Below, piece after piece: positions 1 to 64,000 of a stretch of DNA of 64,000 nt. The first letter of the stretch is position 1; every line of letters starts with the position of its first letter. The notes under the pieces were generated by a model. It worked only from the letters and a program-made list of their open reading frames with translations, was not told the origin of the DNA and did not search any database. Source of the DNA: a virus (lineage: Duplodnaviria; Heunggongvirae; Uroviricota; Caudoviricetes); the IMG/VR virus record IMGVR_UViG_3300032116_012976; one strand, written 5' to 3'. The translations under genes and the position numbers were made by a program.

Positions 1-612
1 TATGTCAAGCAGTTGTGCGACGGGCGCATAGAACACTTCATGCAGTACGTGAGTTTAGACGGCTGGGGCTCACAAGCAGAATACATGCGTCACGGTATGG
101 ACTTCAATTTACTATGGGACAGGGTAAATCAATTTCTAACAGAAGTACCCAGCTACAACAGTCTAACGTTTATTGTGACCATGAACAATCTATCAGTAAC
201 CAGCTTGGAAAACCTGTTTGCTGGCATTCTAGGTCTGCGTAAAACCTATAGCAAAACCTATCAACGTGTGTGGTTTGATACACCTGTACTACGCGAACCG
301 GCTTGGCAGAGTTTGCAAATACTGCCAGAAAGCTATGCTGAACGACTGGAATATCTCTGGGCGTGGATGATACGTTGGACAGAAACTGCCGAAGATCCAT
401 TCCACGGATTCAAAGACTACGAACTTGCTAGACTGGACAGAGACATTGCATGGATGCGAGCAGGCCAAGGACAAGATCATTCCGCAGCAAAGGCAGACTT
501 TTATAGATTCTTTCGAGAACACGATCGCCGCAGAGGCACTGACTTTTTAAAGACCTTTCCAGAAATGAAAAGCTGGTGGGCAGAATGTGCATATCATGCT
601 AGGAACACATAA
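1..612 (+). CDS. C-terminal part of a radical-SAM-family paralog (5' end outside window)
   Basis: Frame is open from base 1. Tail FYRFFREHDRRRGTDFLKTFPEMKSWW aligns by eye with the tail of ORF 1686..3017 (FKQFHTQYDQRRNKDFGTAFPNLQAWY). Confidence 0.5.
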   Translation, partial: YVKQLCDGRIEHFMQYVSLDGWGSQAEYMRHGMDFNLLWDRVNQFLTEVPSYNSLTFIVTMNNLSVTSLENLFAGILGLRKTYSKTYQRVWFDTPVLREPAWQSLQILPESYAERLEYLWAWMIRWTETAEDPFHGFKDYELARLDRDIAWMRAGQGQDHSAAKADFYRFFREHDRRRGTDFLKTFPEMKSWWAECAYHARNT

Positions 613-1699
613 GCTCATAGTAGACGAATGGGCCGAAGTCTGGGACTTGCTCAAGCCATATGCTGACAGCAGTTTTTGGCAGTTGCCCAGCTTGGATCCT
701 GCCAATGTGTATGTTGTTGGCCGTGTGATATTGAAAGACAACTGGCAGACAATAACTGACTGGGCCACTCAGCACCCTGGACGCATTGTGTTCTCCAACC
801 CTGCAGAAGGATCAGAAACCATACTGCTACAGCTCAAGCGACTGCGCATTGCTGACTTGGTCCAAGACGGGCGCATAGGACTGTTGACGTCTGGGGATTT
901 AGAACCAGGGTGGAGCTATTGTAAAACAGACTGTTACTTTTCAAACATAGTGGAATACACAGAAAACAAATCGGCGCAACTACAAGCTGACATGGATTCA
1001 AAAGCGCATCGCCCATATGATTTTCTTTTTTTAAATGGCCGCCTGCGCCCACATCGCAAAGCACTGATAGACGGCCTGCGTGAAAATCAGCTGTTGGATC
1101 ATGCATTATGGACCAACCTGGGCAGTTCTGTTGAAATGGCATTTACTTCTGCACTGCAAACCAATCAGCTTGAGCCTATTAGACTGTTGCCCCCAGAATA
1201 TGAAATTGAACGTGCTGTACCCAACATGGAATCAGCGTATGCACACAGTTTTTGCAAGCATCATTTGTTTGGCAATACCTGGGGCGATGCCATTGTTAAT
1301 CCTGCTTGCTACACAAGCACATGGTTCTCAGTGGTAACAGAAACCATATTTGATTACCCGCACACATTTAGAACAGAAAAGATATGGAAGCCCATATTAA
1401 TGGCACACCCATTTGTGGCAGCTGCCAACAGGGGTTACTTGCGAGACTTGCGCAACGCAGGATTCCGCACGTTCCACAACTACATCGACGAATCCTACGA
1501 CCAAATTGATTGTCCAAGCAAGCGAATAGATAGTATAATAGCAACAATTGGCGAGATCTGTCAGAACGGTGCTGCTGAATTCTGGACAGCCGCCCAGGAT
1601 ATCTGTAAATATAATCAACAGCACCTAGTGGAGCACAATCAATTGGAACGTGCCCAACTCCCCATCAATTTAGAAAAGTATTTAGATGAACGATCTTGA
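587..1699 (+). CDS. putative glycosyltransferase, fucosyltransferase (GT10)-like 'TEK-motif' family, paralog 1 of 6
   Basis: C-terminal block VVTETIFDYPHTFRTEKIWKPILMAHPFV...GFRTFHNYIDESYD recurs in ORFs 5478, 13420, 14594, 55318 and 58621. It resembles the E-x(n)-[ST]EK motif of alpha-1,3-fucosyltransferases. Start 587 or 596 is ambiguous. Confidence 0.5.
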   Translation: MHIMLGTHKLIVDEWAEVWDLLKPYADSSFWQLPSLDPANVYVVGRVILKDNWQTITDWATQHPGRIVFSNPAEGSETILLQLKRLRIADLVQDGRIGLLTSGDLEPGWSYCKTDCYFSNIVEYTENKSAQLQADMDSKAHRPYDFLFLNGRLRPHRKALIDGLRENQLLDHALWTNLGSSVEMAFTSALQTNQLEPIRLLPPEYEIERAVPNMESAYAHSFCKHHLFGNTWGDAIVNPACYTSTWFSVVTETIFDYPHTFRTEKIWKPILMAHPFVAAANRGYLRDLRNAGFRTFHNYIDESYDQIDCPSKRIDSIIATIGEICQNGAAEFWTAAQDICKYNQQHLVEHNQLERAQLPINLEKYLDERS

Positions 1700-3017
1700 G
1701 TTCCGTCAGCAAGTATTAGACCCTCTCTCAGCCAGCTTTTGTGCGGCAAAATGGTATAACGCAACCATTTGGTTAGGAAGTGGACAGACCACAAGTTGTC
1801 ATCACCCGCCAGCTCATTTGATCGACAAAGATAAAGTCAGCATCAACCCTAGGCTACTGCACAATACTGATCAAAAGAAGGCAGATCGCCAACAAATGAT
1901 CAACGGGGAGCGTCCCCCTGGCTGTGAGTACTGTTGGAAAATAGAAGACATGGGTCGCAATGCCATTTCAGACCGTGTGTATAAGAGTAAGATATATCCC
2001 ATAGAGGCATTACATGAAGCTAGAAATACACCATACACTGAAGACGTCAACCTCCGTACACTTGAGATCGCTTTTGATCGCACTTGTCAGTTTGCTTGTA
2101 GCTATTGTAATCCAGCTTTCAGTTCAACATGGGTTAAAGACATCCGACGCAACGGAGCTTACCAGAACTTGGTCAGTGATGGTCGCAACCATTTTACCCA
2201 TGATCATGCTAACGCACAACTTTGGGATTATGGAGAACACAATCCTTACATTGATGCATTTTTTAAGTGGTGGGAGTCGGATCTGCATCGCACACTGCAA
2301 GAGCTCCGTATCACAGGAGGAGAGCCCCTCATGTCTGGTCACACATGGAAGCTCATTGACTGGTTTCGAACAAATTCAGGCAAGAGTTCAACACGCCTGG
2401 CTATCAACAGTAACCTAGGCACAGACGTAGACATTGACCGCTTGCTAGATGCAACGCAAAACATGGCAATTGACATATACACTTCAAACGAAGCTGTGGG
2501 TGTGCAAGCAGAGTACATACGCGACGGGTTGGTCTGGGCGGACTGGATGAACAATGTCAACCGCTTGTTAAGTTCCAAGCAGTTCCGTAGCATACATGTG
2601 ATGTGTACCATCAATGCCCTGTGCCTAGACAGCTTGGATCAATTGCTAGAGTGCATAGTGAAATGGAAGCTGGAGTATGGGCGTGATGCTATATCATTCA
2701 CACTAAACATCTTGCGTTTTCCCAGCTTTCAAAGTCCGTTGATACTGCCTGCGGAGTTGAAAACACACTACAAAACAGTGTTGGAAACTTGGCTCACAAA
2801 TCACAGCCACAGTGAATACCTGCACGAACACGAAATCAATCATTTACAAAGATTGATTGATTACCTGGATGTGGTGAAAACACCGCATTCAGACACATTT
2901 GAAATGCCCAAGCTATTGAATGATTTCAAACAATTCCACACACAGTATGACCAGCGTCGCAACAAAGACTTTGGCACAGCGTTCCCAAATCTGCAGGCCT
3001 GGTATAATTCACTATAA
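1686..3017 (+). CDS. radical SAM enzyme (type A)
   Basis: CxxxCxxC motif CQFACSYC, GGEPLM motif, N-terminal Cys-rich FCAAKW...SCHHPP. Overlaps the upstream ORF. Confidence 0.85.
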   Translation: MNDLEFRQQVLDPLSASFCAAKWYNATIWLGSGQTTSCHHPPAHLIDKDKVSINPRLLHNTDQKKADRQQMINGERPPGCEYCWKIEDMGRNAISDRVYKSKIYPIEALHEARNTPYTEDVNLRTLEIAFDRTCQFACSYCNPAFSSTWVKDIRRNGAYQNLVSDGRNHFTHDHANAQLWDYGEHNPYIDAFFKWWESDLHRTLQELRITGGEPLMSGHTWKLIDWFRTNSGKSSTRLAINSNLGTDVDIDRLLDATQNMAIDIYTSNEAVGVQAEYIRDGLVWADWMNNVNRLLSSKQFRSIHVMCTINALCLDSLDQLLECIVKWKLEYGRDAISFTLNILRFPSFQSPLILPAELKTHYKTVLETWLTNHSHSEYLHEHEINHLQRLIDYLDVVKTPHSDTFEMPKLLNDFKQFHTQYDQRRNKDFGTAFPNLQAWYNSL

Positions 3018-3038
3018 TTCACTATAATGTCATATAAT
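3003..3038 (+). repeat. 10-nt tandem duplication TATAATTCAC x2 plus two further TATAAT hexamers across a stop/start junction
   Basis: Direct reading: tataattcac tataattcac tataatg tca tataat. Contains the stop of ORF 1686 and the ATG of ORF 3027. Confidence 0.8.
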
Positions 3039-4286
3039 TACAACTCTACAGATCTAGTAAGACCCACAGAATTAACTGAGCGTGAGGAATTCTTACTAAA
3101 AGATTCAAAGACATTTTGCATTTATCCCTGGATCCATTTGCACGCCTATCCCACAGGCGAGGCATATCCCTGCTGTCATGCTGAAATGAAGCCAGGCATA
3201 GTAGGCAACTGTAGAACAAATACCTTAGAAGAAATATGGCAGGATGCACCCATGCAGAAGCTACGTGCAGACATGCTGAGCGAAACGCCACACGCTGCCT
3301 GCACACGTTGTTATGAGCAGGAAGAATCAGGATTCTTTTCAGGCCGTAAGAGTGCCAACAAACATCACGGACATCACATAAAGAAGCTGGATCAAAATCC
3401 TTTTGAAATGACCTACTGGGACATTCGTTTCTCAAACTTGTGCAATCTAAAATGCCGTAGCTGCGGATACATATTCAGCTCACAATGGTATCAGGATCAA
3501 GCCAAACTTGCTGGCGGCGACTGGAAAGCCCGCAACACAGTGCTAAACTATGCAGGGCGTACTGAAACTGACATGTGGGAACAATTAAAGCCTCATTTGG
3601 ACTATGTGGAACAGATCTACTTTGCTGGCGGTGAACCCTTGCTTATGGCGGAACACTACAATATTCTAGACGAGCTGGTGCGAAGAAAACGCTTTGACGT
3701 TAGACTCATATACAACACCAACTTCACACACACGGATCTCAAGGGTCGTTCAGTATTTGAATACTGGCGCCAGTTCGATTCAGTTGCTGTGGGTGCCAGC
3801 CTGGATGCGTCGGGCGCACGTGGGGAATACATTAGAAAAGGCACAGACTGGGCCGTAGTAGAACAGAACAGACGTGATATGTTGCGTGTGTGCCCTGAAG
3901 TGGATTTTTACATTTCACCTACCTTGAGCATAATGAATGCCTGGCACCTGCCTGATTTCCACCGTGACTGGGTGGAAAAAGGCCTGATCCGCGCACAGGA
4001 TTTAAATATAAATATCCTACAAGATCCTGCGCACTATAGAATAGACATTGCCACAGCCGAATACAAACACTCACTCACAGCACTGTATCAAAATCATATC
4101 CATTGGCTTAAAGGTCAGGACCCGCTAAATCGTGCCACACAAGGCTTTGAATCAGCCATTACCTTTATGATGGCCACAGACAACACACACTTGATAGATA
4201 CATTCTGGCGCAAAACAAATGAACTAGATTCAATAAGAAATGAATCAATATTGGATATAATTCCAGAATTGGCGGCACTAAAATGA
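3027..4286 (+). CDS. radical SAM enzyme (type B, SPASM/twitch-like)
   Basis: N-terminal FCIYPWIHL...PCC motif, CNLKCRSCG cluster motif, AGGEPLL. Confidence 0.85.
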   Translation: MSYNYNSTDLVRPTELTEREEFLLKDSKTFCIYPWIHLHAYPTGEAYPCCHAEMKPGIVGNCRTNTLEEIWQDAPMQKLRADMLSETPHAACTRCYEQEESGFFSGRKSANKHHGHHIKKLDQNPFEMTYWDIRFSNLCNLKCRSCGYIFSSQWYQDQAKLAGGDWKARNTVLNYAGRTETDMWEQLKPHLDYVEQIYFAGGEPLLMAEHYNILDELVRRKRFDVRLIYNTNFTHTDLKGRSVFEYWRQFDSVAVGASLDASGARGEYIRKGTDWAVVEQNRRDMLRVCPEVDFYISPTLSIMNAWHLPDFHRDWVEKGLIRAQDLNINILQDPAHYRIDIATAEYKHSLTALYQNHIHWLKGQDPLNRATQGFESAITFMMATDNTHLIDTFWRKTNELDSIRNESILDIIPELAALK

Positions 4287-5500
4287 ATATTCCACACGAT
4301 CAATTTTGCGTATTGCCCTGGGTGAGTTTAGAAGCCTCTCCCATTGGCACTGTACGCCCATGTTGTCTGGCAGATGATGAACTGACGGATGACTCTGGCA
4401 CAAAGTTCTCGCTATTGAATGCTAACTTTGCTGACATACAAAACTCACGTGCAATGACACGCCTGCGTGAACAGTTTCTTGCAGGCGAAAAGCCACAGAC
4501 CTGCCGCAAGTGCTGGATGGAAGAACGTGCTGGCCGCACATCAAAACGCATGCACACCTTGGACAGAATGAAACACATGGGCATATCAGGAGAATGGACC
4601 ACTGACGCCAAGCCGCTGATGTTCCTGGATTTGAAGCTGGGCAACATCTGCAATTTAAAATGTCGTATATGCGGATCATGGTCATCAAGCCAATTTGCCA
4701 CAGAAGAATTAAATGACATGCATCCAGATGACGATAAGAAAAAGACATTTCCCTATCAGATGCTGCGAGCAGGTGCGTGGCCCAGGGAAAATCAATCATT
4801 TTGGACAGAAATTGATGCCTGTTTAAATGACATACGCTACATTGAATTTACAGGTGGCGAGCCATTCATGATTGATCAGCACTTTGACATGTTGCAGGGC
4901 ATTGTGGATCGCGGAATTGCACATCAAGTGGAAATACACTACAACACAAATGGCACACAATGGCCTGCTCGCGGCCCGGACATCTGGCGCCATTTTAAAA
5001 CAGTAGAAGTGGCGTTCTCAATAGATGATGTGGGTGAACGCTTTGAATATCAACGCACCAATGCAGACTGGGCATTGGTGCTGGACACAATCACAAGTTT
5101 TCAATATCTTAGAGATCAACTGCCCAACCTGCGTTTACAATGCTGTAGTACCGTGAATGTGTTTAATGTGCGGTACATTGATCAACTAGCACACTGGATA
5201 GCACTGCAACGCTTTGACTTTGTGTACTGGAACATGATGCATGATGCCTGGTACTTTTCAATTGCCACACTGCCTGACACAGCCAAAGCTGCTGTCACAG
5301 AACACCTACGTTCAGCAGATGTGCCCGCACAATATCGTGAGGAGTTTGATAGAATCACAGACTTTATGAATGGGGGTGCGTCAACGGACGGCTTTATGTT
5401 GCGAATGAAAGTACGTGATTTAGATCGCAAAAGAAAACAAAATTTACGTGATGTAGCGCCAGAATTTGCTGAAATAATTGGGTATGACTATGACCAGTAA
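4283..5500 (+). CDS. radical SAM enzyme (type B paralog)
   Basis: FCVLPWVSL...RPCC, CNLKCRICG, TGGEPFM. ATGA overlap with the upstream ORF. Confidence 0.85.
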   Translation: MNIPHDQFCVLPWVSLEASPIGTVRPCCLADDELTDDSGTKFSLLNANFADIQNSRAMTRLREQFLAGEKPQTCRKCWMEERAGRTSKRMHTLDRMKHMGISGEWTTDAKPLMFLDLKLGNICNLKCRICGSWSSSQFATEELNDMHPDDDKKKTFPYQMLRAGAWPRENQSFWTEIDACLNDIRYIEFTGGEPFMIDQHFDMLQGIVDRGIAHQVEIHYNTNGTQWPARGPDIWRHFKTVEVAFSIDDVGERFEYQRTNADWALVLDTITSFQYLRDQLPNLRLQCCSTVNVFNVRYIDQLAHWIALQRFDFVYWNMMHDAWYFSIATLPDTAKAAVTEHLRSADVPAQYREEFDRITDFMNGGASTDGFMLRMKVRDLDRKRKQNLRDVAPEFAEIIGYDYDQ

Positions 5501-6497
5501 TCTGGTATTGATGCACGACACCAGACTGGTTCCTGCCAATTTGTCAAGGCATTTTCCTGTGGACTATGAGTTTTTTGATCCTGGCAAAACATATCCCAGC
5601 AACACAGTTTTTGTTTATGATCATTATCTCAGTGAAATTGCAGTCAAACAGCATCTTGACAGTCATCTGCAAGCTGGCTACAGAGTAATATACGACAACA
5701 AAAATGAACATTGGTTTACCACTGACCAATGGTGGATTGTTGAGCTGCTACAAAAATATCCACAACAACACCTTTTGTTTAGTTTGGGATCACAGCCTGG
5801 CGCATTGCCTGGACTCAGAGTGCAGGCTGTGCCTGCTTGGATATGGCTGCGTTGCCGAGACTATTGGGAAAAATTGAACTATCACAATATTGCATATACT
5901 CCAACTGCACGGTATAAAACATTGTGTATGATCAACTACACACGACCCTGGCGAGACCTGGTGTGGCAAGCATTGAATCCCATGGAGGCAGATGTGATGC
6001 GTAGTTATTTGTCCCAGGGGATCAGCATGCCCGACGATGTTACAGGTGATGGACACTTGTGGCAGGTAAATCCACGTTGGTTTCATATTTCTGCAATGAG
6101 CTTGGTGTGCGAAAGTTCAATTGGTGCTGTTTCTGGAGAAATTTCAGTCACTGCACCGTCAGGTGTGTTTGTGAGCGAAAAAAGTCTAAAGCCCATGGCC
6201 ATGCAACATCCATTTATTGTGGTAGCAACCCCGGGTACCCTAGCAGAGATACAGAGTTTTGGATTTGAAACATTCCCAGAGTTATGGGACGAAAGCTACG
6301 ATTCAATTGTGGACTTTGGTCAGCGATTAAACGTCATTATGCAACAAGTGCAACAGTTTGATACAGCACAATTAAACCAGCTGGTAGTGCAACAAAAACT
6401 CCAACACAATCAGCACAGGATTTTTGATCCTGCGGTAACACAGCAATTGCTACAGCAACAGGTGTTGGATCCCATATTAGAATTTTTAAATGAATAA
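5478..6497 (+). CDS. putative glycosyltransferase, GT10-like TEK-motif family, paralog 2
   Basis: LVCESS...VFVSEKSLKPMAMQHPFIVVATPGTLAEIQSFGFETFPELWDESYD. Confidence 0.5.
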   Translation: MGMTMTSNLVLMHDTRLVPANLSRHFPVDYEFFDPGKTYPSNTVFVYDHYLSEIAVKQHLDSHLQAGYRVIYDNKNEHWFTTDQWWIVELLQKYPQQHLLFSLGSQPGALPGLRVQAVPAWIWLRCRDYWEKLNYHNIAYTPTARYKTLCMINYTRPWRDLVWQALNPMEADVMRSYLSQGISMPDDVTGDGHLWQVNPRWFHISAMSLVCESSIGAVSGEISVTAPSGVFVSEKSLKPMAMQHPFIVVATPGTLAEIQSFGFETFPELWDESYDSIVDFGQRLNVIMQQVQQFDTAQLNQLVVQQKLQHNQHRIFDPAVTQQLLQQQVLDPILEFLNE

Positions 6498-7779
6498 ACC
6501 TGATACCATGTGCCTGGCACCTTGGGTGCATACCTATCTAAGCCCGCAAACTGAACGGCGCATGTGCTGTGCGTCACGCGAGCCTGCACAGAATTTTCGG
6601 CAGTACATAGACACTGAGTCAGGTACTGGTCAGTATATTCCTGTCACACTTGAAGAACATTGGAATTCAAATCACATGCGATCAGTGCGTCGCAGAATGA
6701 TGGCCGGAGAAACTTTACCTGAATGCGAAGTATGCAATGACCGACTCCTTAACACTAGCGTTTACCGCACCTACTTCGATCATTTATTTCAGCACAAACT
6801 GCCAGAAGTATACGCTAACACACAGCCCGATGGCACTACGACTATGGAACCTGTTTCATGGGATTATAGGTTCTCAAACTTATGTAACTTCAAATGCAGA
6901 ACCTGCGGAGATATGCTTTCAAGTGCCTGGGAGAGTGAACAAAAACAGAACAACATGGTCAACTGGGCTGATCCTAAAAACAATTGGATGCGAGACAGTA
7001 TACGTGACAGCATCTCCCAATTTCAGGATAGTCAAATTGAAGCCGAATTTGCTGCCGCCGTTGAACAACATCGTGTAGAAGAAATCTACTGGGTGGGCGG
7101 AGAGCCGCTAATGTACGAACAGCATTGGCGCCACATGAAAAGAATTGTTGAACTAGGAGATGGACCACGTGTTTATGCTAGATATAATACTAATCTCAGC
7201 CGTGTGCGTTACGGCGGTGTGGATCTATTTGATGATATCCTGGCGCACATTCGCGATTGGCAAATATGTGCTTCCCTGGATGGAACTGAGCAGATCGGGG
7301 AATATATTCGTACAGGATTGGATTATGCACAGTTCTGTCGTAATTTTGAACACGGACTCAAATACGCTACCAACCCTAGACAGATGCGTCTTGACTTTAC
7401 CCTCACACTGCCCGGCATGTTCGAGACTGGCGCAATGGAAAAGTTATCACAGACGTATGGGGTACAATTGTTAGCCAAAGTGATATTCAGCTTTAGTCCA
7501 GACATTGTTATGAGTCCACTTGCGCTGCCCAGACACTTGTTGGATCCATGGGTTGACGAACTAGCAGGCCGCTCCGCAGGTGACATGCGTGATGTACTGC
7601 TACAATTAAAGAACCGTCCATGCTTTGAGGAACAATGGCCGGATACATATCGCGCAGGACTTGCAAAAGGCAAAGCTCGTGTGTTACAATTAGAAAGCAT
7701 ACGCACACAGAAGATTACTATGGCAGAAATACTTGCTCAAAGACCAGCAGTGCTAGAATGGTGGAATAAAATTGCTTGA
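6490..7779 (+). CDS. radical SAM enzyme (type B paralog)
   Basis: MCLAPWVHT...RMCC, CNFKCRTCG, VGGEPLM. Confidence 0.85.
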   Translation: MNKPDTMCLAPWVHTYLSPQTERRMCCASREPAQNFRQYIDTESGTGQYIPVTLEEHWNSNHMRSVRRRMMAGETLPECEVCNDRLLNTSVYRTYFDHLFQHKLPEVYANTQPDGTTTMEPVSWDYRFSNLCNFKCRTCGDMLSSAWESEQKQNNMVNWADPKNNWMRDSIRDSISQFQDSQIEAEFAAAVEQHRVEEIYWVGGEPLMYEQHWRHMKRIVELGDGPRVYARYNTNLSRVRYGGVDLFDDILAHIRDWQICASLDGTEQIGEYIRTGLDYAQFCRNFEHGLKYATNPRQMRLDFTLTLPGMFETGAMEKLSQTYGVQLLAKVIFSFSPDIVMSPLALPRHLLDPWVDELAGRSAGDMRDVLLQLKNRPCFEEQWPDTYRAGLAKGKARVLQLESIRTQKITMAEILAQRPAVLEWWNKIA

Positions 7780-8833
7780 TCACATTGAAATAGACCTACG
7801 CGGACAAAACAGCCTACTAACTGTGCATATAGATGTGGCGGACAACACACTAAGTCGCAAATGGCTAACCGCGCTAAATGACATCATTAGAACTGATCTT
7901 CATTTGGAAAAGAATTACTGTTGGATGGGATGGACTGAAAGTGAACGAAATGCACAATACCTTTGTGAGCAAATTAATGCTAGTATTGATCACATCAATC
8001 GAAGTGGTATTGGCTATTGTATTGATTGTGATGCTTATACTGTAGAGAATACCATTGAGCCAGGAATCATTGGCACCAATCTAATCATCGGTGGCGTGGT
8101 GCATGAAAAAATGAACAATCTACACAGGTATTTTGAAGACCTACAAGGGTGGTCAGGTGGCATTTCAAATTATTATACTCGTGCAGATCCTGCTACACGC
8201 TGGCACATACGTCAACTAAATCTCCTGTGTCATGAATATGAAAGTCTTGTATTGAGCATGCGCAAGGCTGTGCATGCCCCTGAATGGCGCAGACCCTCAC
8301 AGTTGATGTGTTGGCTTAATGCACCGCGTTTTGCACTAGAACCCGCGGACTATGAATTGTTTGGCGTAGAAACCATCAACAGAACTCTAGGCGGTGTTTA
8401 TTTGGGTGTAAATAAAGCAGTTGGCAAACATCACTGGGAGGTGTTCAATGATGAAGGTAGGGATTCGCGTGTTGGCGAGCTTGTTACTACAGGACTGCGT
8501 GCTCAAACTGAAGCCGCTGGCGACTTTGATATCGAATGGGCCCGTGACCCAGGAGCATATCACTGGCAAATCAAAAAGTTACAAGAATTCCGCGCCTGGC
8601 TATTGGACAATGGGTTTGATCCAGAGGACAAAAGTCTCACCATTGGTCACCCAAAGGTGGCACAAGTTGACGTGATGCGAACATTTGGAACAACGGATTA
8701 TGAAAAGATTTGGGCGCAGTTGGCTCAACATCTTGATGTGTTGAGCATACGTACCGGGTGGGGCGAAGCTACATACAACTATCGCTGGAGCGATCCAGAC
8801 TATCATGAACAGCAAATAAGGAGATTGAAATGA
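7772..8833 (+). CDS. hypothetical protein
   Basis: 353-aa ORF in operon context, overlapping its neighbours. No motif recognised. Confidence 0.6.
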   Translation: MLDHIEIDLRGQNSLLTVHIDVADNTLSRKWLTALNDIIRTDLHLEKNYCWMGWTESERNAQYLCEQINASIDHINRSGIGYCIDCDAYTVENTIEPGIIGTNLIIGGVVHEKMNNLHRYFEDLQGWSGGISNYYTRADPATRWHIRQLNLLCHEYESLVLSMRKAVHAPEWRRPSQLMCWLNAPRFALEPADYELFGVETINRTLGGVYLGVNKAVGKHHWEVFNDEGRDSRVGELVTTGLRAQTEAAGDFDIEWARDPGAYHWQIKKLQEFRAWLLDNGFDPEDKSLTIGHPKVAQVDVMRTFGTTDYEKIWAQLAQHLDVLSIRTGWGEATYNYRWSDPDYHEQQIRRLK

Positions 8834-8931
8834 ATTGGATTAGACAAATTTGGGATAGAATTACACTAGAGTATCGTTATCGTAAAAAACTAAAAGAGCT
8901 ACGCAAAAGAGATCCTTTTATCTACAAATGA
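8830..8931 (+). CDS. small basic protein (33 aa), below the ORF-track cutoff
   Basis: MNWIRQIWDRITLEYRYRKKLKELRKRDPFIYK. ATGA overlaps at both ends (8830-8833 and 8928-8931) fill an otherwise empty gap. Confidence 0.5.
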   Translation: MNWIRQIWDRITLEYRYRKKLKELRKRDPFIYK

Positions 8932-9575
8932 AAAATCAGTTACTCACAATAGGTGATAGCTTTACACATGGTGACGAATTGTCAGATGTGTATCAAGCCT
9001 GGCCCTATCGTCTGTCAGACAAACTAGGATACGAAGTCCACAATCTTGGACAGTCAGGGTGCAGTAACGCTAGTATTTTGCGTAGAACATTAGAAGAACT
9101 TGCGACCAATCATTATGATTTAGTTATTATAGGGTGGACTTATCCGGGTAGAATTGAATGGAAAGATGACATTGGCATAGCGTATGATTTATGGCCAGGT
9201 GTGCCCAACGATACTAAATTTTTTAAAGATCATCCTTGGAGAGTTGATTTTTTAAACTTTATAAGTCAACATCACAATTCTGCTTATCTATACCAACAGT
9301 ATCTGATACAAACAATTTTGTTGCAATCGTTTTGCCAAGTCAACAGCATTGATTATAGAATGTTAGATGTACAATGGCACAATTACTACAGAAAAGTTGG
9401 ATCAGAAATGCATGATAAGTTAGAAGCAAAAATAGATACAACAAAATTTATAGGTTGGCAAAAGTTTGGTATGAGAGAACTAGTGGCTGATTTACCAAAA
9501 GGTCCTCAAAATCATCCGCTAGAACAAGGACATGAGAGAATAGCAAATGAAATCGCAAAACATATTGGGAATTAG
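8928..9575 (+). CDS. SGNH/GDSL-family hydrolase
   Basis: N-terminal LLTIGDSFTHGDE (GDS block). C-terminal H in ...LEQGHERIANE. Confidence 0.6.
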   Translation: MKNQLLTIGDSFTHGDELSDVYQAWPYRLSDKLGYEVHNLGQSGCSNASILRRTLEELATNHYDLVIIGWTYPGRIEWKDDIGIAYDLWPGVPNDTKFFKDHPWRVDFLNFISQHHNSAYLYQQYLIQTILLQSFCQVNSIDYRMLDVQWHNYYRKVGSEMHDKLEAKIDTTKFIGWQKFGMRELVADLPKGPQNHPLEQGHERIANEIAKHIGN

Positions 9576-11037
9576 TGCAGGCTTTCATGACGCTGCCTTG
9601 ACCTTGTTAGACCAGCACGGCAAGATTGTGTTTGCCGGCCATTCAGAACGTTACAGCAAGCAAAAAAATGATGCTGATATTTCATCAGCCATGCTTGACG
9701 AAATTGACATGAGTCAGGTAGGTACCATTGCGTACTACGAACGTCCGTGGATGAAACAACTGCGTCAATGGTATGCAGGACAGGGTATTGAGTGGAACAA
9801 AGTAACCACAAGACAAATACTAGAGCAACAGCTTGGCGCTGACCAAGTCAATGGCAAACGCATTAAAAACTACAATCATCATTTGTGTCATGCTGCTGCT
9901 GGTTTTCAAACAAGCCCTTATCCCATAGCCACAGTGGTTGTGATAGATGCTGTGGGCGAATGGGACACAGTGTCAATCTGGGGAGCAATGTATGATAAAA
10001 ATCTTAAAGCAACGTATACTCGACTTTGGTCGCAGAGTTATCCACATTCAATTGGATTATTCTACAGTGCTATTACTAAGCGCATTGGCCTACACCCACT
10101 AGACGAAGAATACATCACCATGGGCATGGCCGGATGGGGAACACCTCGATGGACCGAAGTCATGCGTGATGTACTCGTGGACAATCCAGAACAACTGCGG
10201 TTTAGATCAAACTTACACACAGGACTTGATTCAAGTTTTTTAGATTGTGCAACCAATGAAGATATTGCTGCTTCGGCACAACAACTCACAGAGTATCTAA
10301 TACACCAAGTTATGACCAAGGCCAAAAACTTTGGGTGGAGTGACAACTTGGTTTACATGGGCGGAGTGGCGCTAAACTGTTTGGCCAATAGGAGGTTAGG
10401 TGAATACTTTGATAACATATGGATTATGCCTTGTCCTGGTGATGCTGGCAGTAGCCTGGGCGCCGCCGCTCTTGCACACGGCGGTTGTGTTCAGTGGACT
10501 AGTGCTAGTCTTGGCCATAATATACCTGGTGATTACCCTGTTTACAATGCCATGGCTGCTCTTCTCACTGATCGTATTGTGGGTGTGGCATCGGGCCGAG
10601 CAGAATTCGGACCCAGAGCCCTAGGCAATAGATCATTGCTAGCAGACCCCCGTGGCGCTGACATAAAAGACCAAGTGAATTCGATCAAACGCAGACAAAA
10701 ATTTAGACCTTTTGCCCCAGTTATTCTGGAGGAGTTGGCTGACGATTACTTTGATATGCCTCGTTGCTGGAGTGACAGTAGGTATATGCAAATTGTCGCT
10801 CGTTGCCGGCATCCTGACTTATTTCCCGCTGTTATTCATGTTGACGGCACTAGTCGTGTACAGACTGTGCCCCGCGACGGATCAGGCATAAGAAAGCTGT
10901 TGGAAGCATGGTACGCCGAGACAGGTTGCCCTATGTTGCTTAATACAAGTTTAAACATACGTGGGGAGCCAATGGTAAACGACAGAGCAGACGCAGACCG
11001 ATTTGAAACACTGTATGGTGTAAAGGTATGTTCATGA
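9547..11037 (+). CDS. carbamoyltransferase (NodU/CmcH family)
   Basis: ILGISAGFHDAALTLL, NHHLCHAAAGF, LNTSLNIRGEPMV are typical of O-carbamoyltransferases. Confidence 0.8.
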   Translation: MKSQNILGISAGFHDAALTLLDQHGKIVFAGHSERYSKQKNDADISSAMLDEIDMSQVGTIAYYERPWMKQLRQWYAGQGIEWNKVTTRQILEQQLGADQVNGKRIKNYNHHLCHAAAGFQTSPYPIATVVVIDAVGEWDTVSIWGAMYDKNLKATYTRLWSQSYPHSIGLFYSAITKRIGLHPLDEEYITMGMAGWGTPRWTEVMRDVLVDNPEQLRFRSNLHTGLDSSFLDCATNEDIAASAQQLTEYLIHQVMTKAKNFGWSDNLVYMGGVALNCLANRRLGEYFDNIWIMPCPGDAGSSLGAAALAHGGCVQWTSASLGHNIPGDYPVYNAMAALLTDRIVGVASGRAEFGPRALGNRSLLADPRGADIKDQVNSIKRRQKFRPFAPVILEELADDYFDMPRCWSDSRYMQIVARCRHPDLFPAVIHVDGTSRVQTVPRDGSGIRKLLEAWYAETGCPMLLNTSLNIRGEPMVNDRADADRFETLYGVKVCS

Positions 11038-11720
11038 TTATAATTATGGGCGATAGTTGGGGCGTGGGAGAATGGGGATCGGATAAAGATCGCAGTTGTT
11101 GTTTAACGGGTCCGGGAATAGGTCAATTGTTTTCTTTGCATGGCAAAGTAATAAATTTTAGTCAGGGCGGTGCTAATAATTTTGAACAACAACAGGAGTT
11201 TGAACGGTTGTTGGCAAAATTCAAACCAGATGACAATGATCAATTTTATTGGATAGTTACAGATCCTTTAAGAAATGTTGTACCTAGCACGTTACTAGAA
11301 ACTGCTTCAAGTATTGAATCTGCCGCACAAGAACTGTTAAATTTGTTTTTTAAAAATATTAATTTCATTGCAACTAGTCGCAATATAACCATTAGGTTAA
11401 TTGGAGGGCTCTGTGATCTTGAACCTATATCTTACAGCCATTTAAAAGTGGTTGTTCCAAGTTGGTGCAAAATGCTTAATGCAACTCATACATCATCAAT
11501 TTTTGTAGATGACACAATTAAAGAGCTTGCACCATATATTGCAGCGCATAGGCCTGATTTAAAACATGAATGGACAGAAATAGCCAAAACTGCATTGGAC
11601 AAAAGAAAAAGTGTTAAGTACTTAGAATCTTGTGGGCTAATAGTGGCAGACCATCCTTCAAGACAAGCGCACAGATTACTAAGAGATTATTTGTCACCGG
11701 GCAACGAAAATGTTTTTTAA
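11028..11720 (+). CDS. SGNH-like hydrolase (divergent)
   Basis: N-terminal IIIMGDSWGVGEWG. Confidence 0.45.
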   Translation: MFMIIIMGDSWGVGEWGSDKDRSCCLTGPGIGQLFSLHGKVINFSQGGANNFEQQQEFERLLAKFKPDDNDQFYWIVTDPLRNVVPSTLLETASSIESAAQELLNLFFKNINFIATSRNITIRLIGGLCDLEPISYSHLKVVVPSWCKMLNATHTSSIFVDDTIKELAPYIAAHRPDLKHEWTEIAKTALDKRKSVKYLESCGLIVADHPSRQAHRLLRDYLSPGNENVF

Positions 11721-11768
11721 AAACATTGGTGTTAATATAATGCTAATTCAATCAGTTGATTCTTGTGG

Positions 11769-11865
11769 GAGTTTGACCTTGCACATACGTGGTGAGCCCA
11801 TGGTCAACGATAGAGCAGATGCAGATAGATTTGAACGTGAGTATGGTGTCAAGGTCTGTTCATGA
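11769..11865 (+). pseudogene. duplicated 3'-end remnant of the carbamoyltransferase gene
   Basis: Translates ...LHIRGEPMVNDRADADRFEREYGVKVCS*, versus the true gene end LNIRGEPMVNDRADADRFETLYGVKVCS* at 10951..11037. It keeps the same gttcATGA junction to the next ORF and has no start codon. Confidence 0.75.
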
Positions 11866-12407
11866 ATGTGCATGCAATTCATTTGCCCAATCAGGCTCGA
11901 TGTTTTTTAATTGACAGCTTTTTCCCACAAAGTCATCTAGCCAGCATACATGAAATATGTGAGGCTTTCAGCAAAGAGTCTGTGGCCTGGCAGCATCCTG
12001 AGTGGACCACGTATCGTTACATATATCAAAACTGCTCACCTGAATGGCAGTCAGTTGTGGACTATCTAAAAGTTCCCAACCCAGAACTCACTCAAGCACT
12101 GGGCTATGCTGTGACATGTGATGAAGTGTTGTTATGGGCAGAGTTTCAAGGCATTGGAATATTGCAACCGCATGTTGAAATACCCGGCGGTAAAAATCTC
12201 AGTCAGTTGTATATTACCAAACAGCCAGTGCCCAATAACGGCACTACCATCTATACCGATCAAAAAGAAATATTATGCTTGTTGCCGTATCGTGACAACT
12301 TTGGATGGTTCTTTGATGACAGTGGTCGAGTCATGCATGGGCGTGACAATGACGTACCACCAGACATCATACGTTTTACCATGATGATGCACTGGTCTAA
12401 AGTGTAA
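11862..12407 (+). CDS. hypothetical protein
   Basis: 181-aa ORF starting at the ATGA junction of the remnant. Confidence 0.55.
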   Translation: MNVHAIHLPNQARCFLIDSFFPQSHLASIHEICEAFSKESVAWQHPEWTTYRYIYQNCSPEWQSVVDYLKVPNPELTQALGYAVTCDEVLLWAEFQGIGILQPHVEIPGGKNLSQLYITKQPVPNNGTTIYTDQKEILCLLPYRDNFGWFFDDSGRVMHGRDNDVPPDIIRFTMMMHWSKV

Positions 12408-13448
12408 TTACAGATAAGTTTCTAAACCGCCACGACGGCGGATATCCTGTGTGCAACAAGATATACCGCCGTCCCAGAAGTAGCTGTGACGCAACTCACA
12501 TATAATGGGTTCAATCCCATGCTTCCTACAGTAATCAAAAACTTCTTTGTTGTACGCACTAAAGATCACGTGCGATTCATCTAACACAAGACAGTTGACA
12601 TCAAACACAGTTTCGGCCACAAAGCCAGTCCATTTGGTCAGATAAGTGTTCACAAAGTCTGTGAACTCAGGTGTGGGTGTTTGGCCTTGCACATACCATG
12701 CGCCAGGTGATTGTTCGTACTTGAACTTGCCCACTTCCATAGCGGCCCAGATTGAACTGTCCCAGATCTTACATACGTCCCAGCCAGGAAAGTCTTTGGC
12801 TAGATCCAAGTTAACATCGTGCTTGCTGGACAGTAACACACCGGGTTTGAGAATAGCAAACACAGCATCACCGTGTCCATCTGTAACAGCTTCGTGTATG
12901 CGATACTCTGGACCTAGGCAATTGTCCACAATCCAACGAGTTTGATCAGGACGCAAAAAGTCTGAGTTGTCAAAGAACACATCACGCCCCACACGCACAA
13001 TACAACTTGCACTTGCACCATTTAGTATGCAATCTGGATCCCAGGCGCTTTTGTGTGGGTTAATGACTGCATCTCCGTAGCCTCGGCAAACGTTATCCAG
13101 TTCAGGCATGGCCAACACACGCAACAATTTGCCGCCCAAGGTGATTTGCCAGTCGCGTGGTGTGAGTGGCGGCAGCGGAGCACCTCCTCCTTCAGTTTGG
13201 AACCATACAAATTGATCTTTTGCAGGTAGATCTGGACGACGAACTTGAGCTCCAAACTGCTCAATGGTCTTGGACAAGTTAGCAAGATCTTCTTCAGTTT
13301 CATGGAGAATCTGTTGCAGTTGATTGCGCACTTGTGGATTGTCTATGAAATCAAAGTAGTCAGGCGAGTAAGCACGACCCACAATTACTTCTTCAAGTGG
13401 TTGCCAGCTGGTGTAGGAGTTAACGATATTGCTCATGTATTTTCTCAA
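12408..13448 (-). CDS. amidinotransferase (glycine / inosamine-phosphate amidinotransferase family)
   Basis: N-terminal WQPLEEVIVG. C-terminal active-site block FWDGGISCCTQDIRRRG matches the GG-x-HC-x-T-x-D-x-RRRG signature of AGAT/StrB1-type enzymes. Confidence 0.75.
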   Translation of the reverse strand: MRKYMSNIVNSYTSWQPLEEVIVGRAYSPDYFDFIDNPQVRNQLQQILHETEEDLANLSKTIEQFGAQVRRPDLPAKDQFVWFQTEGGGAPLPPLTPRDWQITLGGKLLRVLAMPELDNVCRGYGDAVINPHKSAWDPDCILNGASASCIVRVGRDVFFDNSDFLRPDQTRWIVDNCLGPEYRIHEAVTDGHGDAVFAILKPGVLLSSKHDVNLDLAKDFPGWDVCKIWDSSIWAAMEVGKFKYEQSPGAWYVQGQTPTPEFTDFVNTYLTKWTGFVAETVFDVNCLVLDESHVIFSAYNKEVFDYCRKHGIEPIICELRHSYFWDGGISCCTQDIRRRGGLETYL

Positions 13449-14610
13449 TCAAGCTATTTAAACGCTTGCTCTTGTTGGCAACAAATAATTGCTGGTTGTG
13501 TTCTATGTCTGCTCTGGCAGCTTCGAACAACTGCGGTAACCTGGGTTGAGCGGCTGCTATGCTGTCACGCAAGCTCTCCCAACGCTGTGTGTGGTTTGCA
13601 ATTTTATCGTAACTGTTATCCAGTATGCCATCAAACACACGATAGCCCAGATCACGCAACACTTGCAAACTACCAGCACCACCGCCCACAAAAAACAACT
13701 GCCCGTGTTTGATAGGTTTGAATGTTTTTTCTGTAACAAATGCACCATTTGACTGATCCACATCAAATTGACTTTCCAACACTATGTTACAGTATGCGTT
13801 TGCAAAATATTTTGGTTCCATTACAGAATGATTGTTGCGATCGCTATCACTTAGTTCATCGCTGATGTAAGGTGCCTGATCCAGGAACCGTTTGCGATCA
13901 TAACGCAGCTGACTGATCATATCTACTTCTATTGGGCAGTCGGTATCTTCACCGTAAGGTTCTTCACAATAACTCCAATAACTGTTGCTCAGTATACCAG
14001 AGCGATGCAGGTCTGCCATGGCAGTGGCCCGCCACCATTTGTGCAGTCTGCTCAAACAAGTAAAATCTCGTTCTCGTGGCAAGTTGTGAATTTCTAAAGG
14101 CGCACTGTTGATGTTGCGCTGATAATACCACAGTTCAAAGTCGTGAAATGTAACAAAGCCGGGCAACTGGTCTGCGGATGTATTACTGCTGACAAATATA
14201 TAACAGTCTGGTGGCAACAGGTGTTGTTCGGCTAATGCGTCCAGTCTGTTTTTGATTCGTCTAGGACTGTCACCTTCGTGGTACATGAACAACACACGTA
14301 ACTCACTGCGGTGCAGTTTTTTTCTTACAGCAACTGTCATTAATTCAAAGTAGTCAATGTCAAAGTCAAAGAATCCCAAGCAAACAGGATAGTATGTGTT
14401 GGCTGGCAAGCTGTGGTCGATGTTGTGAACTGTTAAATCAATACCATGTTGACCACAGTATTCTTGTATTCGCACAGGAGTAGTGTATGGCCAGTGCTCG
14501 CCAAACTGTCTCCAGCCGGGAGTGTAAGGTCTAGCTTCGTGCCGTGCCAGGGCAGGATATATTTTACCTTTGATGGTTTGATCAGCAACAAGATTAAGTT
14601 TGTAATTCAT
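13420..14610 (-). CDS. putative glycosyltransferase, GT10-like TEK-motif family, paralog 3
   Basis: NIVLESQFDVDQSNGAFVTEKTFKPIKHGQLFFVGG...LGYRVFDGILDNSYD. Confidence 0.5.
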   Translation of the reverse strand: MNYKLNLVADQTIKGKIYPALARHEARPYTPGWRQFGEHWPYTTPVRIQEYCGQHGIDLTVHNIDHSLPANTYYPVCLGFFDFDIDYFELMTVAVRKKLHRSELRVLFMYHEGDSPRRIKNRLDALAEQHLLPPDCYIFVSSNTSADQLPGFVTFHDFELWYYQRNINSAPLEIHNLPRERDFTCLSRLHKWWRATAMADLHRSGILSNSYWSYCEEPYGEDTDCPIEVDMISQLRYDRKRFLDQAPYISDELSDSDRNNHSVMEPKYFANAYCNIVLESQFDVDQSNGAFVTEKTFKPIKHGQLFFVGGGAGSLQVLRDLGYRVFDGILDNSYDKIANHTQRWESLRDSIAAAQPRLPQLFEAARADIEHNQQLFVANKSKRLNSLIEKIHEQYR

Positions 14611-15790
14611 ACAACATGTTTTGTAGTTCAGGCCAAAGTATGCTAGTCAATCCGCCTTGGTAAAAATGATGAAAGTTGTGTTCTACTAAGGGCACACATG
14701 CACGATGAATTTGCTCACGTTCTTTCAACGACAAACTGTCAAGGTCCTTGAGTAATTTTACTACCTTTTCCACACGCAGTTGATCATCGGTTTCTTGGTC
14801 GTAACTTTCGTCAAACACAGAATCAAATGTTTTGAAACCATAACTGCGCATGTATTCCAAACTGCCAGCAGGCGCCATCAACACAAACGGCATTTCTAAT
14901 GCAATGGCCTTGAATGTTTTTTCAGTAATGTGCAATCGACGTCCAAAATAAACTGTTTCAGTTGGCACATACACAAGAGAATCCTGCGCTTCTGTAAAAT
15001 TGGTAAGCCAACAGCTGGCCATCTGTTGAGTTTCTTCGCCAGCAAACAGTCTAGGCAATTCAGCAGTTCGAAACACTTGCTCAATGTCTGGATATATGTT
15101 ATTATACTTCTTAGCAATGTCAACAATGTCAACATTTTCATACACACAGACTCGTGGAGCTGAAATGTGATTGTGTTCCAATTGCTGTTTGAACACATGA
15201 TACAAAAACAACACTCGATGATCACGTTTGCCAGCAACAATCCGATTGGGACTCATGAACGTTTTGGTAGGAGCACGATCACGTGCTCTAGGAATCAAAA
15301 AAGACTTATCGTATCCACGAAACCAATCTTGACAGGCCCATCCATGATAAAAATAGTAATGACTTTTCCAGCCATATATATCACACAACTGTTCAACTTG
15401 TTCTCCATGCTCGCTAACAATAACATGTCCTTGTGATGTTTTTATTTGTTTGTTTTTAATAATGTTTGCTAAATTTAGATCAGTATAATTTGCAATTAAA
15501 AAATCAGCCATGTTAATGTAGTTGCTGTCAGGATCGTTAAGTCTGTACACAACATCAGCCATGCGATCTAACACTTCGTTAAACAATCCTCCATGTGCAT
15601 CTAAATGAACTGGTTCTTGATCATGAAAAAATATATAATCTTCTTCCTCGATGCCATCATACCCAAAATTCAACAATGCGTTGGGGCTGGTATCACCAGG
15701 TGGATCACAAAAGAACATGCGTGTGCCAGGAACATTTTGCTTGATCCAAGGCCAAAATGTATTGTTGTAAATTTCGTCTATTCTAATCAT
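14594..15790 (-). CDS. putative glycosyltransferase, GT10-like TEK-motif family, paralog 4
   Basis: VYVPTETVYFGRRLHITEKTFKAIALEMPFVLMAPAGSLEYMRSYGFKTFDSVFDESYD. Its start codon shares the CATG at 15788-15791 with the divergent ORF. Confidence 0.5.
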   Translation of the reverse strand: MIRIDEIYNNTFWPWIKQNVPGTRMFFCDPPGDTSPNALLNFGYDGIEEEDYIFFHDQEPVHLDAHGGLFNEVLDRMADVVYRLNDPDSNYINMADFLIANYTDLNLANIIKNKQIKTSQGHVIVSEHGEQVEQLCDIYGWKSHYYFYHGWACQDWFRGYDKSFLIPRARDRAPTKTFMSPNRIVAGKRDHRVLFLYHVFKQQLEHNHISAPRVCVYENVDIVDIAKKYNNIYPDIEQVFRTAELPRLFAGEETQQMASCWLTNFTEAQDSLVYVPTETVYFGRRLHITEKTFKAIALEMPFVLMAPAGSLEYMRSYGFKTFDSVFDESYDQETDDQLRVEKVVKLLKDLDSLSLKEREQIHRACVPLVEHNFHHFYQGGLTSILWPELQNMLYELQT

Positions 15791-18700
15791 GTTTGATGTT
15801 TTTTATTCGGGGAAAAAACCCAATGTTGTGGTGGGAGTACAAGAAGCTGAATCGATTGATCATGCACGTCAGTTGAGTCGCACACGATATTTTTGGTGGA
15901 TACACTACTTAGCAGATCTCGAGCACTGGGATTTTTCTTGGGAGCCTGTACCGTGGCAAAGTCACCAACGCCACGCCTGGGCCAACCAACATCAACCTGA
16001 CGCTGGCATATATCTTGTGCCTGCAAACTGGGATGGGCAAGAAACCAATTATCACTCTGCTCCTGCAATACATCACGGGGTTGATGCAAACTACTGGCAC
16101 ATTCCCGGCTGGATTGATGCTACCAGCATAGATCCACAATGGAGTCCAGACCCAATGGATCCACCTTATATCTACGAGTTTCCTGTGGAGTGGGGATGGG
16201 ATAGAATTGGTGGGCCACAGTATCGAGTTCCTGGTGCTAGTGAAATCAAATACGTCAACGCTTTTGTAACAAAAACTCAGCACAATCCATTGCCTTGGTT
16301 TCAGCATTGTGAGTTTAACTGGACTGACGAAGCCTATCGTTGGCGCCCATGTCCCGAAGATCCTCCTTACATCTATGTGTTTGGTAATCAATGGTATCCA
16401 GCTGAAGTCATGCCTACTGTGGAATATCGAGTTCCTGGCGCCACAGAACGCAAATACATGGATCTGCGTGTGCAGTTACCAGAACGTCACACTAACCACT
16501 GGCACACTTTGCATGATTGCGAATGGGATTATTCATGGGTGCCAGACCCAGGAGATCCACCTTATATCTATGTTTTTGGCAATCAACATTGGCCTGCTGA
16601 AAAAATGCCCACAGTGGAATATCATGTGCCAGGCGCTACCGAGCGCAAGTACATGCACATGACTGCAAGATTACTCAGTGACAAAACCAATTGGACCATA
16701 CACGAATACATCAAACGATGGGACTATTCATGGGTGCCGGATCCAGGAGACCCACCATACATCTACATATGGGGCAATCAACATTGGCCCGGCGAGATCA
16801 TGCCCACCTTAACATATACAATGCCTGGTGCAACAGATATCAAATACGTAGATGGACCACAACCTGAGTTGGGCAGTTGCATGGGCAATTGGGAATGGTG
16901 CGAAGATATCAACGACAGTGAGTGGGATTGGACGTGGGTACCCAACCCCAAGGACCCTCCCTATATCTATGTGTTTGGCAATCAATGGAATCCGCCAGAA
17001 TTAAAAGCCAGTATCAAGTATCATGTAGATGGTGCTACAGAAGTCAAGTATATGGATCGACGCACCACAAGATTGCCGCAGCCTGATCTTTTTACTAATG
17101 TTCTTCCAGTGACGCAGTTTGATTACTCTTGGGAACCTGATCCCACAGATCCGCCAATGACCTATGTGTTTGGTAGTCAGTGGAATCCTGGTGTGCTAGA
17201 ACCCGCTGTAACATACAGCACTGGAGGCACAGAAATCAAGTATGTAGACAACATAATTGCTCAAGTGGCACCAAACCCTGAGTCCTGGACACTGCTGGAC
17301 GATGTGATAGAGTTTGACTACAGTTGGAGACCAAATCCCACAGATCCCCCTTACATTTATGTGTTTGGTAATCAATGGCTAAGTGCAGAAGTCCGACCTG
17401 CACTAGAGTATCATGTGCCAGGTGCTACAGAACGCAAGTACATGGATCATCCACGGGCTCAACGTCGTGGCAACCCAGAGTTATTTGTGAAGTTACATCC
17501 TTGTGCGTTTGATTGGTCGTGGGAACCAGAACCAGGATCGCCTCCTTACAAGTATGTGTTTGGTAATCAATGGCACGCCGCAGAAATCATGCCCACAGTT
17601 GAATACAACATGCCAGGTGCTACTGAACTCAAGTATATGGACGAGCCAAAAGCTAAACTACCCGAAAACCCCAATCGACCTTGGTACAATGTAGTTGAGA
17701 GCGACATGGATTATTCATGGGTACCGGATCCCGGAGATCCTCCATATATCTATGTGTTTGGCAATCAATGGCACTCAGCTGAAATCATGCCCACAGTAGA
17801 ATATCGCATGCCCGGCGCTACAGAACGCAAGTACGTGGATATATCCGCACAATTGCTACCTGACTTGACACACTGGCACATACCTGATCATGTTGATGTC
17901 ACGGACATGGACTTCTCTTGGGTACCTGATCCAGGTGAGCCGCCCTACATCTATCAGTTTGCCACACAGCACCAAAAAACAGGCGGCCCGCAATATCGGG
18001 TGCCATGTGCTAGTGAAGTCAAGTATGTGGATATGATGCGAGCCGAAGTCAAACGTGAGGCTGTGCCTATTTTTGAAATTGATCACATGGACGGCAATGC
18101 TGGTCAGATCCCTAACGTGGTCAAAAAGATTCGATATTTTGACAACTATAGAGACACTCTAATACGTCTGGCCAAGAGTCTAGTGGGCGAATACGAGCAT
18201 GTGTGGGTGTGTAGCAGTATATGCGATTACACTGACTTTGATTTTTCATGGCATCCAGAAACATGGCAAAGCACCATGCTCCATGTGTTCCCTAGCAACA
18301 AACAAAAGTTTGGGGACACATTCTACATGCATGTGCCTACCTTTGCTGAACGAGCAGAAAAGAAACAGTTGTTAGAATGGTATTCGGTAAACTATGTGTC
18401 ACGACGGGCAGTGCCACGCAGACCTATGCCTGTGATTGTGCATGATGGCGACAGTCAAGTTGATGCTGTAAAGTCACAAGACTTTGTGGGTCCATTGGCC
18501 ATGTTTACCAATCATGACTATGTGCCTAGCGACCTTGTTACAGTGCCCTTGTGGCGGCAAGAAACCAAGACTATTGTGCCTGTAAGTTCAGGCGCTGGCA
18601 GTGTAGTTGTGCCTAAAGTGGCTGTGCCCTTTATCAAGACACAGTTGTATGACTATCCGCACATAGACAAAACACAACGAATGTTGAAAGACAAGCCATT

Positions 18701-19388
18701 AGACATTGTGTTTATCAGCAATGGTGAAATCAACGCTAATCGACACTTTGAACATCTAGCCAGTGCGACTTGTAATTTAAAAAATAAACTGCATCGTGTG
18801 GATGGTGTGAATGGACGTGTGGCTGCTTATCATGCTGCCGCACAGGTCAGCGGTACACCTTGGTTCTTTGCAGTATTTGCTAAGTTGCAGGTCAATAAAG
18901 AATTTGACTGGAACTGGCAACCTGACCGCATGCAACAGGCCAAACACTATATCTTTCATGCCAAGAATCCTCTCAATGGACTGGTATACGGACACCAGGC
19001 CATGATTGCATACAACAAGAAGTTAGTGCTAGAGAACAAAGGTCTGGGCCTAGACTTCACACTAGACCAGCCACACGAAGTAGTACCCATCTTGTCAGGC
19101 ACAGCATGGTACACTGACTCACCGTGGATGGCCTGGCGTACTGCTTTCCGTGAAGTAATTAAACTGATGACCACTTTGCCTGATGTGGAAAGTGAATACC
19201 GCTTGAACAAATGGCTTGATATCAACAGCGACGAAGCGGACCCGCAGTGGAGTCGACTTGGTGCAGAAGATGCTGAGGAATATTACAACTCAGTCAACGG
19301 AGACTTTGCAGAACTGCGAAAGAGTTATGATTGGGCTTGGCTGGCTAGCTATGCGTTTATTAAACGATCTCTAACAACTGATCAATAA
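15789..19388 (+). CDS. 1199-aa tandem-repeat protein (W-x-W-x-P-x-P-x-DPPYIYVFGNQW...PGATERKYMD repeats) with a distinct C-terminal domain
   Basis: About 10 well-conserved repeats of roughly 65 aa plus degenerate copies at both ends. C-terminal ~450 aa are non-repetitive (IVFISNGEINANRHFEHL..., FDWNWQPDR...). Confidence 0.8.
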   Translation: MFDVFYSGKKPNVVVGVQEAESIDHARQLSRTRYFWWIHYLADLEHWDFSWEPVPWQSHQRHAWANQHQPDAGIYLVPANWDGQETNYHSAPAIHHGVDANYWHIPGWIDATSIDPQWSPDPMDPPYIYEFPVEWGWDRIGGPQYRVPGASEIKYVNAFVTKTQHNPLPWFQHCEFNWTDEAYRWRPCPEDPPYIYVFGNQWYPAEVMPTVEYRVPGATERKYMDLRVQLPERHTNHWHTLHDCEWDYSWVPDPGDPPYIYVFGNQHWPAEKMPTVEYHVPGATERKYMHMTARLLSDKTNWTIHEYIKRWDYSWVPDPGDPPYIYIWGNQHWPGEIMPTLTYTMPGATDIKYVDGPQPELGSCMGNWEWCEDINDSEWDWTWVPNPKDPPYIYVFGNQWNPPELKASIKYHVDGATEVKYMDRRTTRLPQPDLFTNVLPVTQFDYSWEPDPTDPPMTYVFGSQWNPGVLEPAVTYSTGGTEIKYVDNIIAQVAPNPESWTLLDDVIEFDYSWRPNPTDPPYIYVFGNQWLSAEVRPALEYHVPGATERKYMDHPRAQRRGNPELFVKLHPCAFDWSWEPEPGSPPYKYVFGNQWHAAEIMPTVEYNMPGATELKYMDEPKAKLPENPNRPWYNVVESDMDYSWVPDPGDPPYIYVFGNQWHSAEIMPTVEYRMPGATERKYVDISAQLLPDLTHWHIPDHVDVTDMDFSWVPDPGEPPYIYQFATQHQKTGGPQYRVPCASEVKYVDMMRAEVKREAVPIFEIDHMDGNAGQIPNVVKKIRYFDNYRDTLIRLAKSLVGEYEHVWVCSSICDYTDFDFSWHPETWQSTMLHVFPSNKQKFGDTFYMHVPTFAERAEKKQLLEWYSVNYVSRRAVPRRPMPVIVHDGDSQVDAVKSQDFVGPLAMFTNHDYVPSDLVTVPLWRQETKTIVPVSSGAGSVVVPKVAVPFIKTQLYDYPHIDKTQRMLKDKPLDIVFISNGEINANRHFEHLASATCNLKNKLHRVDGVNGRVAAYHAAAQVSGTPWFFAVFAKLQVNKEFDWNWQPDRMQQAKHYIFHAKNPLNGLVYGHQAMIAYNKKLVLENKGLGLDFTLDQPHEVVPILSGTAWYTDSPWMAWRTAFREVIKLMTTLPDVESEYRLNKWLDINSDEADPQWSRLGAEDAEEYYNSVNGDFAELRKSYDWAWLASYAFIKRSLTTDQ
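16131..18032 (+). repeat. in-frame coding tandem repeats (period roughly 190-210 nt)
   Basis: Repeated DNA such as ccagg(a/t)gatccaccttatatctatgt(g/t)tttggcaatcaa, read directly. Confidence 0.85.
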
Positions 19389-20460
19389 TGTATTCTACCT
19401 CTAAGTCTGTAAGCTCAGGGTAGATAGGCAAACTCAAACATCTGCGGCTAAGTGCATAACTGGCACTCAACATGTCTGGCCCTTGGTACTGTTGGAATAC
19501 AGGCAGTTCCTGTAGTGGTTCGGCATAGTGGATCTTGGTTTCAATCTTGCGCAAAGAGAGATTGCGTTGCACAATGTCACGTTGATCCACTTCAATCACA
19601 AACTTGTGATAGCAATGTTTGTCAAAATTGCTTTTGTCAATCAATGATCGTATGGGTGACTTTTCCAAGCGGTTCATCCAATAGGCAGCAATAGTACTTC
19701 TACGACTTTGCCATGCAGCCAAGTGCCGGGTCTTGATCATCATTTGCGCACAGTCCACCTCACTCATGCGTGAGTTGGTGCCTATTTCGCTGTGCTTGAG
19801 ATACTTGCCGTTGTTTACATAGTCTCTAGCAAACTCTTGCAGTTCATACCTGTTGGTCACTACAGCACCACCGTTGCCGTAGTTGGCAAAGTTTTTTGTA
19901 GGGTCAAAACTTATAGCGGCTGATTCGCTATGTCTATGGCATTTGTCGGCCAACCAGTGCTGTGCGGCATCTTCCACAATGATGTCGCCGTGATTGCGCC
20001 AGTGCTGATGAACACTCTGTCCATACAGGCCAACAAGGCACACTGCTTGATAACTTAGGTCTCGAGGCAACTTTCTATAGTCCATTTGCCCATAGTTGTC
20101 TGTGTCCAAGATGTAGATATTCCAGCCGGCTCGAATCCAAGCATTGGCAGTGGCTGGATAGGTCAGCGCAGGTATGACCACTGTGGGTGGTGTGATGCCG
20201 ATCTTGCTTCTAAAGTATTCAGCAATGATCTCTAGGGCATGTGTGCCTGAGTGACACAAGGTAGCATACTTGACACCGTTCTTTCTGCTGATCCAATGCG
20301 CAAACTCAGCAGTATAGTTGCCATCCATCAGTTGTCCCGAACGCAACACTTCATCAGTCACGTCCAGGATTTCCTGTCGGAGATTGTTATACTGCTTGCG
20401 GAGACCAGTAAACGGAATTGTTAAGCCAGTGGTAGTAATTTTCAAATCCTTCTTGAACAT
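19360..20460 (-). CDS. DegT/DnrJ/EryC1/StrS-family PLP sugar aminotransferase
   Basis: IPFTGLRKQY...VLRSGQLMDG, ...AISFDPTKNF... The start must lie upstream of the IPF motif, so it overlaps the epimerase 3' end by about 50-90 nt. Converges on, and overlaps, the end of ORF 15789. Confidence 0.8.
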   Translation of the reverse strand: MFKKDLKITTTGLTIPFTGLRKQYNNLRQEILDVTDEVLRSGQLMDGNYTAEFAHWISRKNGVKYATLCHSGTHALEIIAEYFRSKIGITPPTVVIPALTYPATANAWIRAGWNIYILDTDNYGQMDYRKLPRDLSYQAVCLVGLYGQSVHQHWRNHGDIIVEDAAQHWLADKCHRHSESAAISFDPTKNFANYGNGGAVVTNRYELQEFARDYVNNGKYLKHSEIGTNSRMSEVDCAQMMIKTRHLAAWQSRRSTIAAYWMNRLEKSPIRSLIDKSNFDKHCYHKFVIEVDQRDIVQRNLSLRKIETKIHYAEPLQELPVFQQYQGPDMLSASYALSRRCLSLPIYPELTDLEVEYIIDQLLEIV

Positions 20461-21355
20461 CAACCCGGGGATCAAAGCCTAATACTTGTCTGGCCTTGTC
20501 GATATTTAGTGCGCCACGGCTGGGAAAGTCTGCGTCTTTGTCTTTTACTTCTATTGAGCCCGAGCCCACAATGTCAACCACCATTTGGGCGGCCTGGAGG
20601 AGTGAGACTGAATGAGATTTAGTGATATTGTAAGTGTCGTTCGCAGCACCCACTTCCAATGCAGCCGCCACAATGCCATCCGCAGCGTCATCAACATAGG
20701 TAAAGTCAAGAGTCTCTCCCGCTCCGTTGACATTGAGAACTTGACCACGCATGGCTCGGAGCATAAATTTTGCCACAACACGATCTTCAACATCCAACGG
20801 ACCGTATACCGCTGAGGGGCGTATAATAACATATTCCATTCCTGTTCGACGAGCATAATCTTTTACCAGCCATTCTCCTGCAAGTTTCATGATGCCGTAT
20901 TGTCCAATTGGATTGCACGGAGCATCCTCAGTTACCTGATCGTCGAAGTCTCCGTACACCATTGAGCTTGAGATGTACACAAAGCGTCTAACACCGTATC
21001 TTTTGGCACTCTCAAGAACGTTGATCAGGCCACGCATCATTACATCAGCGCCGTGTGCAGGATTGGCGTTGACAACTTTCTGACGTGGAAATGAGGCCAT
21101 ATGGACAATCACTTCAGGCTGTTGAACTCTGATCACATAGTCAATGGTGTCCGCAGTTTCAATTGAGGCTGCATACAAAGGATGCCGATCAATCTTGACG
21201 GCTCGTTCTTCCATCAAGTAGTCTAATTCGGCCTGTGGAATAATGCCATAGTTGGTTTTGTTGTCAATGATGCTGACTGTGTGACCCTGGCGTTTGAGCC
21301 TTTGCACCACATTGTGTCCAATTAGGCCGTAGCCACCAGTTGTTAGTATTTTCAT
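20387..21355 (-). CDS. NAD-dependent epimerase/dehydratase (SDR)
   Basis: MKILTTGGYGLIGHNVV Rossmann motif; YxxxK region ...QYGIMKLAGE. Start moved to the ATGA junction at 21355. Confidence 0.85.
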   Translation of the reverse strand: MKILTTGGYGLIGHNVVQRLKRQGHTVSIIDNKTNYGIIPQAELDYLMEERAVKIDRHPLYAASIETADTIDYVIRVQQPEVIVHMASFPRQKVVNANPAHGADVMMRGLINVLESAKRYGVRRFVYISSSMVYGDFDDQVTEDAPCNPIGQYGIMKLAGEWLVKDYARRTGMEYVIIRPSAVYGPLDVEDRVVAKFMLRAMRGQVLNVNGAGETLDFTYVDDAADGIVAAALEVGAANDTYNITKSHSVSLLQAAQMVVDIVGSGSIEVKDKDADFPSRGALNIDKARQVLGFDPRVDVQEGFENYYHWLNNSVYWSPQAV

Positions 21356-21651
21356 TTGTTTCTCCACTTCATTTGATACCACATATAGACTCGTTCGTCC
21401 ATTATGGTAAAGTTGCCTGCTCTACTGTAGTCCCAAAAACGCCCATTGATATATTGTCCTGGATAGCCATAAGTTTCGATCAACCAACGCTCTTGCTCTA
21501 TAGTATGCACACCTTTGTGTTTGTACAGTGTCATTGGCACAAACTTTTCACCATCCCATACCTGCTTGCGCACCGGAGGTGGGAGAACTATATCTGACTC
21601 GTCGGCATATTCTATTACTGGTTGCCACCCCATTTGAGCCTCCAGAAACAT
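21352..21651 (-). CDS. hypothetical protein
   Basis: 99-aa ORF, coupled to the downstream gene. Confidence 0.5.
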   Translation of the reverse strand: MFLEAQMGWQPVIEYADESDIVLPPPVRKQVWDGEKFVPMTLYKHKGVHTIEQERWLIETYGYPGQYINGRFWDYSRAGNFTIMDERVYMWYQMKWRNK

Positions 21652-21944
21652 TCATTCTGTTCGCTGAGTCTGGCCACAATATCATAACGATGCCCGTAAC
21701 TGGCATAGTCAGTAGTTCTGTGCCAGTAAGGTTTTTCCACAGCATGTTCCATGACGAATTTACCAGCATCACTTTCTTGCCATTCGTAAATGGGCTGTGC
21801 CACAAACAGGTCTGGATCTTCAACATCGCCCATGCGGATGGTGTGTACTATAACATCACGGAAACTGATCCATTTACCATCAACCCATTTGGTTTGAGAT
21901 GGTTGCCAGTGAGTGGGTTTGGTATGATCTTGTGTGATGCCCAT
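21615..21944 (-). CDS. hypothetical protein
   Basis: 109-aa ORF. Confidence 0.5.
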   Translation of the reverse strand: MGITQDHTKPTHWQPSQTKWVDGKWISFRDVIVHTIRMGDVEDPDLFVAQPIYEWQESDAGKFVMEHAVEKPYWHRTTDYASYGHRYDIVARLSEQNECFWRLKWGGNQ

Positions 21945-21950
21945 GTGCTA

Positions 21951-21978
21951 GTATAGCACACCGACTATGATTGTGCAA
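21951..21978 (-). promoter_or_regulatory. possible sigma70-type promoter (TTGCAC-N16-TATACT)
   Basis: Minus-strand reading of gtgcaa...agtata. Weaker match than the main promoter family. Confidence 0.3.
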
Positions 21979-22657
21979 CCAAGTCTGCAGCCATTGGAAA
22001 GATTGCAGTAATGGCCTGGGCACAAGCACGGGCAATATCCATGTGTTCTTTTTGGGTGCCATTGCTGGCACGAAGTTCGATGTAATGTATCCACGAGCGC
22101 AATGTACCGTTCATGTACATGCGGCTAACAGTGAGACCTTCGGGCAACACTGCACGAGCTTGTTCTTTGGCAATACCGTTGTCAATAGCCCACTTGTACT
22201 CTTTCTTCACAGCATACAACACACGCTTTTGAGCACGTTCCCACTCGTAAGCAAGAAGCTTCTGCTCCTCATCCTCCATGTCCAAGTCTACGCTGTTCTG
22301 TCTATTCCGGGTGTCTTGGAATCGTGCCTCACGTAACACAAACGCCTCATCGAGTTCAGCTGTAGGATCAGCATATCGCTGGGAGAACTCTTGAAAGCTG
22401 AAACTTCTGTGACGTAGAATCTGTCGCGCAATGTCACGGGTGGTGACAATTTCCATGCAGGCAGAGACCATTTCGAGTGGGCTCCAGTGCTGGTGCTTGA
22501 TAAGGTATCTGATGAGTCGTTCGCTTGTGTCTGTGTTGAATTGATTGGCTGGGTTGGACACACGGGCGCAATACGCAATGAGTTCCTGAGCGTCATCAAC
22601 ACCTTGGGATCTAAATGATTCAGTTGGTTGACTGTAGGAAAGTAGCTTAACATTCAT
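21965..22657 (-). CDS. thyX: flavin-dependent thymidylate synthase
   Basis: ThyX signature RHRSFSFQEFSQRY plus ...ELRASNGTQKEH... Confidence 0.9.
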   Translation of the reverse strand: MNVKLLSYSQPTESFRSQGVDDAQELIAYCARVSNPANQFNTDTSERLIRYLIKHQHWSPLEMVSACMEIVTTRDIARQILRHRSFSFQEFSQRYADPTAELDEAFVLREARFQDTRNRQNSVDLDMEDEEQKLLAYEWERAQKRVLYAVKKEYKWAIDNGIAKEQARAVLPEGLTVSRMYMNGTLRSWIHYIELRASNGTQKEHMDIARACAQAITAIFPMAADLVAQS

Positions 22658-22959
22658 TTTAATTTGATAAGAATTTTATCAGTTTCGGGTTGTACAATTT
22701 CGGCAACAGCCGCGGCATCAACAATAAAGTTAACGGTATGAAGATCAGCTTCAATTTCACTAAGTGTGCGGCCCACAACAATCTCTAGTTCTTCACTGTC
22801 GAGACCCTGGCGCCGCAGTGTCTGCAGATTGATGGTTTTCTGTTTGCCACCTTTCTGCCGAATCACCACTTTTTTAATACATTCAAGTGGAATTTGTGTT
22901 TTGGTAACCTCATCAATGAGGTGCTCCCACTTGGCTAGAAATTCGTCACTGAACGGCAT
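22654..22959 (-). CDS. hypothetical protein
   Basis: 101-aa ORF, ATGA-coupled. Confidence 0.5.
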   Translation of the reverse strand: MPFSDEFLAKWEHLIDEVTKTQIPLECIKKVVIRQKGGKQKTINLQTLRRQGLDSEELEIVVGRTLSEIEADLHTVNFIVDAAAVAEIVQPETDKILIKLK

Positions 22960-23674
22960 GTGCGGTTACCTTGGCAGGTCGACCACGTTTCTTTGCTGGT
23001 GCAGCCACAGGTGCTTGCACGGTGTTGTTTACAACCACTCCAGGAAACATACGTTCAGCTTCTTTTTTCATTCTAGCAGCTTCGTTGATCAAGCCCTGTG
23101 CGTCAGCTTCCATGCGCTTGGCTTGCGTTAACATATTTGATGCAAGTGTTTTGTCATCCAGTGCATTGGAGGCATCGGCTTGCATGACTGGCATGCCGGC
23201 ACGTTGTTGAGCAGCTTCTTGTTCTAAACGTTGACGTTTGAACTCTTGCTCGGCCTGGCGCTTTTGCGCAGGATCAACCAAGCCAGAATTTGAATCTAGA
23301 TCAGCCATGCGTTTGGCAGCATCTTGACCTGATTCCATTTCTTTGACCAGTCGATTGAGTTCGTCTAGCTTGACTGAACTGGTTGTGGTAGGAGTAACAA
23401 TAACTTGATTGGTAGGAATCTTTTTAAGCATGCCTTCTTTGTGCAATGCTTCAAGGATTGCACGACCATCAGGCAGCAAGCTACGATGTAATGCATTGGC
23501 TAATGAAGTTTCTTGTTGTCCTGTTGGACTTTCTAACACTCTCATTACGGTATCATGAATGTGTGTGGGCAACACATCTGGATAAATTACAAGGCACATG
23601 TGATCTTCGCCAGGTATCTCTCTGAATATAATTGCGACCTTTCGATCGCCGTGACGTCCTACGTGTTTAAGCAT
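22946..23674 (-). CDS. hypothetical protein with C-terminal AT-hook-like KKRGRPAK
   Basis: Start moved to MLKHVGRHG (RBS aaggagatcaaaATG). The longer ORF-track version overlaps the upstream ORF. Confidence 0.55.
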   Translation of the reverse strand: MLKHVGRHGDRKVAIIFREIPGEDHMCLVIYPDVLPTHIHDTVMRVLESPTGQQETSLANALHRSLLPDGRAILEALHKEGMLKKIPTNQVIVTPTTTSSVKLDELNRLVKEMESGQDAAKRMADLDSNSGLVDPAQKRQAEQEFKRQRLEQEAAQQRAGMPVMQADASNALDDKTLASNMLTQAKRMEADAQGLINEAARMKKEAERMFPGVVVNNTVQAPVAAPAKKRGRPAKVTAHAVQ

Positions 23675-23861
23675 TTTGATCTCCTTGTGCTTGTTGTGCT
23701 TGTAGTTGAGCTTGACTATGGTCGAGAAACTTAGACAGTTTGTCATAGAGTCCACCAACAGTGCTCATTTCGGCTGCTTTGAATGCACCCCGATTGCAAG
23801 CCGCTTCGAGAAGCGACTTCATTGAAGCCATATCGGCTAGGGTAAGTTGTACATTTTCCAT
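23667..23861 (-). CDS. hypothetical protein
   Basis: 64-aa ORF. Confidence 0.45.
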   Translation of the reverse strand: MENVQLTLADMASMKSLLEAACNRGAFKAAEMSTVGGLYDKLSKFLDHSQAQLQAQQAQGDQNA

Positions 23862-23899
23862 ACAGATATTTAATATATAAACATCTGACGGAAATGTTT

Positions 23900-24106
23900 T
23901 TATGGGGTATTTTGGAAGAATTTGTTGGCCTTTTGGACAGCCTCTTCAATGGTCAGCGCAGGCACTATCACAAATGCCTGGTTGCTCACTATCTCCATGT
24001 CGTAAGGTATGCTACCAGTAAAACAAAAATCTTCTGGCACTTCCACCTGCACTTCAAAGTCCTGCATGCGGCGTGCTCGATCAATTACGTCAAGATGATC
24101 GCTCAC
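23900..24106 (-). CDS. hypothetical protein
   Basis: 68-aa ORF in a coupled chain. Confidence 0.45.
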   Translation of the reverse strand: MSDHLDVIDRARRMQDFEVQVEVPEDFCFTGSIPYDMEIVSNQAFVIVPALTIEEAVQKANKFFQNTP

Positions 24107-24291
24107 AGGATCTTACGCTCGTGGATCAGTGTTTCAAAGGTATCCCAGACTTTTTGGAACTTGCGTTCGTAGTAGTCAATCAGGACCTTGGTGTCTTCAA
24201 TGCTGGCACCTTGATCAATGTACATTTGCAAATCATTCGTGATCTTCCAGCACTCCATAATTTCTTGCTCAAAATCAAAACGGTCACTCAT
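24103..24291 (-). CDS. hypothetical protein
   Basis: 62-aa ORF, ATGA-coupled. Confidence 0.45.
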   Translation of the reverse strand: MSDRFDFEQEIMECWKITNDLQMYIDQGASIEDTKVLIDYYERKFQKVWDTFETLIHERKIL

Positions 24292-24569
24292 TTGAACTCC
24301 TTTAGTTCTTTGGGTTTCACAAAAATAAAATTATGCACTCGGCCATCCAGCTTGATAGGCAAATCCAAATGCACACTCACACGCGGACCTTCTACTAAGT
24401 TTATCTGCGTGTCATTGCCTACAGTGCCTCGGAATGGAATTTTGTTCCAAGTGCCTTGCACACGGTCTCCTATAAACCAAGTTGGCTTATATCCCACACG
24501 ATTAAAATAATCAGTTTGATTACCCACGGGGCTGACTCCATTCATCACGTGCCAGTTTGAACTCTGCAT
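24288..24569 (-). CDS. hypothetical protein
   Basis: 93-aa ORF, ATGA-coupled. Confidence 0.5.
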   Translation of the reverse strand: MQSSNWHVMNGVSPVGNQTDYFNRVGYKPTWFIGDRVQGTWNKIPFRGTVGNDTQINLVEGPRVSVHLDLPIKLDGRVHNFIFVKPKELKEFK

Positions 24570-24663
24570 ACACTCGGCGGAGCATGGTCACCACAGGAAT
24601 AAAGAAAAAGCCCGCAATAAATCCATACAGCAACCACTTTACGGCTTCCCATAAATCCATCAT
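24520..24663 (-). CDS. possible 47-aa membrane peptide (below ORF-track cutoff)
   Basis: MMDLWEAVKWLLYGFIAGLFFIPVVTMLRRVYAEF... has one hydrophobic helix. ATGA overlap with ORF 24660, but about 50 nt overlap with the next ORF. Confidence 0.35.
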   Translation of the reverse strand: MMDLWEAVKWLLYGFIAGFFFIPVVTMLRRVYAEFKLARDEWSQPRG

Positions 24664-24893
24664 ACAATTTGTCCTAGTCCTGCATAGATAAGTTGATCCA
24701 GCTCTGTTTGATAATCTGTACGACCCATTCTGCGTTTAAGCCAAATAGCGTTCAACAAATCTTTGGCACCATGCGAACTGTCAACAGGCAACTCGGCTCT
24801 AGACTCTAGTTCTTCTAAGAGATCTTCAGTATCAAAGTCACCAAGATCAACATCTACTTCTACTTCTGTGGTAATAGTTCTATACATCTTCAA
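24660..24893 (-). CDS. hypothetical protein
   Basis: 77-aa acidic ORF. Confidence 0.45.
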   Translation of the reverse strand: MKMYRTITTEVEVDVDLGDFDTEDLLEELESRAELPVDSSHGAKDLLNAIWLKRRMGRTDYQTELDQLIYAGLGQIV

Positions 24894-25104
24894 TTCCTAA
24901 TGTTGCAGGAGCATGATCCAACACATCTTGATCATCGCGGCGATAAAAATGCGCATCTGGATCTGTTATGGTCACACACAAATCACTGTGAGCGATGTCG
25001 TAGTCAACAAAGTCTCCACTGCTATTGTATACTCTAAACAAATAGGTGTCAAGTAATGCACTGTAGATCAAATGCCCTTCCACGCCGTTTGCAGATTGTG
25101 TCAT
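24880..25104 (-). CDS. hypothetical protein
   Basis: Shortened from ORF 24880..25395 to the Met at 25104, immediately after the stop of the vWA gene. Confidence 0.45.
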   Translation of the reverse strand: MTQSANGVEGHLIYSALLDTYLFRVYNSSGDFVDYDIAHSDLCVTITDPDAHFYRRDDQDVLDHAPATLGIEDV

Positions 25105-25105
25105 C

Positions 25106-26416
25106 TTACTTTTCCTCGTAGTAGGCGTATTGACCCCAGGGCGGAACAATGCTGTCGGTGCCATGCAGTATCCATACAGTGTCTGCATAATTCTCATCAC
25201 CCCACGAACCAAACGGGTAGCCGTCTGTAAACACAACCAGACGCTTGGGCTCAATTTCATTTTCTTTGAGATAGCGGAAGATAGCATCAAAGTCTGTTCC
25301 GCCGCCACCTGCGACTTCGTAATCACAAATACCGTCCAAATTGTCCGAGTCGTATTGTGCAGGGTTATAACACTCGGTATCAAAGGTAACCACATGGATT
25401 CGGTATGCAGGGAACGATTCCATGATGCCTTGGATTTCGCTTAAGAAGTCCTTGAGCATGCTCTCGCTAATGGATCCACTTGCATCCAACGCCACTGCAA
25501 TATCAATCATAGGATCCAGCTTCATGCCTGGCATCACAGCATCCATGTGCCAACCTTTGCGGCTGGCTCGCATCCATGTGTAGTCTGACTTGATGGTTGA
25601 CTCCAATTGCATACGGAGCAATTCGCGCCAGTTCATCTTGGGCTCGGTCAAGTCCTGAATCAGACGTTTGACACCTGCGGGCAAGTTACCTGCTCCATCC
25701 ACTGTAGCGGCAGCCGCTAACATGGCTTCCTTGATCTCGTCCTTAATTGCTTGACGCTCTTCGGGTGTGAGTTTGGGGCGACCCTTGCCTTTGCCTTCCT
25801 CGTCTCCGTCTCCGTCACCATCTGCGGGATCGCCATCACCGTCCAGATGGTCGTCCAACAACTTGTCAACAAGGTCGCTCAAGTTAATTTTCTTGGCGTT
25901 CTTCATCAAGTCATCATACACTTCCTCCGAACTCATACCCTCATACTTCTTGTCATACAGGCAAGGCACGGAAGTAATGAACTCACCCACATTGTGCTTT
26001 TTCAAGTCTGCGTTAACACAGAAGTCATTGGCAACGTTCCAAATCTGCGGGTCCCGCTCGCCACGGCGTCCAAAGTGGTCATACACACAATGCAACACCT
26101 CATGTCCAAACAAGAATTCAACTTCTTTGGGCTTGAGCAATTTAATGAACTTGCAGTTATAGTAGAAATTGCGTCCATCCGTTGCGGCAGTAGGACACCA
26201 TTCGTCAGCGTTCACCAACTTCAAACGAGTAGCAAGATTGCCAAAGAAACTGGCCTTAAGCAACAAACCCACACGGGCAGTAATCAATTGTTCACGCACC
26301 TCGCGATCCAGTTTGGGATCCATCTTGCCCAATAGATTTTTAAACTTGTCTGCTTCTTTGGAGTCAGCAGTGGTGCCTGCTTTGGCATATAACATGTCTG
26401 GATTGAAATATTGCAT
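25106..26416 (-). CDS. vWA-domain protein with HExxH metallopeptidase-like N-domain (CobT-like partner of the AAA+ ATPase)
   Basis: FGHEVLHCVYDHF (HExxH), and a vWA MIDAS-like block IDIAVALDASGSIS. Start moved to MQYFNPDM (RBS aaggaa) because the longer ORF runs into the promoter at 26442..26470. Confidence 0.7.
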   Translation of the reverse strand: MQYFNPDMLYAKAGTTADSKEADKFKNLLGKMDPKLDREVREQLITARVGLLLKASFFGNLATRLKLVNADEWCPTAATDGRNFYYNCKFIKLLKPKEVEFLFGHEVLHCVYDHFGRRGERDPQIWNVANDFCVNADLKKHNVGEFITSVPCLYDKKYEGMSSEEVYDDLMKNAKKINLSDLVDKLLDDHLDGDGDPADGDGDGDEEGKGKGRPKLTPEERQAIKDEIKEAMLAAAATVDGAGNLPAGVKRLIQDLTEPKMNWRELLRMQLESTIKSDYTWMRASRKGWHMDAVMPGMKLDPMIDIAVALDASGSISESMLKDFLSEIQGIMESFPAYRIHVVTFDTECYNPAQYDSDNLDGICDYEVAGGGGTDFDAIFRYLKENEIEPKRLVVFTDGYPFGSWGDENYADTVWILHGTDSIVPPWGQYAYYEEK

Positions 26417-26441
26417 GGGCTGTTCCTTAGTTGATGTGTAT

Positions 26442-26470
26442 ATTATAGCAAAAGATGATTTATTCGTCAA
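26442..26470 (-). promoter_or_regulatory. sigma70-type promoter TTGACG-N17-TATAAT with TGn extended -10
   Basis: Minus strand: ttgacgaataaatcatcttttgcTATAAT. Confidence 0.65.
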
Positions 26471-26775
26471 CTTACGACTTCAGTATTAGTTGTGGGTCTG
26501 TTCAGGTATTTGAGCTGGAACCAACTTTGTGCGGCTTCGCTAAAGAAGTCAACATGCACTTGCTGTTCGTAGTGCATGCTGGGACCGTCTTTGTATGGAT
26601 GCTCGTTTGCAACCAAGCCACGATGGTGCCGATACGTGAAACCCATCTCTTTTCGAAGCTGAGTCCGCAGTGCCATTTTCATGCCAAAGTCTCGAAGAAT
26701 CATGGCATAGATGTCCGACCACTCTCCGGGGTTGTGAAAGATGATCAAGTTCTTTTTGACAGTTACTTTGGACAT
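26467..26775 (-). CDS. hypothetical protein
   Basis: 102-aa ORF. Confidence 0.5.
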   Translation of the reverse strand: MSKVTVKKNLIIFHNPGEWSDIYAMILRDFGMKMALRTQLRKEMGFTYRHHRGLVANEHPYKDGPSMHYEQQVHVDFFSEAAQSWFQLKYLNRPTTNTEVVS

Positions 26776-26778
26776 ACT

Positions 26779-26838
26779 CTAAAAAGAGAGAGCCGTGTAG
26801 TCCACAGCCCGTGTATTTAATCTACACAGCCCTCTCTT
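26779..26838 (-). terminator. 17-bp hairpin plus T-run between the AAA+ gene and the next ORF
   Basis: Arms 26784..26800 / 26822..26838. The two imperfect positions are G:U on the minus-strand RNA but C:A on the plus strand. Followed by ttttt on the minus strand only 6 nt before the next ATG. Confidence 0.6.
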
Positions 26839-26841
26839 ATA

Positions 26842-27927
26842 TTAGGCTGATGCCTGCAAGATGTACTTGCCGTATTTGCTGTGGAACTCGTCAAAGTTCT
26901 TGAGCTTGGTGGGCAAGAACGGCAAGTCGTATGTGGTAAGTGCAATACGAGCACCCATCACAGTGAGCTCAGTCTCAAAGTTCTTCATCATGAAACCCAG
27001 GAAGTTATCCGCCATCTCATGGAACTTCTTGTCCTCAACCTTCTTCTCCACTGCATCCTTGAGCTCATAGCACATGGAGATAACCAGTGAGTACATGGCA
27101 CTGACCTCTTTCACGTTCAAGTCCTTGACCTTGCCTGCCAACACATCTGCAGGGTTGGGCATCTTGCTGGACACCTTGCGGTGGGCCATGAACTTAACTG
27201 CAAGACCTTCGCCCACAGTACCAGCAATCAAGTTGGTAAGGGTATCATTGTCTCCATCCTCGTCCTCCAACAGCTGGCTCACAAAGGTCCAGGTACGTGG
27301 AGTAGCAAAGGCACGGCTAGAACTCTTGGCATCAAAGTCGTACAAGTCCTGCTTGGCAAAACTCAAGTAACCCACCACGTCCTTGTGGATTTTGTTTTTA
27401 ACAGCCCAGTCTTGGTAGCTGGCAAAGTCCACTTTCATTTCCTGGTGCAGGAAACGGTTTGCAAGCGGAGTAGGCATGCGGTAGGTAACACCCTTGTCCG
27501 ACTCACGGTTACCTGCGGCAACCATCACAACGTTCTTGGGCAAGTGGTACTTGCCAATGCGTCGATTCAGAATCAACTGGTATGCGGCACTCTGCACTGA
27601 CGGAGCCGCAGAGTTGAGCTCGTCCAAGAACAGTACCACAATGGGATACTGGCTGGCAGTAGCCTCATCAGGCAATTCCACAGGAGGTGCCCAATCCATG
27701 ACACCTTTGTCTTTGTTGTAATAGGGAATGCCACGGATGTCTGTGGGCTCCATCTGACCCAAGCGGAGGTCAATCATGAGTCCGTCAAGTTCTTTAGTAA
27801 TGCCCTCAACCAGCTCTGACTTGCCGATGCCGGGAGGACCCCACAGGAACAACGGACGCTGAACTTTAAATGCTTTGAGCAGGCTTTTACGTGCCTGGAC
27901 GGAATTGACGGTGCGGGTATCTGACAT
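26842..27927 (-). CDS. AAA+ ATPase, MoxR/CobS-like
   Basis: Walker A LWGPPGIGKSEL, Walker B VLFLDELN. Size and pairing with the vWA protein are typical of phage cobS/cobT-like pairs. Confidence 0.85.
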   Translation of the reverse strand: MSDTRTVNSVQARKSLLKAFKVQRPLFLWGPPGIGKSELVEGITKELDGLMIDLRLGQMEPTDIRGIPYYNKDKGVMDWAPPVELPDEATASQYPIVVLFLDELNSAAPSVQSAAYQLILNRRIGKYHLPKNVVMVAAGNRESDKGVTYRMPTPLANRFLHQEMKVDFASYQDWAVKNKIHKDVVGYLSFAKQDLYDFDAKSSSRAFATPRTWTFVSQLLEDEDGDNDTLTNLIAGTVGEGLAVKFMAHRKVSSKMPNPADVLAGKVKDLNVKEVSAMYSLVISMCYELKDAVEKKVEDKKFHEMADNFLGFMMKNFETELTVMGARIALTTYDLPFLPTKLKNFDEFHSKYGKYILQASA

Positions 27928-27961
27928 GGGCTGTGTCCTTAAAATGTGTTAGTAAGCCGTT

Positions 27962-27990
27962 AGTATAACTGAAGTTGATTTATTGGTCAA
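27962..27990 (-). promoter_or_regulatory. sigma70-type promoter TTGACC-N17-TATACT
   Basis: Minus strand: ttgaccaataaatcaacttcagtTATACT. Confidence 0.6.
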
Positions 27991-28163
27991 CTATTGCAAG
28001 TCTCAAAAGGACTAAACAATTCTTCGTGATTGTCGCTTTCTTGCGACAGTTGTTCGTAGACCCACTCCACAGGGATCTCAAGATATCGTGCAATGGCACG
28101 AGGTTCGTGGCCTTCTTCCAGCATGGATTGGATGTCAATGCTAAGTTCGCTCATTCTACTCAT
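27987..28163 (-). CDS. 58-aa protein (below ORF-track cutoff)
   Basis: MSRMSELSIDIQSMLEEGHEPRAIARYLEIPVEWVYEQLSQESDNHEELFSPFETCNS. TAATG overlap with ORF 28163. Confidence 0.5.
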   Translation of the reverse strand: MSRMSELSIDIQSMLEEGHEPRAIARYLEIPVEWVYEQLSQESDNHEELFSPFETCNS

Positions 28164-28465
28164 TATACAGTTCCTTCAAGGTAAGGTTGAATTCGTTTGG
28201 CTTGACGGAAATCTTTTTCGGTCCACAACAGCCAGCTGTCAATGTCTTTTCTAGAGTCAGACAGTGTCATGTAATAACAAATATGGTGTCCACTGGGTGA
28301 TTTGGCAAGCAGAGTATTTTTATAATCTTCGTATGTGACAGCGGCTGGATTAAACACCTTGACAAGGCGAGTGTAAGGATCGTAAAAATGCGTCTGTGTG
28401 ACCAGCTCCACGTAGAAATCTCTTAGTTCAGAAAAATTACTCATTATGCAGTCTCCTTCATGCAA
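28163..28465 (-). CDS. hypothetical protein
   Basis: 100-aa ORF. Confidence 0.5.
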   Translation of the reverse strand: MHEGDCIMSNFSELRDFYVELVTQTHFYDPYTRLVKVFNPAAVTYEDYKNTLLAKSPSGHHICYYMTLSDSRKDIDSWLLWTEKDFRQAKRIQPYLEGTV

Positions 28466-28707
28466 TATTCAAACAAAACCCACTTGGCGCGGTTCAAAAA
28501 TTGACGAGCATAGTCGGCACGCTTGGCGTTAACCTTACCATATTCCGAGTCGATCATTTCCTGGGCATCACTCATCAAACTGGCTACCAACGTAGCAGGA
28601 CTAGAATAACGATAGATCAGGTCTTGCTCAACTTCTTCGCGCAATTCTGCTTCGGTCATGCCATACATGTGGATATCGCGTTTTTGACTTTCATTTAGTT
28701 GCTTCAT
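28444..28707 (-). CDS. hypothetical protein
   Basis: 87-aa ORF downstream of the promoter at 28738. Confidence 0.5.
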   Translation of the reverse strand: MKQLNESQKRDIHMYGMTEAELREEVEQDLIYRYSSPATLVASLMSDAQEMIDSEYGKVNAKRADYARQFLNRAKWVLFEYCMKETA

Positions 28708-28737
28708 TCCAGGCTCCTTTTTGCTTTGTATGCCACT

Positions 28738-28766
28738 ATTGTAGCAGATAGGGATTTATTGGTCAA
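28738..28766 (-). promoter_or_regulatory. sigma70-type promoter TTGACC-N17-TACAAT (TGn)
   Basis: Minus strand: ttgaccaataaatccctatctgcTACAAT. Confidence 0.6.
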
Positions 28767-28768
28767 AC

Positions 28769-28797
28769 CAAAAAAAAAGCCCTACATGTTGTAGGGC
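28769..28797 (-). terminator. rho-independent terminator
   Basis: gccctaca-tgt-tgtagggc hairpin followed, on the minus strand, by a T9 run. Confidence 0.8.
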
Positions 28798-28843
28798 TAT
28801 TGTAACACTTGAGTATTACCTTTTGAAATGTAGTACTCTAGTA

Positions 28844-29575
28844 TTACATTGGGATCAAATGCTCCAGCTCGCTTTGCCCATGCACATCAATGATAAAGTG
28901 CAGTCTTGGATGTGGGCTGTTATTTTTTACCCAGTGCTTTAGACCTGCGTTGAAAAAATAAACACGACCGTCTGCTGGTAGGTGCTGTTCTTGTATGCCT
29001 TGTTTGGTTAGCATAAACATACTGACGTCAGGGTGAGTCAGCACAGGAATGTGAAACCTTGTGACATAACTGGGGTCATAATCAAAGTGCGGTTTGATTT
29101 CGTGACCTGCTCCTAGGTATGCCAGTCTTGCTCTAGTAATTCGACTGGTAAACATGTCAAAAATCCGTTCAATCTCACCAGTCACCATGTTGGTGCGTAC
29201 TCCGTAGTTGAGATCGTCAGCTTCGGGCACATACCGAGGATCATTGGGATCCTGACGCTTGACTCGTTCTATCATGGTTGTGGCTTTAACTTCCACAGGC
29301 CCACGGCTTTTTGATTTGTCAAACTCAGTAAGTTGTATCTGTCTAAATTTTTCACTTTCCAAACTGGGTGCATCTGCTTCTTTAAACAAATTATCCAAGG
29401 TCCATTGGTTGGCTTTGATGAATGGAGTGAATGCACCATCAGTACTGGCCTTGACATCAACATAGTGATCCCAGTCTAGGAGACTGTTGTCTTTCAAGTG
29501 TTTGATCAATTGTGGTGTGTCTATGTGAAAATTGTTCAGATAGCCAAACGCTGGAAGTTGTTTTCGTGTTTTCAT
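28844..29575 (-). CDS. aspartyl/asparaginyl beta-hydroxylase-family (LpxO-like) 2OG-Fe(II) oxygenase
   Basis: HFDYDPSYVTRFHIPVLT...FFNAGLKHWVKNNSPHPRLHFIID matches the H-x-D...R-x-H-x-P...H-x-V-x-N-x-S...R-x-H pattern of that family. Confidence 0.55.
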   Translation of the reverse strand: MKTRKQLPAFGYLNNFHIDTPQLIKHLKDNSLLDWDHYVDVKASTDGAFTPFIKANQWTLDNLFKEADAPSLESEKFRQIQLTEFDKSKSRGPVEVKATTMIERVKRQDPNDPRYVPEADDLNYGVRTNMVTGEIERIFDMFTSRITRARLAYLGAGHEIKPHFDYDPSYVTRFHIPVLTHPDVSMFMLTKQGIQEQHLPADGRVYFFNAGLKHWVKNNSPHPRLHFIIDVHGQSELEHLIPM

Positions 29576-30303
29576 TGTTTGACCAGTCTAATTAAATATC
29601 CAGCAACATCAATTTGCCACCACTTTAGTCCAAAGCGCCAGTCACTGGGATTGGCATGATGATTGTTGTGCCATCCTTCGCCCCACACAAGTACACCTAA
29701 AATAGGATTGTTAACACTGGTATCTTTGCCAGGATAATCTTGCCAGCCTATGGTGTGACCAATGTTGTTGATCAAACCGCCTGCATGGAATAAAAACAAA
29801 GCAGGCACCAAGTGAGCATAGACCACAGCCATTGGATCTATAGCATACAGTATCACAGCATACGCACCGTGTATGGCCCAATAGTAATTGTGCATGAATG
29901 CATGAAATCTACTGCGCATGAGATCAGTAACCATTCTAAGACTGGGCTGATTGAACATGATTAAAAATTGCACACGGAAGAATCCTTTGTGCAAGGGACT
30001 GTGGGGATCGCGTTCGGTATCCACAAATTTATGATGTTCACGATGTATGGCAACCCAAGCAATACTAGAGCCCACTCCACCGAGAGTGCCAATTATGGTG
30101 CCAAGGTATTCCCACCAAGCAGGTGCTTTATAACTTCTATGACTCAATAGTCTGTGAAAAGTTGCACTGGCACCAATACTGCCAGTTACAACGTATACGC
30201 CAAACGCTACGGCCCATTGCCACCATTCACCATTCACCATTAGGCACACCAAGGCAGCTATGCACATGGTTTGAAAAACAAACAACCAGTTTATGCGTTT
30301 CAT
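29572..30303 (-). CDS. membrane fatty-acid desaturase (acyl-CoA/lipid delta-9-like)
   Basis: Three His boxes: HRLLSHRSY, HREHHKFVDTERDPHSP, GEGWHNNHHANP. Confidence 0.85.
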   Translation of the reverse strand: MKRINWLFVFQTMCIAALVCLMVNGEWWQWAVAFGVYVVTGSIGASATFHRLLSHRSYKAPAWWEYLGTIIGTLGGVGSSIAWVAIHREHHKFVDTERDPHSPLHKGFFRVQFLIMFNQPSLRMVTDLMRSRFHAFMHNYYWAIHGAYAVILYAIDPMAVVYAHLVPALFLFHAGGLINNIGHTIGWQDYPGKDTSVNNPILGVLVWGEGWHNNHHANPSDWRFGLKWWQIDVAGYLIRLVKQ

Positions 30304-31001
30304 GATCTTACTACCTCGCCATAGATTCTTCTAGTGTTGTTGCCACCAGCCAAAGAAACAATCTCTCCCGGTTCTACATCTCTAGTAACAGTGATTCGAG
30401 GATGTAGTTCAGCATTACTACCAATATTTGGTCCGCGCTCATTGTTAAATTTGCCGTACCCTACAATTGCAGTGTCAGGGTGAATTAACACATTGTCACC
30501 TAATGTTACTCTACTACAAATTTTTACAAATTCATGTAGGATGCAATTTTTTCCAATAGTGGTATGATGCGCAACAGTAGTAGAATTATGTATTCGGCTG
30601 TGAGCACCAATCTTTGTATAATGTGCTACTCCGGCGTTGAATCCAATATAGCACCCTGGGCCAATTTCTGCTTCGTCATACACCTCACTGGCTGGATGTA
30701 TCAGCGTTGCACAGTTGAGTTTATGTTGATCAATCAGATCAATATACGCAAGTCTTTTGGATTTCGATCTTAGATCAAGACTTGACCAAGACATTCCAAC
30801 AAAAAAATCATACTGGTCTCGAGCAGCCTCAAAATCAAACGAGTCTTCGCTTCCAATCACAGGCAATCCATTTTTAGTATCAGTGTTCCTGTAATAATCA
30901 CTGTCAACAATACCTGCAACGGGTATGTTACGAAGAGTACACACTCTTATAAAAATTTCTAAGTTTGTACTGGTGCCTAAAAAAACAATTGGTTTGTGCA
31001 T
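30300..31001 (-). CDS. hexapeptide-repeat sugar acetyltransferase (NeuD/PglD-like)
   Basis: N-terminal KPIVFLGTSTNLEI...VAGIVDSD, plus a left-handed beta-helix repeat region. Start moved to MHKPIVF. Confidence 0.65.
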   Translation of the reverse strand: MHKPIVFLGTSTNLEIFIRVCTLRNIPVAGIVDSDYYRNTDTKNGLPVIGSEDSFDFEAARDQYDFFVGMSWSSLDLRSKSKRLAYIDLIDQHKLNCATLIHPASEVYDEAEIGPGCYIGFNAGVAHYTKIGAHSRIHNSTTVAHHTTIGKNCILHEFVKICSRVTLGDNVLIHPDTAIVGYGKFNNERGPNIGSNAELHPRITVTRDVEPGEIVSLAGGNNTRRIYGEVVRS

Positions 31002-31042
31002 GCGATTATTTAAGTTAGTGTGCGAGCAAATAAATATTTCAT

Positions 31043-31825
31043 ATGAAAATCTCTCGCTCCTTGATCGACCCAGTGGCACTCAGTTCCGTTGGCATGTTAT
31101 TTCCAATTTGGACAGTGATCTGGTTGACAATAAACTGGTCATGGACTACATTTTTTGTTGTGCTATTGACCAGTTGGTTTATGGGAATTCACATCACTAT
31201 GTTTGCGCATCGCGCCTGGTGTCATCGCGCCTGGAAACCTAGTTCAGTAGTTGATTTGTATGGACTTGTTGTATTTACCTTGTGCCTAGTAGGCAACAGC
31301 ATTGGATGGGTGGGAATTCATCGCGAACATCATGCACATTGTGACACTGACCGTGATCCACATTCTCCATATCATAAGAGTCGGTGGGCTATTCAATTTT
31401 TGAGCTATTTCAATCAAGTCAAAACCAAATACATTGTGGACCTTGGTAGAGATTCTCGCCATCTTTGGTTTTATCATTGGTACTGGGCCCTCAACATAGT
31501 TTGGTTTGCATTGTTATTTGCAATTGATCCTGCCCTGGTAGGATTATGGATAGCAGTAATTGGACTCACAGTGTTCAAACTTCACACAATCAATTCATTG
31601 TGTCATCGCACACCTTGGTTCTTGCTACCTATACACAATGATGACACCAGCAGTAACAGTGTGCTGATGGTGTTATTAAACATCAACAATGGCGAAGCTT
31701 GGCACAAGAACCATCATCAAAATGCAGCCAACTATAGATTCAGTCAACGCTGGTATGAAATTGACCCACCTGCCAGAATAATTGAACTACTGGCGCAATT
31801 CAAGCTGGCCAGTATCAATCGCTGA
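31043..31825 (+). CDS. membrane fatty-acid desaturase (second copy, plus strand)
   Basis: HRAWCHRAW, HREHHAHCDTDRDPHSP, GEAWHKNHHQN. Confidence 0.85.
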   Translation: MKISRSLIDPVALSSVGMLFPIWTVIWLTINWSWTTFFVVLLTSWFMGIHITMFAHRAWCHRAWKPSSVVDLYGLVVFTLCLVGNSIGWVGIHREHHAHCDTDRDPHSPYHKSRWAIQFLSYFNQVKTKYIVDLGRDSRHLWFYHWYWALNIVWFALLFAIDPALVGLWIAVIGLTVFKLHTINSLCHRTPWFLLPIHNDDTSSNSVLMVLLNINNGEAWHKNHHQNAANYRFSQRWYEIDPPARIIELLAQFKLASINR

Positions 31826-32698
31826 CCCATCAAATGGGCTAACATAGCCCATGGCTCTCCACAACAGACGGTTTTCAATATTTTCAAATGCAGGACGAGC
31901 ATGCATGCTCAACCACTGGCAATTGATAATTATTTCATAGTCTTGCCAATGATGAGCGTACTGGTACTTGGGCTGAGTTAGAAATTTGTACAGATAACTG
32001 AACCATGCTTGTTGTCCAGCGTTTGGAACTGGTGTTTTGCCAATATAGAATATTGGATTTTGCATGGGTGACCAATGGATGCCCGTGGCCCCTGATTTGT
32101 TTTGAGTAACAAATTTGTTAAATCCTGTTCTGCCTTGATAGTTAACGTCTGCAGCCATAGGCCCGTTATCTGTACTGCCTGAGTAATTGTAATAACACAT
32201 GAGCTGATCCAGACTTCTTAATAGTCCAACTGGTGTATCGGTTGCTTGCCTAAGATCGTTTAATGCTTGTATGCTGTTGGTAAATCCTGTGATGCTGCCT
32301 TCAGTATGTTCTACCCCGTACAAACACAAAGCATCGGGACGTTCTGCGGCAGTTCTTCCTGGTTCGTTGCAGTGCCAAGGCAAATCATCTGGCATGCCAA
32401 ATAATCCAGTGATTTCACCGTGGACATCTTTCTTACCAGTGACTCTGATAATTTCTTTGTTGGTTTGTTCGACAAATATTTTTTCTTTGGCTGGAAGATC
32501 GTTATTGAGATCATCAAACACACCAGAAGTAAATTGATGATATTGATCAATGGTTAACGGTTGCGTGTTATGGATTACAACCAGCAAGTTGGTATAAGGT
32601 AGCGTTCTTAATTGATCGCGTTCGGTGCTGTTTACATCTAGCACGTTTAGTTGATCTACATGCACTACCCAGCCGTTTGGATCTAAAGTTAATTTCAT
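31787..32698 (-). CDS. TauD/TfdA-like 2OG-Fe(II) dioxygenase (paralog A)
   Basis: DLPWHCNEPG... resembles the HxD region of TauD-like enzymes. Paralogous to ORF 33739. Confidence 0.4.
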   Translation of the reverse strand: MKLTLDPNGWVVHVDQLNVLDVNSTERDQLRTLPYTNLLVVIHNTQPLTIDQYHQFTSGVFDDLNNDLPAKEKIFVEQTNKEIIRVTGKKDVHGEITGLFGMPDDLPWHCNEPGRTAAERPDALCLYGVEHTEGSITGFTNSIQALNDLRQATDTPVGLLRSLDQLMCYYNYSGSTDNGPMAADVNYQGRTGFNKFVTQNKSGATGIHWSPMQNPIFYIGKTPVPNAGQQAWFSYLYKFLTQPKYQYAHHWQDYEIIINCQWLSMHARPAFENIENRLLWRAMGYVSPFDGSAIDTGQLELRQ

Positions 32699-32817
32699 AA
32701 TTGTAATAAAATTACCGGTTACGACTCCGGTGCTGAACTATGGTGTCAGCCGTTCTGATCTGTACCCTATCACTTCACCATACTTTCACAAGCAGAGGGC
32801 TAGGCAGAAAGCCGCCT

Positions 32818-33438
32818 TTAATCTACATGATGCTCAGTTTTGAAATTGCCGTTTTGCAAGCCAATCCGTCCACCTTCTGCTTCAATGCGTTTGTACACAT
32901 CTTCCAACAAGATAGGCGCAAAATCAGTCTGCTCCACACATACGCAATGATACCGCACATCCAGTTCTGTGCCATACAAGATCTCTCCTGTACGGGCATC
33001 AACACCACGAGCTTTCTTAACTCGAGTGGCGTGCAAGTGTCCGTGGATGTTTACACCAAAGCGACCCAAGCTAGATTCATGCACAGGAATGTGACTCAAG
33101 ATCATTCCGTTCAACACATGATATGCTCGCAATTCACGAAAGTACCTGCGGTACTCATCATCACGGAAGATATCATGGTTGCCGCGGATCAATACCTTGT
33201 CGCCGTTCAAGCGATGTAACGTAGGCAATGCCTTGCGGTTAATAACCACGTCACCCAAATGGTAGACCTTGTCTGATGGACGAACACGGTCGTTCCAACG
33301 GCGGATCATTTCCTCATCCATCTCTGCAGGATCATCCCACGGACGCAATTTCACAGTGTCATCATCTGGGTGTGTAAACTTGCACACGCCAACATGACCA
33401 AAATGCGTGTCGCTTACCAAAAATGTTGCTGGCATCAT
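32818..33438 (-). CDS. metallophosphoesterase (calcineurin-like)
   Basis: VSDTHFGH, LGDVV, RGNHD, GHLH motifs. Confidence 0.8.
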   Translation of the reverse strand: MMPATFLVSDTHFGHVGVCKFTHPDDDTVKLRPWDDPAEMDEEMIRRWNDRVRPSDKVYHLGDVVINRKALPTLHRLNGDKVLIRGNHDIFRDDEYRRYFRELRAYHVLNGMILSHIPVHESSLGRFGVNIHGHLHATRVKKARGVDARTGEILYGTELDVRYHCVCVEQTDFAPILLEDVYKRIEAEGGRIGLQNGNFKTEHHVD

Positions 33439-33449
33439 GTGCCTCCTTT

Positions 33450-33683
33450 TTATTCTACTACTTTACAATAACGGCACTGAAATGCAAATGCTAATTTTTG
33501 ATGAGTTTTTCTCTCACCATTGTCTTGCCATTCGTATTCAATCCAGTCACCGTCTACTGTGACAATTTTGACTTCGCGGTTACTGCCGTCGGCAGGTGCC
33601 CAGCGTTGACCGCTTGCAAGCTCGTCGGCCGGGAAGAAGTGGCCACAAACAAGGTTGCGACCGTTTACAGTTTCAATTCTCAT
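33450..33683 (-). CDS. hypothetical protein
   Basis: 77-aa ORF downstream of the promoter at 33710. Confidence 0.5.
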   Translation of the reverse strand: MRIETVNGRNLVCGHFFPADELASGQRWAPADGSNREVKIVTVDGDWIEYEWQDNGERKTHQKLAFAFQCRYCKVVE

Positions 33684-33709
33684 TTTGCACTCCTTTCTGT
33701 TAATGTGTA

Positions 33710-33738
33710 ATTATAGCAGATCAGGAATTTTTGGTCAA
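33710..33738 (-). promoter_or_regulatory. sigma70-type promoter TTGACC-N17-TATAAT (TGn)
   Basis: Minus strand: ttgaccaaaaattcctgatctgcTATAAT. Confidence 0.65.
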
Positions 33739-34608
33739 TCACACTAAAGTATTAGAAATGTTGCAGTGATCAAAGTTAAGAGCAATGCGATGCACCACTC
33801 GATTCTGAATGTTTTCACAGCGCCATCTTTTGTGAATACTTAACCATTGTTCACTTAACACAATGTCACCGTCTTGCCAATCGTGGTGATATGTGTATTT
33901 TTCTTGCTCCACATGTTGTCGTAATTTTTGAATTAGGGCATCGCTTTTGTCTTTGTCAAAACCCAGTATCTGATGAATTTGTAAAAACGAAAAAAACATG
34001 CCTGTGACACCAGCCTGGTTGGTGTGTAACAAACTTGGATACCAATTGTGGTTGATGGCATTTGAATCTCGACTGGTGATTGTGTAAGTGTCTTCAGAGA
34101 TCACCCTAGCATCAAACCCCATGACCAGTTTTAAATCTTTGATTTGTTCTTTGAGTTCTTGGTCAAGATCTTGATAACTCAAAATGTTGTTGATCCAACT
34201 GGTTCGGCTGCCAACAGAATCTTTTACTGAATACAACCAAATCAACGGATCTCGGTCTTCACTACCGGTTCTATTGCAGTGCCAATCTAGATCACTCACA
34301 TGTTCAAACACACCTGGTTGTCCATGATGGTGACCACCGCCACCTACTCTGACAATTTTACCACGCCCGCCTTGTACTAATTTTGTGCCCGGTGTTGGCG
34401 TATTAGCCGGCGCCACTTGCTCACATGCACCAATTTTTTCACAGATGTCAACTTCGTCTCCGGGCAAAAGGTGTTGATCGCGTATCACAACCACGGTGTC
34501 TTTGGCAGCAAGCCAAGCAATGGTATTCATCTCTTGCTGTGAAGCAGAACGTAAATCAATATCAGTAATGATTGAAGTCCAACCATTTTCGTGTAGTTGT
34601 ATTTTCAT
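33739..34608 (-). CDS. TauD/TfdA-like 2OG-Fe(II) dioxygenase (paralog B)
   Basis: LDWHCNRTGSEDRDP... Same N-terminal MK(L/I)xLxxNGW as ORF 31787. Confidence 0.4.
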   Translation of the reverse strand: MKIQLHENGWTSIITDIDLRSASQQEMNTIAWLAAKDTVVVIRDQHLLPGDEVDICEKIGACEQVAPANTPTPGTKLVQGGRGKIVRVGGGGHHHGQPGVFEHVSDLDWHCNRTGSEDRDPLIWLYSVKDSVGSRTSWINNILSYQDLDQELKEQIKDLKLVMGFDARVISEDTYTITSRDSNAINHNWYPSLLHTNQAGVTGMFFSFLQIHQILGFDKDKSDALIQKLRQHVEQEKYTYHHDWQDGDIVLSEQWLSIHKRWRCENIQNRVVHRIALNFDHCNISNTLV

Positions 34609-35030
34609 GTGTCTAATTGCACTTCTTGCCAGGTCGAGTCGCCGAGCATTTTAACTGCCATCACGTAGGTGTGCTGTTCTCCAGGGCCAGCGCACCAGTG
34701 ATGCGGATGATTCATACTCAACCAATGCTCGTTTTTTATTGAGTTAAAATACACATAGTAAGTTTTACCATGTCGAGGTTGTAAGCCGTACTTGACGCCG
34801 TGCATGATCTCACTAACATGCAGGCGTTGTTGAAGTGCGTCGGCCTGTTGTTTTAACACTTCAACTTGTTGCATGATCCTGTCATATTCTTGTTGAGCAT
34901 GCATTCGCCCTACATTGAGTATGACATCTTTTTCTCGTTCAACAGGAACAGGGGCAAACGCAGGACTGCCCAACTCCATTGGGTAAGGCAGACTGTTTCT
35001 TCTATCTCCGTCTTCTTTAGATAGATCCAT
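34605..35030 (-). CDS. hypothetical protein
   Basis: 141-aa ORF, ATGA-coupled. Confidence 0.5.
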   Translation of the reverse strand: MDLSKEDGDRRNSLPYPMELGSPAFAPVPVEREKDVILNVGRMHAQQEYDRIMQQVEVLKQQADALQQRLHVSEIMHGVKYGLQPRHGKTYYVYFNSIKNEHWLSMNHPHHWCAGPGEQHTYVMAVKMLGDSTWQEVQLDT

Positions 35031-35286
35031 TGGTTCTACGTCTACGTCGGGGTTCTAAATCTTGTTCGCGATAGAGATAGTCTCTTGTGATTTTGCCTTG
35101 TTCAATTTCTTCAAGTACTGCCACTGAGTTGCTGTTTTTACTTGCAACTTTTCGCATGTCGCCGCGATTGAGTTCGCGCAATCGTCGAGAAGCCACTAGC
35201 ACCAAGTCATAGCGATTGCCAATTGCGGCTACTGCGGCTTCGCTGGTCAACCCGGCTGTTCTGTCGTTACTGTGAATAATTTTCAT
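35017..35286 (-). CDS. rpoZ: RNA polymerase omega-subunit-like protein
   Basis: AAIGNRYDLVLVASRRLRELN...AVLEEIEQGKI closely mirrors the bacterial omega core (IGNRFDLVLVAARRARQ...AL(R/E)EIEEG). Confidence 0.6.
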   Translation of the reverse strand: MKIIHSNDRTAGLTSEAAVAAIGNRYDLVLVASRRLRELNRGDMRKVASKNSNSVAVLEEIEQGKITRDYLYREQDLEPRRRRRTNGSI

Positions 35287-35572
35287 TGTTGTTTCCGTTT
35301 GAGTGATGGTGGTTGAGGGAATCTAAATCTTGAAATAGTTTTTTCTCTTGGGCTGTAAGTTTGTCTTTATGTGTCTTACGTGGATTGCCACACAAGTAAC
35401 ATGCAGGATTGCCGCAGTCCATGGCATGATGTTTGGCCAGGCGATGTGTTTGCCTAATGCTTCGTAAGTTGTAGGTGCTATGACTTTTGGCAATTTTGAC
35501 TTGTCTAGCAATTGCAACATCTGTTTTATGACGGCGAGCTGAGTTTTTGAATTTAGCAAAGTCGTTAGCCAT
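35267..35572 (-). CDS. hypothetical protein (Cys/His-containing, basic)
   Basis: 101-aa ORF. Confidence 0.5.
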   Translation of the reverse strand: MANDFAKFKNSARRHKTDVAIARQVKIAKSHSTYNLRSIRQTHRLAKHHAMDCGNPACYLCGNPRKTHKDKLTAQEKKLFQDLDSLNHHHSNGNNNENYSQ

Positions 35573-35760
35573 CAGCCACCTCTTCCGCTGGCTTTTCTAA
35601 CAGGTGCTCCTTTGATCATTGGTGCGCCGTAGTTTTGTTTGGTCTTGGTAGTTTTGGTTTTTACTGTGGGTCGAGCAGCCTCATGCTTTTTGGCAAGAGC
35701 CTCTCGCACAGCGTCAGTGAGTTTGGAAGATTTTGGATCGTTCATATAACTATTTAACAA
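35572..35760 (-). CDS. hypothetical basic protein
   Basis: 62-aa ORF downstream of the promoter at 35770. Confidence 0.45.
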   Translation of the reverse strand: MLNSYMNDPKSSKLTDAVREALAKKHEAARPTVKTKTTKTKQNYGAPMIKGAPVRKASGRGG

Positions 35761-35769
35761 TGTAGAACC

Positions 35770-35798
35770 AGTATAACACAGTTCTACATTGTTGTCAA
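35770..35798 (-). promoter_or_regulatory. sigma70-type promoter TTGACA-N17-TATACT overlapped by an 8-bp inverted repeat
   Basis: Minus strand: ttgacaacaatgtagaactgtgtTATACT. The inverted repeat tgtagaac/gttctaca (35761..35788) spans the spacer and -10. Confidence 0.55.
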
Positions 35799-35799
35799 G

Positions 35800-35928
35800 T
35801 TACATTGCCTGGAATTCTTCCTTACCGCAACCACACTCTGGACAGTTATAGTATTTTGGCAAATCGTCAAATTTACCATCTGTCTCTTCATTGTGGACAT
35901 GGCCACATACAGTGCATACGTATTCCAT
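35800..35928 (-). CDS. rubredoxin-like domain protein (42 aa)
   Basis: MEYVCTVCGH...YNCPECGCGKEEF has two CxxC pairs. RBS aaggagacggaaATG. The longer ORF-track version overlaps the rubrerythrin ORF. Confidence 0.65.
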   Translation of the reverse strand: MEYVCTVCGHVHNEETDGKFDDLPKYYNCPECGCGKEEFQAM

Positions 35929-35938
35929 TTCCGTCTCC

Positions 35939-36376
35939 TTATTGTGCTTCTTTGTGAGCAGCCAGGGCTTTGGTGAAACGATTGGCATGTGAGCGTTCGG
36001 CTTTGGCCAGTGTTTCAAACCAGTCAGCAATCTCGTCTAAGCCTTCGTCTCTGGCAGTTTTGGCCATGCCAGGATACATGTCAGTGTATTCATGTGTTTC
36101 GCCATGAATAGCACTTTCCAGAGCCTGCTCAACAGATTTGGCACTCATGCCAGTGGCGGGATCTCCAGCACCACCTTCGATCAAGTATTCCATATGACCG
36201 TGTGCATGTCCAGTTTCGCCTTCGGCAGTTGAACGGAACAAGGCAGCAACGTCATTGTCGCCTGCTACGTCGGCCATGTTTGCGAAATACAAGTATCGAC
36301 GATTGGCTTGCGATTCTCCGGCAAATGCCGCCTTCAAGTTTTCTTCGGTACGGGTACCTTTTACAGATTGTGTCAT
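35939..36376 (-). CDS. rubrerythrin diiron (ferritin-like) domain protein
   Basis: [27 protein letters not shown]...[10 protein letters not shown]...HGETHEY...AERSHANRF. Confidence 0.85.
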
Positions 36377-36400
36377 GTTTCCTCCTATAGTGACATCACT

Positions 36401-36430
36401 AGTATATAGTATAGAACATACCTAAGTCAA
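36401..36430 (-). promoter_or_regulatory. sigma70-type promoter TTGACT-N18-TATACT
   Basis: Minus strand: ttgacttaggtatgttctatactaTATACT. Confidence 0.45.
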
Positions 36431-36478
36431 GGCATTTTGCTATTGTATTTTTCTATGACGGAGTTTGAGGTTTTTTAT

Positions 36479-36553
36479 TGGCCGGCCCTGAGAGGATCGA
36501 ACTCCCACCGCTTGTTTCGAAGACAAGCATGATATCCATTTCACCAAGGGCCG
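36479..36553 (-). tRNA. tRNA-Arg(TCG)
   Basis: Hand-folded cloverleaf: 7-bp acceptor (cggccct/agggccg on plus), T-arm, anticodon loop CTTCGAA, CCA encoded. Confidence 0.8.
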
Positions 36554-36558
36554 AGAAT

Positions 36559-36632
36559 TGGTGCTCCCAACTGGTAACGATCCAGTGTTTCTACATTACC
36601 AATGTAGTGTAATGCCTTTATACTATGAGAGC
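36559..36632 (-). tRNA. tRNA-Thr(GGT)
   Basis: Acceptor with one G:U, anticodon loop TTGGTAA, atypical T-loop ATCGTTA, CCA encoded. Confidence 0.7.
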
Positions 36633-36636
36633 TAAG

Positions 36637-36710
36637 TGGAGCAGGATACCAGAATCGAACTGGTGACTGGACCTTGGCAAGGTTCTATTTTACCCCTAAA
36701 CTAATCCTGC
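36637..36710 (-). tRNA. tRNA-Gly(GCC)
   Basis: Acceptor gcaggat/atcctgc, anticodon loop TTGCCAA, CCA encoded. Confidence 0.8.
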
Positions 36711-36723
36711 ATTCCGTTACTTA

Positions 36724-37200
36724 TTAGGCAGCTCGTAAACTCTTAAATCTATCTGCCGCGTATGATGCTGCAAATGCTTCTGGCTTCACAAACGGAATCA
36801 CATTGCATGTTCCTTTGATGTAGCCCACAGCTTGCGAGATCACACAACTTGAACCGTATTGTTCGTCTGGGTTGATGTCCAAGTGAACTTCAACTTGACG
36901 GCCTTCTAGTACGTCAGCCAGTTTCAAATACAGTTCTGAAACCTTGTACACTTCGGTCATCAAACGCATGGCAGGTTTGCCTGGTTTCACGTCCCACACA
37001 CGCTCGCGTTGAACTTCGCCAAACAGTTTGCAGCCGTTGTTGCCGTTGATGTGTACCACAATGGCCAACACATAGTCGGCATACCAGGTACCGTCAATTT
37101 TGATTCGTTCAGAGTCGCAGCCAAGGTAGATGCGAGTTTCGGGCGTTTGTTTCTGGATAAATTCTGCTACTGATGCTATATCGAGCTTTTTCATTTTCAA
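36724..37200 (-). CDS. YkuK/DUF458-like predicted RNase H-fold protein
   Basis: IYLGCDSERIKIDGTWYADYVLAIVVHINGNNGCKLF...EVHLDINPDEQYGS recalled as the ykuK-family pattern. From memory only. Confidence 0.45.
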   Translation of the reverse strand: MKMKKLDIASVAEFIQKQTPETRIYLGCDSERIKIDGTWYADYVLAIVVHINGNNGCKLFGEVQRERVWDVKPGKPAMRLMTEVYKVSELYLKLADVLEGRQVEVHLDINPDEQYGSSCVISQAVGYIKGTCNVIPFVKPEAFAASYAADRFKSLRAA

Positions 37201-37223
37201 CTTTCAAAAATATTTATTGATAG

Positions 37224-37300
37224 TGGTACCCCAGGAGGGATTCGAACCCTCAGAATTCTCCTTTTGAGAGAGACACGTATTCCAGTTCCGTCACCGGGGC
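37224..37300 (-). tRNA. tRNA with Leu anticodon CAA but class-I (short variable loop) architecture, 77 nt
   Basis: GCCCCGG TG ACGG AACTGGAAT ACGT G TCTCT CTCAAAA GGAGA ATTCT GAGGG TTCGAAT CCCTC CTGGGGT A CCA. Confidence 0.7.
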
Positions 37301-37306
37301 ATTTGC

Positions 37307-37341
37307 AAAAAAAAAAACAGTAGGACTGGCCTACTGTTTTT
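37307..37341 (-). terminator. rho-independent terminator (bidirectional shape)
   Basis: acagtagg-actgg-cctactgt hairpin flanked by A11 and T5. On the minus strand it is followed by a long T-run. Confidence 0.8.
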
Positions 37342-37371
37342 ATAACTTGTGTCAGACAATCTGATCATGCG

Positions 37372-37671
37372 TTATTCTGTATAATCTTCTACAGTAAATG
37401 ACACAGGAACAACACTAAAAGTTGAAAGTTGTGCAGTCATCCATTCAACAAAGTCTTCTGCATTTTTTTTGTTTTCCCATTTTCGAGTTACAGTTAAATG
37501 GGTGGGACCTAGTTCTGACGGGTCGAGACCTGCGGTACCAACCACAGTAAAGTCATCATGCCCACCGTCTCCAACAATTTGTAAATAATTACTCCAAGGG
37601 ATAATAGTTCTTGCTGTTTCTCGATCTTCTACAGACGCATACACCAACACAGTTTTAGCAACTATAGCCAT
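37372..37671 (-). CDS. hypothetical protein
   Basis: Start moved to MAIVAKTV, preceded by ggagat. Confidence 0.5.
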   Translation of the reverse strand: MAIVAKTVLVYASVEDRETARTIIPWSNYLQIVGDGGHDDFTVVGTAGLDPSELGPTHLTVTRKWENKKNAEDFVEWMTAQLSTFSVVPVSFTVEDYTE

Positions 37672-37690
37672 AATAATCTCCTTTTTGTAT

Positions 37691-38464
37691 TTATTGCTTT
37701 GCGGCAATCACGCTTAAATGCCAACCTAGCTGTTGATTGACAGCCTGGCGTTGTGCATCGCTCATGGCAGCAAACCATGGTTCCAACACATAATTTCCTT
37801 GTTTGTACTGCTCTACATTGTACATAAAACAGTAATCTTGCTTGATGCTTTTGATATCAAAGTGTACGTCCAGCAGTTTTTGTATTTCTCCTTGACTGTA
37901 AACTCTGGCATATGGGCAGTTGTCTTGCGCTTCAAACTGGTCCAGCCCAGACTGAATCATTGCCCATTTCCAACTGTTGCGAGCATACACTAGGAAACGA
38001 AACTCCCCATCAGATGCTAGACTTGCGTAAGCATTGCTGACCACTTGTTCTACATTGGGATAGTGATGCAATACACCACAAGCATACACCATATCAAATT
38101 GTCCTAGCCCTGCAACACGCTGACTGTCGCCTGCGTCCATGTGATAGAATTCAGCATCTAATCCCATAACAGTAAATCTCTGCTCACAAAGTTCTATGCT
38201 ACGACTGCTAAGATCAATCCCAACGTATTCAGCACCATGCCGTACAAATTGTTCAGCATCAGATCCAATGCCGCATCCTAGTTCTAGCACCCGCCGTCCC
38301 TTGCAGTTTTCAAAGTCGGCCAACTGCCACAAATGCGGCCCAACAAACCATCTACGACGATTGATGTTGTTCCAAAATTCTTCTGTGCCTTCTGGTGCCA
38401 ACCCATGCTTTATATTACAAGGTTGTTGATCCCAGTACTGTTCTATTTGAGTAATTGTAGCCAT
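37691..38464 (-). CDS. class I SAM-dependent methyltransferase
   Basis: Motif I VLELGCGIGSD. Post-I VGIDLS. Confidence 0.75.
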   Translation of the reverse strand: MATITQIEQYWDQQPCNIKHGLAPEGTEEFWNNINRRRWFVGPHLWQLADFENCKGRRVLELGCGIGSDAEQFVRHGAEYVGIDLSSRSIELCEQRFTVMGLDAEFYHMDAGDSQRVAGLGQFDMVYACGVLHHYPNVEQVVSNAYASLASDGEFRFLVYARNSWKWAMIQSGLDQFEAQDNCPYARVYSQGEIQKLLDVHFDIKSIKQDYCFMYNVEQYKQGNYVLEPWFAAMSDAQRQAVNQQLGWHLSVIAAKQ

Positions 38465-38502
38465 ACAGTGTATTTAAAAGTCTGTGCAAGCTACATTAAA
38501 TT

Positions 38503-38579
38503 TGGTGCCCCAGAGGAGACTCGAACTCCTAAAATTTGGCTTCTAAGACCAACACGTATACCAATTCCGTCACCGGGGC
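38503..38579 (-). tRNA. tRNA with Leu anticodon TAG but class-I architecture, 77 nt
   Basis: GCCCCGG TG ACGG AATTGGTAT ACGT G TTGGT CTTAGAA GCCAA ATTTT AGGAG TTCGAGT CTCCT CTGGGGC A CCA. Confidence 0.7.
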
Positions 38580-38590
38580 TTAAATACATC

Positions 38591-38794
38591 ATGCAAACCA
38601 AACAAGACTCCATCAAAAAAATAGAGCGTTTGCTTGCAATGGAAACATTGGGCAAAACGTTTGTGACCAAACAACAACAGTTGGCCTACGAGCGCGGATA
38701 TCTAACAGGCTTGCTGGCTGCTATGGCCTACAACGACAATTCAGTCGAGCATGTGGTGAATCAACGCATCAAACATCTTACACCTAAAATCTAA
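38591..38794 (+). CDS. possible 67-aa ORF on the opposite strand within the tRNA array
   Basis: MQTKQDSIKKIERLLAMETLGK... Internal Met of ORF 38333..38794, whose upstream part overlaps a tRNA. No obvious RBS. Confidence 0.3.
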   Translation: MQTKQDSIKKIERLLAMETLGKTFVTKQQQLAYERGYLTGLLAAMAYNDNSVEHVVNQRIKHLTPKI

Positions 38795-38795
38795 C

Positions 38796-38871
<76 letters not shown>

Positions 38872-38876
38872 ATGAA

Positions 38877-38951
38877 TGGTGGGTGATGAGAGGATCGAAC
38901 TCCCGACAAACTGCGTGTAAGGCAGCGACTCTACCGCTGAGCTAATCACCC
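38877..38951 (-). tRNA. tRNA-Val(TAC)
   Basis: Acceptor gggtgat/atcaccc, anticodon loop CTTACAC, CCA encoded. Confidence 0.8.
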
Positions 38952-38956
38952 GTATA

Positions 38957-39047
38957 TGGTGGAAGTGGTGAGATTCGAACTCACGGACCCCTTTCGGAGC
39001 CGGCAGTTTTCAAGACTGCTGCAATCAACCAACTCTGCCACACTTCC
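38957..39047 (-). tRNA. tRNA-Ser(TGA), class II
   Basis: 91 nt, acceptor ggaagtg/cacttcc, anticodon loop CTTGAAA, long variable arm, CCA encoded. Confidence 0.8.
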
Positions 39048-39241
39048 TAAAAAATTAAAAAAGATACTGCTTTGCGTTTAAAGGTACTGAACATCCTTTC
39101 GGGTAGCTCACATCCTTCCTGGCACATGGTTCGACTGTGACTAGCAGTCTGGAACTTAATCCCAGCGGCACCTGGATAACGTTAAGGTCCCTAGCAGTTG
39201 GGCCCATAGTCAATGAGTTTTTCACACATCTTTTCTAAACT
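39048..39241 (-). other. unassigned 194-nt spacer in the tRNA array (possible small RNA)
   Basis: No ORF. Contains the direct repeat ggtactgaacatcc / ggtagctcacatcc and a duplicated ctagcagt. The minus strand ends in a T-rich run before tRNA-Ser. Confidence 0.25.
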
Positions 39242-39317
39242 TGGAGTAGGTGACAGGACTCGAACCTGCATTATACGGATTTGCAATCCGGCGCCTAGCC
39301 ATTCGGCACACACCTAC
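39242..39317 (-). tRNA. tRNA-Cys(GCA)
   Basis: Anticodon loop TTGCAAA, discriminator U73 as expected for Cys, CCA encoded. Confidence 0.8.
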
Positions 39318-39323
39318 ATCTAT

Positions 39324-39400
39324 TGGTCGGAGTACGAGGGTTCGAACCTCGGACCTCCTGGTCCCAAACCAGGCGCACTACCAGGCTGTGCTATACTCCG
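39324..39400 (-). tRNA. tRNA-Pro(TGG)
   Basis: Acceptor cggagta/tactccg, anticodon loop TTTGGGA, CCA encoded. Confidence 0.8.
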
Positions 39401-39406
39401 TGTATT

Positions 39407-39625
39407 TTATTTTACTTTGGGTTCTTGACTTTTGTCAAGTTCATGGGGTTCAGCAAATCTTGTGCCGTGGCCCAGATTCCAACTGTCTGCTGTGAAAATT
39501 TTTACAGGCTTCCAGTAACGACTTATGATGTTGTTGACAGCAACAGCCGCCGCCACAATCACTACAAATCCTATTGCTGTCAAAATACTACCAGCTAAGA
39601 ATACAGCCGCTTGATCCATGTCCAT
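39407..39625 (-). CDS. small membrane protein (72 aa) inside the tRNA array
   Basis: One clear hydrophobic helix AAVFLAGSILTAIGFVVIVAAAVAV. Confidence 0.5.
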   Translation of the reverse strand: MDMDQAAVFLAGSILTAIGFVVIVAAAVAVNNIISRYWKPVKIFTADSWNLGHGTRFAEPHELDKSQEPKVK

Positions 39626-39638
39626 TGTTTGTTCCTTG

Positions 39639-39712
39639 TGGAGCAGGGTAGGGGAATCGAACCCCTCGCTTTAGCTTGGAAGGCTAAGGTATTACCACTA
39701 TACGAACCCTGC
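39639..39712 (-). tRNA. tRNA-Gly(TCC)
   Basis: Acceptor gcagggt/accctgc, anticodon loop CTTCCAA, CCA encoded. Confidence 0.8.
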
Positions 39713-39760
39713 GTTAAAATACTTATTATACAACACTCAGACACTGTTGTAAAGATCATT

Positions 39761-39835
39761 TGGTTGCCATGGACAGTTTCGAAATGTCGACCTATCGCTT
39801 ATCAAGCGATTGCTCTTCCTCTGAGCTACACGGCA
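39761..39835 (-). tRNA. tRNA-Ile(GAT)
   Basis: Anticodon stem atcgc/gcgat, loop TTGATAA, CCA encoded. Confidence 0.75.
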
Positions 39836-39841
39836 AAAACT

Positions 39842-39915
39842 TGGCACGGGTACTAGGGCTCGAACCTAGAATGACAGAGTCAAAGTCTGTAGTGTTACCA
39901 TTACACTATACCCGA
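39842..39915 (-). tRNA. tRNA-Gln(TTG)
   Basis: Anticodon loop CTTTGAC, unpaired U1-U72 and G73 (Gln-like identity features), CCA encoded. Confidence 0.75.
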
Positions 39916-39927
39916 ACAAAAACTATT

Positions 39928-40002
39928 TGGTGGATGTAAGTAGAGTCGAACTACCACTTGACTCCGTATGAAGGAGGCGCACTACCATTATGCTATACAT
40001 CC
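39928..40002 (-). tRNA. tRNA-Met or Ile2 (CAT)
   Basis: GGATGTA...CCTCC TTCATAC GGAGT... Full cloverleaf. Met versus lysidine-Ile cannot be decided by eye. Confidence 0.7.
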
Positions 40003-40006
40003 ATGT

Positions 40007-40098
40007 TGGTACCCCCACCGGGAGTCGAACCCAGATGAACCAATTATCTGTTGCTTACGGGATATAAATCCGCCGTTTTACCATTAAACTATAGGGGC
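40007..40098 (-). tRNA. 92-nt tRNA with a 22-nt variable region; best-fit anticodon TAT (identity undetermined)
   Basis: GCCCCTA TA GTTT AATGGTA AAAC G GCGGA TTTATAT CCCGT AAGCAACAGATAATTGGTTCAT CTGGG TTCGACT CCCGG TGGGGGT A CCA. The A31-C39 pair is a mismatch. Confidence 0.55.
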
Positions 40099-40103
40099 AT
40101 GTC

Positions 40104-40178
40104 TGGGGTGTCGTATGAGAATCGAACTCATGACAGCGGAATCACAACCCGCGGTTTTGCCACTAAACTAACGTCACC
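40104..40178 (-). tRNA. tRNA-His(GTG)
   Basis: Anticodon loop TTGTGAT, C73 and an encoded G-1 (His hallmarks), CCA encoded. Confidence 0.8.
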
Positions 40179-40267
40179 ATATAGGAACACACTCAGGCGT
40201 AGTAGTTCGTTAGCCCACTAAGATACACGGCTACCACCCGTGTCATTAGTTGAATGTGTTTTTATAT
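40179..40267 (-). ncRNA. clamp-stem element filling the His-Lys tRNA spacer (89 nt)
   Basis: Arms atataggaacacactc (40179..40194) and gaatgtgtttttatat (40252..40267) pair around a ~57-nt insert with an internal hairpin acacgg/ccgtgt. Confidence 0.5.
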
Positions 40268-40341
40268 GGTAGGGGCGCCGGGATTCGAACCCGAAATTGG
40301 CAGATTAAAAGTCTGCTGTGATACCGTTTCACCACACCCCC
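40267..40341 (-). tRNA. tRNA-Lys(TTT)
   Basis: Anticodon stem gcaga/tctgc, loop CTTTTAA, CCA encoded. Confidence 0.8.
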
Positions 40342-40402
40342 GGTATCTTGTCACTCTTGTCACTATTCATGACAGACTCTCCTTTTTAAAATAAGTATTT
40401 GA

Positions 40403-41527
40403 ATGAACAAATATTGTCCAAAACCATTTGTTAGTATTCATATGTATACTGATAAAGATCTCAATCCAACTGTTAGGCCTTGTTGCAATTACAAACCTAT
40501 CAAGCAGTACGCAACGATTAATGATTATTTGCAATCATCTGAACTAGCGTCTCTTCAGCAACATTTGCTTACAAAAGAATCATTGCCAGATGGATGCAAG
40601 GCATGCAAAGTAGACGAAGATAATAACTTGCCTAGTATCCGAAACAAGTATATTAAAGTGTTTGAGCATGAAACCAAAACTAAAATTGTTGACTTGGAAA
40701 TTTTCCCTGGCAACGCATGTAATCTCAGTTGCTTGTCGTGCAATCCTTCTCATAGTACCAAATCAGGTCAGGAATATGCCAAACTTGGATGGATTAAACA
40801 ATCAATAGTGATCAATCACGAAGATCATGCACTTGAAGTTATTAAACAGTTGCCAGACCTTAAATCAATAGGTTTTATTGGCGGCGAATTTTTTGTAACC
40901 AAACACAATATTGAATTGCTCGATGCGGTTATTGAAAAAAATCTTAAAACACGAATTATTACCAATGCCACTCAACTAACCAAAAAACATCTTGAGCGGT
41001 TACAAAAAATATCTGACCTTGATGTGATGGTTAGTGTAGACGGTACTGGGCCAACATTTGAATTTTTACGCTATCCGGCACAATGGTCAGTTGTGCAATC
41101 AAACATTGTTGCACTACAACAGGCATTGCCCGGAGCAAAGATACATTTGTCGGCAGTGTTGCAATTTTTAAATTTGCAAAATATCATTGAACTGTTTGAA
41201 TACGCCAATGTCCGTCGACTGCCATTTAATGTGATCCCTTTATCTTATCCTGTTTGGCTACAGTCAGAAGTGCTTACCACTCTCGAACGTCAGCAGTTGA
41301 TTGCAGTTATACAAAAACAACTAACAGTTGCAAAACTTACCAAAACACAAAAACAGTTAATGACTGATACATGTAGTATGCTAGAAACAATACAGCACTC
41401 ACCTGCTCAACGAGAACAGTTTGTGTCTCGAACAAGCCAGCTGATTCGACTGCGCAACATCACACAACACACAATCAACTCAGTGTTTGGTGTGCTAGAA
41501 AATTTAGCGCAAGAAGTTATACAATAG
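40403..41527 (+). CDS. radical SAM enzyme (type B paralog) embedded in the tRNA array
   Basis: YCPKPFVSI...RPCC, CNLSCLSCN, IGGEFFV. Confidence 0.8.
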   Translation: MNKYCPKPFVSIHMYTDKDLNPTVRPCCNYKPIKQYATINDYLQSSELASLQQHLLTKESLPDGCKACKVDEDNNLPSIRNKYIKVFEHETKTKIVDLEIFPGNACNLSCLSCNPSHSTKSGQEYAKLGWIKQSIVINHEDHALEVIKQLPDLKSIGFIGGEFFVTKHNIELLDAVIEKNLKTRIITNATQLTKKHLERLQKISDLDVMVSVDGTGPTFEFLRYPAQWSVVQSNIVALQQALPGAKIHLSAVLQFLNLQNIIELFEYANVRRLPFNVIPLSYPVWLQSEVLTTLERQQLIAVIQKQLTVAKLTKTQKQLMTDTCSMLETIQHSPAQREQFVSRTSQLIRLRNITQHTINSVFGVLENLAQEVIQ

Positions 41528-41567
41528 CCAGGGACCTAACTCGTCAAGGGAGAGTATGGCTATGTGT

Positions 41568-41645
41568 TGGTACCACCTGAGAGATTCGAACTCCCCGCCC
41601 CTGCGTTCGTAGCACAGTGCTCTAATCCAAATGAGCTAAGGTGGT
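41568..41645 (-). tRNA. tRNA-Arg(ACG)
   Basis: Acceptor accacct/aggtggt, anticodon loop CTACGAA, CCA encoded. Confidence 0.75.
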
Positions 41646-41653
41646 GTATTGAA

Positions 41654-41853
41654 TTTGAGAGTAGTAGCATCACTGTTATTGCTACCATTGACCCGTGTAA
41701 TAAAGCCGGCCGGGAGGGTGATACGTCACTTGGAATACTTAACACACAGATTGATTACTTAGTTGTGTACGGAATCACGCCGCCCGTGCTTTACACTAGG
41801 TTGACCTTCGAAGAATCTTCCTAGCGTGTCTTTCTCTTGCTGACACTCTCAAA
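41654..41853 (-). ncRNA. 200-nt clamped spacer element between tRNA-Arg(ACG) and tRNA-Thr(TGT)
   Basis: Arms tttgagagt (41654..41662) and actctcaaa (41845..41853) pair. No ORF. Internal hairpins include gtagca/tgctac and ctagg/cctag. Confidence 0.4.
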
Positions 41854-41856
41854 ACT

Positions 41857-41930
41857 TGGTGCCCCACGACAGAATCGAACTGCCATCACAGGATTACAAA
41901 ACCAGTGTACTACCATTGTACTAGTAGGGC
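41857..41930 (-). tRNA. tRNA-Thr(TGT)
   Basis: GCCCTAC TA GTAC AATGGTA GTAC A CTGGT TTTGTAA TCCTG... Two U-U mismatches in the anticodon stem. CCA encoded. Confidence 0.65.
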
Positions 41931-41936
41931 GAATTG

Positions 41937-42026
41937 TGGTGGAAGACTAGGGAGTCGAACCCTATGACCCTATTACTAGAATCTACAGATTAGCAATCTG
42001 CTGCATTACCGTCCTGCCCGTCTTCC
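41937..42026 (-). tRNA. tRNA-Ser(GCT), class II
   Basis: 90 nt, acceptor ggaagac/gtcttcc, anticodon loop TTGCTAA, CCA encoded. Confidence 0.8.
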
Positions 42027-42031
42027 TGACT

Positions 42032-42107
42032 TGGCTCCCCAGCGTGGGATCGAACCACGGACACCTTGATTAACAGTCAAGTGCAACTACCGCTGTGCTA
42101 CTAGGGA
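42032..42107 (-). tRNA. tRNA-Asn(GTT)
   Basis: Anticodon stem cttga/tcaag, loop CTGTTAA, G73, CCA encoded. Confidence 0.8.
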
Positions 42108-42147
42108 ATAATCTACTTAGTAGGCACTCGAGCCTACTACAAAAATA

Positions 42148-42240
42148 TGGTGGAGCAACTTGGAGTCGAACCAAGAATGTTTACCACGAGGGGACGGATT
42201 TACAGTCCGCCGATGCACACGCCATAGCATCAATTGCTCC
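42148..42240 (-). tRNA. tRNA-Tyr(GTA), class II
   Basis: 93 nt, acceptor ggagcaa/ttgctcc, D stem GATG/CATC, anticodon loop CTGTAAA, 18-nt variable region, CCA encoded. Confidence 0.75.
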
Positions 42241-42245
42241 ATATT

Positions 42246-42320
42246 TGGTGGACCGGCGGGGGATCGAACCCCGACTAAAGGCTTGCAAAGCCCCTGTGCT
42301 CCCATTATCACTACCAGCCC
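42246..42320 (-). tRNA. tRNA-Ala(TGC)
   Basis: Anticodon loop TTTGCAA. The acceptor stem carries the G3:U70 Ala identity pair. CCA encoded. Confidence 0.8.
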
Positions 42321-42326
42321 AAATTT

Positions 42327-42400
42327 TGGCATCCCGGGAGGGACTCGAACCCCCACGAACGGTTTTGGAGACCGTCATGCTGCCATTACACCACCGAGAC
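42327..42400 (-). tRNA. tRNA-Trp(CCA)
   Basis: Anticodon stem acggt/accgt, loop CTCCAAA, G73, CCA encoded. Confidence 0.8.
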
Positions 42401-42408
42401 ATAATTTT

Positions 42409-42431
42409 AACACACTCTTGCGAATGTGTGT
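42409..42431 (-). ncRNA. GCAA-capped hairpin, minimal member of the clamp-stem family, 8 nt 5' of tRNA-Trp
   Basis: Minus strand acacattc-GCAA-gagtgtgt: 8 bp with one G:U. The same position is a C:A mismatch on the plus strand. Confidence 0.6.
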
Positions 42432-42432
42432 A

Positions 42433-42482
42433 TTAAAACATTCTAAACTACTTAGGCTGCCTGTTTGTAAAGAATGTTTTAA
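42433..42482 (-). ncRNA. 12-bp perfect clamp hairpin with 26-nt loop
   Basis: ttaaaacattct (42433..42444) pairs with agaatgttttaa (42471..42482). Confidence 0.5.
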
Positions 42483-42582
42483 TACGCTCGGATTTTTTTA
42501 TGTACAAGAACATAAGCCATCCCCGAGGCCGCCCATTTGTAGTTTAGAGTGATACAGGCTCGCGTTGCCGTTGCACTAAATG

Positions 42583-42610
42583 AAAAAACCCAGGGTTTTT
42601 ACGCCTGGGT
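42583..42610 (-). terminator. rho-independent terminator inside the ORF-free block
   Basis: acccagg...cctgggt hairpin followed, on the minus strand, by TTTTTT. Confidence 0.65.
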
Positions 42611-42818
42611 CCTTGGGTAAGATACGGTTGTATACTACTTAGGACCCTCTGCCTCCTGGAATGCTATTCATGCGACCATAGGCGTGTGACCAAACTGGTG
42701 TCTGGGCAAACTTGGGTAGCAGTGAACAATATTGTGTTTTCATCATAAGTCCTATTGTACAGTATTTACCTTTTGAGGTCAACCACTGTGTTAAAGTTAT
42801 TTAGCCTTTCGGCTGAAT

Positions 42819-42893
42819 TGGTTGCGGGGGAAGGAATCGAACCTCCGTCTCCCAGGTTATGAGCCTGGTGGTCTACCGCTGACGTACCCCGCG
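42819..42893 (-). tRNA. initiator tRNA-fMet(CAT)
   Basis: C1-A72 mismatch at the acceptor end (bacterial initiator hallmark), anticodon loop CTCATAA with a G-C-rich stem base, CCA encoded. Confidence 0.75.
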
Positions 42894-42904
42894 ATTGAAT
42901 TATT

Positions 42905-42986
42905 TATATAGAAACACACTCTATGCTTGGGGAACAATTCATTGAATTGAGCAACCACCAACGGGTACGGAGTGCGTTTGTATATA
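42905..42986 (-). ncRNA. clamp-stem element 11 nt 5' of tRNA-fMet (82 nt)
   Basis: Arms tatatagaaacacactc (42905..42921) and gagtgcgtttgtatata (42970..42986), 15 of 17 positions paired. Confidence 0.5.
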
Positions 42987-42993
42987 AAGTGGC

Positions 42994-44010
42994 GGACTGA
43001 GAATACATCCTAACCCAGTAACACCTCGGACATTATTACAAACCTTGCGAGTCTGCTTTCTTCCGATTTCCACTGCAACCATATTGCTATGTATCACAGT
43101 CTGTTACCAGTATCGCCGTTTTTAAAGACAGGCAGTAGTCTTGTCATCACATGCTACTCTACACCATCTATCCCGTTGACCTTTAGAGCCATTCACTGTC
43201 GCTAAACAGTTACGAAACTTCCAGTATAAACAGATTTCACCTTGCGAGTTACGTCTGACTGTATTGCCTTGCGGCTACAGCATTAGATACTTTTCACACA
43301 TGACCGAGTCAGTCTTTGCTTTTATGTTAGATAGTGGTTTTGAAGCCACAGCCTATTCCTTAACAGGGAATTGCTCTACGATGAGCTATATCAACCTACT
43401 GCGATGTGCTGACTCAGTTGCTTCATACTCTTTTGGAATACAAAATACAACACACCACGTTCCTTTTGTCTTGCGAACTACTCAGACGTCTTTTGCGATC
43501 AGTGTCGGGTCTCGGCTTTCGCGTACCTCCACCAACCACTCAAACTGCATACGAGCCCTTGGGTGCAACCCCTCGGACCGATACGCTACCCTTTCTCATA
43601 CCAATTAACTGGGCTGGTTTTGTATAGAAGTCAGCACCACCTGTTACTTTTCTGCAACTCCGGTTACCCTTGCGGGCCGGTAAGTTACAGCTCTTTCCTA
43701 TACTCCCAGCGTCATTGTTACAACCACCGGTCTTATCAGTGATCGGATCCTCACGGACCTGAGCAGGCTTGTTTACATGAACCATTGCTGGCGGACTTAT
43801 GTAGGCATACATCCTTTGGCTGGGTCACCCCAGTTATTCTTCGTACAGCTGGGCGAACCATACTGCACAGGACAATAAACTGCCCTATGTATCTATTGTA
43901 AGACAAACGTCTTTTGTTGTCAAACAGTTTTGGATAAATTTGTTGTTTATCTATCCAAAATAGTCTGTAACAGTTTTCTGCAGTCGTGTTACAGTGGGCA
44001 AATAAGTACC
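42994..44010 (-). ncRNA. candidate large structured ncRNA (~1 kb), class unknown (GOLLD/ROOL-like context)
   Basis: No credible ORF in an otherwise gene-dense window. Five CGCAAG (GCAA tetraloop) and two GTGA-capped hairpins on the minus strand, plus many local stems. Flanked by tRNAs. Confidence 0.4.
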
Positions 44011-44014
44011 CCAC

Positions 44015-44986
44015 ATGATCACTGAAATCTTAACCTATCACCACAGTCTCGACTGGAACATTGAACAATTCGTTGATAGCACATGTCTAGCAAACATTGT
44101 TCAGCCACACTGGCCAATGGTAACTTCTTCCAAAGGAGGATTGATACCAACAAATAAACCCAGCCGAGACTTTTTTGAGCTCAATAAAAAACGAGGACGT
44201 CCTACTGAACTTAGGAACAGTACCATTGACGCCTTGGTCAGTCTTGTGGCAACAAAATTGCATCTCAACGGATTTGTTACGAATGTGGTAGCAGAATGCA
44301 GTGGAAGCATGCATGCCTTGTACACTGCATCCATGGTGAGCTTGCAACACCAATTACCAGTGATTGTTTTTTGTGCTGATAATTTAGTTGATGACGAACT
44401 TCACATGTGGCGATTTGCCAGTATGGGTGCATTGGATCAATCCTCAGGAAGAGCATTTGACTCAACCAGTACTGGATTTCGAATGGGTAGAGGCATGGCT
44501 GCAATGTTGATAAAACATCCAAGTGTAAAATTCAACATGAGTGCATTTGCCACAATCAGCAATTATATCTTTCGTACCAACCCCACACTCATAGCCAATC
44601 CAGGTGATGCGCACCAATTGGCCAGAGATATTTCTGGCATCAATTTTGACACCATTGATTTTTGGAATGCACATGCAACAGGCACTCCAGTGGGAGATCA
44701 ATTTGAGTACAATGTTTTTAATTCTTTAGTTCACAAAGACATACCTATTGTCAGCTACAAAAGCCGCATAGGGCACTGTATCTCAGCCAGCGGCGCCATT
44801 GAAATGTGCATGAGTTTTGACGATTACCGTGCAAAAACCCTAAGACCCAATGTGTTAGCTGGTGATCTCATAGTCAAAGATTCAAGGATCATCGTAGATG
44901 CTGTGCCGTTTCCGGGCAAACGCATACTCAAGGCCAATTTTGGATTTGGCGGCAAAAACAGTTTTTGCCAAATTGACATTGAATAG
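44015..44986 (+). CDS. beta-ketoacyl-ACP synthase I/II-like (short, 323 aa)
   Basis: Cys-His-His triad context: AECSGSMHALY, NAHATGTPVGD, KSRIGHCISASGAIE. C-terminal FGFGGKNS. N-terminal region is shorter than FabB/FabF. No obvious RBS. Confidence 0.75.
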   Translation: MITEILTYHHSLDWNIEQFVDSTCLANIVQPHWPMVTSSKGGLIPTNKPSRDFFELNKKRGRPTELRNSTIDALVSLVATKLHLNGFVTNVVAECSGSMHALYTASMVSLQHQLPVIVFCADNLVDDELHMWRFASMGALDQSSGRAFDSTSTGFRMGRGMAAMLIKHPSVKFNMSAFATISNYIFRTNPTLIANPGDAHQLARDISGINFDTIDFWNAHATGTPVGDQFEYNVFNSLVHKDIPIVSYKSRIGHCISASGAIEMCMSFDDYRAKTLRPNVLAGDLIVKDSRIIVDAVPFPGKRILKANFGFGGKNSFCQIDIE

Positions 44987-44990
44987 ATTC

Positions 44991-45140
44991 TATAGTCAAG
45001 CACCGAGAGATGCTCAATTTATGCGTCCTCCGCTAAGAGTGCAATAGCCGATAGCAGTTATATTAGGATCCGTTCCCGGCCGGTTGGACCCGAATAGCGT
45101 AAGCGTCCTTACACGATACCTTTATCGGTGCTTGACTATA
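44991..45140. ncRNA. 150-nt element closed by a perfect 16-bp clamp, directly after the KAS stop codon
   Basis: tatagtcaagcaccga (44991..45006) pairs with tcggtgcttgactata (45125..45140). The interior has gc-GTAA-gc, ccggccgg and gcg/cgc stems. Confidence 0.45.
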
Positions 45141-45173
45141 AAAACTAAAAGTTCGGATTTGAAAATCAAATCC
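45141..45173 (-). terminator. possible terminator of the upstream minus-strand RNA
   Basis: ggatttga-aaa-tcaaatcc hairpin (45155..45173) followed, on the minus strand, by T-rich gaacTTTTagTTTTTat. Confidence 0.45.
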
Positions 45174-45590
45174 TCCCACTGCTAACTACTGCTTCCCAAT
45201 TTATCGTCCATCGGCACCCGTGGTAGGGCTTGCGATGCTCATCGGCCCTGAGTTCTGGCTCAGGTGATCCTTGGGATAGGACTGCTGGGCCTTGTCCTGC
45301 CCAGCATCAGGAAAATTAGTTGCTCTGCATCCCCCGGCGGTAATTGTAGTGCATCATCTCTTGGGTTGCCCCGCAATTCTCACACACCTTCCACCCGCTT
45401 CCCGACAGGGACCGCTATCGTGTTGCTAACGGCCTTTCGGTAAGAAGACTACCACCCTTGAGAGTCACCTCACTTCTTATCCTGCGGGTCACAGTATCCG
45501 CTAACCAAGCGGAACGTCGGGGAGAAGCCACGGTTGCAGGACCTAGTGCTCTTGCGAGGAAGTGTCCAGGCGATGTGGCTTCAAACTTGA
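45174..45590 (-). ncRNA. candidate structured ncRNA (~420 nt), class unknown
   Basis: ORF-free. Hairpins cctgag/ctcagg, tgctggg/cccagca, agggc/gccct, tccgc/gcgga. Two more CGCAAG on the minus strand (plus CTTGCG at 45229 and 45551). Confidence 0.35.
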
Positions 45591-45679
45591 GGCATCATGT
45601 GGGATTCGAACCCACGCAAGAAAACCTTGATGATCATTCAAGGTTGAAGCAAACCACACTCCGTTACATCCTATGACGC
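45591..45679 (-). ncRNA. tRNA-like element A (89 nt; canonical acceptor and T arm, non-canonical core, no CCA)
   Basis: GCGTCAT...GTGGG TTCGAAT CCCAC ATGATGC C. The core is an 8-bp hairpin with loop ATGATCA. No D-arm could be folded. Confidence 0.4.
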
Positions 45680-45687
45680 CATAAACT

Positions 45688-45778
45688 TGGTGGACAACAA
45701 TGGGAATCTAACCCACTTCTTCCTCGTATGCTATTACGAAGTTTCATACCAGCCTCAGGTAATTGACACATCATGTCC
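45688..45778 (-). ncRNA. tRNA-like element B (91 nt; degenerate)
   Basis: T-arm GTGGG TTAGATT CCCAT, 5-bp acceptor, CCA encoded. No canonical anticodon arm (7-bp stem CTTCGTA/TACGAGG with a 6-nt loop). Confidence 0.35.
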
Positions 45779-45785
45779 ATAAACT

Positions 45786-45860
45786 TGGCGGTCCCAGGGG
45801 GTAACGATCCCCCTCCTCAGCAGTGACAGTGCTGTGTGCGTCCATGAACACCTTGAGACC
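45786..45860 (-). tRNA. tRNA-Asp(GTC)
   Basis: GGTCTCA AG GTGT TCATGGAC GCAC A CAGCA CTGTCAC TGCTG AGGA GGGGG ATCGTTA CCCCC TGGGACC G CCA. Confidence 0.75.
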
Positions 45861-46063
45861 AAATTAGGATAAGCTACTGGGTTCCACGCCAGCCCTTAAT
45901 TGAGCAGTTACTCTGTCCATCTCATTTATTCAAAGTCTGTGTGCAGTGAGATTCTGCCTATCAGAGTCTGTAAGGGTAGTCTCCATCCTTACGCTTACGG
46001 TCTTCTGCCACCGGATCTCTATCGCTAATCAAACGCTACTTTAACGAAAGTAGTAACGGGATT

Positions 46064-46138
46064 TGGTAGAGCGTAGGGGAATCGAACCCCTCTTACAGGC
46101 GTGAAAGGCTTGTGTCCTAACCGATAGACGAACGCTCC
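46064..46138 (-). tRNA. tRNA-Glu(TTC)
   Basis: G1:U72, T-arm agggg/cccct, anticodon loop CTTTCAC, CCA encoded. Confidence 0.8.
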
Positions 46139-46147
46139 ATAGTTCAC

Positions 46148-46376
46148 TATATGAAAACACATTAGGGAAGTTCTTGACACGCATCACCAACTTGCATCAA
46201 GACCTCATTACAGGCCCAGTAGTTCCGCCGCCTTCCTGGAGTTTGGTGTAGCCTTATCCCTCACGCTCGATGGTGTCTCGCGCTACTCTTAGGCCCTCCT
46301 GCTTCATGGGTATCCGGCTCGAATCAGCCTTTGTTCACCCCTAACGGACTAGGTAACCCTAATGTGTTTACATATA
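46148..46376 (-). ncRNA. clamp-stem element 9 nt 5' of tRNA-Glu (229 nt)
   Basis: Arms tatatgaaaacacattaggg (46148..46167) and ccctaatgtgtttacatata (46357..46376), 19 of 20 paired, enclosing ~190 nt without an ORF. Confidence 0.5.
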
Positions 46377-46473
46377 GTGCCCAGAACTTAATCTGGGGCA
46401 CTATACAAAATTAAATTTTTAACGAACTTCAAAGTAGTTTCGATCAACTGCCTTTGTTTTCTAACTAGTCTCT

Positions 46474-46502
46474 AGTATAGCATCTCCTGCTTTACTGGTC
46501 AA
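46474..46502 (-). promoter_or_regulatory. sigma70-type promoter TTGACC-N17-TATACT (TGn) reading into the tRNA/ncRNA array
   Basis: Minus strand: ttgaccagtaaagcaggagatgcTATACT. Confidence 0.6.
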
Positions 46503-46571
46503 CTTGTTTTGTAAATGCCCCGCCTTGTTGCAGGGTCTTTACAAACTTCGCTGTTTTTCTAACTTGTGTCT

Positions 46572-46600
46572 AGTATAGCACCAATCCAATTATTGGTCTA
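46572..46600 (-). promoter_or_regulatory. tandem second copy of the promoter (TAGACC-N17-TATACT)
   Basis: Minus strand: tagaccaataattggattggtgcTATACT. About 98 nt upstream of the first copy, with shared flank ttttctaact.gt.tctagtatagca. Confidence 0.45.
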
Positions 46601-46607
46601 CTGCCAT

Positions 46608-46637
46608 AAAAAAACCCGCCTACTTGGCGGGTTTTTT
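46608..46637 (-). terminator. rho-independent terminator after the porin gene (bidirectional shape)
   Basis: acccgcc-tactt-ggcgggt flanked by an A-run and a T-run. Confidence 0.85.
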
Positions 46638-46656
46638 GGTTTGTACTACTTCTGTT

Positions 46657-47547
46657 TTAGAACTGTACGACCAACCCGCCTGCTACTTGTTTGACATCAG
46701 TGGCTGCTGAGGTTCCCTCAACTGTACGATACAAAACTTGTGCATAGGTCTTTTTGCTGAAAGCATACTCAGCACCTACGTTGTAACTCTTGATGCCATT
46801 TTCAATGCGACCATAGCTGGCCTTCACTGTGACTGGTCCACCAAGTTTGTGTGCCACGCCGACCAACTGAGCACGGTTGGTGTTGGCAGCAACGCCTTTG
46901 TTGTCGCTTGCGCTGGCAAACACAGTGGTTGCACCAAATTTAGCACGAGCAGCCAACACGTCACTGGTTTCTGCGCCAGCTTCGTAACGAGCATAAGTCA
47001 ACACAGCAGGTCCAACTGCGGCAATCACGGATGCGGCATAAGGATCAGCGGCAGTGCCAACAGCACCAGTGCTACGATCAAAGTTAGCAGAGACATTGCC
47101 AAAGTTCACAGAAGTGAAAGCGGCATTGCTCAAACGCAAACCACGCAGGTTATGCACGTCGGCAGCTGAGCTACCAATCAATGTGCCAAATGGATCATTG
47201 TCGCTGATGGCCAAGAAGTGAGTGTGAACATTGCGACCAAGATCAACGCTACCCATTTTGTGAGCAATACCCACGGTGCTTTGGCGATCGCCAAGTCTAG
47301 TGTCAGTACCAGTGTCTGGGCTGTTGGCTTGGATGCCGGTCTCGTATGTGGCACGAGCTGTTAATCCGCCACCTAAGTTTTCAGTAGCACGAATGCCAAA
47401 GTGACTCAAGTCATTGGCCATGCCTTGCACGGTGGAAGCACCAGTTTTGGTGTTGTCAAGGTAAGTGCCAACACGACCATAGATACCAACTTGTGCGCTT
47501 GCAACACCAGCAACTGCCAGGGTCAACGCAATTAGAACTTTCTTCAT
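46657..47547 (-). CDS. outer-membrane porin (Gram-negative trimeric porin family)
   Basis: Signal peptide MKKVLIALTLAVAGVASAQV, alternating beta-strand pattern, C-terminal ...GGLVVQF with terminal Phe. RBS aaggaaa. Confidence 0.8.
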   Translation of the reverse strand: MKKVLIALTLAVAGVASAQVGIYGRVGTYLDNTKTGASTVQGMANDLSHFGIRATENLGGGLTARATYETGIQANSPDTGTDTRLGDRQSTVGIAHKMGSVDLGRNVHTHFLAISDNDPFGTLIGSSAADVHNLRGLRLSNAAFTSVNFGNVSANFDRSTGAVGTAADPYAASVIAAVGPAVLTYARYEAGAETSDVLAARAKFGATTVFASASDNKGVAANTNRAQLVGVAHKLGGPVTVKASYGRIENGIKSYNVGAEYAFSKKTYAQVLYRTVEGTSAATDVKQVAGGLVVQF

Positions 47548-47595
47548 AAGTAATTTTTCCTTGTTAATGAAATGATCAAATGTCGATCATAGAGT

Positions 47596-47625
47596 ATTAT
47601 ATAGCACAAACACTGAGAATGTCAA
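47596..47625 (-). promoter_or_regulatory. sigma70-type promoter TTGACA-N18-TATAAT for the porin gene
   Basis: Minus strand: ttgacattctcagtgtttgtgctaTATAAT. Confidence 0.55.
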
Positions 47626-47651
47626 AGAAAATGGCTACTTTCGCAGCCATT
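47622..47651 (-). terminator. terminator at the end of the tmRNA coding piece
   Basis: aatggct-gcgaaagt-agccatt hairpin followed, on the minus strand, by ttttcttt. Confidence 0.65.
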
Positions 47652-47813
47652 TTGGTGGTTTCTGTTACGAGGTATTTCCTACCCTAGACGACCTTAAGCG
47701 GCCATCAAGAATTTTTCATCATTTGCAGATAAAAGTTTTGCTTGATTTACGGTCATCGCCTACCGTGCTGTCCACTCTGTTACTCTTTGCCCTGTCGAAT
47801 CTAGGTCAGGCCC
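47630..47813 (-). ncRNA. ssrA: tmRNA coding piece (two-piece / permuted ssrA)
   Basis: Starts GGGCCTGACCTAGATTCGAC (compare the standard GGGGCUGAUUCUGGAUUCGAC). Contains the tag frame. The 3' boundary is approximate. Confidence 0.8.
47694..47726 (-). other. ssrA: tmRNA tag reading frame ANDEKFLMAA*
   Basis: GCA AAT GAT GAA AAA TTC TTG ATG GCC GCT TAA. The ANDE...AA pattern is typical of proteobacterial tags. Confidence 0.8.
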
Positions 47814-48028
47814 ATCATAAAGAAACTTAATCTACGCTTAATGTTGTTAACAACAAGCATAATATTGGAAAAACAATTAATAAAAATTTTGCTAAATTTT
47901 CCATATTACCATAACTCACAGTTTTTTATTTTCTCTTCGTCCAATGTGGTATCACGTGTAAAATAAAATACACCAAACACTAACCAAAATAACAAAAATA
48001 AAACATAACCTATCATTAAACTTCCTTA

Positions 48029-48093
48029 TGGTGGACCTGGGGGGATTCGCACCCCCGTCCAGAACACTTTTCTCTCGGCTTCATACAGCAATA
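48029..48093 (-). ncRNA. ssrA: tmRNA acceptor piece (T-arm + 3' acceptor strand + ACCA)
   Basis: ...GGAC GGGGG TGCGAAT CCCCC CAGGTCC A CCA. Pairs with GGGCCTG of the coding piece, giving G3:U70. The 5' boundary is inferred from the promoter. Confidence 0.75.
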
Positions 48094-48099
48094 ACTCGC

Positions 48100-48128
48100 A
48101 GTATATATTTATTCTTTGGGCTTGTCAA
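48100..48128 (-). promoter_or_regulatory. sigma70-type promoter TTGACA-N17-TATACT for the tmRNA precursor
   Basis: Minus strand: ttgacaagcccaaagaataaataTATACT. Confidence 0.6.
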
Positions 48129-48278
48129 CTGCTTTGGAGATGATGTCATACACTTGTGCGTATGCATCAGTAATTTTGTCTAGTTGTTGTTCCGACACCA
48201 AGTCTGTGTCCTCCAGACTGACCAAGTCTCGGGCTAGATTTTCTTGTAGTTTTTTTATGGGATTGAGCACATACCTAT

Positions 48279-48812
48279 TTATTCATCCCCGCTATCTACT
48301 GGGATCCAGCCCAACTTAAAAAAGTCTTCCTGGATTTCTTCTGTGACATGTCCTTCGGGTACATATCTTTTAACACCGTCAGCATCACCATTGCCCAGTC
48401 CATCGCCTATGCCCGAACAGTACCAATCAATATAGTCACCTTGTTCACGCATGTCGGCAACAATACCCCCGGCATAGCGCCACGAACAACTGTAGGTCTC
48501 TCCCTTTAGCAAAGGCCATACTTCGTTGCGTTGCCAGTCTTGATTGCACAAGGCTGCGTAGATGTTTTGAGCGTAGGTATCGCTGGCCTTGGCTTTGTCG
48601 CAAACCCACTTGGTGCTACGCAAATCATATTCAAGATTGTTTTCTCGCCACCGTTCGTCGGCTTCGCGTTGAGCCTGATGTTCGTTGATCATGCGTTCAA
48701 GATCTAAAGCTCGTTGAACATCTTCGTCAGTGGCAGGATCTCCTCCTTCCGCAATGACATCTTCAATTCTGCATTGACTGTGAAAGGTTCCGCGAGTAGG
48801 ACTTTTGTTCAT
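48279..48812 (-). CDS. hypothetical protein
   Basis: Start moved to MNKSPTRG, because the longer ORF-track version (to 48890) runs through tRNA-Leu(TAA). Confidence 0.55.
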   Translation of the reverse strand: MNKSPTRGTFHSQCRIEDVIAEGGDPATDEDVQRALDLERMINEHQAQREADERWRENNLEYDLRSTKWVCDKAKASDTYAQNIYAALCNQDWQRNEVWPLLKGETYSCSWRYAGGIVADMREQGDYIDWYCSGIGDGLGNGDADGVKRYVPEGHVTEEIQEDFFKLGWIPVDSGDE

Positions 48813-48818
48813 AATGTT

Positions 48819-48904
48819 TGGTACCAGAGACGGGACTCGAACCCGTATGCCCTTGCAAGCGGCAGATTTTAAGTCTGCTGTGTATACCATTCCACCACTC
48901 TGGC
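48819..48904 (-). tRNA. tRNA-Leu(TAA), canonical class II
   Basis: 86 nt: GCCAGAG TG GTGG AATGGTATA...GCAGA CTTAAAA TCTGC + 15-nt variable arm + ACGGG TTCGAGT CCCGT CTCTGGT A CCA. Confidence 0.8.
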
Positions 48905-48922
48905 TTTGCGTTATTTAATACA

Positions 48923-48997
48923 TGGTCCGGCGTAGAGGAATCGAACCTCTATAATGACTTTAGAAGAATCATGTCCTATCCGTTGAACGAACGCCAG
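48923..48997 (-). tRNA. tRNA-Arg(TCT)
   Basis: CTGGCGT TC GTTC AACGGATA GGAC A TGATT CTTCTAA AGTCA TTAT AGAGG TTCGATT CCTCT ACGCCGG A CCA. Confidence 0.8.
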
Positions 48998-49002
48998 ATG
49001 TT

Positions 49003-49077
49003 TGGTGGGCCAACTTGGAATTGAACCAAGACTCGACCGATTATGAGTCGGTTGCTTTACCATTAAGCTATTGGCCC
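49003..49077 (-). tRNA. tRNA-Met or Ile2 (CAT)
   Basis: GGGCCAA TA GCTT AATGGTA AAGC A ACCGA CTCATAA TCGGT CGAGT CTTGG TTCAATT CCAAG TTGGCCC A CCA. Confidence 0.75.
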
Positions 49078-49100
49078 TGTGCTACATTGTAGCAGGAAAA

Positions 49101-49481
49101 CTATTTAGTGTCAACTGTTCCGTCGGCCAGGTGGTCATGTTTGATTTCTTTTACAGGATGCCCTAAAATGCTGGCAACAGAATTTTTGTAAGCAATACGT
49201 TTGTTGTTATGATCTCTAATGGCAATGGCTCGGCGACCAATCTCCTGAAGGCTCAACATTTGCTCCACGCCTGATTTGAGCTGCCATTCTAGATCCCAGA
49301 TAGCATGATGGATGTCGGTCATTGCTTGAATGTCCTCATCTAGTTCTGCGCTTTGTGGTAGTTGTCGAAACTTGTCCTCGTACCAATCAAGTTCAACTTG
49401 GTTGGCGCCTTTGGTTCGTGCATGTTTTACTCTGGCAATGCAGAGTCGATCAATTAGTTCTAATACTGGAAGAAATTCCAT
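49101..49481 (-). CDS. hypothetical protein
   Basis: 126-aa ORF downstream of the promoter at 49511. Confidence 0.55.
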   Translation of the reverse strand: MEFLPVLELIDRLCIARVKHARTKGANQVELDWYEDKFRQLPQSAELDEDIQAMTDIHHAIWDLEWQLKSGVEQMLSLQEIGRRAIAIRDHNNKRIAYKNSVASILGHPVKEIKHDHLADGTVDTK

Positions 49482-49510
49482 AGCATACCCTTTCTATTTT
49501 GTATAGAATT

Positions 49511-49539
49511 ATTATACAAAAATGCTAAGTGTTTGTCAA
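49511..49539 (-). promoter_or_regulatory. sigma70-type promoter TTGACA-N17-TATAAT
   Basis: Minus strand: ttgacaaacacttagcatttttgTATAAT. Overlaps the 3' end of the desaturase ORF. Confidence 0.55.
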
Positions 49540-50300
49540 CGGTCTTTGTCAGTTCTTACCAATTGAATTAAGCGGTATCCAGGATCAAATTCCCACCATT
49601 TTTTGCCAAACTGTGGATCTGCGGCAGCGGCGTGATGATTGTTGTGCCAGCCCTCTCCACCAGTCAAATATCCTACCAGCAGGTTATTTGAACTTTGATC
49701 ACGTGTGTCAAAATTTCTATATCCTGATGGACTGTGAGTGAGAGAGTTGGTCAGTGAACTGGCATGTTGCAACAATAGTGACGGAACCAAATAAGCATAC
49801 ACTACTGCATAAGGATCTATCATGTAAACTGCCACCCCGACCAAGATAGTGTACAACCAATGATTGTAGTACATGTGCATGTGAAATTTGGATTTCACAA
49901 TCTCTGGAGCATAACTTAATTTTGGAGTAGCAGGTGTGAGTCTAAATTGCACGGCTAGATAACCGTATACCGCAGGTGAGTGCGGATCATCTTTTGTGTC
50001 AGAGTGTCTATGATGCGCTCGATGTATTGCTACCCAATACAACATTGGTAAAGTTGTGCCAGGAATAGCAATCAATGTTCCTAGATATTCAAACCATTTT
50101 GGTGCTTGAAAAGAACGATGGGTGATCAGCCGATGAACTGTTACAGTTCCGACTACCATCTTGATATAGTAGACCAACAGACATATTGCCCACTGCCATG
50201 CTTCACTGTTGAAGATAAAGTAGACCAGGATCACATGTAGACAGGCACTGTATGCAATCATTTCGTTGTGCGAAGGCACAAACCAGTTTTTCTTTTTCAT
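49536..50300 (-). CDS. membrane fatty-acid desaturase (third copy)
   Basis: HRLITHRSF, HRAHHRHSDTKDDPHSP, GEGWHNNHHAA. Confidence 0.85.
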   Translation of the reverse strand: MKKKNWFVPSHNEMIAYSACLHVILVYFIFNSEAWQWAICLLVYYIKMVVGTVTVHRLITHRSFQAPKWFEYLGTLIAIPGTTLPMLYWVAIHRAHHRHSDTKDDPHSPAVYGYLAVQFRLTPATPKLSYAPEIVKSKFHMHMYYNHWLYTILVGVAVYMIDPYAVVYAYLVPSLLLQHASSLTNSLTHSPSGYRNFDTRDQSSNNLLVGYLTGGEGWHNNHHAAAADPQFGKKWWEFDPGYRLIQLVRTDKDR

Positions 50301-50308
50301 GCAGATAC

Positions 50309-50467
50309 TTATGCATCTACTTGCAGTAGGTCAGCCTCTTGATCCATTTCCATTTCGGTAATCAGCAGGTCAGCAAATTGCTGACAGAAGATAGCAAACC
50401 AAAGTTGGTCCATCGCTTCTTCGGGTGCGCCAGCGGCCCGCACCAGGCGTTCAAGTTCAGTATTCAT
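50309..50467 (-). CDS. 52-aa acidic protein (below ORF-track cutoff)
   Basis: MNTELERLVRAAGAPEEAMDQLWFAIFCQQFADLLITEMEMDQEADLLQVDA. ATGA overlap with ORF 50464. Confidence 0.45.
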   Translation of the reverse strand: MNTELERLVRAAGAPEEAMDQLWFAIFCQQFADLLITEMEMDQEADLLQVDA

Positions 50468-50760
50468 AGCCTGGAATCATAAGTGAAGGCAGCAAGATAT
50501 CGCATGCTGGCACGGCTGGGAATGTGCTGATTACAGAACCGTTGGTATGCCGCACGCCAACGCTTTTGGACAGGTGCTGGCGCATGGCAAGCAAGATAAT
50601 GCAAGTGGCCAAATCTGCGCCCAATGCTGATGTGATTGGGCTTCCAGCCTGCAGGATACCATTTGTCGCGAGTTTGCCAATTGTAGTTTACCCAGACACC
50701 CATTCGGCGTTCTTGCATGATATACTTTTTAGATATATCTTGTGGTCTAAATCGGTTCAT
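50464..50760 (-). CDS. hypothetical protein
   Basis: 98-aa basic ORF, ATGA-coupled. Confidence 0.5.
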   Translation of the reverse strand: MNRFRPQDISKKYIMQERRMGVWVNYNWQTRDKWYPAGWKPNHISIGRRFGHLHYLACHAPAPVQKRWRAAYQRFCNQHIPSRASMRYLAAFTYDSRL

Positions 50761-51551
50761 TTTTGCATCATCAGCGCATTGAAGTTTGCAGGAACAACAA
50801 TTGTTTGCACACGACCGTTCTTGATACCTTCTGAGATATTCATCATAGCCTGCGCTTGCATGTAAGCAATTGACTGAGCACCTTGATTACTCAATGCTTG
50901 CATACGTTCTGCTTCCATCTTAGCAGTCTTAACTTCAACTTCTTTTTGTTTCAATTCATTCTTGGCACGAACCAACTCATTTGCACTCGCAACCACAGAA
51001 TCTGCAGGTACAATATTCCGAATCAACACTTGACCAACAACCAAACTACCATCAAGTTTTTCATCAGCCAAACTCTTTTGAATTTGTTCTTTAATTGCTT
51101 GTTCCATCACTTGGCGATTATCAGCCATGTCTAGTGCCTCGTACTTTCGGGCTTCTTTGTAGATGGCATTACGAGTGGTTTGAACCATATAGTTGTACAT
51201 CAAGTAGATGTCGCCGTTGTGCCGAGCATGGAATGCTTGACTCTTTTGGCTATACAACTCGGCTACCTGTGCTTGATTGATGTTATAGATAACCACTGCA
51301 TCAAAGTCTTTCATTGTTGAGTTATCTTTAGCAACAGGTGTCATGTCCTCCAGTTTGACATTAACGTCCTTGATTGGGAATGTAAGAACATCACCCCAAA
51401 AGGTTTGATTAAACGAGCCAGGCATTAATTCACCTTGCTGGACTTGTTTATCAAAGCCAACACGTACACCAACTTCACCTGTTTCGATACGAGTACAACC
51501 TGTTGCCAGCACAGCCGCGGCAAGAACGGAGAGAGTCAAAATACGTTTCAT
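50757..51551 (-). CDS. SPFH/band-7 (prohibitin-like) lipoprotein
   Basis: Lipobox LATGC after the signal peptide. SPFH-like GEVGVRVGFDKQV...DFDAVVIYNI... followed by a coiled-coil tail. Confidence 0.7.
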   Translation of the reverse strand: MKRILTLSVLAAAVLATGCTRIETGEVGVRVGFDKQVQQGELMPGSFNQTFWGDVLTFPIKDVNVKLEDMTPVAKDNSTMKDFDAVVIYNINQAQVAELYSQKSQAFHARHNGDIYLMYNYMVQTTRNAIYKEARKYEALDMADNRQVMEQAIKEQIQKSLADEKLDGSLVVGQVLIRNIVPADSVVASANELVRAKNELKQKEVEVKTAKMEAERMQALSNQGAQSIAYMQAQAMMNISEGIKNGRVQTIVVPANFNALMMQK

Positions 51552-51560
51552 TTTATTTCC

Positions 51561-51749
51561 TTAAAAAAGTACCACAAGGGCAAGTAGACTACCAAAAGTA
51601 AGTATAGCACAAAATGCACTGTAAGTCAAGAGTTTTACCAAACTCCACGATTCTTTTCCGGACATGTTCCGTAGGTACTGAATGCCGAAAAAGAACATGC
51701 CAAACACAACAACAAAAGCCAATAGGATTCTAATCATCACACTCTCCAA
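51561..51749 (-). CDS. small two-helix membrane protein
   Basis: MESVMIRILLAFVVVFGMFFFGIQY...AFCAILTFGSLLALVVLF. Confidence 0.5.
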   Translation of the reverse strand: MESVMIRILLAFVVVFGMFFFGIQYLRNMSGKESWSLVKLLTYSAFCAILTFGSLLALVVLF

Positions 51750-52210
51750 ATTTCTTCAAAACCTTCCGACAAGTCTGGCTCTTCCCAGTCCCGAATCATG
51801 CGAGCAATCACCTCAGATGGGATTGTTTTGCCCGGACGGCCGGCCAATCGTCTAGCCAATTCTTCAGGCTCGGGCGTTCGAAATACCACAGCAATGGCCG
51901 AGTATTCCGGCAACATGCGAAACTTTTTGGCCCGGCTTGCCCGTGTGGTGCTGGTCTGATCCCAGATGATGTCGTTGTTGTTAGCCTGTGCAGTCAACGC
52001 ATGGTTGGTCATCAGGCGAACAGCAATAGGCATGTATTCTTCAAACACTTCTGAATAGGTCTTGCCTTGGCTCCGGGCATAATCTTCCACCCAGGGGTCT
52101 GTGCTGACCACACTCAAGCCCAAGGCCCAGACCTGGTCTTTGATCCAGGTGCTTTTGCCTGATCCTGGCACTCCTACCAACATGTACAATTTAGGCACTT
52201 TCAACTCCAA
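51737..52210 (-). CDS. P-loop kinase/ATPase (AAA_33 / polynucleotide-kinase-like)
   Basis: Walker A LVGVPGSGKST at the N-terminus. Confidence 0.6.
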   Translation of the reverse strand: MELKVPKLYMLVGVPGSGKSTWIKDQVWALGLSVVSTDPWVEDYARSQGKTYSEVFEEYMPIAVRLMTNHALTAQANNNDIIWDQTSTTRASRAKKFRMLPEYSAIAVVFRTPEPEELARRLAGRPGKTIPSEVIARMIRDWEEPDLSEGFEEIWRV

Positions 52211-52418
52211 AATGTTCTTTGATATTCTTTGCAGAAAAGGTCAACGCTCTATCCCATTGATTATTACCGTGCCCGTTACCAATGCTTGCTTGTTCAATAC
52301 ATTCTCTCACAATCAACTCGGCGAATTTTTTACACTCTGGCATATCCCAGTGTCCAATGCCAAACATATCTTTTTCGTAGCCAGCCTGTTCAGCAAGTTG
52401 TCGAATTCGTTCGTTCAT
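52191..52418 (-). CDS. hypothetical protein (KFAELIVREC family, copy 1)
   Basis: Shares ...LAEQAG...KFAELIVRECIEQA with ORF 52785. Confidence 0.5.
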   Translation of the reverse strand: MNERIRQLAEQAGYEKDMFGIGHWDMPECKKFAELIVRECIEQASIGNGHGNNQWDRALTFSAKNIKEHFGVESA

Positions 52419-52624
52419 ATCATACCCTCAAACAATTTTTTAACCGATATCGCCTGACCTGTAGTATAAACAATATCAAAACTATCATTCTCAATGTGAT
52501 ACCGATTGCGGTTGCAATTTACATACTCACCCTTGTCATCAGTATACACTTGTCGCATCTGTGTATAGGTTTTATCCACAGCACCATCAAAGATAACCCG
52601 TGTAGTGATTTTACGCTTGTTCAT
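52415..52624 (-). CDS. hypothetical protein
   Basis: 69-aa ORF, ATGA-coupled. Confidence 0.45.
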   Translation of the reverse strand: MNKRKITTRVIFDGAVDKTYTQMRQVYTDDKGEYVNCNRNRYHIENDSFDIVYTTGQAISVKKLFEGMI

Positions 52625-52788
52625 TCTTCAACCTCTGTTTCAAAAGTAGAAATTTCTTGATCTTCTGTCAGATCCAGACTTTCTAGTGCGTATTCTAAAT
52701 TGTTCCTGGATGCAAACACACGGACACTCACATCGGGCACTTCACTGTCTTTGTCAAATGTTTGAACAGCATAGCCGTAGACTTTCAT
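52621..52788 (-). CDS. 55-aa acidic protein (below ORF-track cutoff)
   Basis: MKVYGYAVQTFDKDSEVPDVSVRVFASRNNLEYALESLDLTEDQEISTFETEVEE. ATGA overlaps at both ends. Confidence 0.5.
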   Translation of the reverse strand: MKVYGYAVQTFDKDSEVPDVSVRVFASRNNLEYALESLDLTEDQEISTFETEVEE

Positions 52789-53078
52789 TCTTCAACTCCA
52801 AATTTCTTTTTCGCTAATTCTTGTTCGCATTGAGCAATGGAGGCGTCAAGCATAGCAGTTGTGATTTCTTTGGGATTCATTCCAAAATGCAATTTAATCA
52901 AATCTACTCCCTGACCGCGACTGATCATGTCACGCAACATGGGATTCAATGCTATGCAACATTCCCGCACAATCAACTCGGCGAACTTTTCAATTTCGTC
53001 ATCTAACAATGAAACAGCATGGTCATTGCTGTATACTGCGCCAGCCTCAACCGCAAGTAGTTTAATTTGTTCGTTCAT
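52785..53078 (-). CDS. hypothetical protein (KFAELIVREC family, copy 2)
   Basis: LAVEAG...KFAELIVRECCIAL. Confidence 0.5.
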   Translation of the reverse strand: MNEQIKLLAVEAGAVYSNDHAVSLLDDEIEKFAELIVRECCIALNPMLRDMISRGQGVDLIKLHFGMNPKEITTAMLDASIAQCEQELAKKKFGVEE

Positions 53079-53182
53079 TTTACATCCTTATATAACCATC
53101 GGCGGAATCTTGTTGATACTGTTGTTAGCACATTTATGCCAATAATAACAACGACTGCAATAACAATAACAATTTCAATCAT
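53075..53182 (-). CDS. 35-aa membrane peptide (below ORF-track cutoff)
   Basis: MIEIVIVIAVVVIIGINVLTTVSTRFRRWLYKDVK. ATGA overlaps at both ends. Confidence 0.45.
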   Translation of the reverse strand: MIEIVIVIAVVVIIGINVLTTVSTRFRRWLYKDVK

Positions 53183-53289
53183 TCTTTAACTCCAAAATGT
53201 TTTTTACATTTGTGAAATGGCATAATACGACCAAGCCATCCAATCAGTTCACCGCAATTTTGGCAACAGTATGATGGGTATTTCTTCAT
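53179..53289 (-). CDS. 36-aa zinc-ribbon-like peptide
   Basis: MKKYPSYCCQNCGELIGWLGRIMPFHKCKKHFGVKE. Start moved to the ATGA junction with ORF 53286. Confidence 0.45.
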   Translation of the reverse strand: MKKYPSYCCQNCGELIGWLGRIMPFHKCKKHFGVKE

Positions 53290-53564
53290 TTCAAATCGCC
53301 ACGCAGGGTGTGCCACATTTTGGGATCGGTGCCCAAGTAGATGCGATACTTTTGATAATTGCGCCACTGGCTCAGTCGGTTCACACCACGCTCGACCCAG
53401 TCAAACATGGCACTGCGGAACCACAAGGGATTCACAATGGCCACAATCAGTGCTGCCGCCACAGGCACAATCAGCACAGCCACAACCACCCAATGAAATG
53501 TCATGGCACGGTAGTAACGGCCACCACCAGGCACCAGTTCAATTTCTTTACTCATATTTGCCAT
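53286..53564 (-). CDS. membrane protein
   Basis: Hydrophobic segment AMTFHWVVVAVLIVPVAAALIVAIV. Confidence 0.5.
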   Translation of the reverse strand: MANMSKEIELVPGGGRYYRAMTFHWVVVAVLIVPVAAALIVAIVNPLWFRSAMFDWVERGVNRLSQWRNYQKYRIYLGTDPKMWHTLRGDLK

Positions 53565-53965
53565 TCCTTTTTTGTTTTGCGTTTGAAAGTTGTTGGGTCA
53601 ATCACTGCCGACAGGGCTTGCGTGACATCTTCCGCAGTGTCTGGGTCAGTGCTCTTTTTGAGTCCTAGTGCAACCTTTTCTTCTGCTGTGAGTTTACGCA
53701 GGGCCGCACGCCGCAGGCGCAGACGCTCTTGTTTGCGTTCTTCCTTTTCGCGGGCCTTGCGGTCTGCTTCTTTGTGTTTAGCCCACCATTCACGCACCTC
53801 GTCATCACGGAGCAACAACAGATCTTCAATCTTGTTGTTTTCCAGTTCAGTCATGGCCTTGCAGGCAATGCGAGCCAGCATGTCAGCACGGTCTTTGAGA
53901 TCGCGATACTGCCAACTGTCAGTGGGGCTGGAATAACTGTCTGATGCATAATCTCTACAGGGCAT
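53552..53965 (-). CDS. hypothetical protein (charged coiled-coil-like)
   Basis: 137-aa ORF, KEADRKAREKEERKQERLRLRR. Confidence 0.5.
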   Translation of the reverse strand: MPCRDYASDSYSSPTDSWQYRDLKDRADMLARIACKAMTELENNKIEDLLLLRDDEVREWWAKHKEADRKAREKEERKQERLRLRRAALRKLTAEEKVALGLKKSTDPDTAEDVTQALSAVIDPTTFKRKTKKEWQI

Positions 53966-53966
53966 G

Positions 53967-54359
53967 TTACTCTCCTTGTGTCTGCAGGGCTTTCAAAAAC
54001 TCCACACATGCGGCCTCGGTGCGCTTGGTCACTACCACCCGGCCACCCCAGAAGCCCACATACAGACTGCGGTGCTCCACAAACTTCACTTCACCGTCAG
54101 CACCAGTATGCTTTTGACGAGCCGCTGGCTTTGCAGGCACTGCCTTTTTTGCAGGTGCTTTAGGCACTGCGGCCACCACAGGCTTTGCTGTCACTGCCTT
54201 TGCAGGTGCAGGCACTGCAAGCGGACGATGCTCAAAGCCATGTTTCTTATCATACTTGGCAATGGCTTTTTCATCCATGCCCCATGTGGCCAGTAGTCGG
54301 CGAACTTCAGTGCCGGGCAGTTGATTCCAGTGTATGATAGGGTCAGTCCAGTTGGTCAT
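53967..54359 (-). CDS. hypothetical protein
   Basis: 130-aa ORF with an Ala/Pro/Lys-rich linker. Confidence 0.5.
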   Translation of the reverse strand: MTNWTDPIIHWNQLPGTEVRRLLATWGMDEKAIAKYDKKHGFEHRPLAVPAPAKAVTAKPVVAAVPKAPAKKAVPAKPAARQKHTGADGEVKFVEHRSLYVGFWGGRVVVTKRTEAACVEFLKALQTQGE

Positions 54360-54369
54360 GTTGGGCTCC

Positions 54370-54570
54370 TTAATAAGATTGATGTGAATGTCCGATACGA
54401 TACACGGGTGCGCCTGGCGTCAAATCATTTTCCGGAGTATACACTTCCGGCAACATGATATCCGCAAACTCACCGTAGGAGTAATAACCAGACTCGGTCA
54501 CTACCAAGCGAGCATCAGCGGGCAGGGCACGGAGTGCCTCAATCATTTGTGCTACAGTTATAGTGGTCAT
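54370..54570 (-). CDS. hypothetical protein (66 aa)
   Basis: Start moved to MTTITVAQ (RBS taaggag), 21 nt downstream of the predicted start site of promoter 54598. Confidence 0.5.
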   Translation of the reverse strand: MTTITVAQMIEALRALPADARLVVTESGYYSYGEFADIMLPEVYTPENDLTPGAPVYRIGHSHQSY

Positions 54571-54597
54571 CTCAAGCTCCTTAGTGTCTATGTGTGT

Positions 54598-54626
54598 ATT
54601 ATAGCAAATTGGGAATTTTTGGTCAA
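54598..54626 (-). promoter_or_regulatory. sigma70-type promoter TTGACC-N17-TATAAT (TGn)
   Basis: Minus strand: ttgaccaaaaattcccaatttgcTATAATacacaca. Confidence 0.7.
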
Positions 54627-54823
54627 CCGTGCAGAGCAGTCCAGGTTTCCCAGGGCTGATCGCGAATGTATTGTATTGCCTTAACACCACCTTTAACCCT
54701 GCAGGCATACTGCATGGCTGTGGCAAATTTGCCACGCTGACGATGTGTTTTGCGAGCTAATCCTACCGGATTGAGCTTCCATTTCCACAGCGAGTCATAT
54801 TTGCCGCGAATCATCTTGTGCAT
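54623..54823 (-). CDS. hypothetical basic protein (66 aa)
   Basis: ORF with RBS gaggag downstream of promoter 54851. Confidence 0.5.
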   Translation of the reverse strand: MHKMIRGKYDSLWKWKLNPVGLARKTHRQRGKFATAMQYACRVKGGVKAIQYIRDQPWETWTALHG

Positions 54824-54850
54824 GGTGGCTCCTCTGTTGTCTATGTGTGT

Positions 54851-54879
54851 ATTATAGCAAAACGGTGATTTGGTGTCAA
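54851..54879 (-). promoter_or_regulatory. sigma70-type promoter TTGACA-N17-TATAAT (TGn)
   Basis: Minus strand: ttgacaccaaatcaccgttttgcTATAATacacaca. Confidence 0.7.
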
Positions 54880-55205
54880 CCGTTTTGCTTCACGCGAACG
54901 TCCGTGTTCAGCGCAGGTGCATACTTTTGTATTAACTCGCGCTCCAACTTATGTGCGGCATCTTTGCCACGCACAATGTCCACGATAGCCACGTTCATTG
55001 CTTCAGTACCGTTTGCGCGAATTGCTTCGTACAAGTTCCAGCCTTTGTCTTCTGTGCGGCTACGGTAGATGTGCTTGTTCACACGGCTACGGAGCGACAT
55101 GTTGATTGTGCGCTGGGTTTTTGCGGTAATACCAATGTAGTACTCAAATCCAATTTGGATCATGTACACTATGTGGCTGCGATCAGTACGTTTCTTTCTC
55201 ATCAT
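54876..55205 (-). CDS. GIY-YIG nuclease-domain protein (109 aa, free-standing)
   Basis: [17 protein letters not shown] (GIY...YIG), [16 protein letters not shown]. The ATG lies 6 nt after the -10 hexamer. Confidence 0.6.
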
Positions 55206-55211
55206 GTGTGT

Positions 55212-55240
55212 ATTATAGCATTTTGGGCATTTTTGGTCAA
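55212..55240 (-). promoter_or_regulatory. sigma70-type promoter TTGACC-N17-TATAAT (TGn), apparently leaderless
   Basis: Minus strand: ttgaccaaaaatgcccaaaatgcTATAATacacacATGATG. Confidence 0.7.
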
Positions 55241-55267
55241 CCGAAATGCCTGTTGCAAAAATACAAC

Positions 55268-55307
55268 AAAAGTACTACTTTTTTTAGCCCTAAAAGTAGT
55301 ACTTTTT
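55268..55307. terminator. 12-bp perfect hairpin flanked by A- and T-runs (bidirectional terminator shape) between divergent units
   Basis: agtactactttt (55271..55282) pairs with aaaagtagtact (55292..55303). Confidence 0.55.
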
Positions 55308-55317
55308 TCAGCAAAAA

Positions 55318-56433
55318 TTGAATATTTGGTCAACCAAAGTGTGGGCTATAAGTAACAGCATGGACACTGATCTTTACCACGACATTTACACTAGCGAAAT
55401 TTTTGACACCAGCCAATGCATATGGCACGAAAATAATACCATGAATTTCTTTCACAGTTTGTTGATCAAACTGGGATATGAGCCTGTGCAAGATGGACAC
55501 AAAACATGGCGCCGTGGAGACCGTACTGTGGTGCTGTGTCTGGTAGACGACTACATCTCTACCACATACGACTATGACACACCAGTGGCATATCGATTTG
55601 ATCGCAATACCACAGTGATCACAGACAACTATGTTACCAGTCCAACCTTGTACAAGGTGTTTCAACTGCCATCCAGTTTCTTTGGCATCTATCATTATGA
55701 ACCCAAGCTGACCAATTTCAATCCCACACGCAGATTTAATTTTTCAGTCAATCGCATTGATTCCAAACGCATGTTGACCATGCTGGAAATTGCGTTGCGT
55801 TGTGAAAAGTATCCAGATGCTGAAACGTTGGACTTTATCAATTTCAACTGCTGGAGTTGGGAAGGTGACAATTCCACAGCTGAAGGATGCAATCAAAATT
55901 TCAGAGATGCCTACGAAAAACTAGAGCCACAATACAAAGCAGTGTATGGTGACACTTTTGAACGCATTGCTCAAACCATGCCATTTAAAAATCATGACAT
56001 GTCAGTTGAGCAGGCACACCTCAGTGCTTATGTGAACATGGTAATTGAAACCTACTCCAGTGACAGTTCAATTGCTCTCAGCGAGAAGATATTCCGTGCA
56101 TTGGTCACTCCGGCACCCTGGCAAGTGTATGCTGGCCGCCATGCAGTGGCCTATCTGGAAAGTCTAGGATTTGACACACTCAAAGACATTGTCAATCACA
56201 GTTACGATGTCATGATGGAAAACAAAACTGCTGCCTATGGTGACAAACTGGTTGAATACATCTTTGCTGGCGCAGATACATTTACCAAACTCAGTGCTAT
56301 GGATCGCACAGAACTGCGACATCGTTGCCTTACTGCCAGCAGACAAAATCAAAAGGTGCTCAAAGACATGAGTGCTCGTTGGCCTGCAGAGTTTGCCGCT
56401 TGGTTGCCGGCTGTTATAGACCATATCAAATAA
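55318..56433 (+). CDS. putative glycosyltransferase, GT10-like TEK-motif family, paralog 5
   Basis: VNMVIETYSSDSSIALSEKIFRALVTPAPWQVYAGRHAVAYLESLGFDTLKDIVNHSYD. Start 55318 or 55360 is ambiguous. Confidence 0.45.
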   Translation: MNIWSTKVWAISNSMDTDLYHDIYTSEIFDTSQCIWHENNTMNFFHSLLIKLGYEPVQDGHKTWRRGDRTVVLCLVDDYISTTYDYDTPVAYRFDRNTTVITDNYVTSPTLYKVFQLPSSFFGIYHYEPKLTNFNPTRRFNFSVNRIDSKRMLTMLEIALRCEKYPDAETLDFINFNCWSWEGDNSTAEGCNQNFRDAYEKLEPQYKAVYGDTFERIAQTMPFKNHDMSVEQAHLSAYVNMVIETYSSDSSIALSEKIFRALVTPAPWQVYAGRHAVAYLESLGFDTLKDIVNHSYDVMMENKTAAYGDKLVEYIFAGADTFTKLSAMDRTELRHRCLTASRQNQKVLKDMSARWPAEFAAWLPAVIDHIK

Positions 56434-56434
56434 C

Positions 56435-57976
56435 ATGTGTGGTGTTCTATACGTAAAAAGCACCACTGATATACCGCTAGAAAAGCACAACCAAGCTCTA
56501 GAAATTTTAAAAGATCGCGGTCCAGATTTTACCTGTTACCAACATCATGGTCGTGTGTTCTGTGCGCAAACAGTTCTGCACATCACTGGCAACACACAAT
56601 TTTACAATCGACAGTCAGATGATTTTTTTGCATTCAATGGCGAAATCTACAACTATCGCTGGTTTGGTTCCTACAGCAACGACACTGAGCTGATGTATCG
56701 TGCTGTAAAAGACGCACCAGTAAAAAAACTCAAATACTTTGAAGGACCGTGGGCGTGGGTGTATGCTCAAGGCGACCAAGTGATATATGCCACTGATCCA
56801 CAAGGCGAAAGATGCCTGTACAGATATCAAGACAACAACATACTGATTGTGAGTTCTGAGGTGGCAGCTATTTTGGTATACATCCGACCAAAATTACAAG
56901 ACATTGATTACACAACCAAACACTATCCAATTTGGCAAAACACGCCTTGGCAAGGAATTGAACGATGTGTGCCAGGTGTGATGTATGATCAGTCGGGCAA
57001 CACCACAGTGATTGACAGTATCTTTTCATGGGCCAAACCCAGTAGTATTCAAACATTGGACCAGGCCTGGGAAGAATATCAACCCTTGTGGGAACGGGTA
57101 ATCACTGACATGCGGCCAGAAACATCTTATGCCTGCACATTCAGTGGTGGGCTTGATTCTGGCGTGGTTGCAAAAAGTCTTCCACAAAGTCAGCACTATT
57201 ATACCACCAACATGCTGGGCAAAGACCCAGTGAGTGAACAATCTCAACGTATGTTGGAAGGCAGTCAACGAGACAAAATCATCAACATTGGTGTTACAGA
57301 ACAGCAATGGGCCGATGCATTTGAGCAAGTGTGTCGTCGCACACTGATGCCAGTTCAAAGCTACAGTTTTGTTGGCCAGTGGATAATTGCTCAACACTGC
57401 AAAGAACGTGTGTTGTTTACTGGTGTAGGCGCTGATGAACTGTTTGGTGGCTATGGCGTTTACTCACAGCTTGAATACACCACACAAACAAGTGCAAGTC
57501 CTTACAGTTCATTTGGCAATGACACTCACGCTCAACAACTGTGGCAACAATGTTTGCATGCACATCAAGGTCAAGCAGAGCCAGCCACTCTGTTGATGGA
57601 TTATATCACTCAAATTTGTGCAATAGACATGCGTGGCATTGACGTTTGTACCATGGCACATGGCATTGAACCACGCTCGCCATTTGTGCATCCTAAGATC
57701 ATTCGGTTTGCACTTGGCCTTCCCATGCACCTGAGGCGCGGCAAACCTTTGATTCGTCGACAGTTTTTGGCCTCCTGGCCTGAAGAAATGATACTTCCCA
57801 AAAAAGGATTCACTGGACATTGCAATGATTCATTGCCTTGGATGAAATTCACTGTGCCAGATCAGGCTCGGGCACCACAGTGGAAGCAAATTGTCAAAAC
57901 TGGATTTAGATATTATGCCAATCAATATCTTGATCAAACCACTCAGGACTTATCCGCACATGCGGATGTTGCTTGA
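56435..57976 (+). CDS. asparagine synthase-like (class II glutamine amidotransferase + ATP-PPase domain)
   Basis: N-terminal MCG(V) nucleophile Cys. PP-loop-like FSGGLDSGVVA. Confidence 0.8.
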   Translation: MCGVLYVKSTTDIPLEKHNQALEILKDRGPDFTCYQHHGRVFCAQTVLHITGNTQFYNRQSDDFFAFNGEIYNYRWFGSYSNDTELMYRAVKDAPVKKLKYFEGPWAWVYAQGDQVIYATDPQGERCLYRYQDNNILIVSSEVAAILVYIRPKLQDIDYTTKHYPIWQNTPWQGIERCVPGVMYDQSGNTTVIDSIFSWAKPSSIQTLDQAWEEYQPLWERVITDMRPETSYACTFSGGLDSGVVAKSLPQSQHYYTTNMLGKDPVSEQSQRMLEGSQRDKIINIGVTEQQWADAFEQVCRRTLMPVQSYSFVGQWIIAQHCKERVLFTGVGADELFGGYGVYSQLEYTTQTSASPYSSFGNDTHAQQLWQQCLHAHQGQAEPATLLMDYITQICAIDMRGIDVCTMAHGIEPRSPFVHPKIIRFALGLPMHLRRGKPLIRRQFLASWPEEMILPKKGFTGHCNDSLPWMKFTVPDQARAPQWKQIVKTGFRYYANQYLDQTTQDLSAHADVA

Positions 57977-58622
57977 AATATTTTTCAACCCAATCCAAGC
58001 ATTGTGATTCGCTAGGAGTCACTGACCTAGTGCGAGAACTGTTGAATTCATACCAGTACAACCCGTATGGTGCCTGAGAATCTGTAAATCTAAAAGTAAA
58101 CAACTGTCCGGGATCTGCTCCGCACAGTTTGGCAAATCTATCAAAAGTTGTGATTGGTTCAAAGTCTGAATACAAGTGTGCTCGACTGTGATGTGTGGTA
58201 ATAAATCCTGGCACAGTTTGTATTTCGGGCAATCGTTCTAGACATCGCAATCGTGAATCTCCATTGCCAGCAAGATATGTGCCATCACCCTGATCTAACA
58301 CCAAAAATGGTTTTATAATGCCCTGTGCTCGTATGTCTCGTATCCACATGTTGAGCTTGACAAGATTGGCAATGTCATAGTGATTGCGCGGCTCAGCTAG
58401 AAACCCTGCTGGCCCATCATGATCTAGCCACTGATTGGCCCATTCGCAAAGATCATTCAGTCGTTGGTTGGTTGAAAAGTGTCGAAATTCGCAACTGGGA
58501 TTCCAGAACAAGCAATGCATGCCTTGATTTGAACTGATCTGAATGGGATCTTGTTTGCTGGGCCAGTGAAATTCCACAAGAGGATTATTCCAATACATAG
58601 ATCTACTTAGTAAATAGGTCAT
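57906..58622 (-). CDS. hypothetical protein
   Basis: 238-aa ORF. Converges on and overlaps the AsnB-like 3' end by 71 nt, and shares CATG (58620-58623) with the divergent ORF 58621. Confidence 0.5.
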   Translation of the reverse strand: MTYLLSRSMYWNNPLVEFHWPSKQDPIQISSNQGMHCLFWNPSCEFRHFSTNQRLNDLCEWANQWLDHDGPAGFLAEPRNHYDIANLVKLNMWIRDIRAQGIIKPFLVLDQGDGTYLAGNGDSRLRCLERLPEIQTVPGFITTHHSRAHLYSDFEPITTFDRFAKLCGADPGQLFTFRFTDSQAPYGLYWYEFNSSRTRSVTPSESQCLDWVEKYFKQHPHVRISPEWFDQDIDWHNI

Positions 58623-59580
58623 GGACTATACATCTTTGTTTGCCAACACACTCTCTGGCTTGGGGTTTGATCTGCATGCAGTTTACAACTGCTTTGATCC
58701 GCCATATCGTCCAGAAACTGGTTGGCCGTTAAAGTTGCCCAACATTGAATTCAAACACAACACACTGCTGTTGTTGCATTTTCAAGATTTCATAACACCA
58801 TGTCAGGGTCGCATACTTGAACTGGAACAAGTAGAACGCCACTATGGCGCCAATGCACATCGTGTGCTGGTAACTTATTGGAGTCATAATTTACAAAAAT
58901 ACTATCAAGGACCAGTGAACCTTATCGAATTCAGCAATCACAACATGGCCACTGTGACTGCTATCCAAGCTCGTGAGTCACAATGGACCAATTCAATAAA
59001 TGCAAAAACTTCAGCATGGCAATGCCTCAATGGTCGCATGTGCTTGCATCGTCGACGTGCTGTGGACATCTTGCAACATTGGCCTAATGGTGTGTTAAGT
59101 TACGGCAACGACATTCCACTTGATGCTTGGGCTTATGACACCTATCGCGGCACAGAAAACGAAGATAACTTCATGCGACTGTTGCCGGTATATGCAAAAT
59201 GTCAAGTGAACATTGTGACTGAAACACAGTATGATGAGCCGCCAGGCATTGTGAGCGAAAAAACATTGATGGCGATGATTGCACAGCAGGTACCCATTGT
59301 GATTGGTCACCAAGGTATTGTGCAAGACTGTAGAGAGCTTGGGTTTGACATGTTTGACGACCTGGTGGACACCAGCTATGATAGCATGTCCAATGACGTT
59401 CGAGTCGAACAAGCCATAATGAAAAATCAAGATCTCATACTGGGAAAAATTAACCTTGCGCCATACCAAGAGCGACTGCAAAAACAAAGAAGTTTTTTGC
59501 TTGATGAATTTATAACTGGCACACAACAACGGTACATTCAAGACGTTGAACAGTTGGCTAAAAAACTAAGTGCGATTTAA
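58621..59580 (+). CDS. putative glycosyltransferase, GT10-like TEK-motif family, paralog 6
   Basis: VNIVTETQYDEPPGIVSEKTLMAMIAQQVPIVIGHQGIVQDCRELGFDMFDDLVDTSYD. Confidence 0.5.
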   Translation: MDYTSLFANTLSGLGFDLHAVYNCFDPPYRPETGWPLKLPNIEFKHNTLLLLHFQDFITPCQGRILELEQVERHYGANAHRVLVTYWSHNLQKYYQGPVNLIEFSNHNMATVTAIQARESQWTNSINAKTSAWQCLNGRMCLHRRRAVDILQHWPNGVLSYGNDIPLDAWAYDTYRGTENEDNFMRLLPVYAKCQVNIVTETQYDEPPGIVSEKTLMAMIAQQVPIVIGHQGIVQDCRELGFDMFDDLVDTSYDSMSNDVRVEQAIMKNQDLILGKINLAPYQERLQKQRSFLLDEFITGTQQRYIQDVEQLAKKLSAI

Positions 59581-59931
59581 AAACTTCAACCACTTTTCTA
59601 GATCGCCGTACATGGCCAACATCACTGCCTGCTGACTGCCAAACAAAACAATTTGCGGATGCTTGCCAATTTTAATGTAGTAAGGGCAATCTAACTTTTT
59701 ATCCAAGGTCAGTAAATGTTTGGGTTTAGCAACCAAGTCAGAAGGAGCATCAAATGCGTATGTTTCTAAGTCACAAGTACCAATTGCTGTATATCCAGCA
59801 TTGGTCAGTCTGAATCCGCCGCCATCTCTAAAGTTCATCCACCATGACTTGCAGGCTTCGTCGTAGGTCAGTTGGTCTTCCGACGGAAGACCTGTCAGTA
59901 TGCGTTCGGTAATCTGTTGTTTAGTTAACAT
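59566..59931 (-). CDS. hypothetical protein
   Basis: 121-aa ORF. Confidence 0.5.
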   Translation of the reverse strand: MLTKQQITERILTGLPSEDQLTYDEACKSWWMNFRDGGGFRLTNAGYTAIGTCDLETYAFDAPSDLVAKPKHLLTLDKKLDCPYYIKIGKHPQIVLFGSQQAVMLAMYGDLEKWLKFLNRT

Positions 59932-60229
59932 TGGGGTACACTTGTTCCCCTTGTGTTAACAGCATGACTGTGAATTTGTCAGTCTTGAACTGTGCATTTA
60001 ATTTTTTTGCCAAATTTTTAGCATGCCCTGGATTTGAGAAACTGACTTTTTTGTACTTGGGTCCGGGGTATTGCGTAAGCATGTTACCAGTCTTGAGATT
60101 GATTGGCTTTTGATCGTAAAAGACCGCCCACACACCTTCAGAGGCCAATACTTGTTCGGTCTTATAGGTTTGTTTCTCAGTGTGCTCAATTAGAACTAGC
60201 GGTTTGGGTCTACTCATATTTTCTCCCAA
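59921..60229 (-). CDS. hypothetical protein
   Basis: 102-aa ORF. Confidence 0.5.
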   Translation of the reverse strand: MGENMSRPKPLVLIEHTEKQTYKTEQVLASEGVWAVFYDQKPINLKTGNMLTQYPGPKYKKVSFSNPGHAKNLAKKLNAQFKTDKFTVMLLTQGEQVYPNVN

Positions 60230-60247
60230 GTTTATTTATCTAATAAA

Positions 60248-60463
60248 CTAGGTGTTTTTGAAGCTTCCGCCTGCGAGTTCTACCGTAATCACTTCATTGG
60301 AATTTGTAGCAGTGTTTGACCGTAGTTCTTCCAAAGTTACCAATAGCTTGGTAATGTCTGCATGCAGATCCTTAGCGTCACGAAGTGTCATGATAAAATC
60401 ACGTTGGTTGCGTGACTCATGCGCCTTGATAGAATCAACAAATCGGTGTATGTGTAAACTCAT
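60248..60463 (-). CDS. hypothetical protein
   Basis: 71-aa ORF, ATGA-coupled. Confidence 0.45.
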   Translation of the reverse strand: MSLHIHRFVDSIKAHESRNQRDFIMTLRDAKDLHADITKLLVTLEELRSNTATNSNEVITVELAGGSFKNT

Positions 60464-60828
60464 TTTTTAAGATATGGGTTGAGATCAGGTGGCGTCCAGC
60501 CTACAGGTTTGAGTACCTTACCATCTTCGCGCTTGCGAACCTTGCCGGTGTCTCGATCAATCTTGGCAAAGTTAGTTTTCATGACTTCTTTCCAAGCACC
60601 TTCGGCATCTGCGCCCATACTGTGTAATGCACCAATAGTAACAACCAAAATGTCAATAAGTGCATCAACAGTTTCGACTTGGTCGTGTGCTGTGATTGCA
60701 TCAGCCAATTCGTTGGCTTCTTCTTCAATCAATGTAACATACAAGTTAAATTGATCTTTGTTAAACTCGTTGACACTTTGGTCGCAAGCCTTCATAAATT
60801 TTTCTTGATCTCTAAACGGATTGGTCAT
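60460..60828 (-). CDS. mazG: MazG-like nucleoside triphosphate pyrophosphohydrolase
   Basis: LIEEEANELADAI...VDALIDILVVTIGALHSMG (EExxE...D pattern). Start moved to the ATGA junction at 60828. Confidence 0.6.
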   Translation of the reverse strand: MTNPFRDQEKFMKACDQSVNEFNKDQFNLYVTLIEEEANELADAITAHDQVETVDALIDILVVTIGALHSMGADAEGAWKEVMKTNFAKIDRDTGKVRKREDGKVLKPVGWTPPDLNPYLKK

Positions 60829-61451
60829 AAGTTCTCCCGAAGTTCCCAAAGTGCTACCCAGCCATTAGATTTTGGAAAATAACTGGTTTGTAATTTATGT
60901 GATATTTTTAAATCATATCCCATATTTGACAGTGATTGATTAATAATAAAGAAGGGAGTTTTAAAATTGACCCCACAATGCTTCCAAGATTTTCGAAGTT
61001 GTCTCGACCCGCTGATATTAATATCTTCTGGTAGATAAGCTAACGGATGCTCGGCAGTTACACAATCAAGCATTATGTATTTTGGTGTATTATAATTTAC
61101 AAATAGTTCCAACAGATGCAATGAACTATGATGATGATACAACACACCAAAACAAATTACAACATCAAATGGTTTAGCATCTCTCATAAGCCAAACATCA
61201 TCAACCACAACTTTGTCTACTCCAGGAATATCTTCTAATGTAGATTGGTGAACTATATTCCCTTCAATGCATTCTAAGTAACATGGTGCATGTTTTGCAA
61301 TTAATTTAGTGTGTTTTCCAACATGCGGCCCTACTTCAAGTACTCGAGCATTAGCACATACCTTCAAATAGTTTTCATCTATAAAATTATAATATTCAGT
61401 CTCATTACCAGTAACAGTTTTTACATCTTCTTTAAAGTCATAAGGATGCAT
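60825..61451 (-). CDS. putative class I methyltransferase
   Basis: Motif-I-like VLEVGPHVGKHT, then DVVICFGVLYHH. Confidence 0.45.
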   Translation of the reverse strand: MHPYDFKEDVKTVTGNETEYYNFIDENYLKVCANARVLEVGPHVGKHTKLIAKHAPCYLECIEGNIVHQSTLEDIPGVDKVVVDDVWLMRDAKPFDVVICFGVLYHHHSSLHLLELFVNYNTPKYIMLDCVTAEHPLAYLPEDINISGSRQLRKSWKHCGVNFKTPFFIINQSLSNMGYDLKISHKLQTSYFPKSNGWVALWELRENL

Positions 61452-61881
61452 TTGCTTGCTCCTCGGTGTAAAATGGTCCTTGATAGGTATAACGTTCTAG
61501 CACAATTAGTTTGGGATTCTGTAGCACTTTCCAACTGCGATGTTGTTTGATCGAATACCATCCGGCAGCAAACCATGATTTGCTTTTGGTTGTTTTGGTA
61601 AACAACGGCAATTTTAACTGCACATTCCACATGCCATTGTGTGTTCGGCAACCTGTAGGATAACCATGCACACAATCTTTTGGAATAGGCGTGACATGTT
61701 CTGGTTCAGCAAATTCAATGTTGGCCTGTCGGCGCAACATTCGAATGGTTTTAAATTTAGCAACCTTGTTGCGGATGGTAAGAGCAAACCCACCATCTAC
61801 AGCTTGAACGTTGCCAATTTTTTCATCGTCTTGTTTGAGTATCCAGTATTGATTGTCAATTACCGGTTTTGCTACTATCAT
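61438..61881 (-). CDS. hypothetical protein
   Basis: 147-aa ORF. Confidence 0.5.
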   Translation of the reverse strand: MIVAKPVIDNQYWILKQDDEKIGNVQAVDGGFALTIRNKVAKFKTIRMLRRQANIEFAEPEHVTPIPKDCVHGYPTGCRTHNGMWNVQLKLPLFTKTTKSKSWFAAGWYSIKQHRSWKVLQNPKLIVLERYTYQGPFYTEEQANASL

Positions 61882-62912
61882 TTTAACACTCCTTGATATG
61901 TTTGATTCAGCCAGCGACCAATTGGTTCGGCTTGGTCACTCAGCTTGGTAAGCTCATACTTGCCACAGAACTTGAGAAAGTGTGCGCCCACCATCCCTAT
62001 GTCTTTGTTACTGACTTGTTCACCAATCACAGCATCCACAGTATCTTTTACTTCTTGTGGTTGTGCAGTAAGGTCAATTAGTGTGACATTGCGTTCGTAG
62101 TCTTCGAGCACCTTGTGTTCTTTTTCTTCGTGGTCGGTCCAACGTTGCAACATGAGATTGTTCCAATTGTAGCCTTTTTTGTTGCGATCTTCAAATGCTT
62201 CTGTAATGCCTACACGATTCTTTGTGCCTTTTACTGGTGCACCAGGGTATGCTGAGAACACATTGTCGCCGGGATCACCGCGCACACATTTCAAGAACAG
62301 CACCCATTTCTGATAGTCAGTTGGGGCCACAAAGCTCCGGTCGGCTTTGCCTACTTTGATCTTTGAATTGCTTTCGATTGTGAAACTCAATTTGTTGCCT
62401 TTGGCATCAGTTACGCCATCAATACTGAACAGGTGGTCGTTTATGCCATTGTACAATTGCACATTTGGTGCAACCAACTGAACGAAGTCTGAATCACTGC
62501 TGACAATAATATGTTCATCTTGGGGGTGTAGTGCAATCCAGCGGCCTATGATATCGTCCGCTTCTGCTGTTGCGCAACGAATCACGCTACAATTTGTTTT
62601 CTCAGACAAGTATTTAGTCAGCTCATCATAGGTTTCCCAAAACAACTTGTCCTCTTCTGCTTCAGTTTCACTCATGGCACCACGGGCCACAGCACGATTA
62701 GCTTTGTAGGGCTTGTAGTGATCTTTACGCCAGCTACGCCCTTCTAGTGCAAAAACCACATGGTCTACACCAAAACGCCTAGCTACTTTATTTGCACTCA
62801 TCATGGTCAAGTGCAGTGCAAAGCCTAATTTAGTCCATGTGTCGCTGGCCCTGTGTGCTGAATGGCGGGCACGGAAAAACATGTTAGCAGTATCAATCAG
62901 TAGATATTTCAT
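61878..62912 (-). CDS. 5'-3' exonuclease / flap endonuclease (T4 RNase H-like)
   Basis: N-terminal YLLIDTANMFFRARH PIN-like motif, EADDIIG, SSDSDFVQL acidic clusters. Confidence 0.8.
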   Translation of the reverse strand: MKYLLIDTANMFFRARHSAHRASDTWTKLGFALHLTMMSANKVARRFGVDHVVFALEGRSWRKDHYKPYKANRAVARGAMSETEAEEDKLFWETYDELTKYLSEKTNCSVIRCATAEADDIIGRWIALHPQDEHIIVSSDSDFVQLVAPNVQLYNGINDHLFSIDGVTDAKGNKLSFTIESNSKIKVGKADRSFVAPTDYQKWVLFLKCVRGDPGDNVFSAYPGAPVKGTKNRVGITEAFEDRNKKGYNWNNLMLQRWTDHEEKEHKVLEDYERNVTLIDLTAQPQEVKDTVDAVIGEQVSNKDIGMVGAHFLKFCGKYELTKLSDQAEPIGRWLNQTYQGVLK

Positions 62913-63621
62913 TAGGGCGGTCCAGAAGTTTGTGTTCCTTCAAGTATTGTAACACATATTCCGACCAAAATCTATGACCATCGGCTCCAAAGTGATAACT
63001 TTTGGGATTCACATGCTCAAATCCGTTGTTTTTTAGTATGGCATTCCAACTGTGGTCTCTTGAATATGGCTCAATGTAATGCCCTTGCCAATCTCTTAGA
63101 TTAAATAAATCACTAAATGTACTGTTGCCACTGTAGAATAAATGTCGTACATTTAGATCTTTCAACCGACAATGCAGGTGCCATATTTTGTTATGCCATT
63201 CATCTGTTTTTTGAGTCCAGTTGACATCCAAAATGTACTGACGATACCTATCTTCAAGCTCTGGTGGTACCATGTCCACACCACTGGCGTTTACTTGATA
63301 GCATCGGCCTTCATACTCCCATTCTTCTCGTTCCCAAGTGGTCCATTGGATTACCATCACAGTGTCATACAAACGGCTATAGTTCTCATGAATCCACTTG
63401 TTAGTGGTACGCAGTATGCGGTCATTGCTGGCTGCTGACTCAGCATCACAGTAAAATTCAGTGTTGAGCATTCGGCTCAATTGCTTGCCCCAGCTGGCTT
63501 CCAAGTTGATTGGATGAGGTCTACGGTCAATGCCATATCTACCATCATCCACAGCAAAGCAATCAGGCACCACTGCTTCGGCAGCCGCTGTATGGCTGCA
63601 TCCATTTACATACAAGATCAT
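62893..63621 (-). CDS. hypothetical protein, possible divergent SGNH-like hydrolase
   Basis: N-terminal MILYVNGCSHTAAAE resembles a GDS block with Cys in place of Asp. C-terminal ...FGADGH. Confidence 0.35.
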   Translation of the reverse strand: MILYVNGCSHTAAAEAVVPDCFAVDDGRYGIDRRPHPINLEASWGKQLSRMLNTEFYCDAESAASNDRILRTTNKWIHENYSRLYDTVMVIQWTTWEREEWEYEGRCYQVNASGVDMVPPELEDRYRQYILDVNWTQKTDEWHNKIWHLHCRLKDLNVRHLFYSGNSTFSDLFNLRDWQGHYIEPYSRDHSWNAILKNNGFEHVNPKSYHFGADGHRFWSEYVLQYLKEHKLLDRPNEISTD

Positions 63622-64000
63622 TTTTGTAGCAGTACTTTTTCGGTCTCTGCGGCAACCACACGCTTGCGCAGGCTACTGGATGAGAATGAGTGATCTCGGC
63701 CGTTGAATACTAGTTCAATCCCGCGGTCATAGCATTCGTCGCGACCGGTAAAGTCTTTGTGTTCGTATTCTACTCCCAGTACTCGAACATCTAATGGCAG
63801 AATTAGTAGAAGGTCACGTAGATCTTGTTCGGTTTGGTACACAACAACTTCATCAACGTAACGGCATGCAGCCAGCTGTATCTGTCTCTCCACAATACTT
63901 TGTATCGGACGATTCTTAGTCTCAGGCCTATCGATAGTTGGGTCCGTTTGGAGCCCACAGATGAGGTAGTCACAGTGATTTTTTGCTTCAGAAAGCATGG
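63618..64000 (-). CDS. cytidylyltransferase-family nucleotidyltransferase (RfaE-II/TagD-like), 5' end outside window
   Basis: ...YLICGLQTDPTIDRPETKNRPIQSIVERQIQLAACRYVDEVVVY. The upstream HxGH motif region is missing, so the gene probably continues past base 64000. Confidence 0.6.
   Translation of the reverse strand, partial: MLSEAKNHCDYLICGLQTDPTIDRPETKNRPIQSIVERQIQLAACRYVDEVVVYQTEQDLRDLLLILPLDVRVLGVEYEHKDFTGRDECYDRGIELVFNGRDHSFSSSSLRKRVVAAETEKVLLQK

Follow-up and report, generated by a model that had tools for sequence, protein, structure and literature searches.

The locus between 47,622 and 48,128 of the window (the whole stretch of 64,000 nucleotides of viral DNA analysed) raises the question of whether an ssrA gene with its two halves in permuted order belongs to a phage or to a bacterium, and what is carried by the segment that separates the halves. 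A preliminary description had proposed a circularly permuted, two-piece tmRNA with its own promoter and terminator, to be checked with ARAGORN and the permuted Rfam models, both of which returned positive results. From sequence comparison, the locus is very probably a phage-encoded, circularly permuted tmRNA (ssrA) gene in which the intervening segment (IVS) also acts as a small mRNA. Two-piece tmRNAs of phages have been described before, and the bare gene is another member of that group; no description of protein genes nested in a tmRNA precursor was found in the searchable literature.

Organization, lineage and genomic setting of the gene

ARAGORN called a 'tmRNA* (permuted)' at 47603..48121 on the minus strand with the tag ANDEKFLMAA, and the Rfam model RF04321 (tmRNA_permuted) was matched over its full length (1-213) with 115 bits (GA 47, E = 1e-21). 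The fold of the 468-nt precursor (z = -3.7 compared to dinucleotide shuffles) recovered the T-arm, P2 and the acceptor stem; taken together, the ARAGORN, Rfam and fold signals are far beyond chance. On the minus strand the gene order is promoter, acceptor piece, 215-nt IVS, coding piece and terminator (Table 1), with the promoter, the CCA end, the start of the coding piece, the tag and the terminator hairpin with its T-run all located where the preliminary description had placed them. The -35 box sits within the final codons of an upstream 53-aa ORF, as it does in two relatives (L267, L266).

The acceptor piece, with a 5′ end that would lie near 48093 judging from the promoter, consists of the 5′ strand of P2 (UGCUGU, from 48090), GGAC, the T-arm, CAGGUCC (48039..48033) and ACCA (48032..48029), and ends in ...GGACGGGGGTGCGAATCCCCCCAGGTCCACCA with A76 at 48029, the presumptive mature end. 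The T-arm has a 5-bp stem (48056..48052 / 48044..48040, GGGGG/CCCCC) and a 7-nt loop (UGCGAAU, 48051..48045) that is accepted by the RF04321 model. The coding piece opens with GGGCCTGACCTAGATTCGAC at 47813, the putative processed end, and continues from GGGCCUG through a D-analogue (..GAUUCGAC..), the 3′ strand of P2, a CGGU-AGGCGAUGA-ACCG hairpin, the tag frame and a post-tag hairpin to the terminator. In P2, UGCUGU of the acceptor piece pairs with ACAGCA of the coding piece in both the CM alignment and the MFE fold. The predicted pairing of GGGCCTG with CAGGTCC was recovered as a 7-bp acceptor stem (GGGCCUG, 47813..47807; CAGGUCC, 48039..48033) that places G3 (47811) opposite U70 (48035), and G3:U70 is the AlaRS identity pair. 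Upstream of the resume codon, where PK1 would lie, the CGGU-AGGCGAUGA-ACCG hairpin is present, and no convincing second stem was identified by eye; three relatives (L168, L257, L260) keep the same hairpin loop as the window and so offer no covariation. The tag codons, GCA AAT GAT GAA AAA TTC TTG ATG GCC GCT TAA (ANDEKFLMAA*), vary coherently among relatives (ANDSQFALAA, ANDERFLMAA). The terminator is bidirectional in form, and a porin-gene promoter begins at 47625.

Table 1. Features of the permuted tmRNA locus and its surroundings (positions in the window)
Feature	Position	Strand	Basis or description
Upstream 53-aa ORF (context)	48109..48270	-	homologue inside the tmRNA spacer in L196 and L218
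Sigma-70-type promoter	48100..48128	-	-35 TTGACA 48128..48123, 17-nt spacer, -10 TATACT 48105..48100; 11/12 consensus matches
Acceptor piece (3′ tRNA-like half), ~65 nt	48029..48093	-	ARAGORN 3′ tRNA domain, RF04321 alignment from 48090, fold
Trailer strand	48018..48032	-	A73, C74, C75, A76 and IVS +1..+11 (UAAGGAAGUUU)
IVS, 215 nt, 25% GC	47814..48028	-	putatively removed from the mature tmRNA; SD motif, orfA, orfB, both helix strands
orfA, 36 codons, MIGYVLFLLFWLVFGVFYFTRDTTLDEEKIKNCELW	47906..48016	-	predicted N-terminal transmembrane helix, charged tail
orfB (probable), 25 codons, MENLAKFLLIVFPILCLLLTTLSVD	47827..47904	-	AUG 1 nt past the orfA stop
Leader strand	47814..47828	-	AAGUUUCUUUAUGAU; immediately 5′ of the putative RNase P site between 47814 and 47813
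Coding piece, ~187 nt	47626..47813	-	ARAGORN 5′ tRNA domain, RF04321, RF01850, fold
Tag reading frame	47694..47726	-	resume codon GCA 47726..47724, ANDEKFLMAA, stop TAA; ARAGORN
Intrinsic terminator	47622..47653	-	hairpin 47653..47628, 9-bp stem, AAAAUGGCU-GCGAAAGU-AGCCAUUUU then CUUUG

The 53-aa ORF is related to the spacer ORF of L218 (53% identity over 43 aa, E = 3e-16). It has seven viral relatives, and the tmRNA part was recognizable in five of them, always downstream of the ORF, with none visible in L268 and L272.

The assignment of the gene to the alpha or the beta lineage is ambiguous, since the tag and the coding piece align better to the beta model despite a pass for the alpha model. 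RF01849 (alphaproteobacterial two-piece tmRNA), which shares the permuted order, was passed by a small margin (57.4 bits, GA 50, over 47651..48132) in a weak match driven by the tRNA-like domain. RF01850 (beta_tmRNA) aligned to the coding piece (47626..47870) with 65.2 bits, covering 5′ domain, tag and terminator hairpin, and matched the acceptor piece separately with 18.7 bits, a result below its GA of 84 because the model cannot bridge the 215-nt IVS; by these scores the gene resembles the RF01850 family and is not filed as a member. The consensus tag of RF01850, read off the model line, is ANDEHFAMAA*, and in both the family and the window the post-tag region is reduced to one hairpin and a terminator, but the window differs in its G55 and its ORF-bearing IVS. 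Alpha tmRNA tags are longer and different in sequence. The betaproteobacterial two-piece tmRNA has been described as a third lineage (Sharkady & Williams 2004, as cited in PMC9004378), and Caulobacter is the paradigm of the alphaproteobacterial type (Keiler et al. 2000, as cited in PMC9004378), for which processing of a single precursor by tRNA-processing enzymes is established, while for the window it is inferred.

The genomic setting shows the gene to be carried by a phage and not by a bacterium. The window, a large phage-like genome, has 30 co-oriented tRNAs and a GOLLD RNA within 13 kb, along with phage-type genes, among them PHROG matches to phage auxiliary genes. An identical 3′ domain occurs on >116 IMG/VR viral contigs (a lower bound; some >340 kb), and the same gene on at least hundreds of IMG/VR viral contigs from freshwater. 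Among 185,579 species genomes, the acceptor and T-arm signature was found in only one, on a phage-like MAG contig of 23 kb with the same phage tRNA synteny, which was also all that the scan returned as a lead to the host from bacterial tmRNAs. Of the preliminary description, which had compared the gene to the permuted ssrA of bacteria, the order of the pieces held, and the source is a phage. Indirect hints point to a beta-proteobacterial host, in contrast to the alphaproteobacterial type: the window encodes a Porin_4 porin, L265 has a TctC/Bug protein at the corresponding place, and the tag is beta-like. No SmpB gene was found in the window by tblastn with an approximate E. coli query (nothing better than E = 0.78), so the function of the tmRNA would depend on the host. 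The tmRNA region, the 20 kb around it and the coding piece showed no meaningful DNA similarity to any of 50,697 GenBank phage records by blastn and megablast, and isolate phages were recovered from these records only by a 57-nt T-arm query at E <=10. The window gene belongs to a very large, essentially uncultivated phage-borne tmRNA lineage without bacterial species-genome carriers. Relatives were sampled by sequence pattern, and family counts refer to the matches listed.

The intervening segment: closing helix, family survey and reading frames

The IVS is closed by a leader-trailer helix of 15 positions (14 standard pairs and a conserved A·C mismatch) that extends the acceptor stem. The leader UGAU (-4..-1) lies opposite ACCA, A(-2) and C74 forming the conserved mismatch, every other position of the helix pairs in the window and is paired in the MFE fold, and the duplex, acceptor stem included, has an energy of -21.9 kcal/mol. 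Among the matches listed, 125 unique relatives showed 86-98% pairing at the ten spacer positions +2..+11 and, opposite ACCA, 93% (-1:A73), 91% (-3:C75) and 96% (-4:A76) but 2% at the mismatch (-2:C74), compared to ~40% in shifted registers. The helix covaried strongly and fully, as at position -9:+5 (CG 35, GC 33, AU 21, UA 16, UG 14, GU 4). The helix is kept in ORF-bearing spacers (87-100% pairing at +1..+8), occurs in the isolate phages Alcaligenes QDWS595, Xanthomonas BUDD and Stenotrophomonas QDWS359, and is formed from other sequences in non-coding spacers (e.g. AAGCAUAUU). Covariation between the 5′ and 3′ ends of the spacer implies selection on a single RNA that contains both ends, and a covarying helix that sequesters the CCA end provides a concrete, testable model for the recognition and cutting of a permuted pre-tmRNA.

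Two features that had been singled out as unusual, the long spacer and the UGCGAAU T-loop, proved to be ordinary in the family survey, which rules out either spacer length or G55 as a mark of something special. The IVS ranges from 4 to 491 nt across related loci (n = 166 among the matches listed), 17 of which are >=215 nt, and UGCGAAU is the majority form (117/185 relatives among the matches listed). The earlier account of about 215 nt of AT-rich spacer was accurate in length and composition, but the segment is no passive spacer, being closed by the covarying helix and carrying what appears to be at least one conserved micro-protein ORF. Clearly non-coding, structured spacers make up ~64% of the matches listed, and about one-third combine an SD motif within the helix with an ORF. 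The SD motif is associated with an early ORF (2 × 2 table, 41, 5; 20, 51; Fisher p = 3e-11), and the start codon most often follows the SD at a gap of 5 nt. Spacers >=150 nt have an ORF coverage of 0.83 in sense orientation, compared to 0.34 in antisense and 0.36 in shuffles, whereas spacers <100 nt are indistinguishable from shuffles. The ORFs typically fill the slot exactly, with starts 9-15 nt past the CCA and stops inside the conserved leader or shortly before it, and spacers extend to 491 nt with an ORF of 151 aa. The same slot in other relatives holds GNAT, CxxCxxCC or unrelated ORFs, with Pfam scores above the curated cut-offs for GNAT (28.5, cut-off 27) and CxxCxxCC (26.6, cut-off 23), and two other spacer ORF families have pN/pS of 0.15-0.22. 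In PHROGs, none of the spacer ORFs and neither of the two neighbouring ORFs had a match. Rfam, scanned over the region at high sensitivity, recognized neither a riboswitch nor another known RNA in the spacer, and the window IVS gave no promoter-like or terminator-like site on its minus strand. A CrcZ match in the region (E = 0.05, 15.8 bits, GA 95) was treated as noise.

In the window, an SD-like AAGGAAG (48027..48021, IVS +2..+8) lies 4 nt before the AUG of orfA (+13). AAGGAAG is also a helix strand, paired with UUUCUUU, so its conservation alone is no proof of ribosome binding. Homologues of orfA (7 distinct sequences in at least 11 loci, and a 5′-truncated copy in L235) include those of L168, L257, L260, L264, L228 and L261, all of 36 codons and directly after a permuted-tmRNA CCA; a metagenome pattern scan for orfA-type loci returned at least 7 loci. 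At 74-77% nucleotide identity there are no indels, pS is near saturation (0.68-0.94) with pN of 0.13-0.20, divergent pairs have pN/pS of 0.13-0.37, the variable columns are distributed 11/7/24 by codon position, and the other two frames contain 1-4 stops. The homologue search pattern forced amino-acid conservation in codons 1-15; codons 16-36 were hence considered alone (pN/pS 0.17-0.54), as was the orfA of L168, recovered without recourse to the ORF pattern and with 25 differences from the window (7/3/15 by codon position, pN/pS 0.19). Judged by these substitution patterns, orfA is an ORF conserved at the protein level and under purifying selection, and the IVS would encode a conserved membrane micro-protein of 36 residues, for which Pfam gave nothing significant.

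The second frame, orfB, is probably coding. Its stop codon (47829..47827) runs into the leader strand at the distal end of the latter, and it is represented by three near-identical variants (window, L228, L261) with mostly non-synonymous differences. L168-type relatives have a different TM peptide at this position, 35 aa long and with a strong SD of its own. Homology of orfB to a spacer peptide in L147 and L253 (MENFSKW...) was too weak to claim. The excised segment, always regarded as waste, appears to encode conserved micro-proteins here and elsewhere, and such nested genes (small membrane peptides, GNAT, a Cys-rich metal-binding domain) are missed by current gene callers and tmRNA annotators. 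Standard tools also under-report the lineage itself, as ARAGORN reported no spacer >254 nt, missing those of 284-491 nt, and isolate-phage records leave the tmRNA gene unannotated.

Rival readings and a proposed mechanism

It is unlikely that the tmRNA is real and its spacer purely non-coding, with AAGGAAG serving solely as a helix strand and with orfA and orfB arising by chance in T-rich DNA. A spacer of 25% GC does favour T-rich codons for Phe, Leu and Ile and hence hydrophobic 'peptides', the motif does have its partner in the helix, ORF coverage in short spacers is no better than in shuffles, nearly two-thirds of the family spacers are clearly non-coding and structured, and orfB is weakly supported; but orfA is exactly 36 codons without indels, with a third-position excess, synonymous far above non-synonymous divergence and stops in the other two frames, SD-like motifs occur almost only with an ORF at a 4-6 nt gap while non-coding helices use other sequences, and long spacers encode recognizable Pfam domains. 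The two halves could also be independent transcription units that flank ordinary small phage genes, in which case a single precursor would not exist and the ORFs would be unconnected to tmRNA maturation, since a two-piece tmRNA needs no co-transcription in principle, the 53-aa ORF family occurs both outside and inside the tmRNA gene, and spacers extend to 491 nt with a 151-aa ORF. This arrangement is quite improbable given spacer ends that covary as a helix even where ORFs are present, a window spacer with no minus-strand promoter-like or terminator-like site, and ORFs that typically fill the slot exactly from CCA +9-15 nt to the conserved leader.

A TLD-only form that inhibits tmRNA is known from mycobacteriophage DS6A (PMC4131195, PMC11915505), and the window gene might similarly be a decoy, titrating host SmpB or AlaRS, or a decaying copy without trans-translation. 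With G55 in place of the near-universal U55, position 55 cannot carry a pseudouridine; moreover, PK1 is not evident, the approximate query found no phage SmpB in the window, and the T-loops of some relatives (L261-263, L270) are clearly degenerate. As the majority state in a large conserved family, however, G55 argues for function and against decay, and the conservation of the resume codon, the 10-codon ANDxxFxxAA-type tag and the stop across at least hundreds of relatives, together with the full tRNA-like domain, P2, a strong promoter of its own, the terminator and the RF04321 CM score, makes a decoy or decaying copy very improbable. Scarcely credible is a window that represents a bacterial chromosome or prophage with the two-piece tmRNA of the host itself: although neighbouring genes look bacterial (the Porin_4 porin, a fatty-acid desaturase, a ketoacyl synthase), the tag is like the beta-proteobacterial consensus and one match lies within a bacterial MAG, this is opposed by the tRNA and GOLLD cluster, the PHROG matches, the viral contigs with an identical 3′ domain, the phage tRNA synteny of the sole species-genome match and the architecture shared with Alcaligenes, Xanthomonas and Stenotrophomonas isolate phages.

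For a phage-borne tmRNA gene with a coding IVS, host RNA polymerase would make one precursor of ~470 nt (48093 to ~47626) in which the leader-trailer helix brings the two tmRNA halves together. RNase P would cut between 47814 and 47813 and 3′ processing would trim to the CCA at 48029, yielding an acceptor piece of ~65 nt and a coding piece of ~187 nt joined by the acceptor stem and P2. Host AlaRS would charge the tmRNA via G3:U70 and, with host SmpB, the tmRNA would rescue stalled ribosomes and add a beta-proteobacterial-type degradation tag. One or two small membrane peptides would be made from the IVS, by translation either during transcription, before the leader strand exists, or after excision; in the folded precursor the helix would mask the SD and, in part, the start codon. 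Across the family the IVS would act as a swappable slot for structured non-coding RNA or unrelated small genes.

A more tentative extension, conceivable rather than probable, is that the pre-tmRNA is a bifunctional transcript, i.e. a translated mini-mRNA cassette for orfA and probably orfB, with its SD and start masked by the maturation helix, coupled synthesis and processing, and a gene-capture slot. Translation would then occur only co-transcriptionally or once the helix has opened, and ribosomes terminating in the leader strand would re-open it; with the SD and start masked by the maturation helix, micro-protein synthesis and tmRNA processing would be mechanically coupled. The slot would be a hypervariable gene-capture site in a phage-specific tmRNA lineage, driven by one of the strongest early promoters. 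If true, protein genes nested in a tmRNA gene would constitute a new class of nested gene, the expression of which may be tied to the maturation of a ribosome-rescue RNA in infection, and the finding gives a direct experimental route to what phages gain from their own tmRNA.

Comparison with known tmRNAs

Two-piece phage tmRNAs are known from Methylophilales phage Melnitz, Pelagibacter phage Mosig and other aquatic phages, and two-piece forms account for 53 of 133 unique phage tmRNAs (PMC9004378). The window shares with the Melnitz/Mosig type the permuted order, an early sigma-70-type promoter, the ARAGORN 'tmRNA*' call and an aquatic, uncultivated-type, myophage-like context with tRNAs. The Melnitz tmRNA is reported to be alpha-type with a glutamine riboswitch in the 3′ domain (PMC9004378), whereas the window has no detected riboswitch, a beta-like tag and coding piece, and putative protein-coding ORFs in the IVS. 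Other insertions reported in PMC11915505 are a tRNA-Ala and a repetitive element in the IVS of permuted tmRNAs and, for the group I introns of tmRNA genes, homing-endonuclease genes; unlike these, the window IVS would host ordinary small protein genes, with the SD built into the processing helix, and not mobile-element genes or RNAs. The long helix of flanking sequences that defines the excised segment is similar to the processing stems of rRNA operons.

A permuted tmRNA was also found, unannotated, in Alcaligenes phage vB_Af_QDWS595 (OK149171), Xanthomonas phage BUDD (ON758385) and Stenotrophomonas phage vB_Sm_QDWS359 (ON331942). All three have the same architecture as the window, with an IVS closed by a leader-trailer helix ending ..UGAU|GGG, ANDxxYA..AA-like tags and adjoining tRNA genes, and BUDD and QDWS359 also have the acceptor stem GGGCCUG/CAGGUCC. 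In contrast to the window, their IVSs (74, 127 and 110 nt for QDWS595, BUDD and QDWS359, respectively) are non-coding and structured and their T-loops are canonical (UUCGAnU), with identity to the window of ~83-88% over 33-42 nt of the T-arm and acceptor only.

The permuted tmRNA gene and its relatives

The minus-strand gene at 47622-48128 was called a permuted tmRNA by ARAGORN (47603..48121, tag ANDEKFLMAA*) and scored above GA with both the Rfam permuted model RF04321 (115 bits vs. GA 47, E = 1e-21) and the alpha model RF01849 (57.4 bits vs. GA 50). The two-piece reading of the preliminary description therefore stands, as does its first observation, with the promoter, CCA end, 215-nt AT-rich segment, 5′ end, tag frame, and hairpin plus T-run all found in the sequence where it had placed them. 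In a sensitive scan, the beta model RF01850 matched the coding piece through tag and terminator, remaining under GA (65.2 bits vs. GA 84) because it cannot bridge the insert. The features that define permuted tmRNAs and lend themselves to an in silico check are present; for PK1, one hairpin is seen and a second stem was not recognised by eye. Compared with the bacterial alpha and beta lineages the gene is a clean member of neither; it falls in a phage-borne clade with a beta-like tag and coding piece.

Features of the tmRNA gene, its surroundings, and isolate phage counterparts (window coordinates unless an accession is given)
Feature	Coordinates	Strand	Remarks
Promoter TTGACA-17-TATACT	48128..48100	-	11/12 consensus positions matched
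Acceptor-side segment, ends GGACGGGGGTGCGAATCCCCCCAGGTCCACCA	last A 48029	-	read from sequence
Intervening segment (IVS), 215 nt, 25% GC	48028..47814	-	read from sequence
SD-like AAGGAAG	48027..48021	-	5′ of orfA
orfA, 36 aa, MIGYVLFLLFWLVFGVFYFTRDTTLDEEKIKNCELW	48016..47906	-	one predicted transmembrane helix, charged tail
orfB, 25 aa, MENLAKFLLIVFPILCLLLTTLSVD	47904..47827	-	starts 1 nt past orfA stop; ends inside leader strand
Coding piece, begins GGGCCTGACCTAGATTCGAC	5′ start 47813	-	read from sequence
Tag frame GCA AAT GAT GAA AAA TTC TTG ATG GCC GCT TAA	47726..47694	-	sequence
Terminator-type hairpin, then T-run	47653..47628	-	
ORF53, 53 aa	48270..48109	-	tmRNA -35 box in its 3′ end
tRNA genes (30)	36479..49077	-	most amino acids covered
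tRNA-Ile(UAU)	40007..40098	-	92 nt, unusually long
tRNA-Tyr	42148..42240	-	93 nt, unusually long
GOLLD RNA (RF02032)	42994..43458	-	full length; 204 bits vs. GA 150
Rfam tRNA-like match	43325..43395		inside GOLLD; 50.6 bits; no ARAGORN call
Radical-SAM paralogues, four in a row	1686..7779	+	
Fifth radical-SAM paralogue	40403..41527		within tRNA array
Nol-like carbamoyltransferase	9547..11037	+	after radical-SAM run
Beta-ketoacyl synthase	44015..44986	+	truncated-looking; tRNA region
Porin_4 porin	46657..47547	-	E = 3e-25; signal peptide; C-terminal Phe
Porin promoter TTGACA-18-TATAAT	47625..47596		perfect
Fatty-acid desaturase	49536..50300	-	tRNA region
Unannotated permuted tmRNA	OK149171.2 ~55000..55400		Alcaligenes phage vB_Af_QDWS595, complete record
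Unannotated permuted tmRNA	ON758385.1 ~167200..167700		Xanthomonas phage BUDD; 'hypothetical protein' CDS drawn over, same strand
Unannotated permuted tmRNA	ON331942.1 ~34700..35120		Stenotrophomonas phage vB_Sm_QDWS359; 'hypothetical protein' CDS drawn over, opposite strand

Relatives were collected by exact-pattern scans of IMG/VR, and frequencies refer to the matches listed. Among these, the general 3′-domain pattern occurred in >120 contigs, the exact 32-nt 3′ domain of the window in >116, and its exact 5′ domain in at least 57, several matching contigs being 340-350 kb long; ARAGORN identified 187 permuted tmRNAs at these loci (L-numbers below denote individual loci from these and the other scans). 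Their tags include ANDSQFALAA (40 loci), ANDEQFALAA (15 loci), ANDEKFALAA, and ANDERFLMAA. The T-loop UGCGAAU, earlier considered unusual, is the majority form (117/185), and the likewise remarked spacer length falls at the 90th percentile among unique spacers. By a 5′-domain regex that is independent of ARAGORN's window and may itself overlook or mis-pair some loci, spacers span 4-491 nt (median, 86 nt) and reach at least 215 nt in 17 of 166 loci. Both features are therefore typical of this lineage.

Across 185,579 bacterial and archaeal species (one genome each), the acceptor and T-arm signature was found in a single contig, labelled a Haliscomenobacter MAG; its order of tRNA-Met, tRNA-Arg, tmRNA, tRNA-Glu, and tRNA-Asp matches that of the window, making it a related phage contig. 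The same architecture occurs in three isolate phages, all with complete records, and searches of GenBank phages with the tmRNA region, its 20-kb surroundings, and the coding piece returned no DNA relative of the window. Two-piece forms made up 53 of 133 unique, mostly aquatic phage tmRNAs in one survey (PMC9004378), and 79 phage tmRNAs were listed in the study that built RF04321 (PMC11915505).

ARAGORN fails on permuted tmRNAs, or miscalls them, once the IVS exceeds ~254 nt (at L127 it reported 254 nt and an incorrect 5′ domain), so that long-IVS forms are probably under-represented in tmRNA databases. IVSs of 256-491 nt with ORFs of 36-151 aa were found at L171, L224, L165/L173/L195/L225/L226/L247, L189, L127, L094/L128/L191/L203, and L168; an MRI(N/K)E(I/L) N-terminus is common to several of the large ORFs of long-IVS loci.

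A helix closing the intervening segment

Leader positions -1 to -15, counted back from the 5′ end of the coding piece, pair with the acceptor end and the start of the spacer. Among 125 unique relatives, pairing reached 93% at -1:A73, 91% at -3:C75, and 96% at -4:A76, with a conserved A·C mismatch between -2 and C74, and leader -5 to -15 paired with spacer +1 to +11 in 76% of cases at +1, 86-98% at +2 to +10, and 72% at +11, compared to ~40% in shifted registers. The helix covaries extensively, as at position -9:+5 (CG 35, GC 33, AU 21, UA 16, UG 14, GU 4), and the window pairs at every helix position bar the conserved mismatch. In the MFE fold of its 468-nt precursor (z = -3.7), the acceptor stem runs on into the helix and encloses the spacer, the combined duplex comprising ~21 bp (-21.9 kcal/mol). 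The helix provides direct comparative evidence that selection acts jointly on the spacer and the two halves, in a single precursor RNA. By analogy with Caulobacter, RNase P cleavage at 47814|47813 and 3′ trimming would be the default, with an RNase III-type cut in the approximately two-turn helix also possible.

In a separate subgroup (L025, L104, L106; acceptor stem GGGGGUG/CACCUCC) the spacers have no leader-trailer complementarity and conserve a peptide-like motif (..YYTExEWSRLG..GPLPxERN..) in one frame, for which no obvious start codon was seen in L025 and L104.

Protein genes within the spacers

Roughly two-thirds of the spacers form structured non-coding segments (AAGCAUAUU...AGUAUGCUU); in the other third, which begin UAAGGAnnUnnAUG, the trailer strand contains an SD-like motif and an ORF comes next. 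Presence of the motif is strongly linked to an early ORF that takes up 60% or more of the spacer length ([[41,5],[20,51]], Fisher p = 3e-11), and the interval from motif to start codon is most often 5 nt. ORFs commonly start 9-15 nt past the CCA, with their stop codon within the conserved leader ..UUAUGAU|GGG or immediately ahead of it. Spacers of at least 150 nt (27 unique) had a mean ORF coverage of 0.83 in sense, 0.34 in antisense, and 0.36 in dinucleotide shuffles, a test informative for long spacers and not for short ones. The ORFs differ from locus to locus without mutual relation: many of the 20-37-aa peptides are hydrophobic, an 86-aa protein matches Pfam CxxCxxCC (26.6 vs. cut-off 23), a 111-aa protein matches GNAT (28.5 vs. 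cut-off 27), and proteins of 101-151 aa had no family match. Diverged pairs indicate purifying selection (pN/pS 0.18 for the Cys-rich ORF, 0.15-0.22 for a 123-aa ORF).

Homologues of orfA occur at eleven loci, viral and metagenomic, and with the window counted they amount to seven distinct sequences; complete copies always directly follow a permuted-tmRNA CCA and always have exactly 36 codons; the L235 copy is 5′-truncated. Between the window and L168, which was recovered via its tmRNA and not via the ORF pattern, orfA has 25 differences (7/3/15 by codon position; pN/pS 0.19). Divergent pairs have pN/pS of 0.13-0.37 (variable columns 11/7/24), and because the search pattern forced conservation in codons 1-15, codons 16-36 were recomputed alone (0.17-0.54). 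The spacer holds orfA alone in L260, orfA with orfB in the window, L228/L258, and L261-263, and orfA with a different 35-aa transmembrane peptide with its own strong SD in L168, L257, L259, and L264; that peptide by itself fills the L134 spacer. As just three near-identical variants of orfB were found, it is rated a probable gene. ORF53, upstream of the tmRNA, resembles the in-spacer ORF of L218 (53% identity, E = 3e-16), implying that the same small gene can sit outside or inside the tmRNA gene.

Spacers of the orfA type are joined to tmRNA bodies differing in T-arms, tags, and coding pieces, showing that slot and tmRNA recombine independently. L228/L258 are 97-99% identical to the window over spacer and acceptor piece (L228 spacer, 98.6%) and diverge completely from ~45 nt past the coding-piece 5′ end, with another PK1 region, evidence of mosaic recombination within the gene. 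Across the family, the IVS would act as a gene slot. As contents of the IVS or of introns, tmRNA database papers mention only a repetitive element, tRNA-Ala, and, for introns, homing-endonuclease genes (PMC11915505). Neither the leader-trailer helix nor SD-bearing protein genes within an IVS were described in the literature searched, an absence that is not proof of novelty; the bare permuted gene is filed as a known type and the ORF-bearing, helix-closed IVS as a new form of it.

At four loci (L121, L136, L252, L029), the ORF of an SD-plus-ORF spacer meets no stop there and continues past the RNase P site into the tmRNA 5′ end (...MKGLT*). Processing would turn such messages into non-stop mRNAs, on which tmRNA naturally acts, a situation that recalls arfA and its control by trans-translation. 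In L261-L263 and L270, the T-loop is non-canonical (GCGGG-GGCAGUG-CCCGC or CCGGG-GGCAGUU-CCCGG) and the D-analogue altered (GGAUCGAUUGGGC), with the orfA/orfB spacer as in the window or an ORF53-downstream position; these tmRNAs may be decaying or functionally shifted, with the cassette retained.

Proposed expression and genomic setting

Sequence and comparison support a single transcription unit, a G3:U70 tRNA-like domain, P2, a beta-like tag, the IVS-closing helix, and a conserved orfA. Host RNA polymerase would produce a ~470-nt precursor in which the helix juxtaposes the two halves; RNase P and 3′ processing would release a ~65-nt acceptor piece and a ~187-nt coding piece, still paired, and host AlaRS and SmpB would support trans-translation with the ANDEKFLMAA tag. 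Translation of the IVS could take place during transcription, while the SD is still free because the leader strand, ~200 nt further on, has yet to be synthesised; or it could start from the excised segment, where a ribosome might open the A-U/G·U-rich helix (-8.2 kcal/mol for a hairpin mimic of the helix at the spacer ends that includes the first bases of the start codon). As general background, small single-pass membrane peptides of phages often act on lysis timing, exclusion, or the integrity of the membrane.

Rather than bacterial chromosome, the window is a large phage-like genome whose tRNA array contains GOLLD. The genes at 1686..11037 (+), which resemble a cluster for modification or biosynthesis, include a 339-aa ORF among the radical-SAM paralogues. 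Other genes encode an asparagine-synthase-like protein, an exonuclease, and a DUF2201/VWA protein matching phrog_1314, a PHROG annotated as HNH endonuclease. The Gram-negative porin, directly 3′ of the tmRNA terminator, the desaturase, and the ketoacyl synthase are bacterial-looking auxiliary genes, the latter two of lipid metabolism. At the position of the porin, the syntenic contig L265 encodes a TctC/Bug periplasmic binding protein (86 bits), and the two proteins hint indirectly at a Burkholderiales-type host. Judged from the tRNA list, all tmRNA tag codons are readable by phage-encoded tRNA species. The minus-strand block is driven by several near-perfect sigma-70 promoters (49539, 49114, 48128, 47625).
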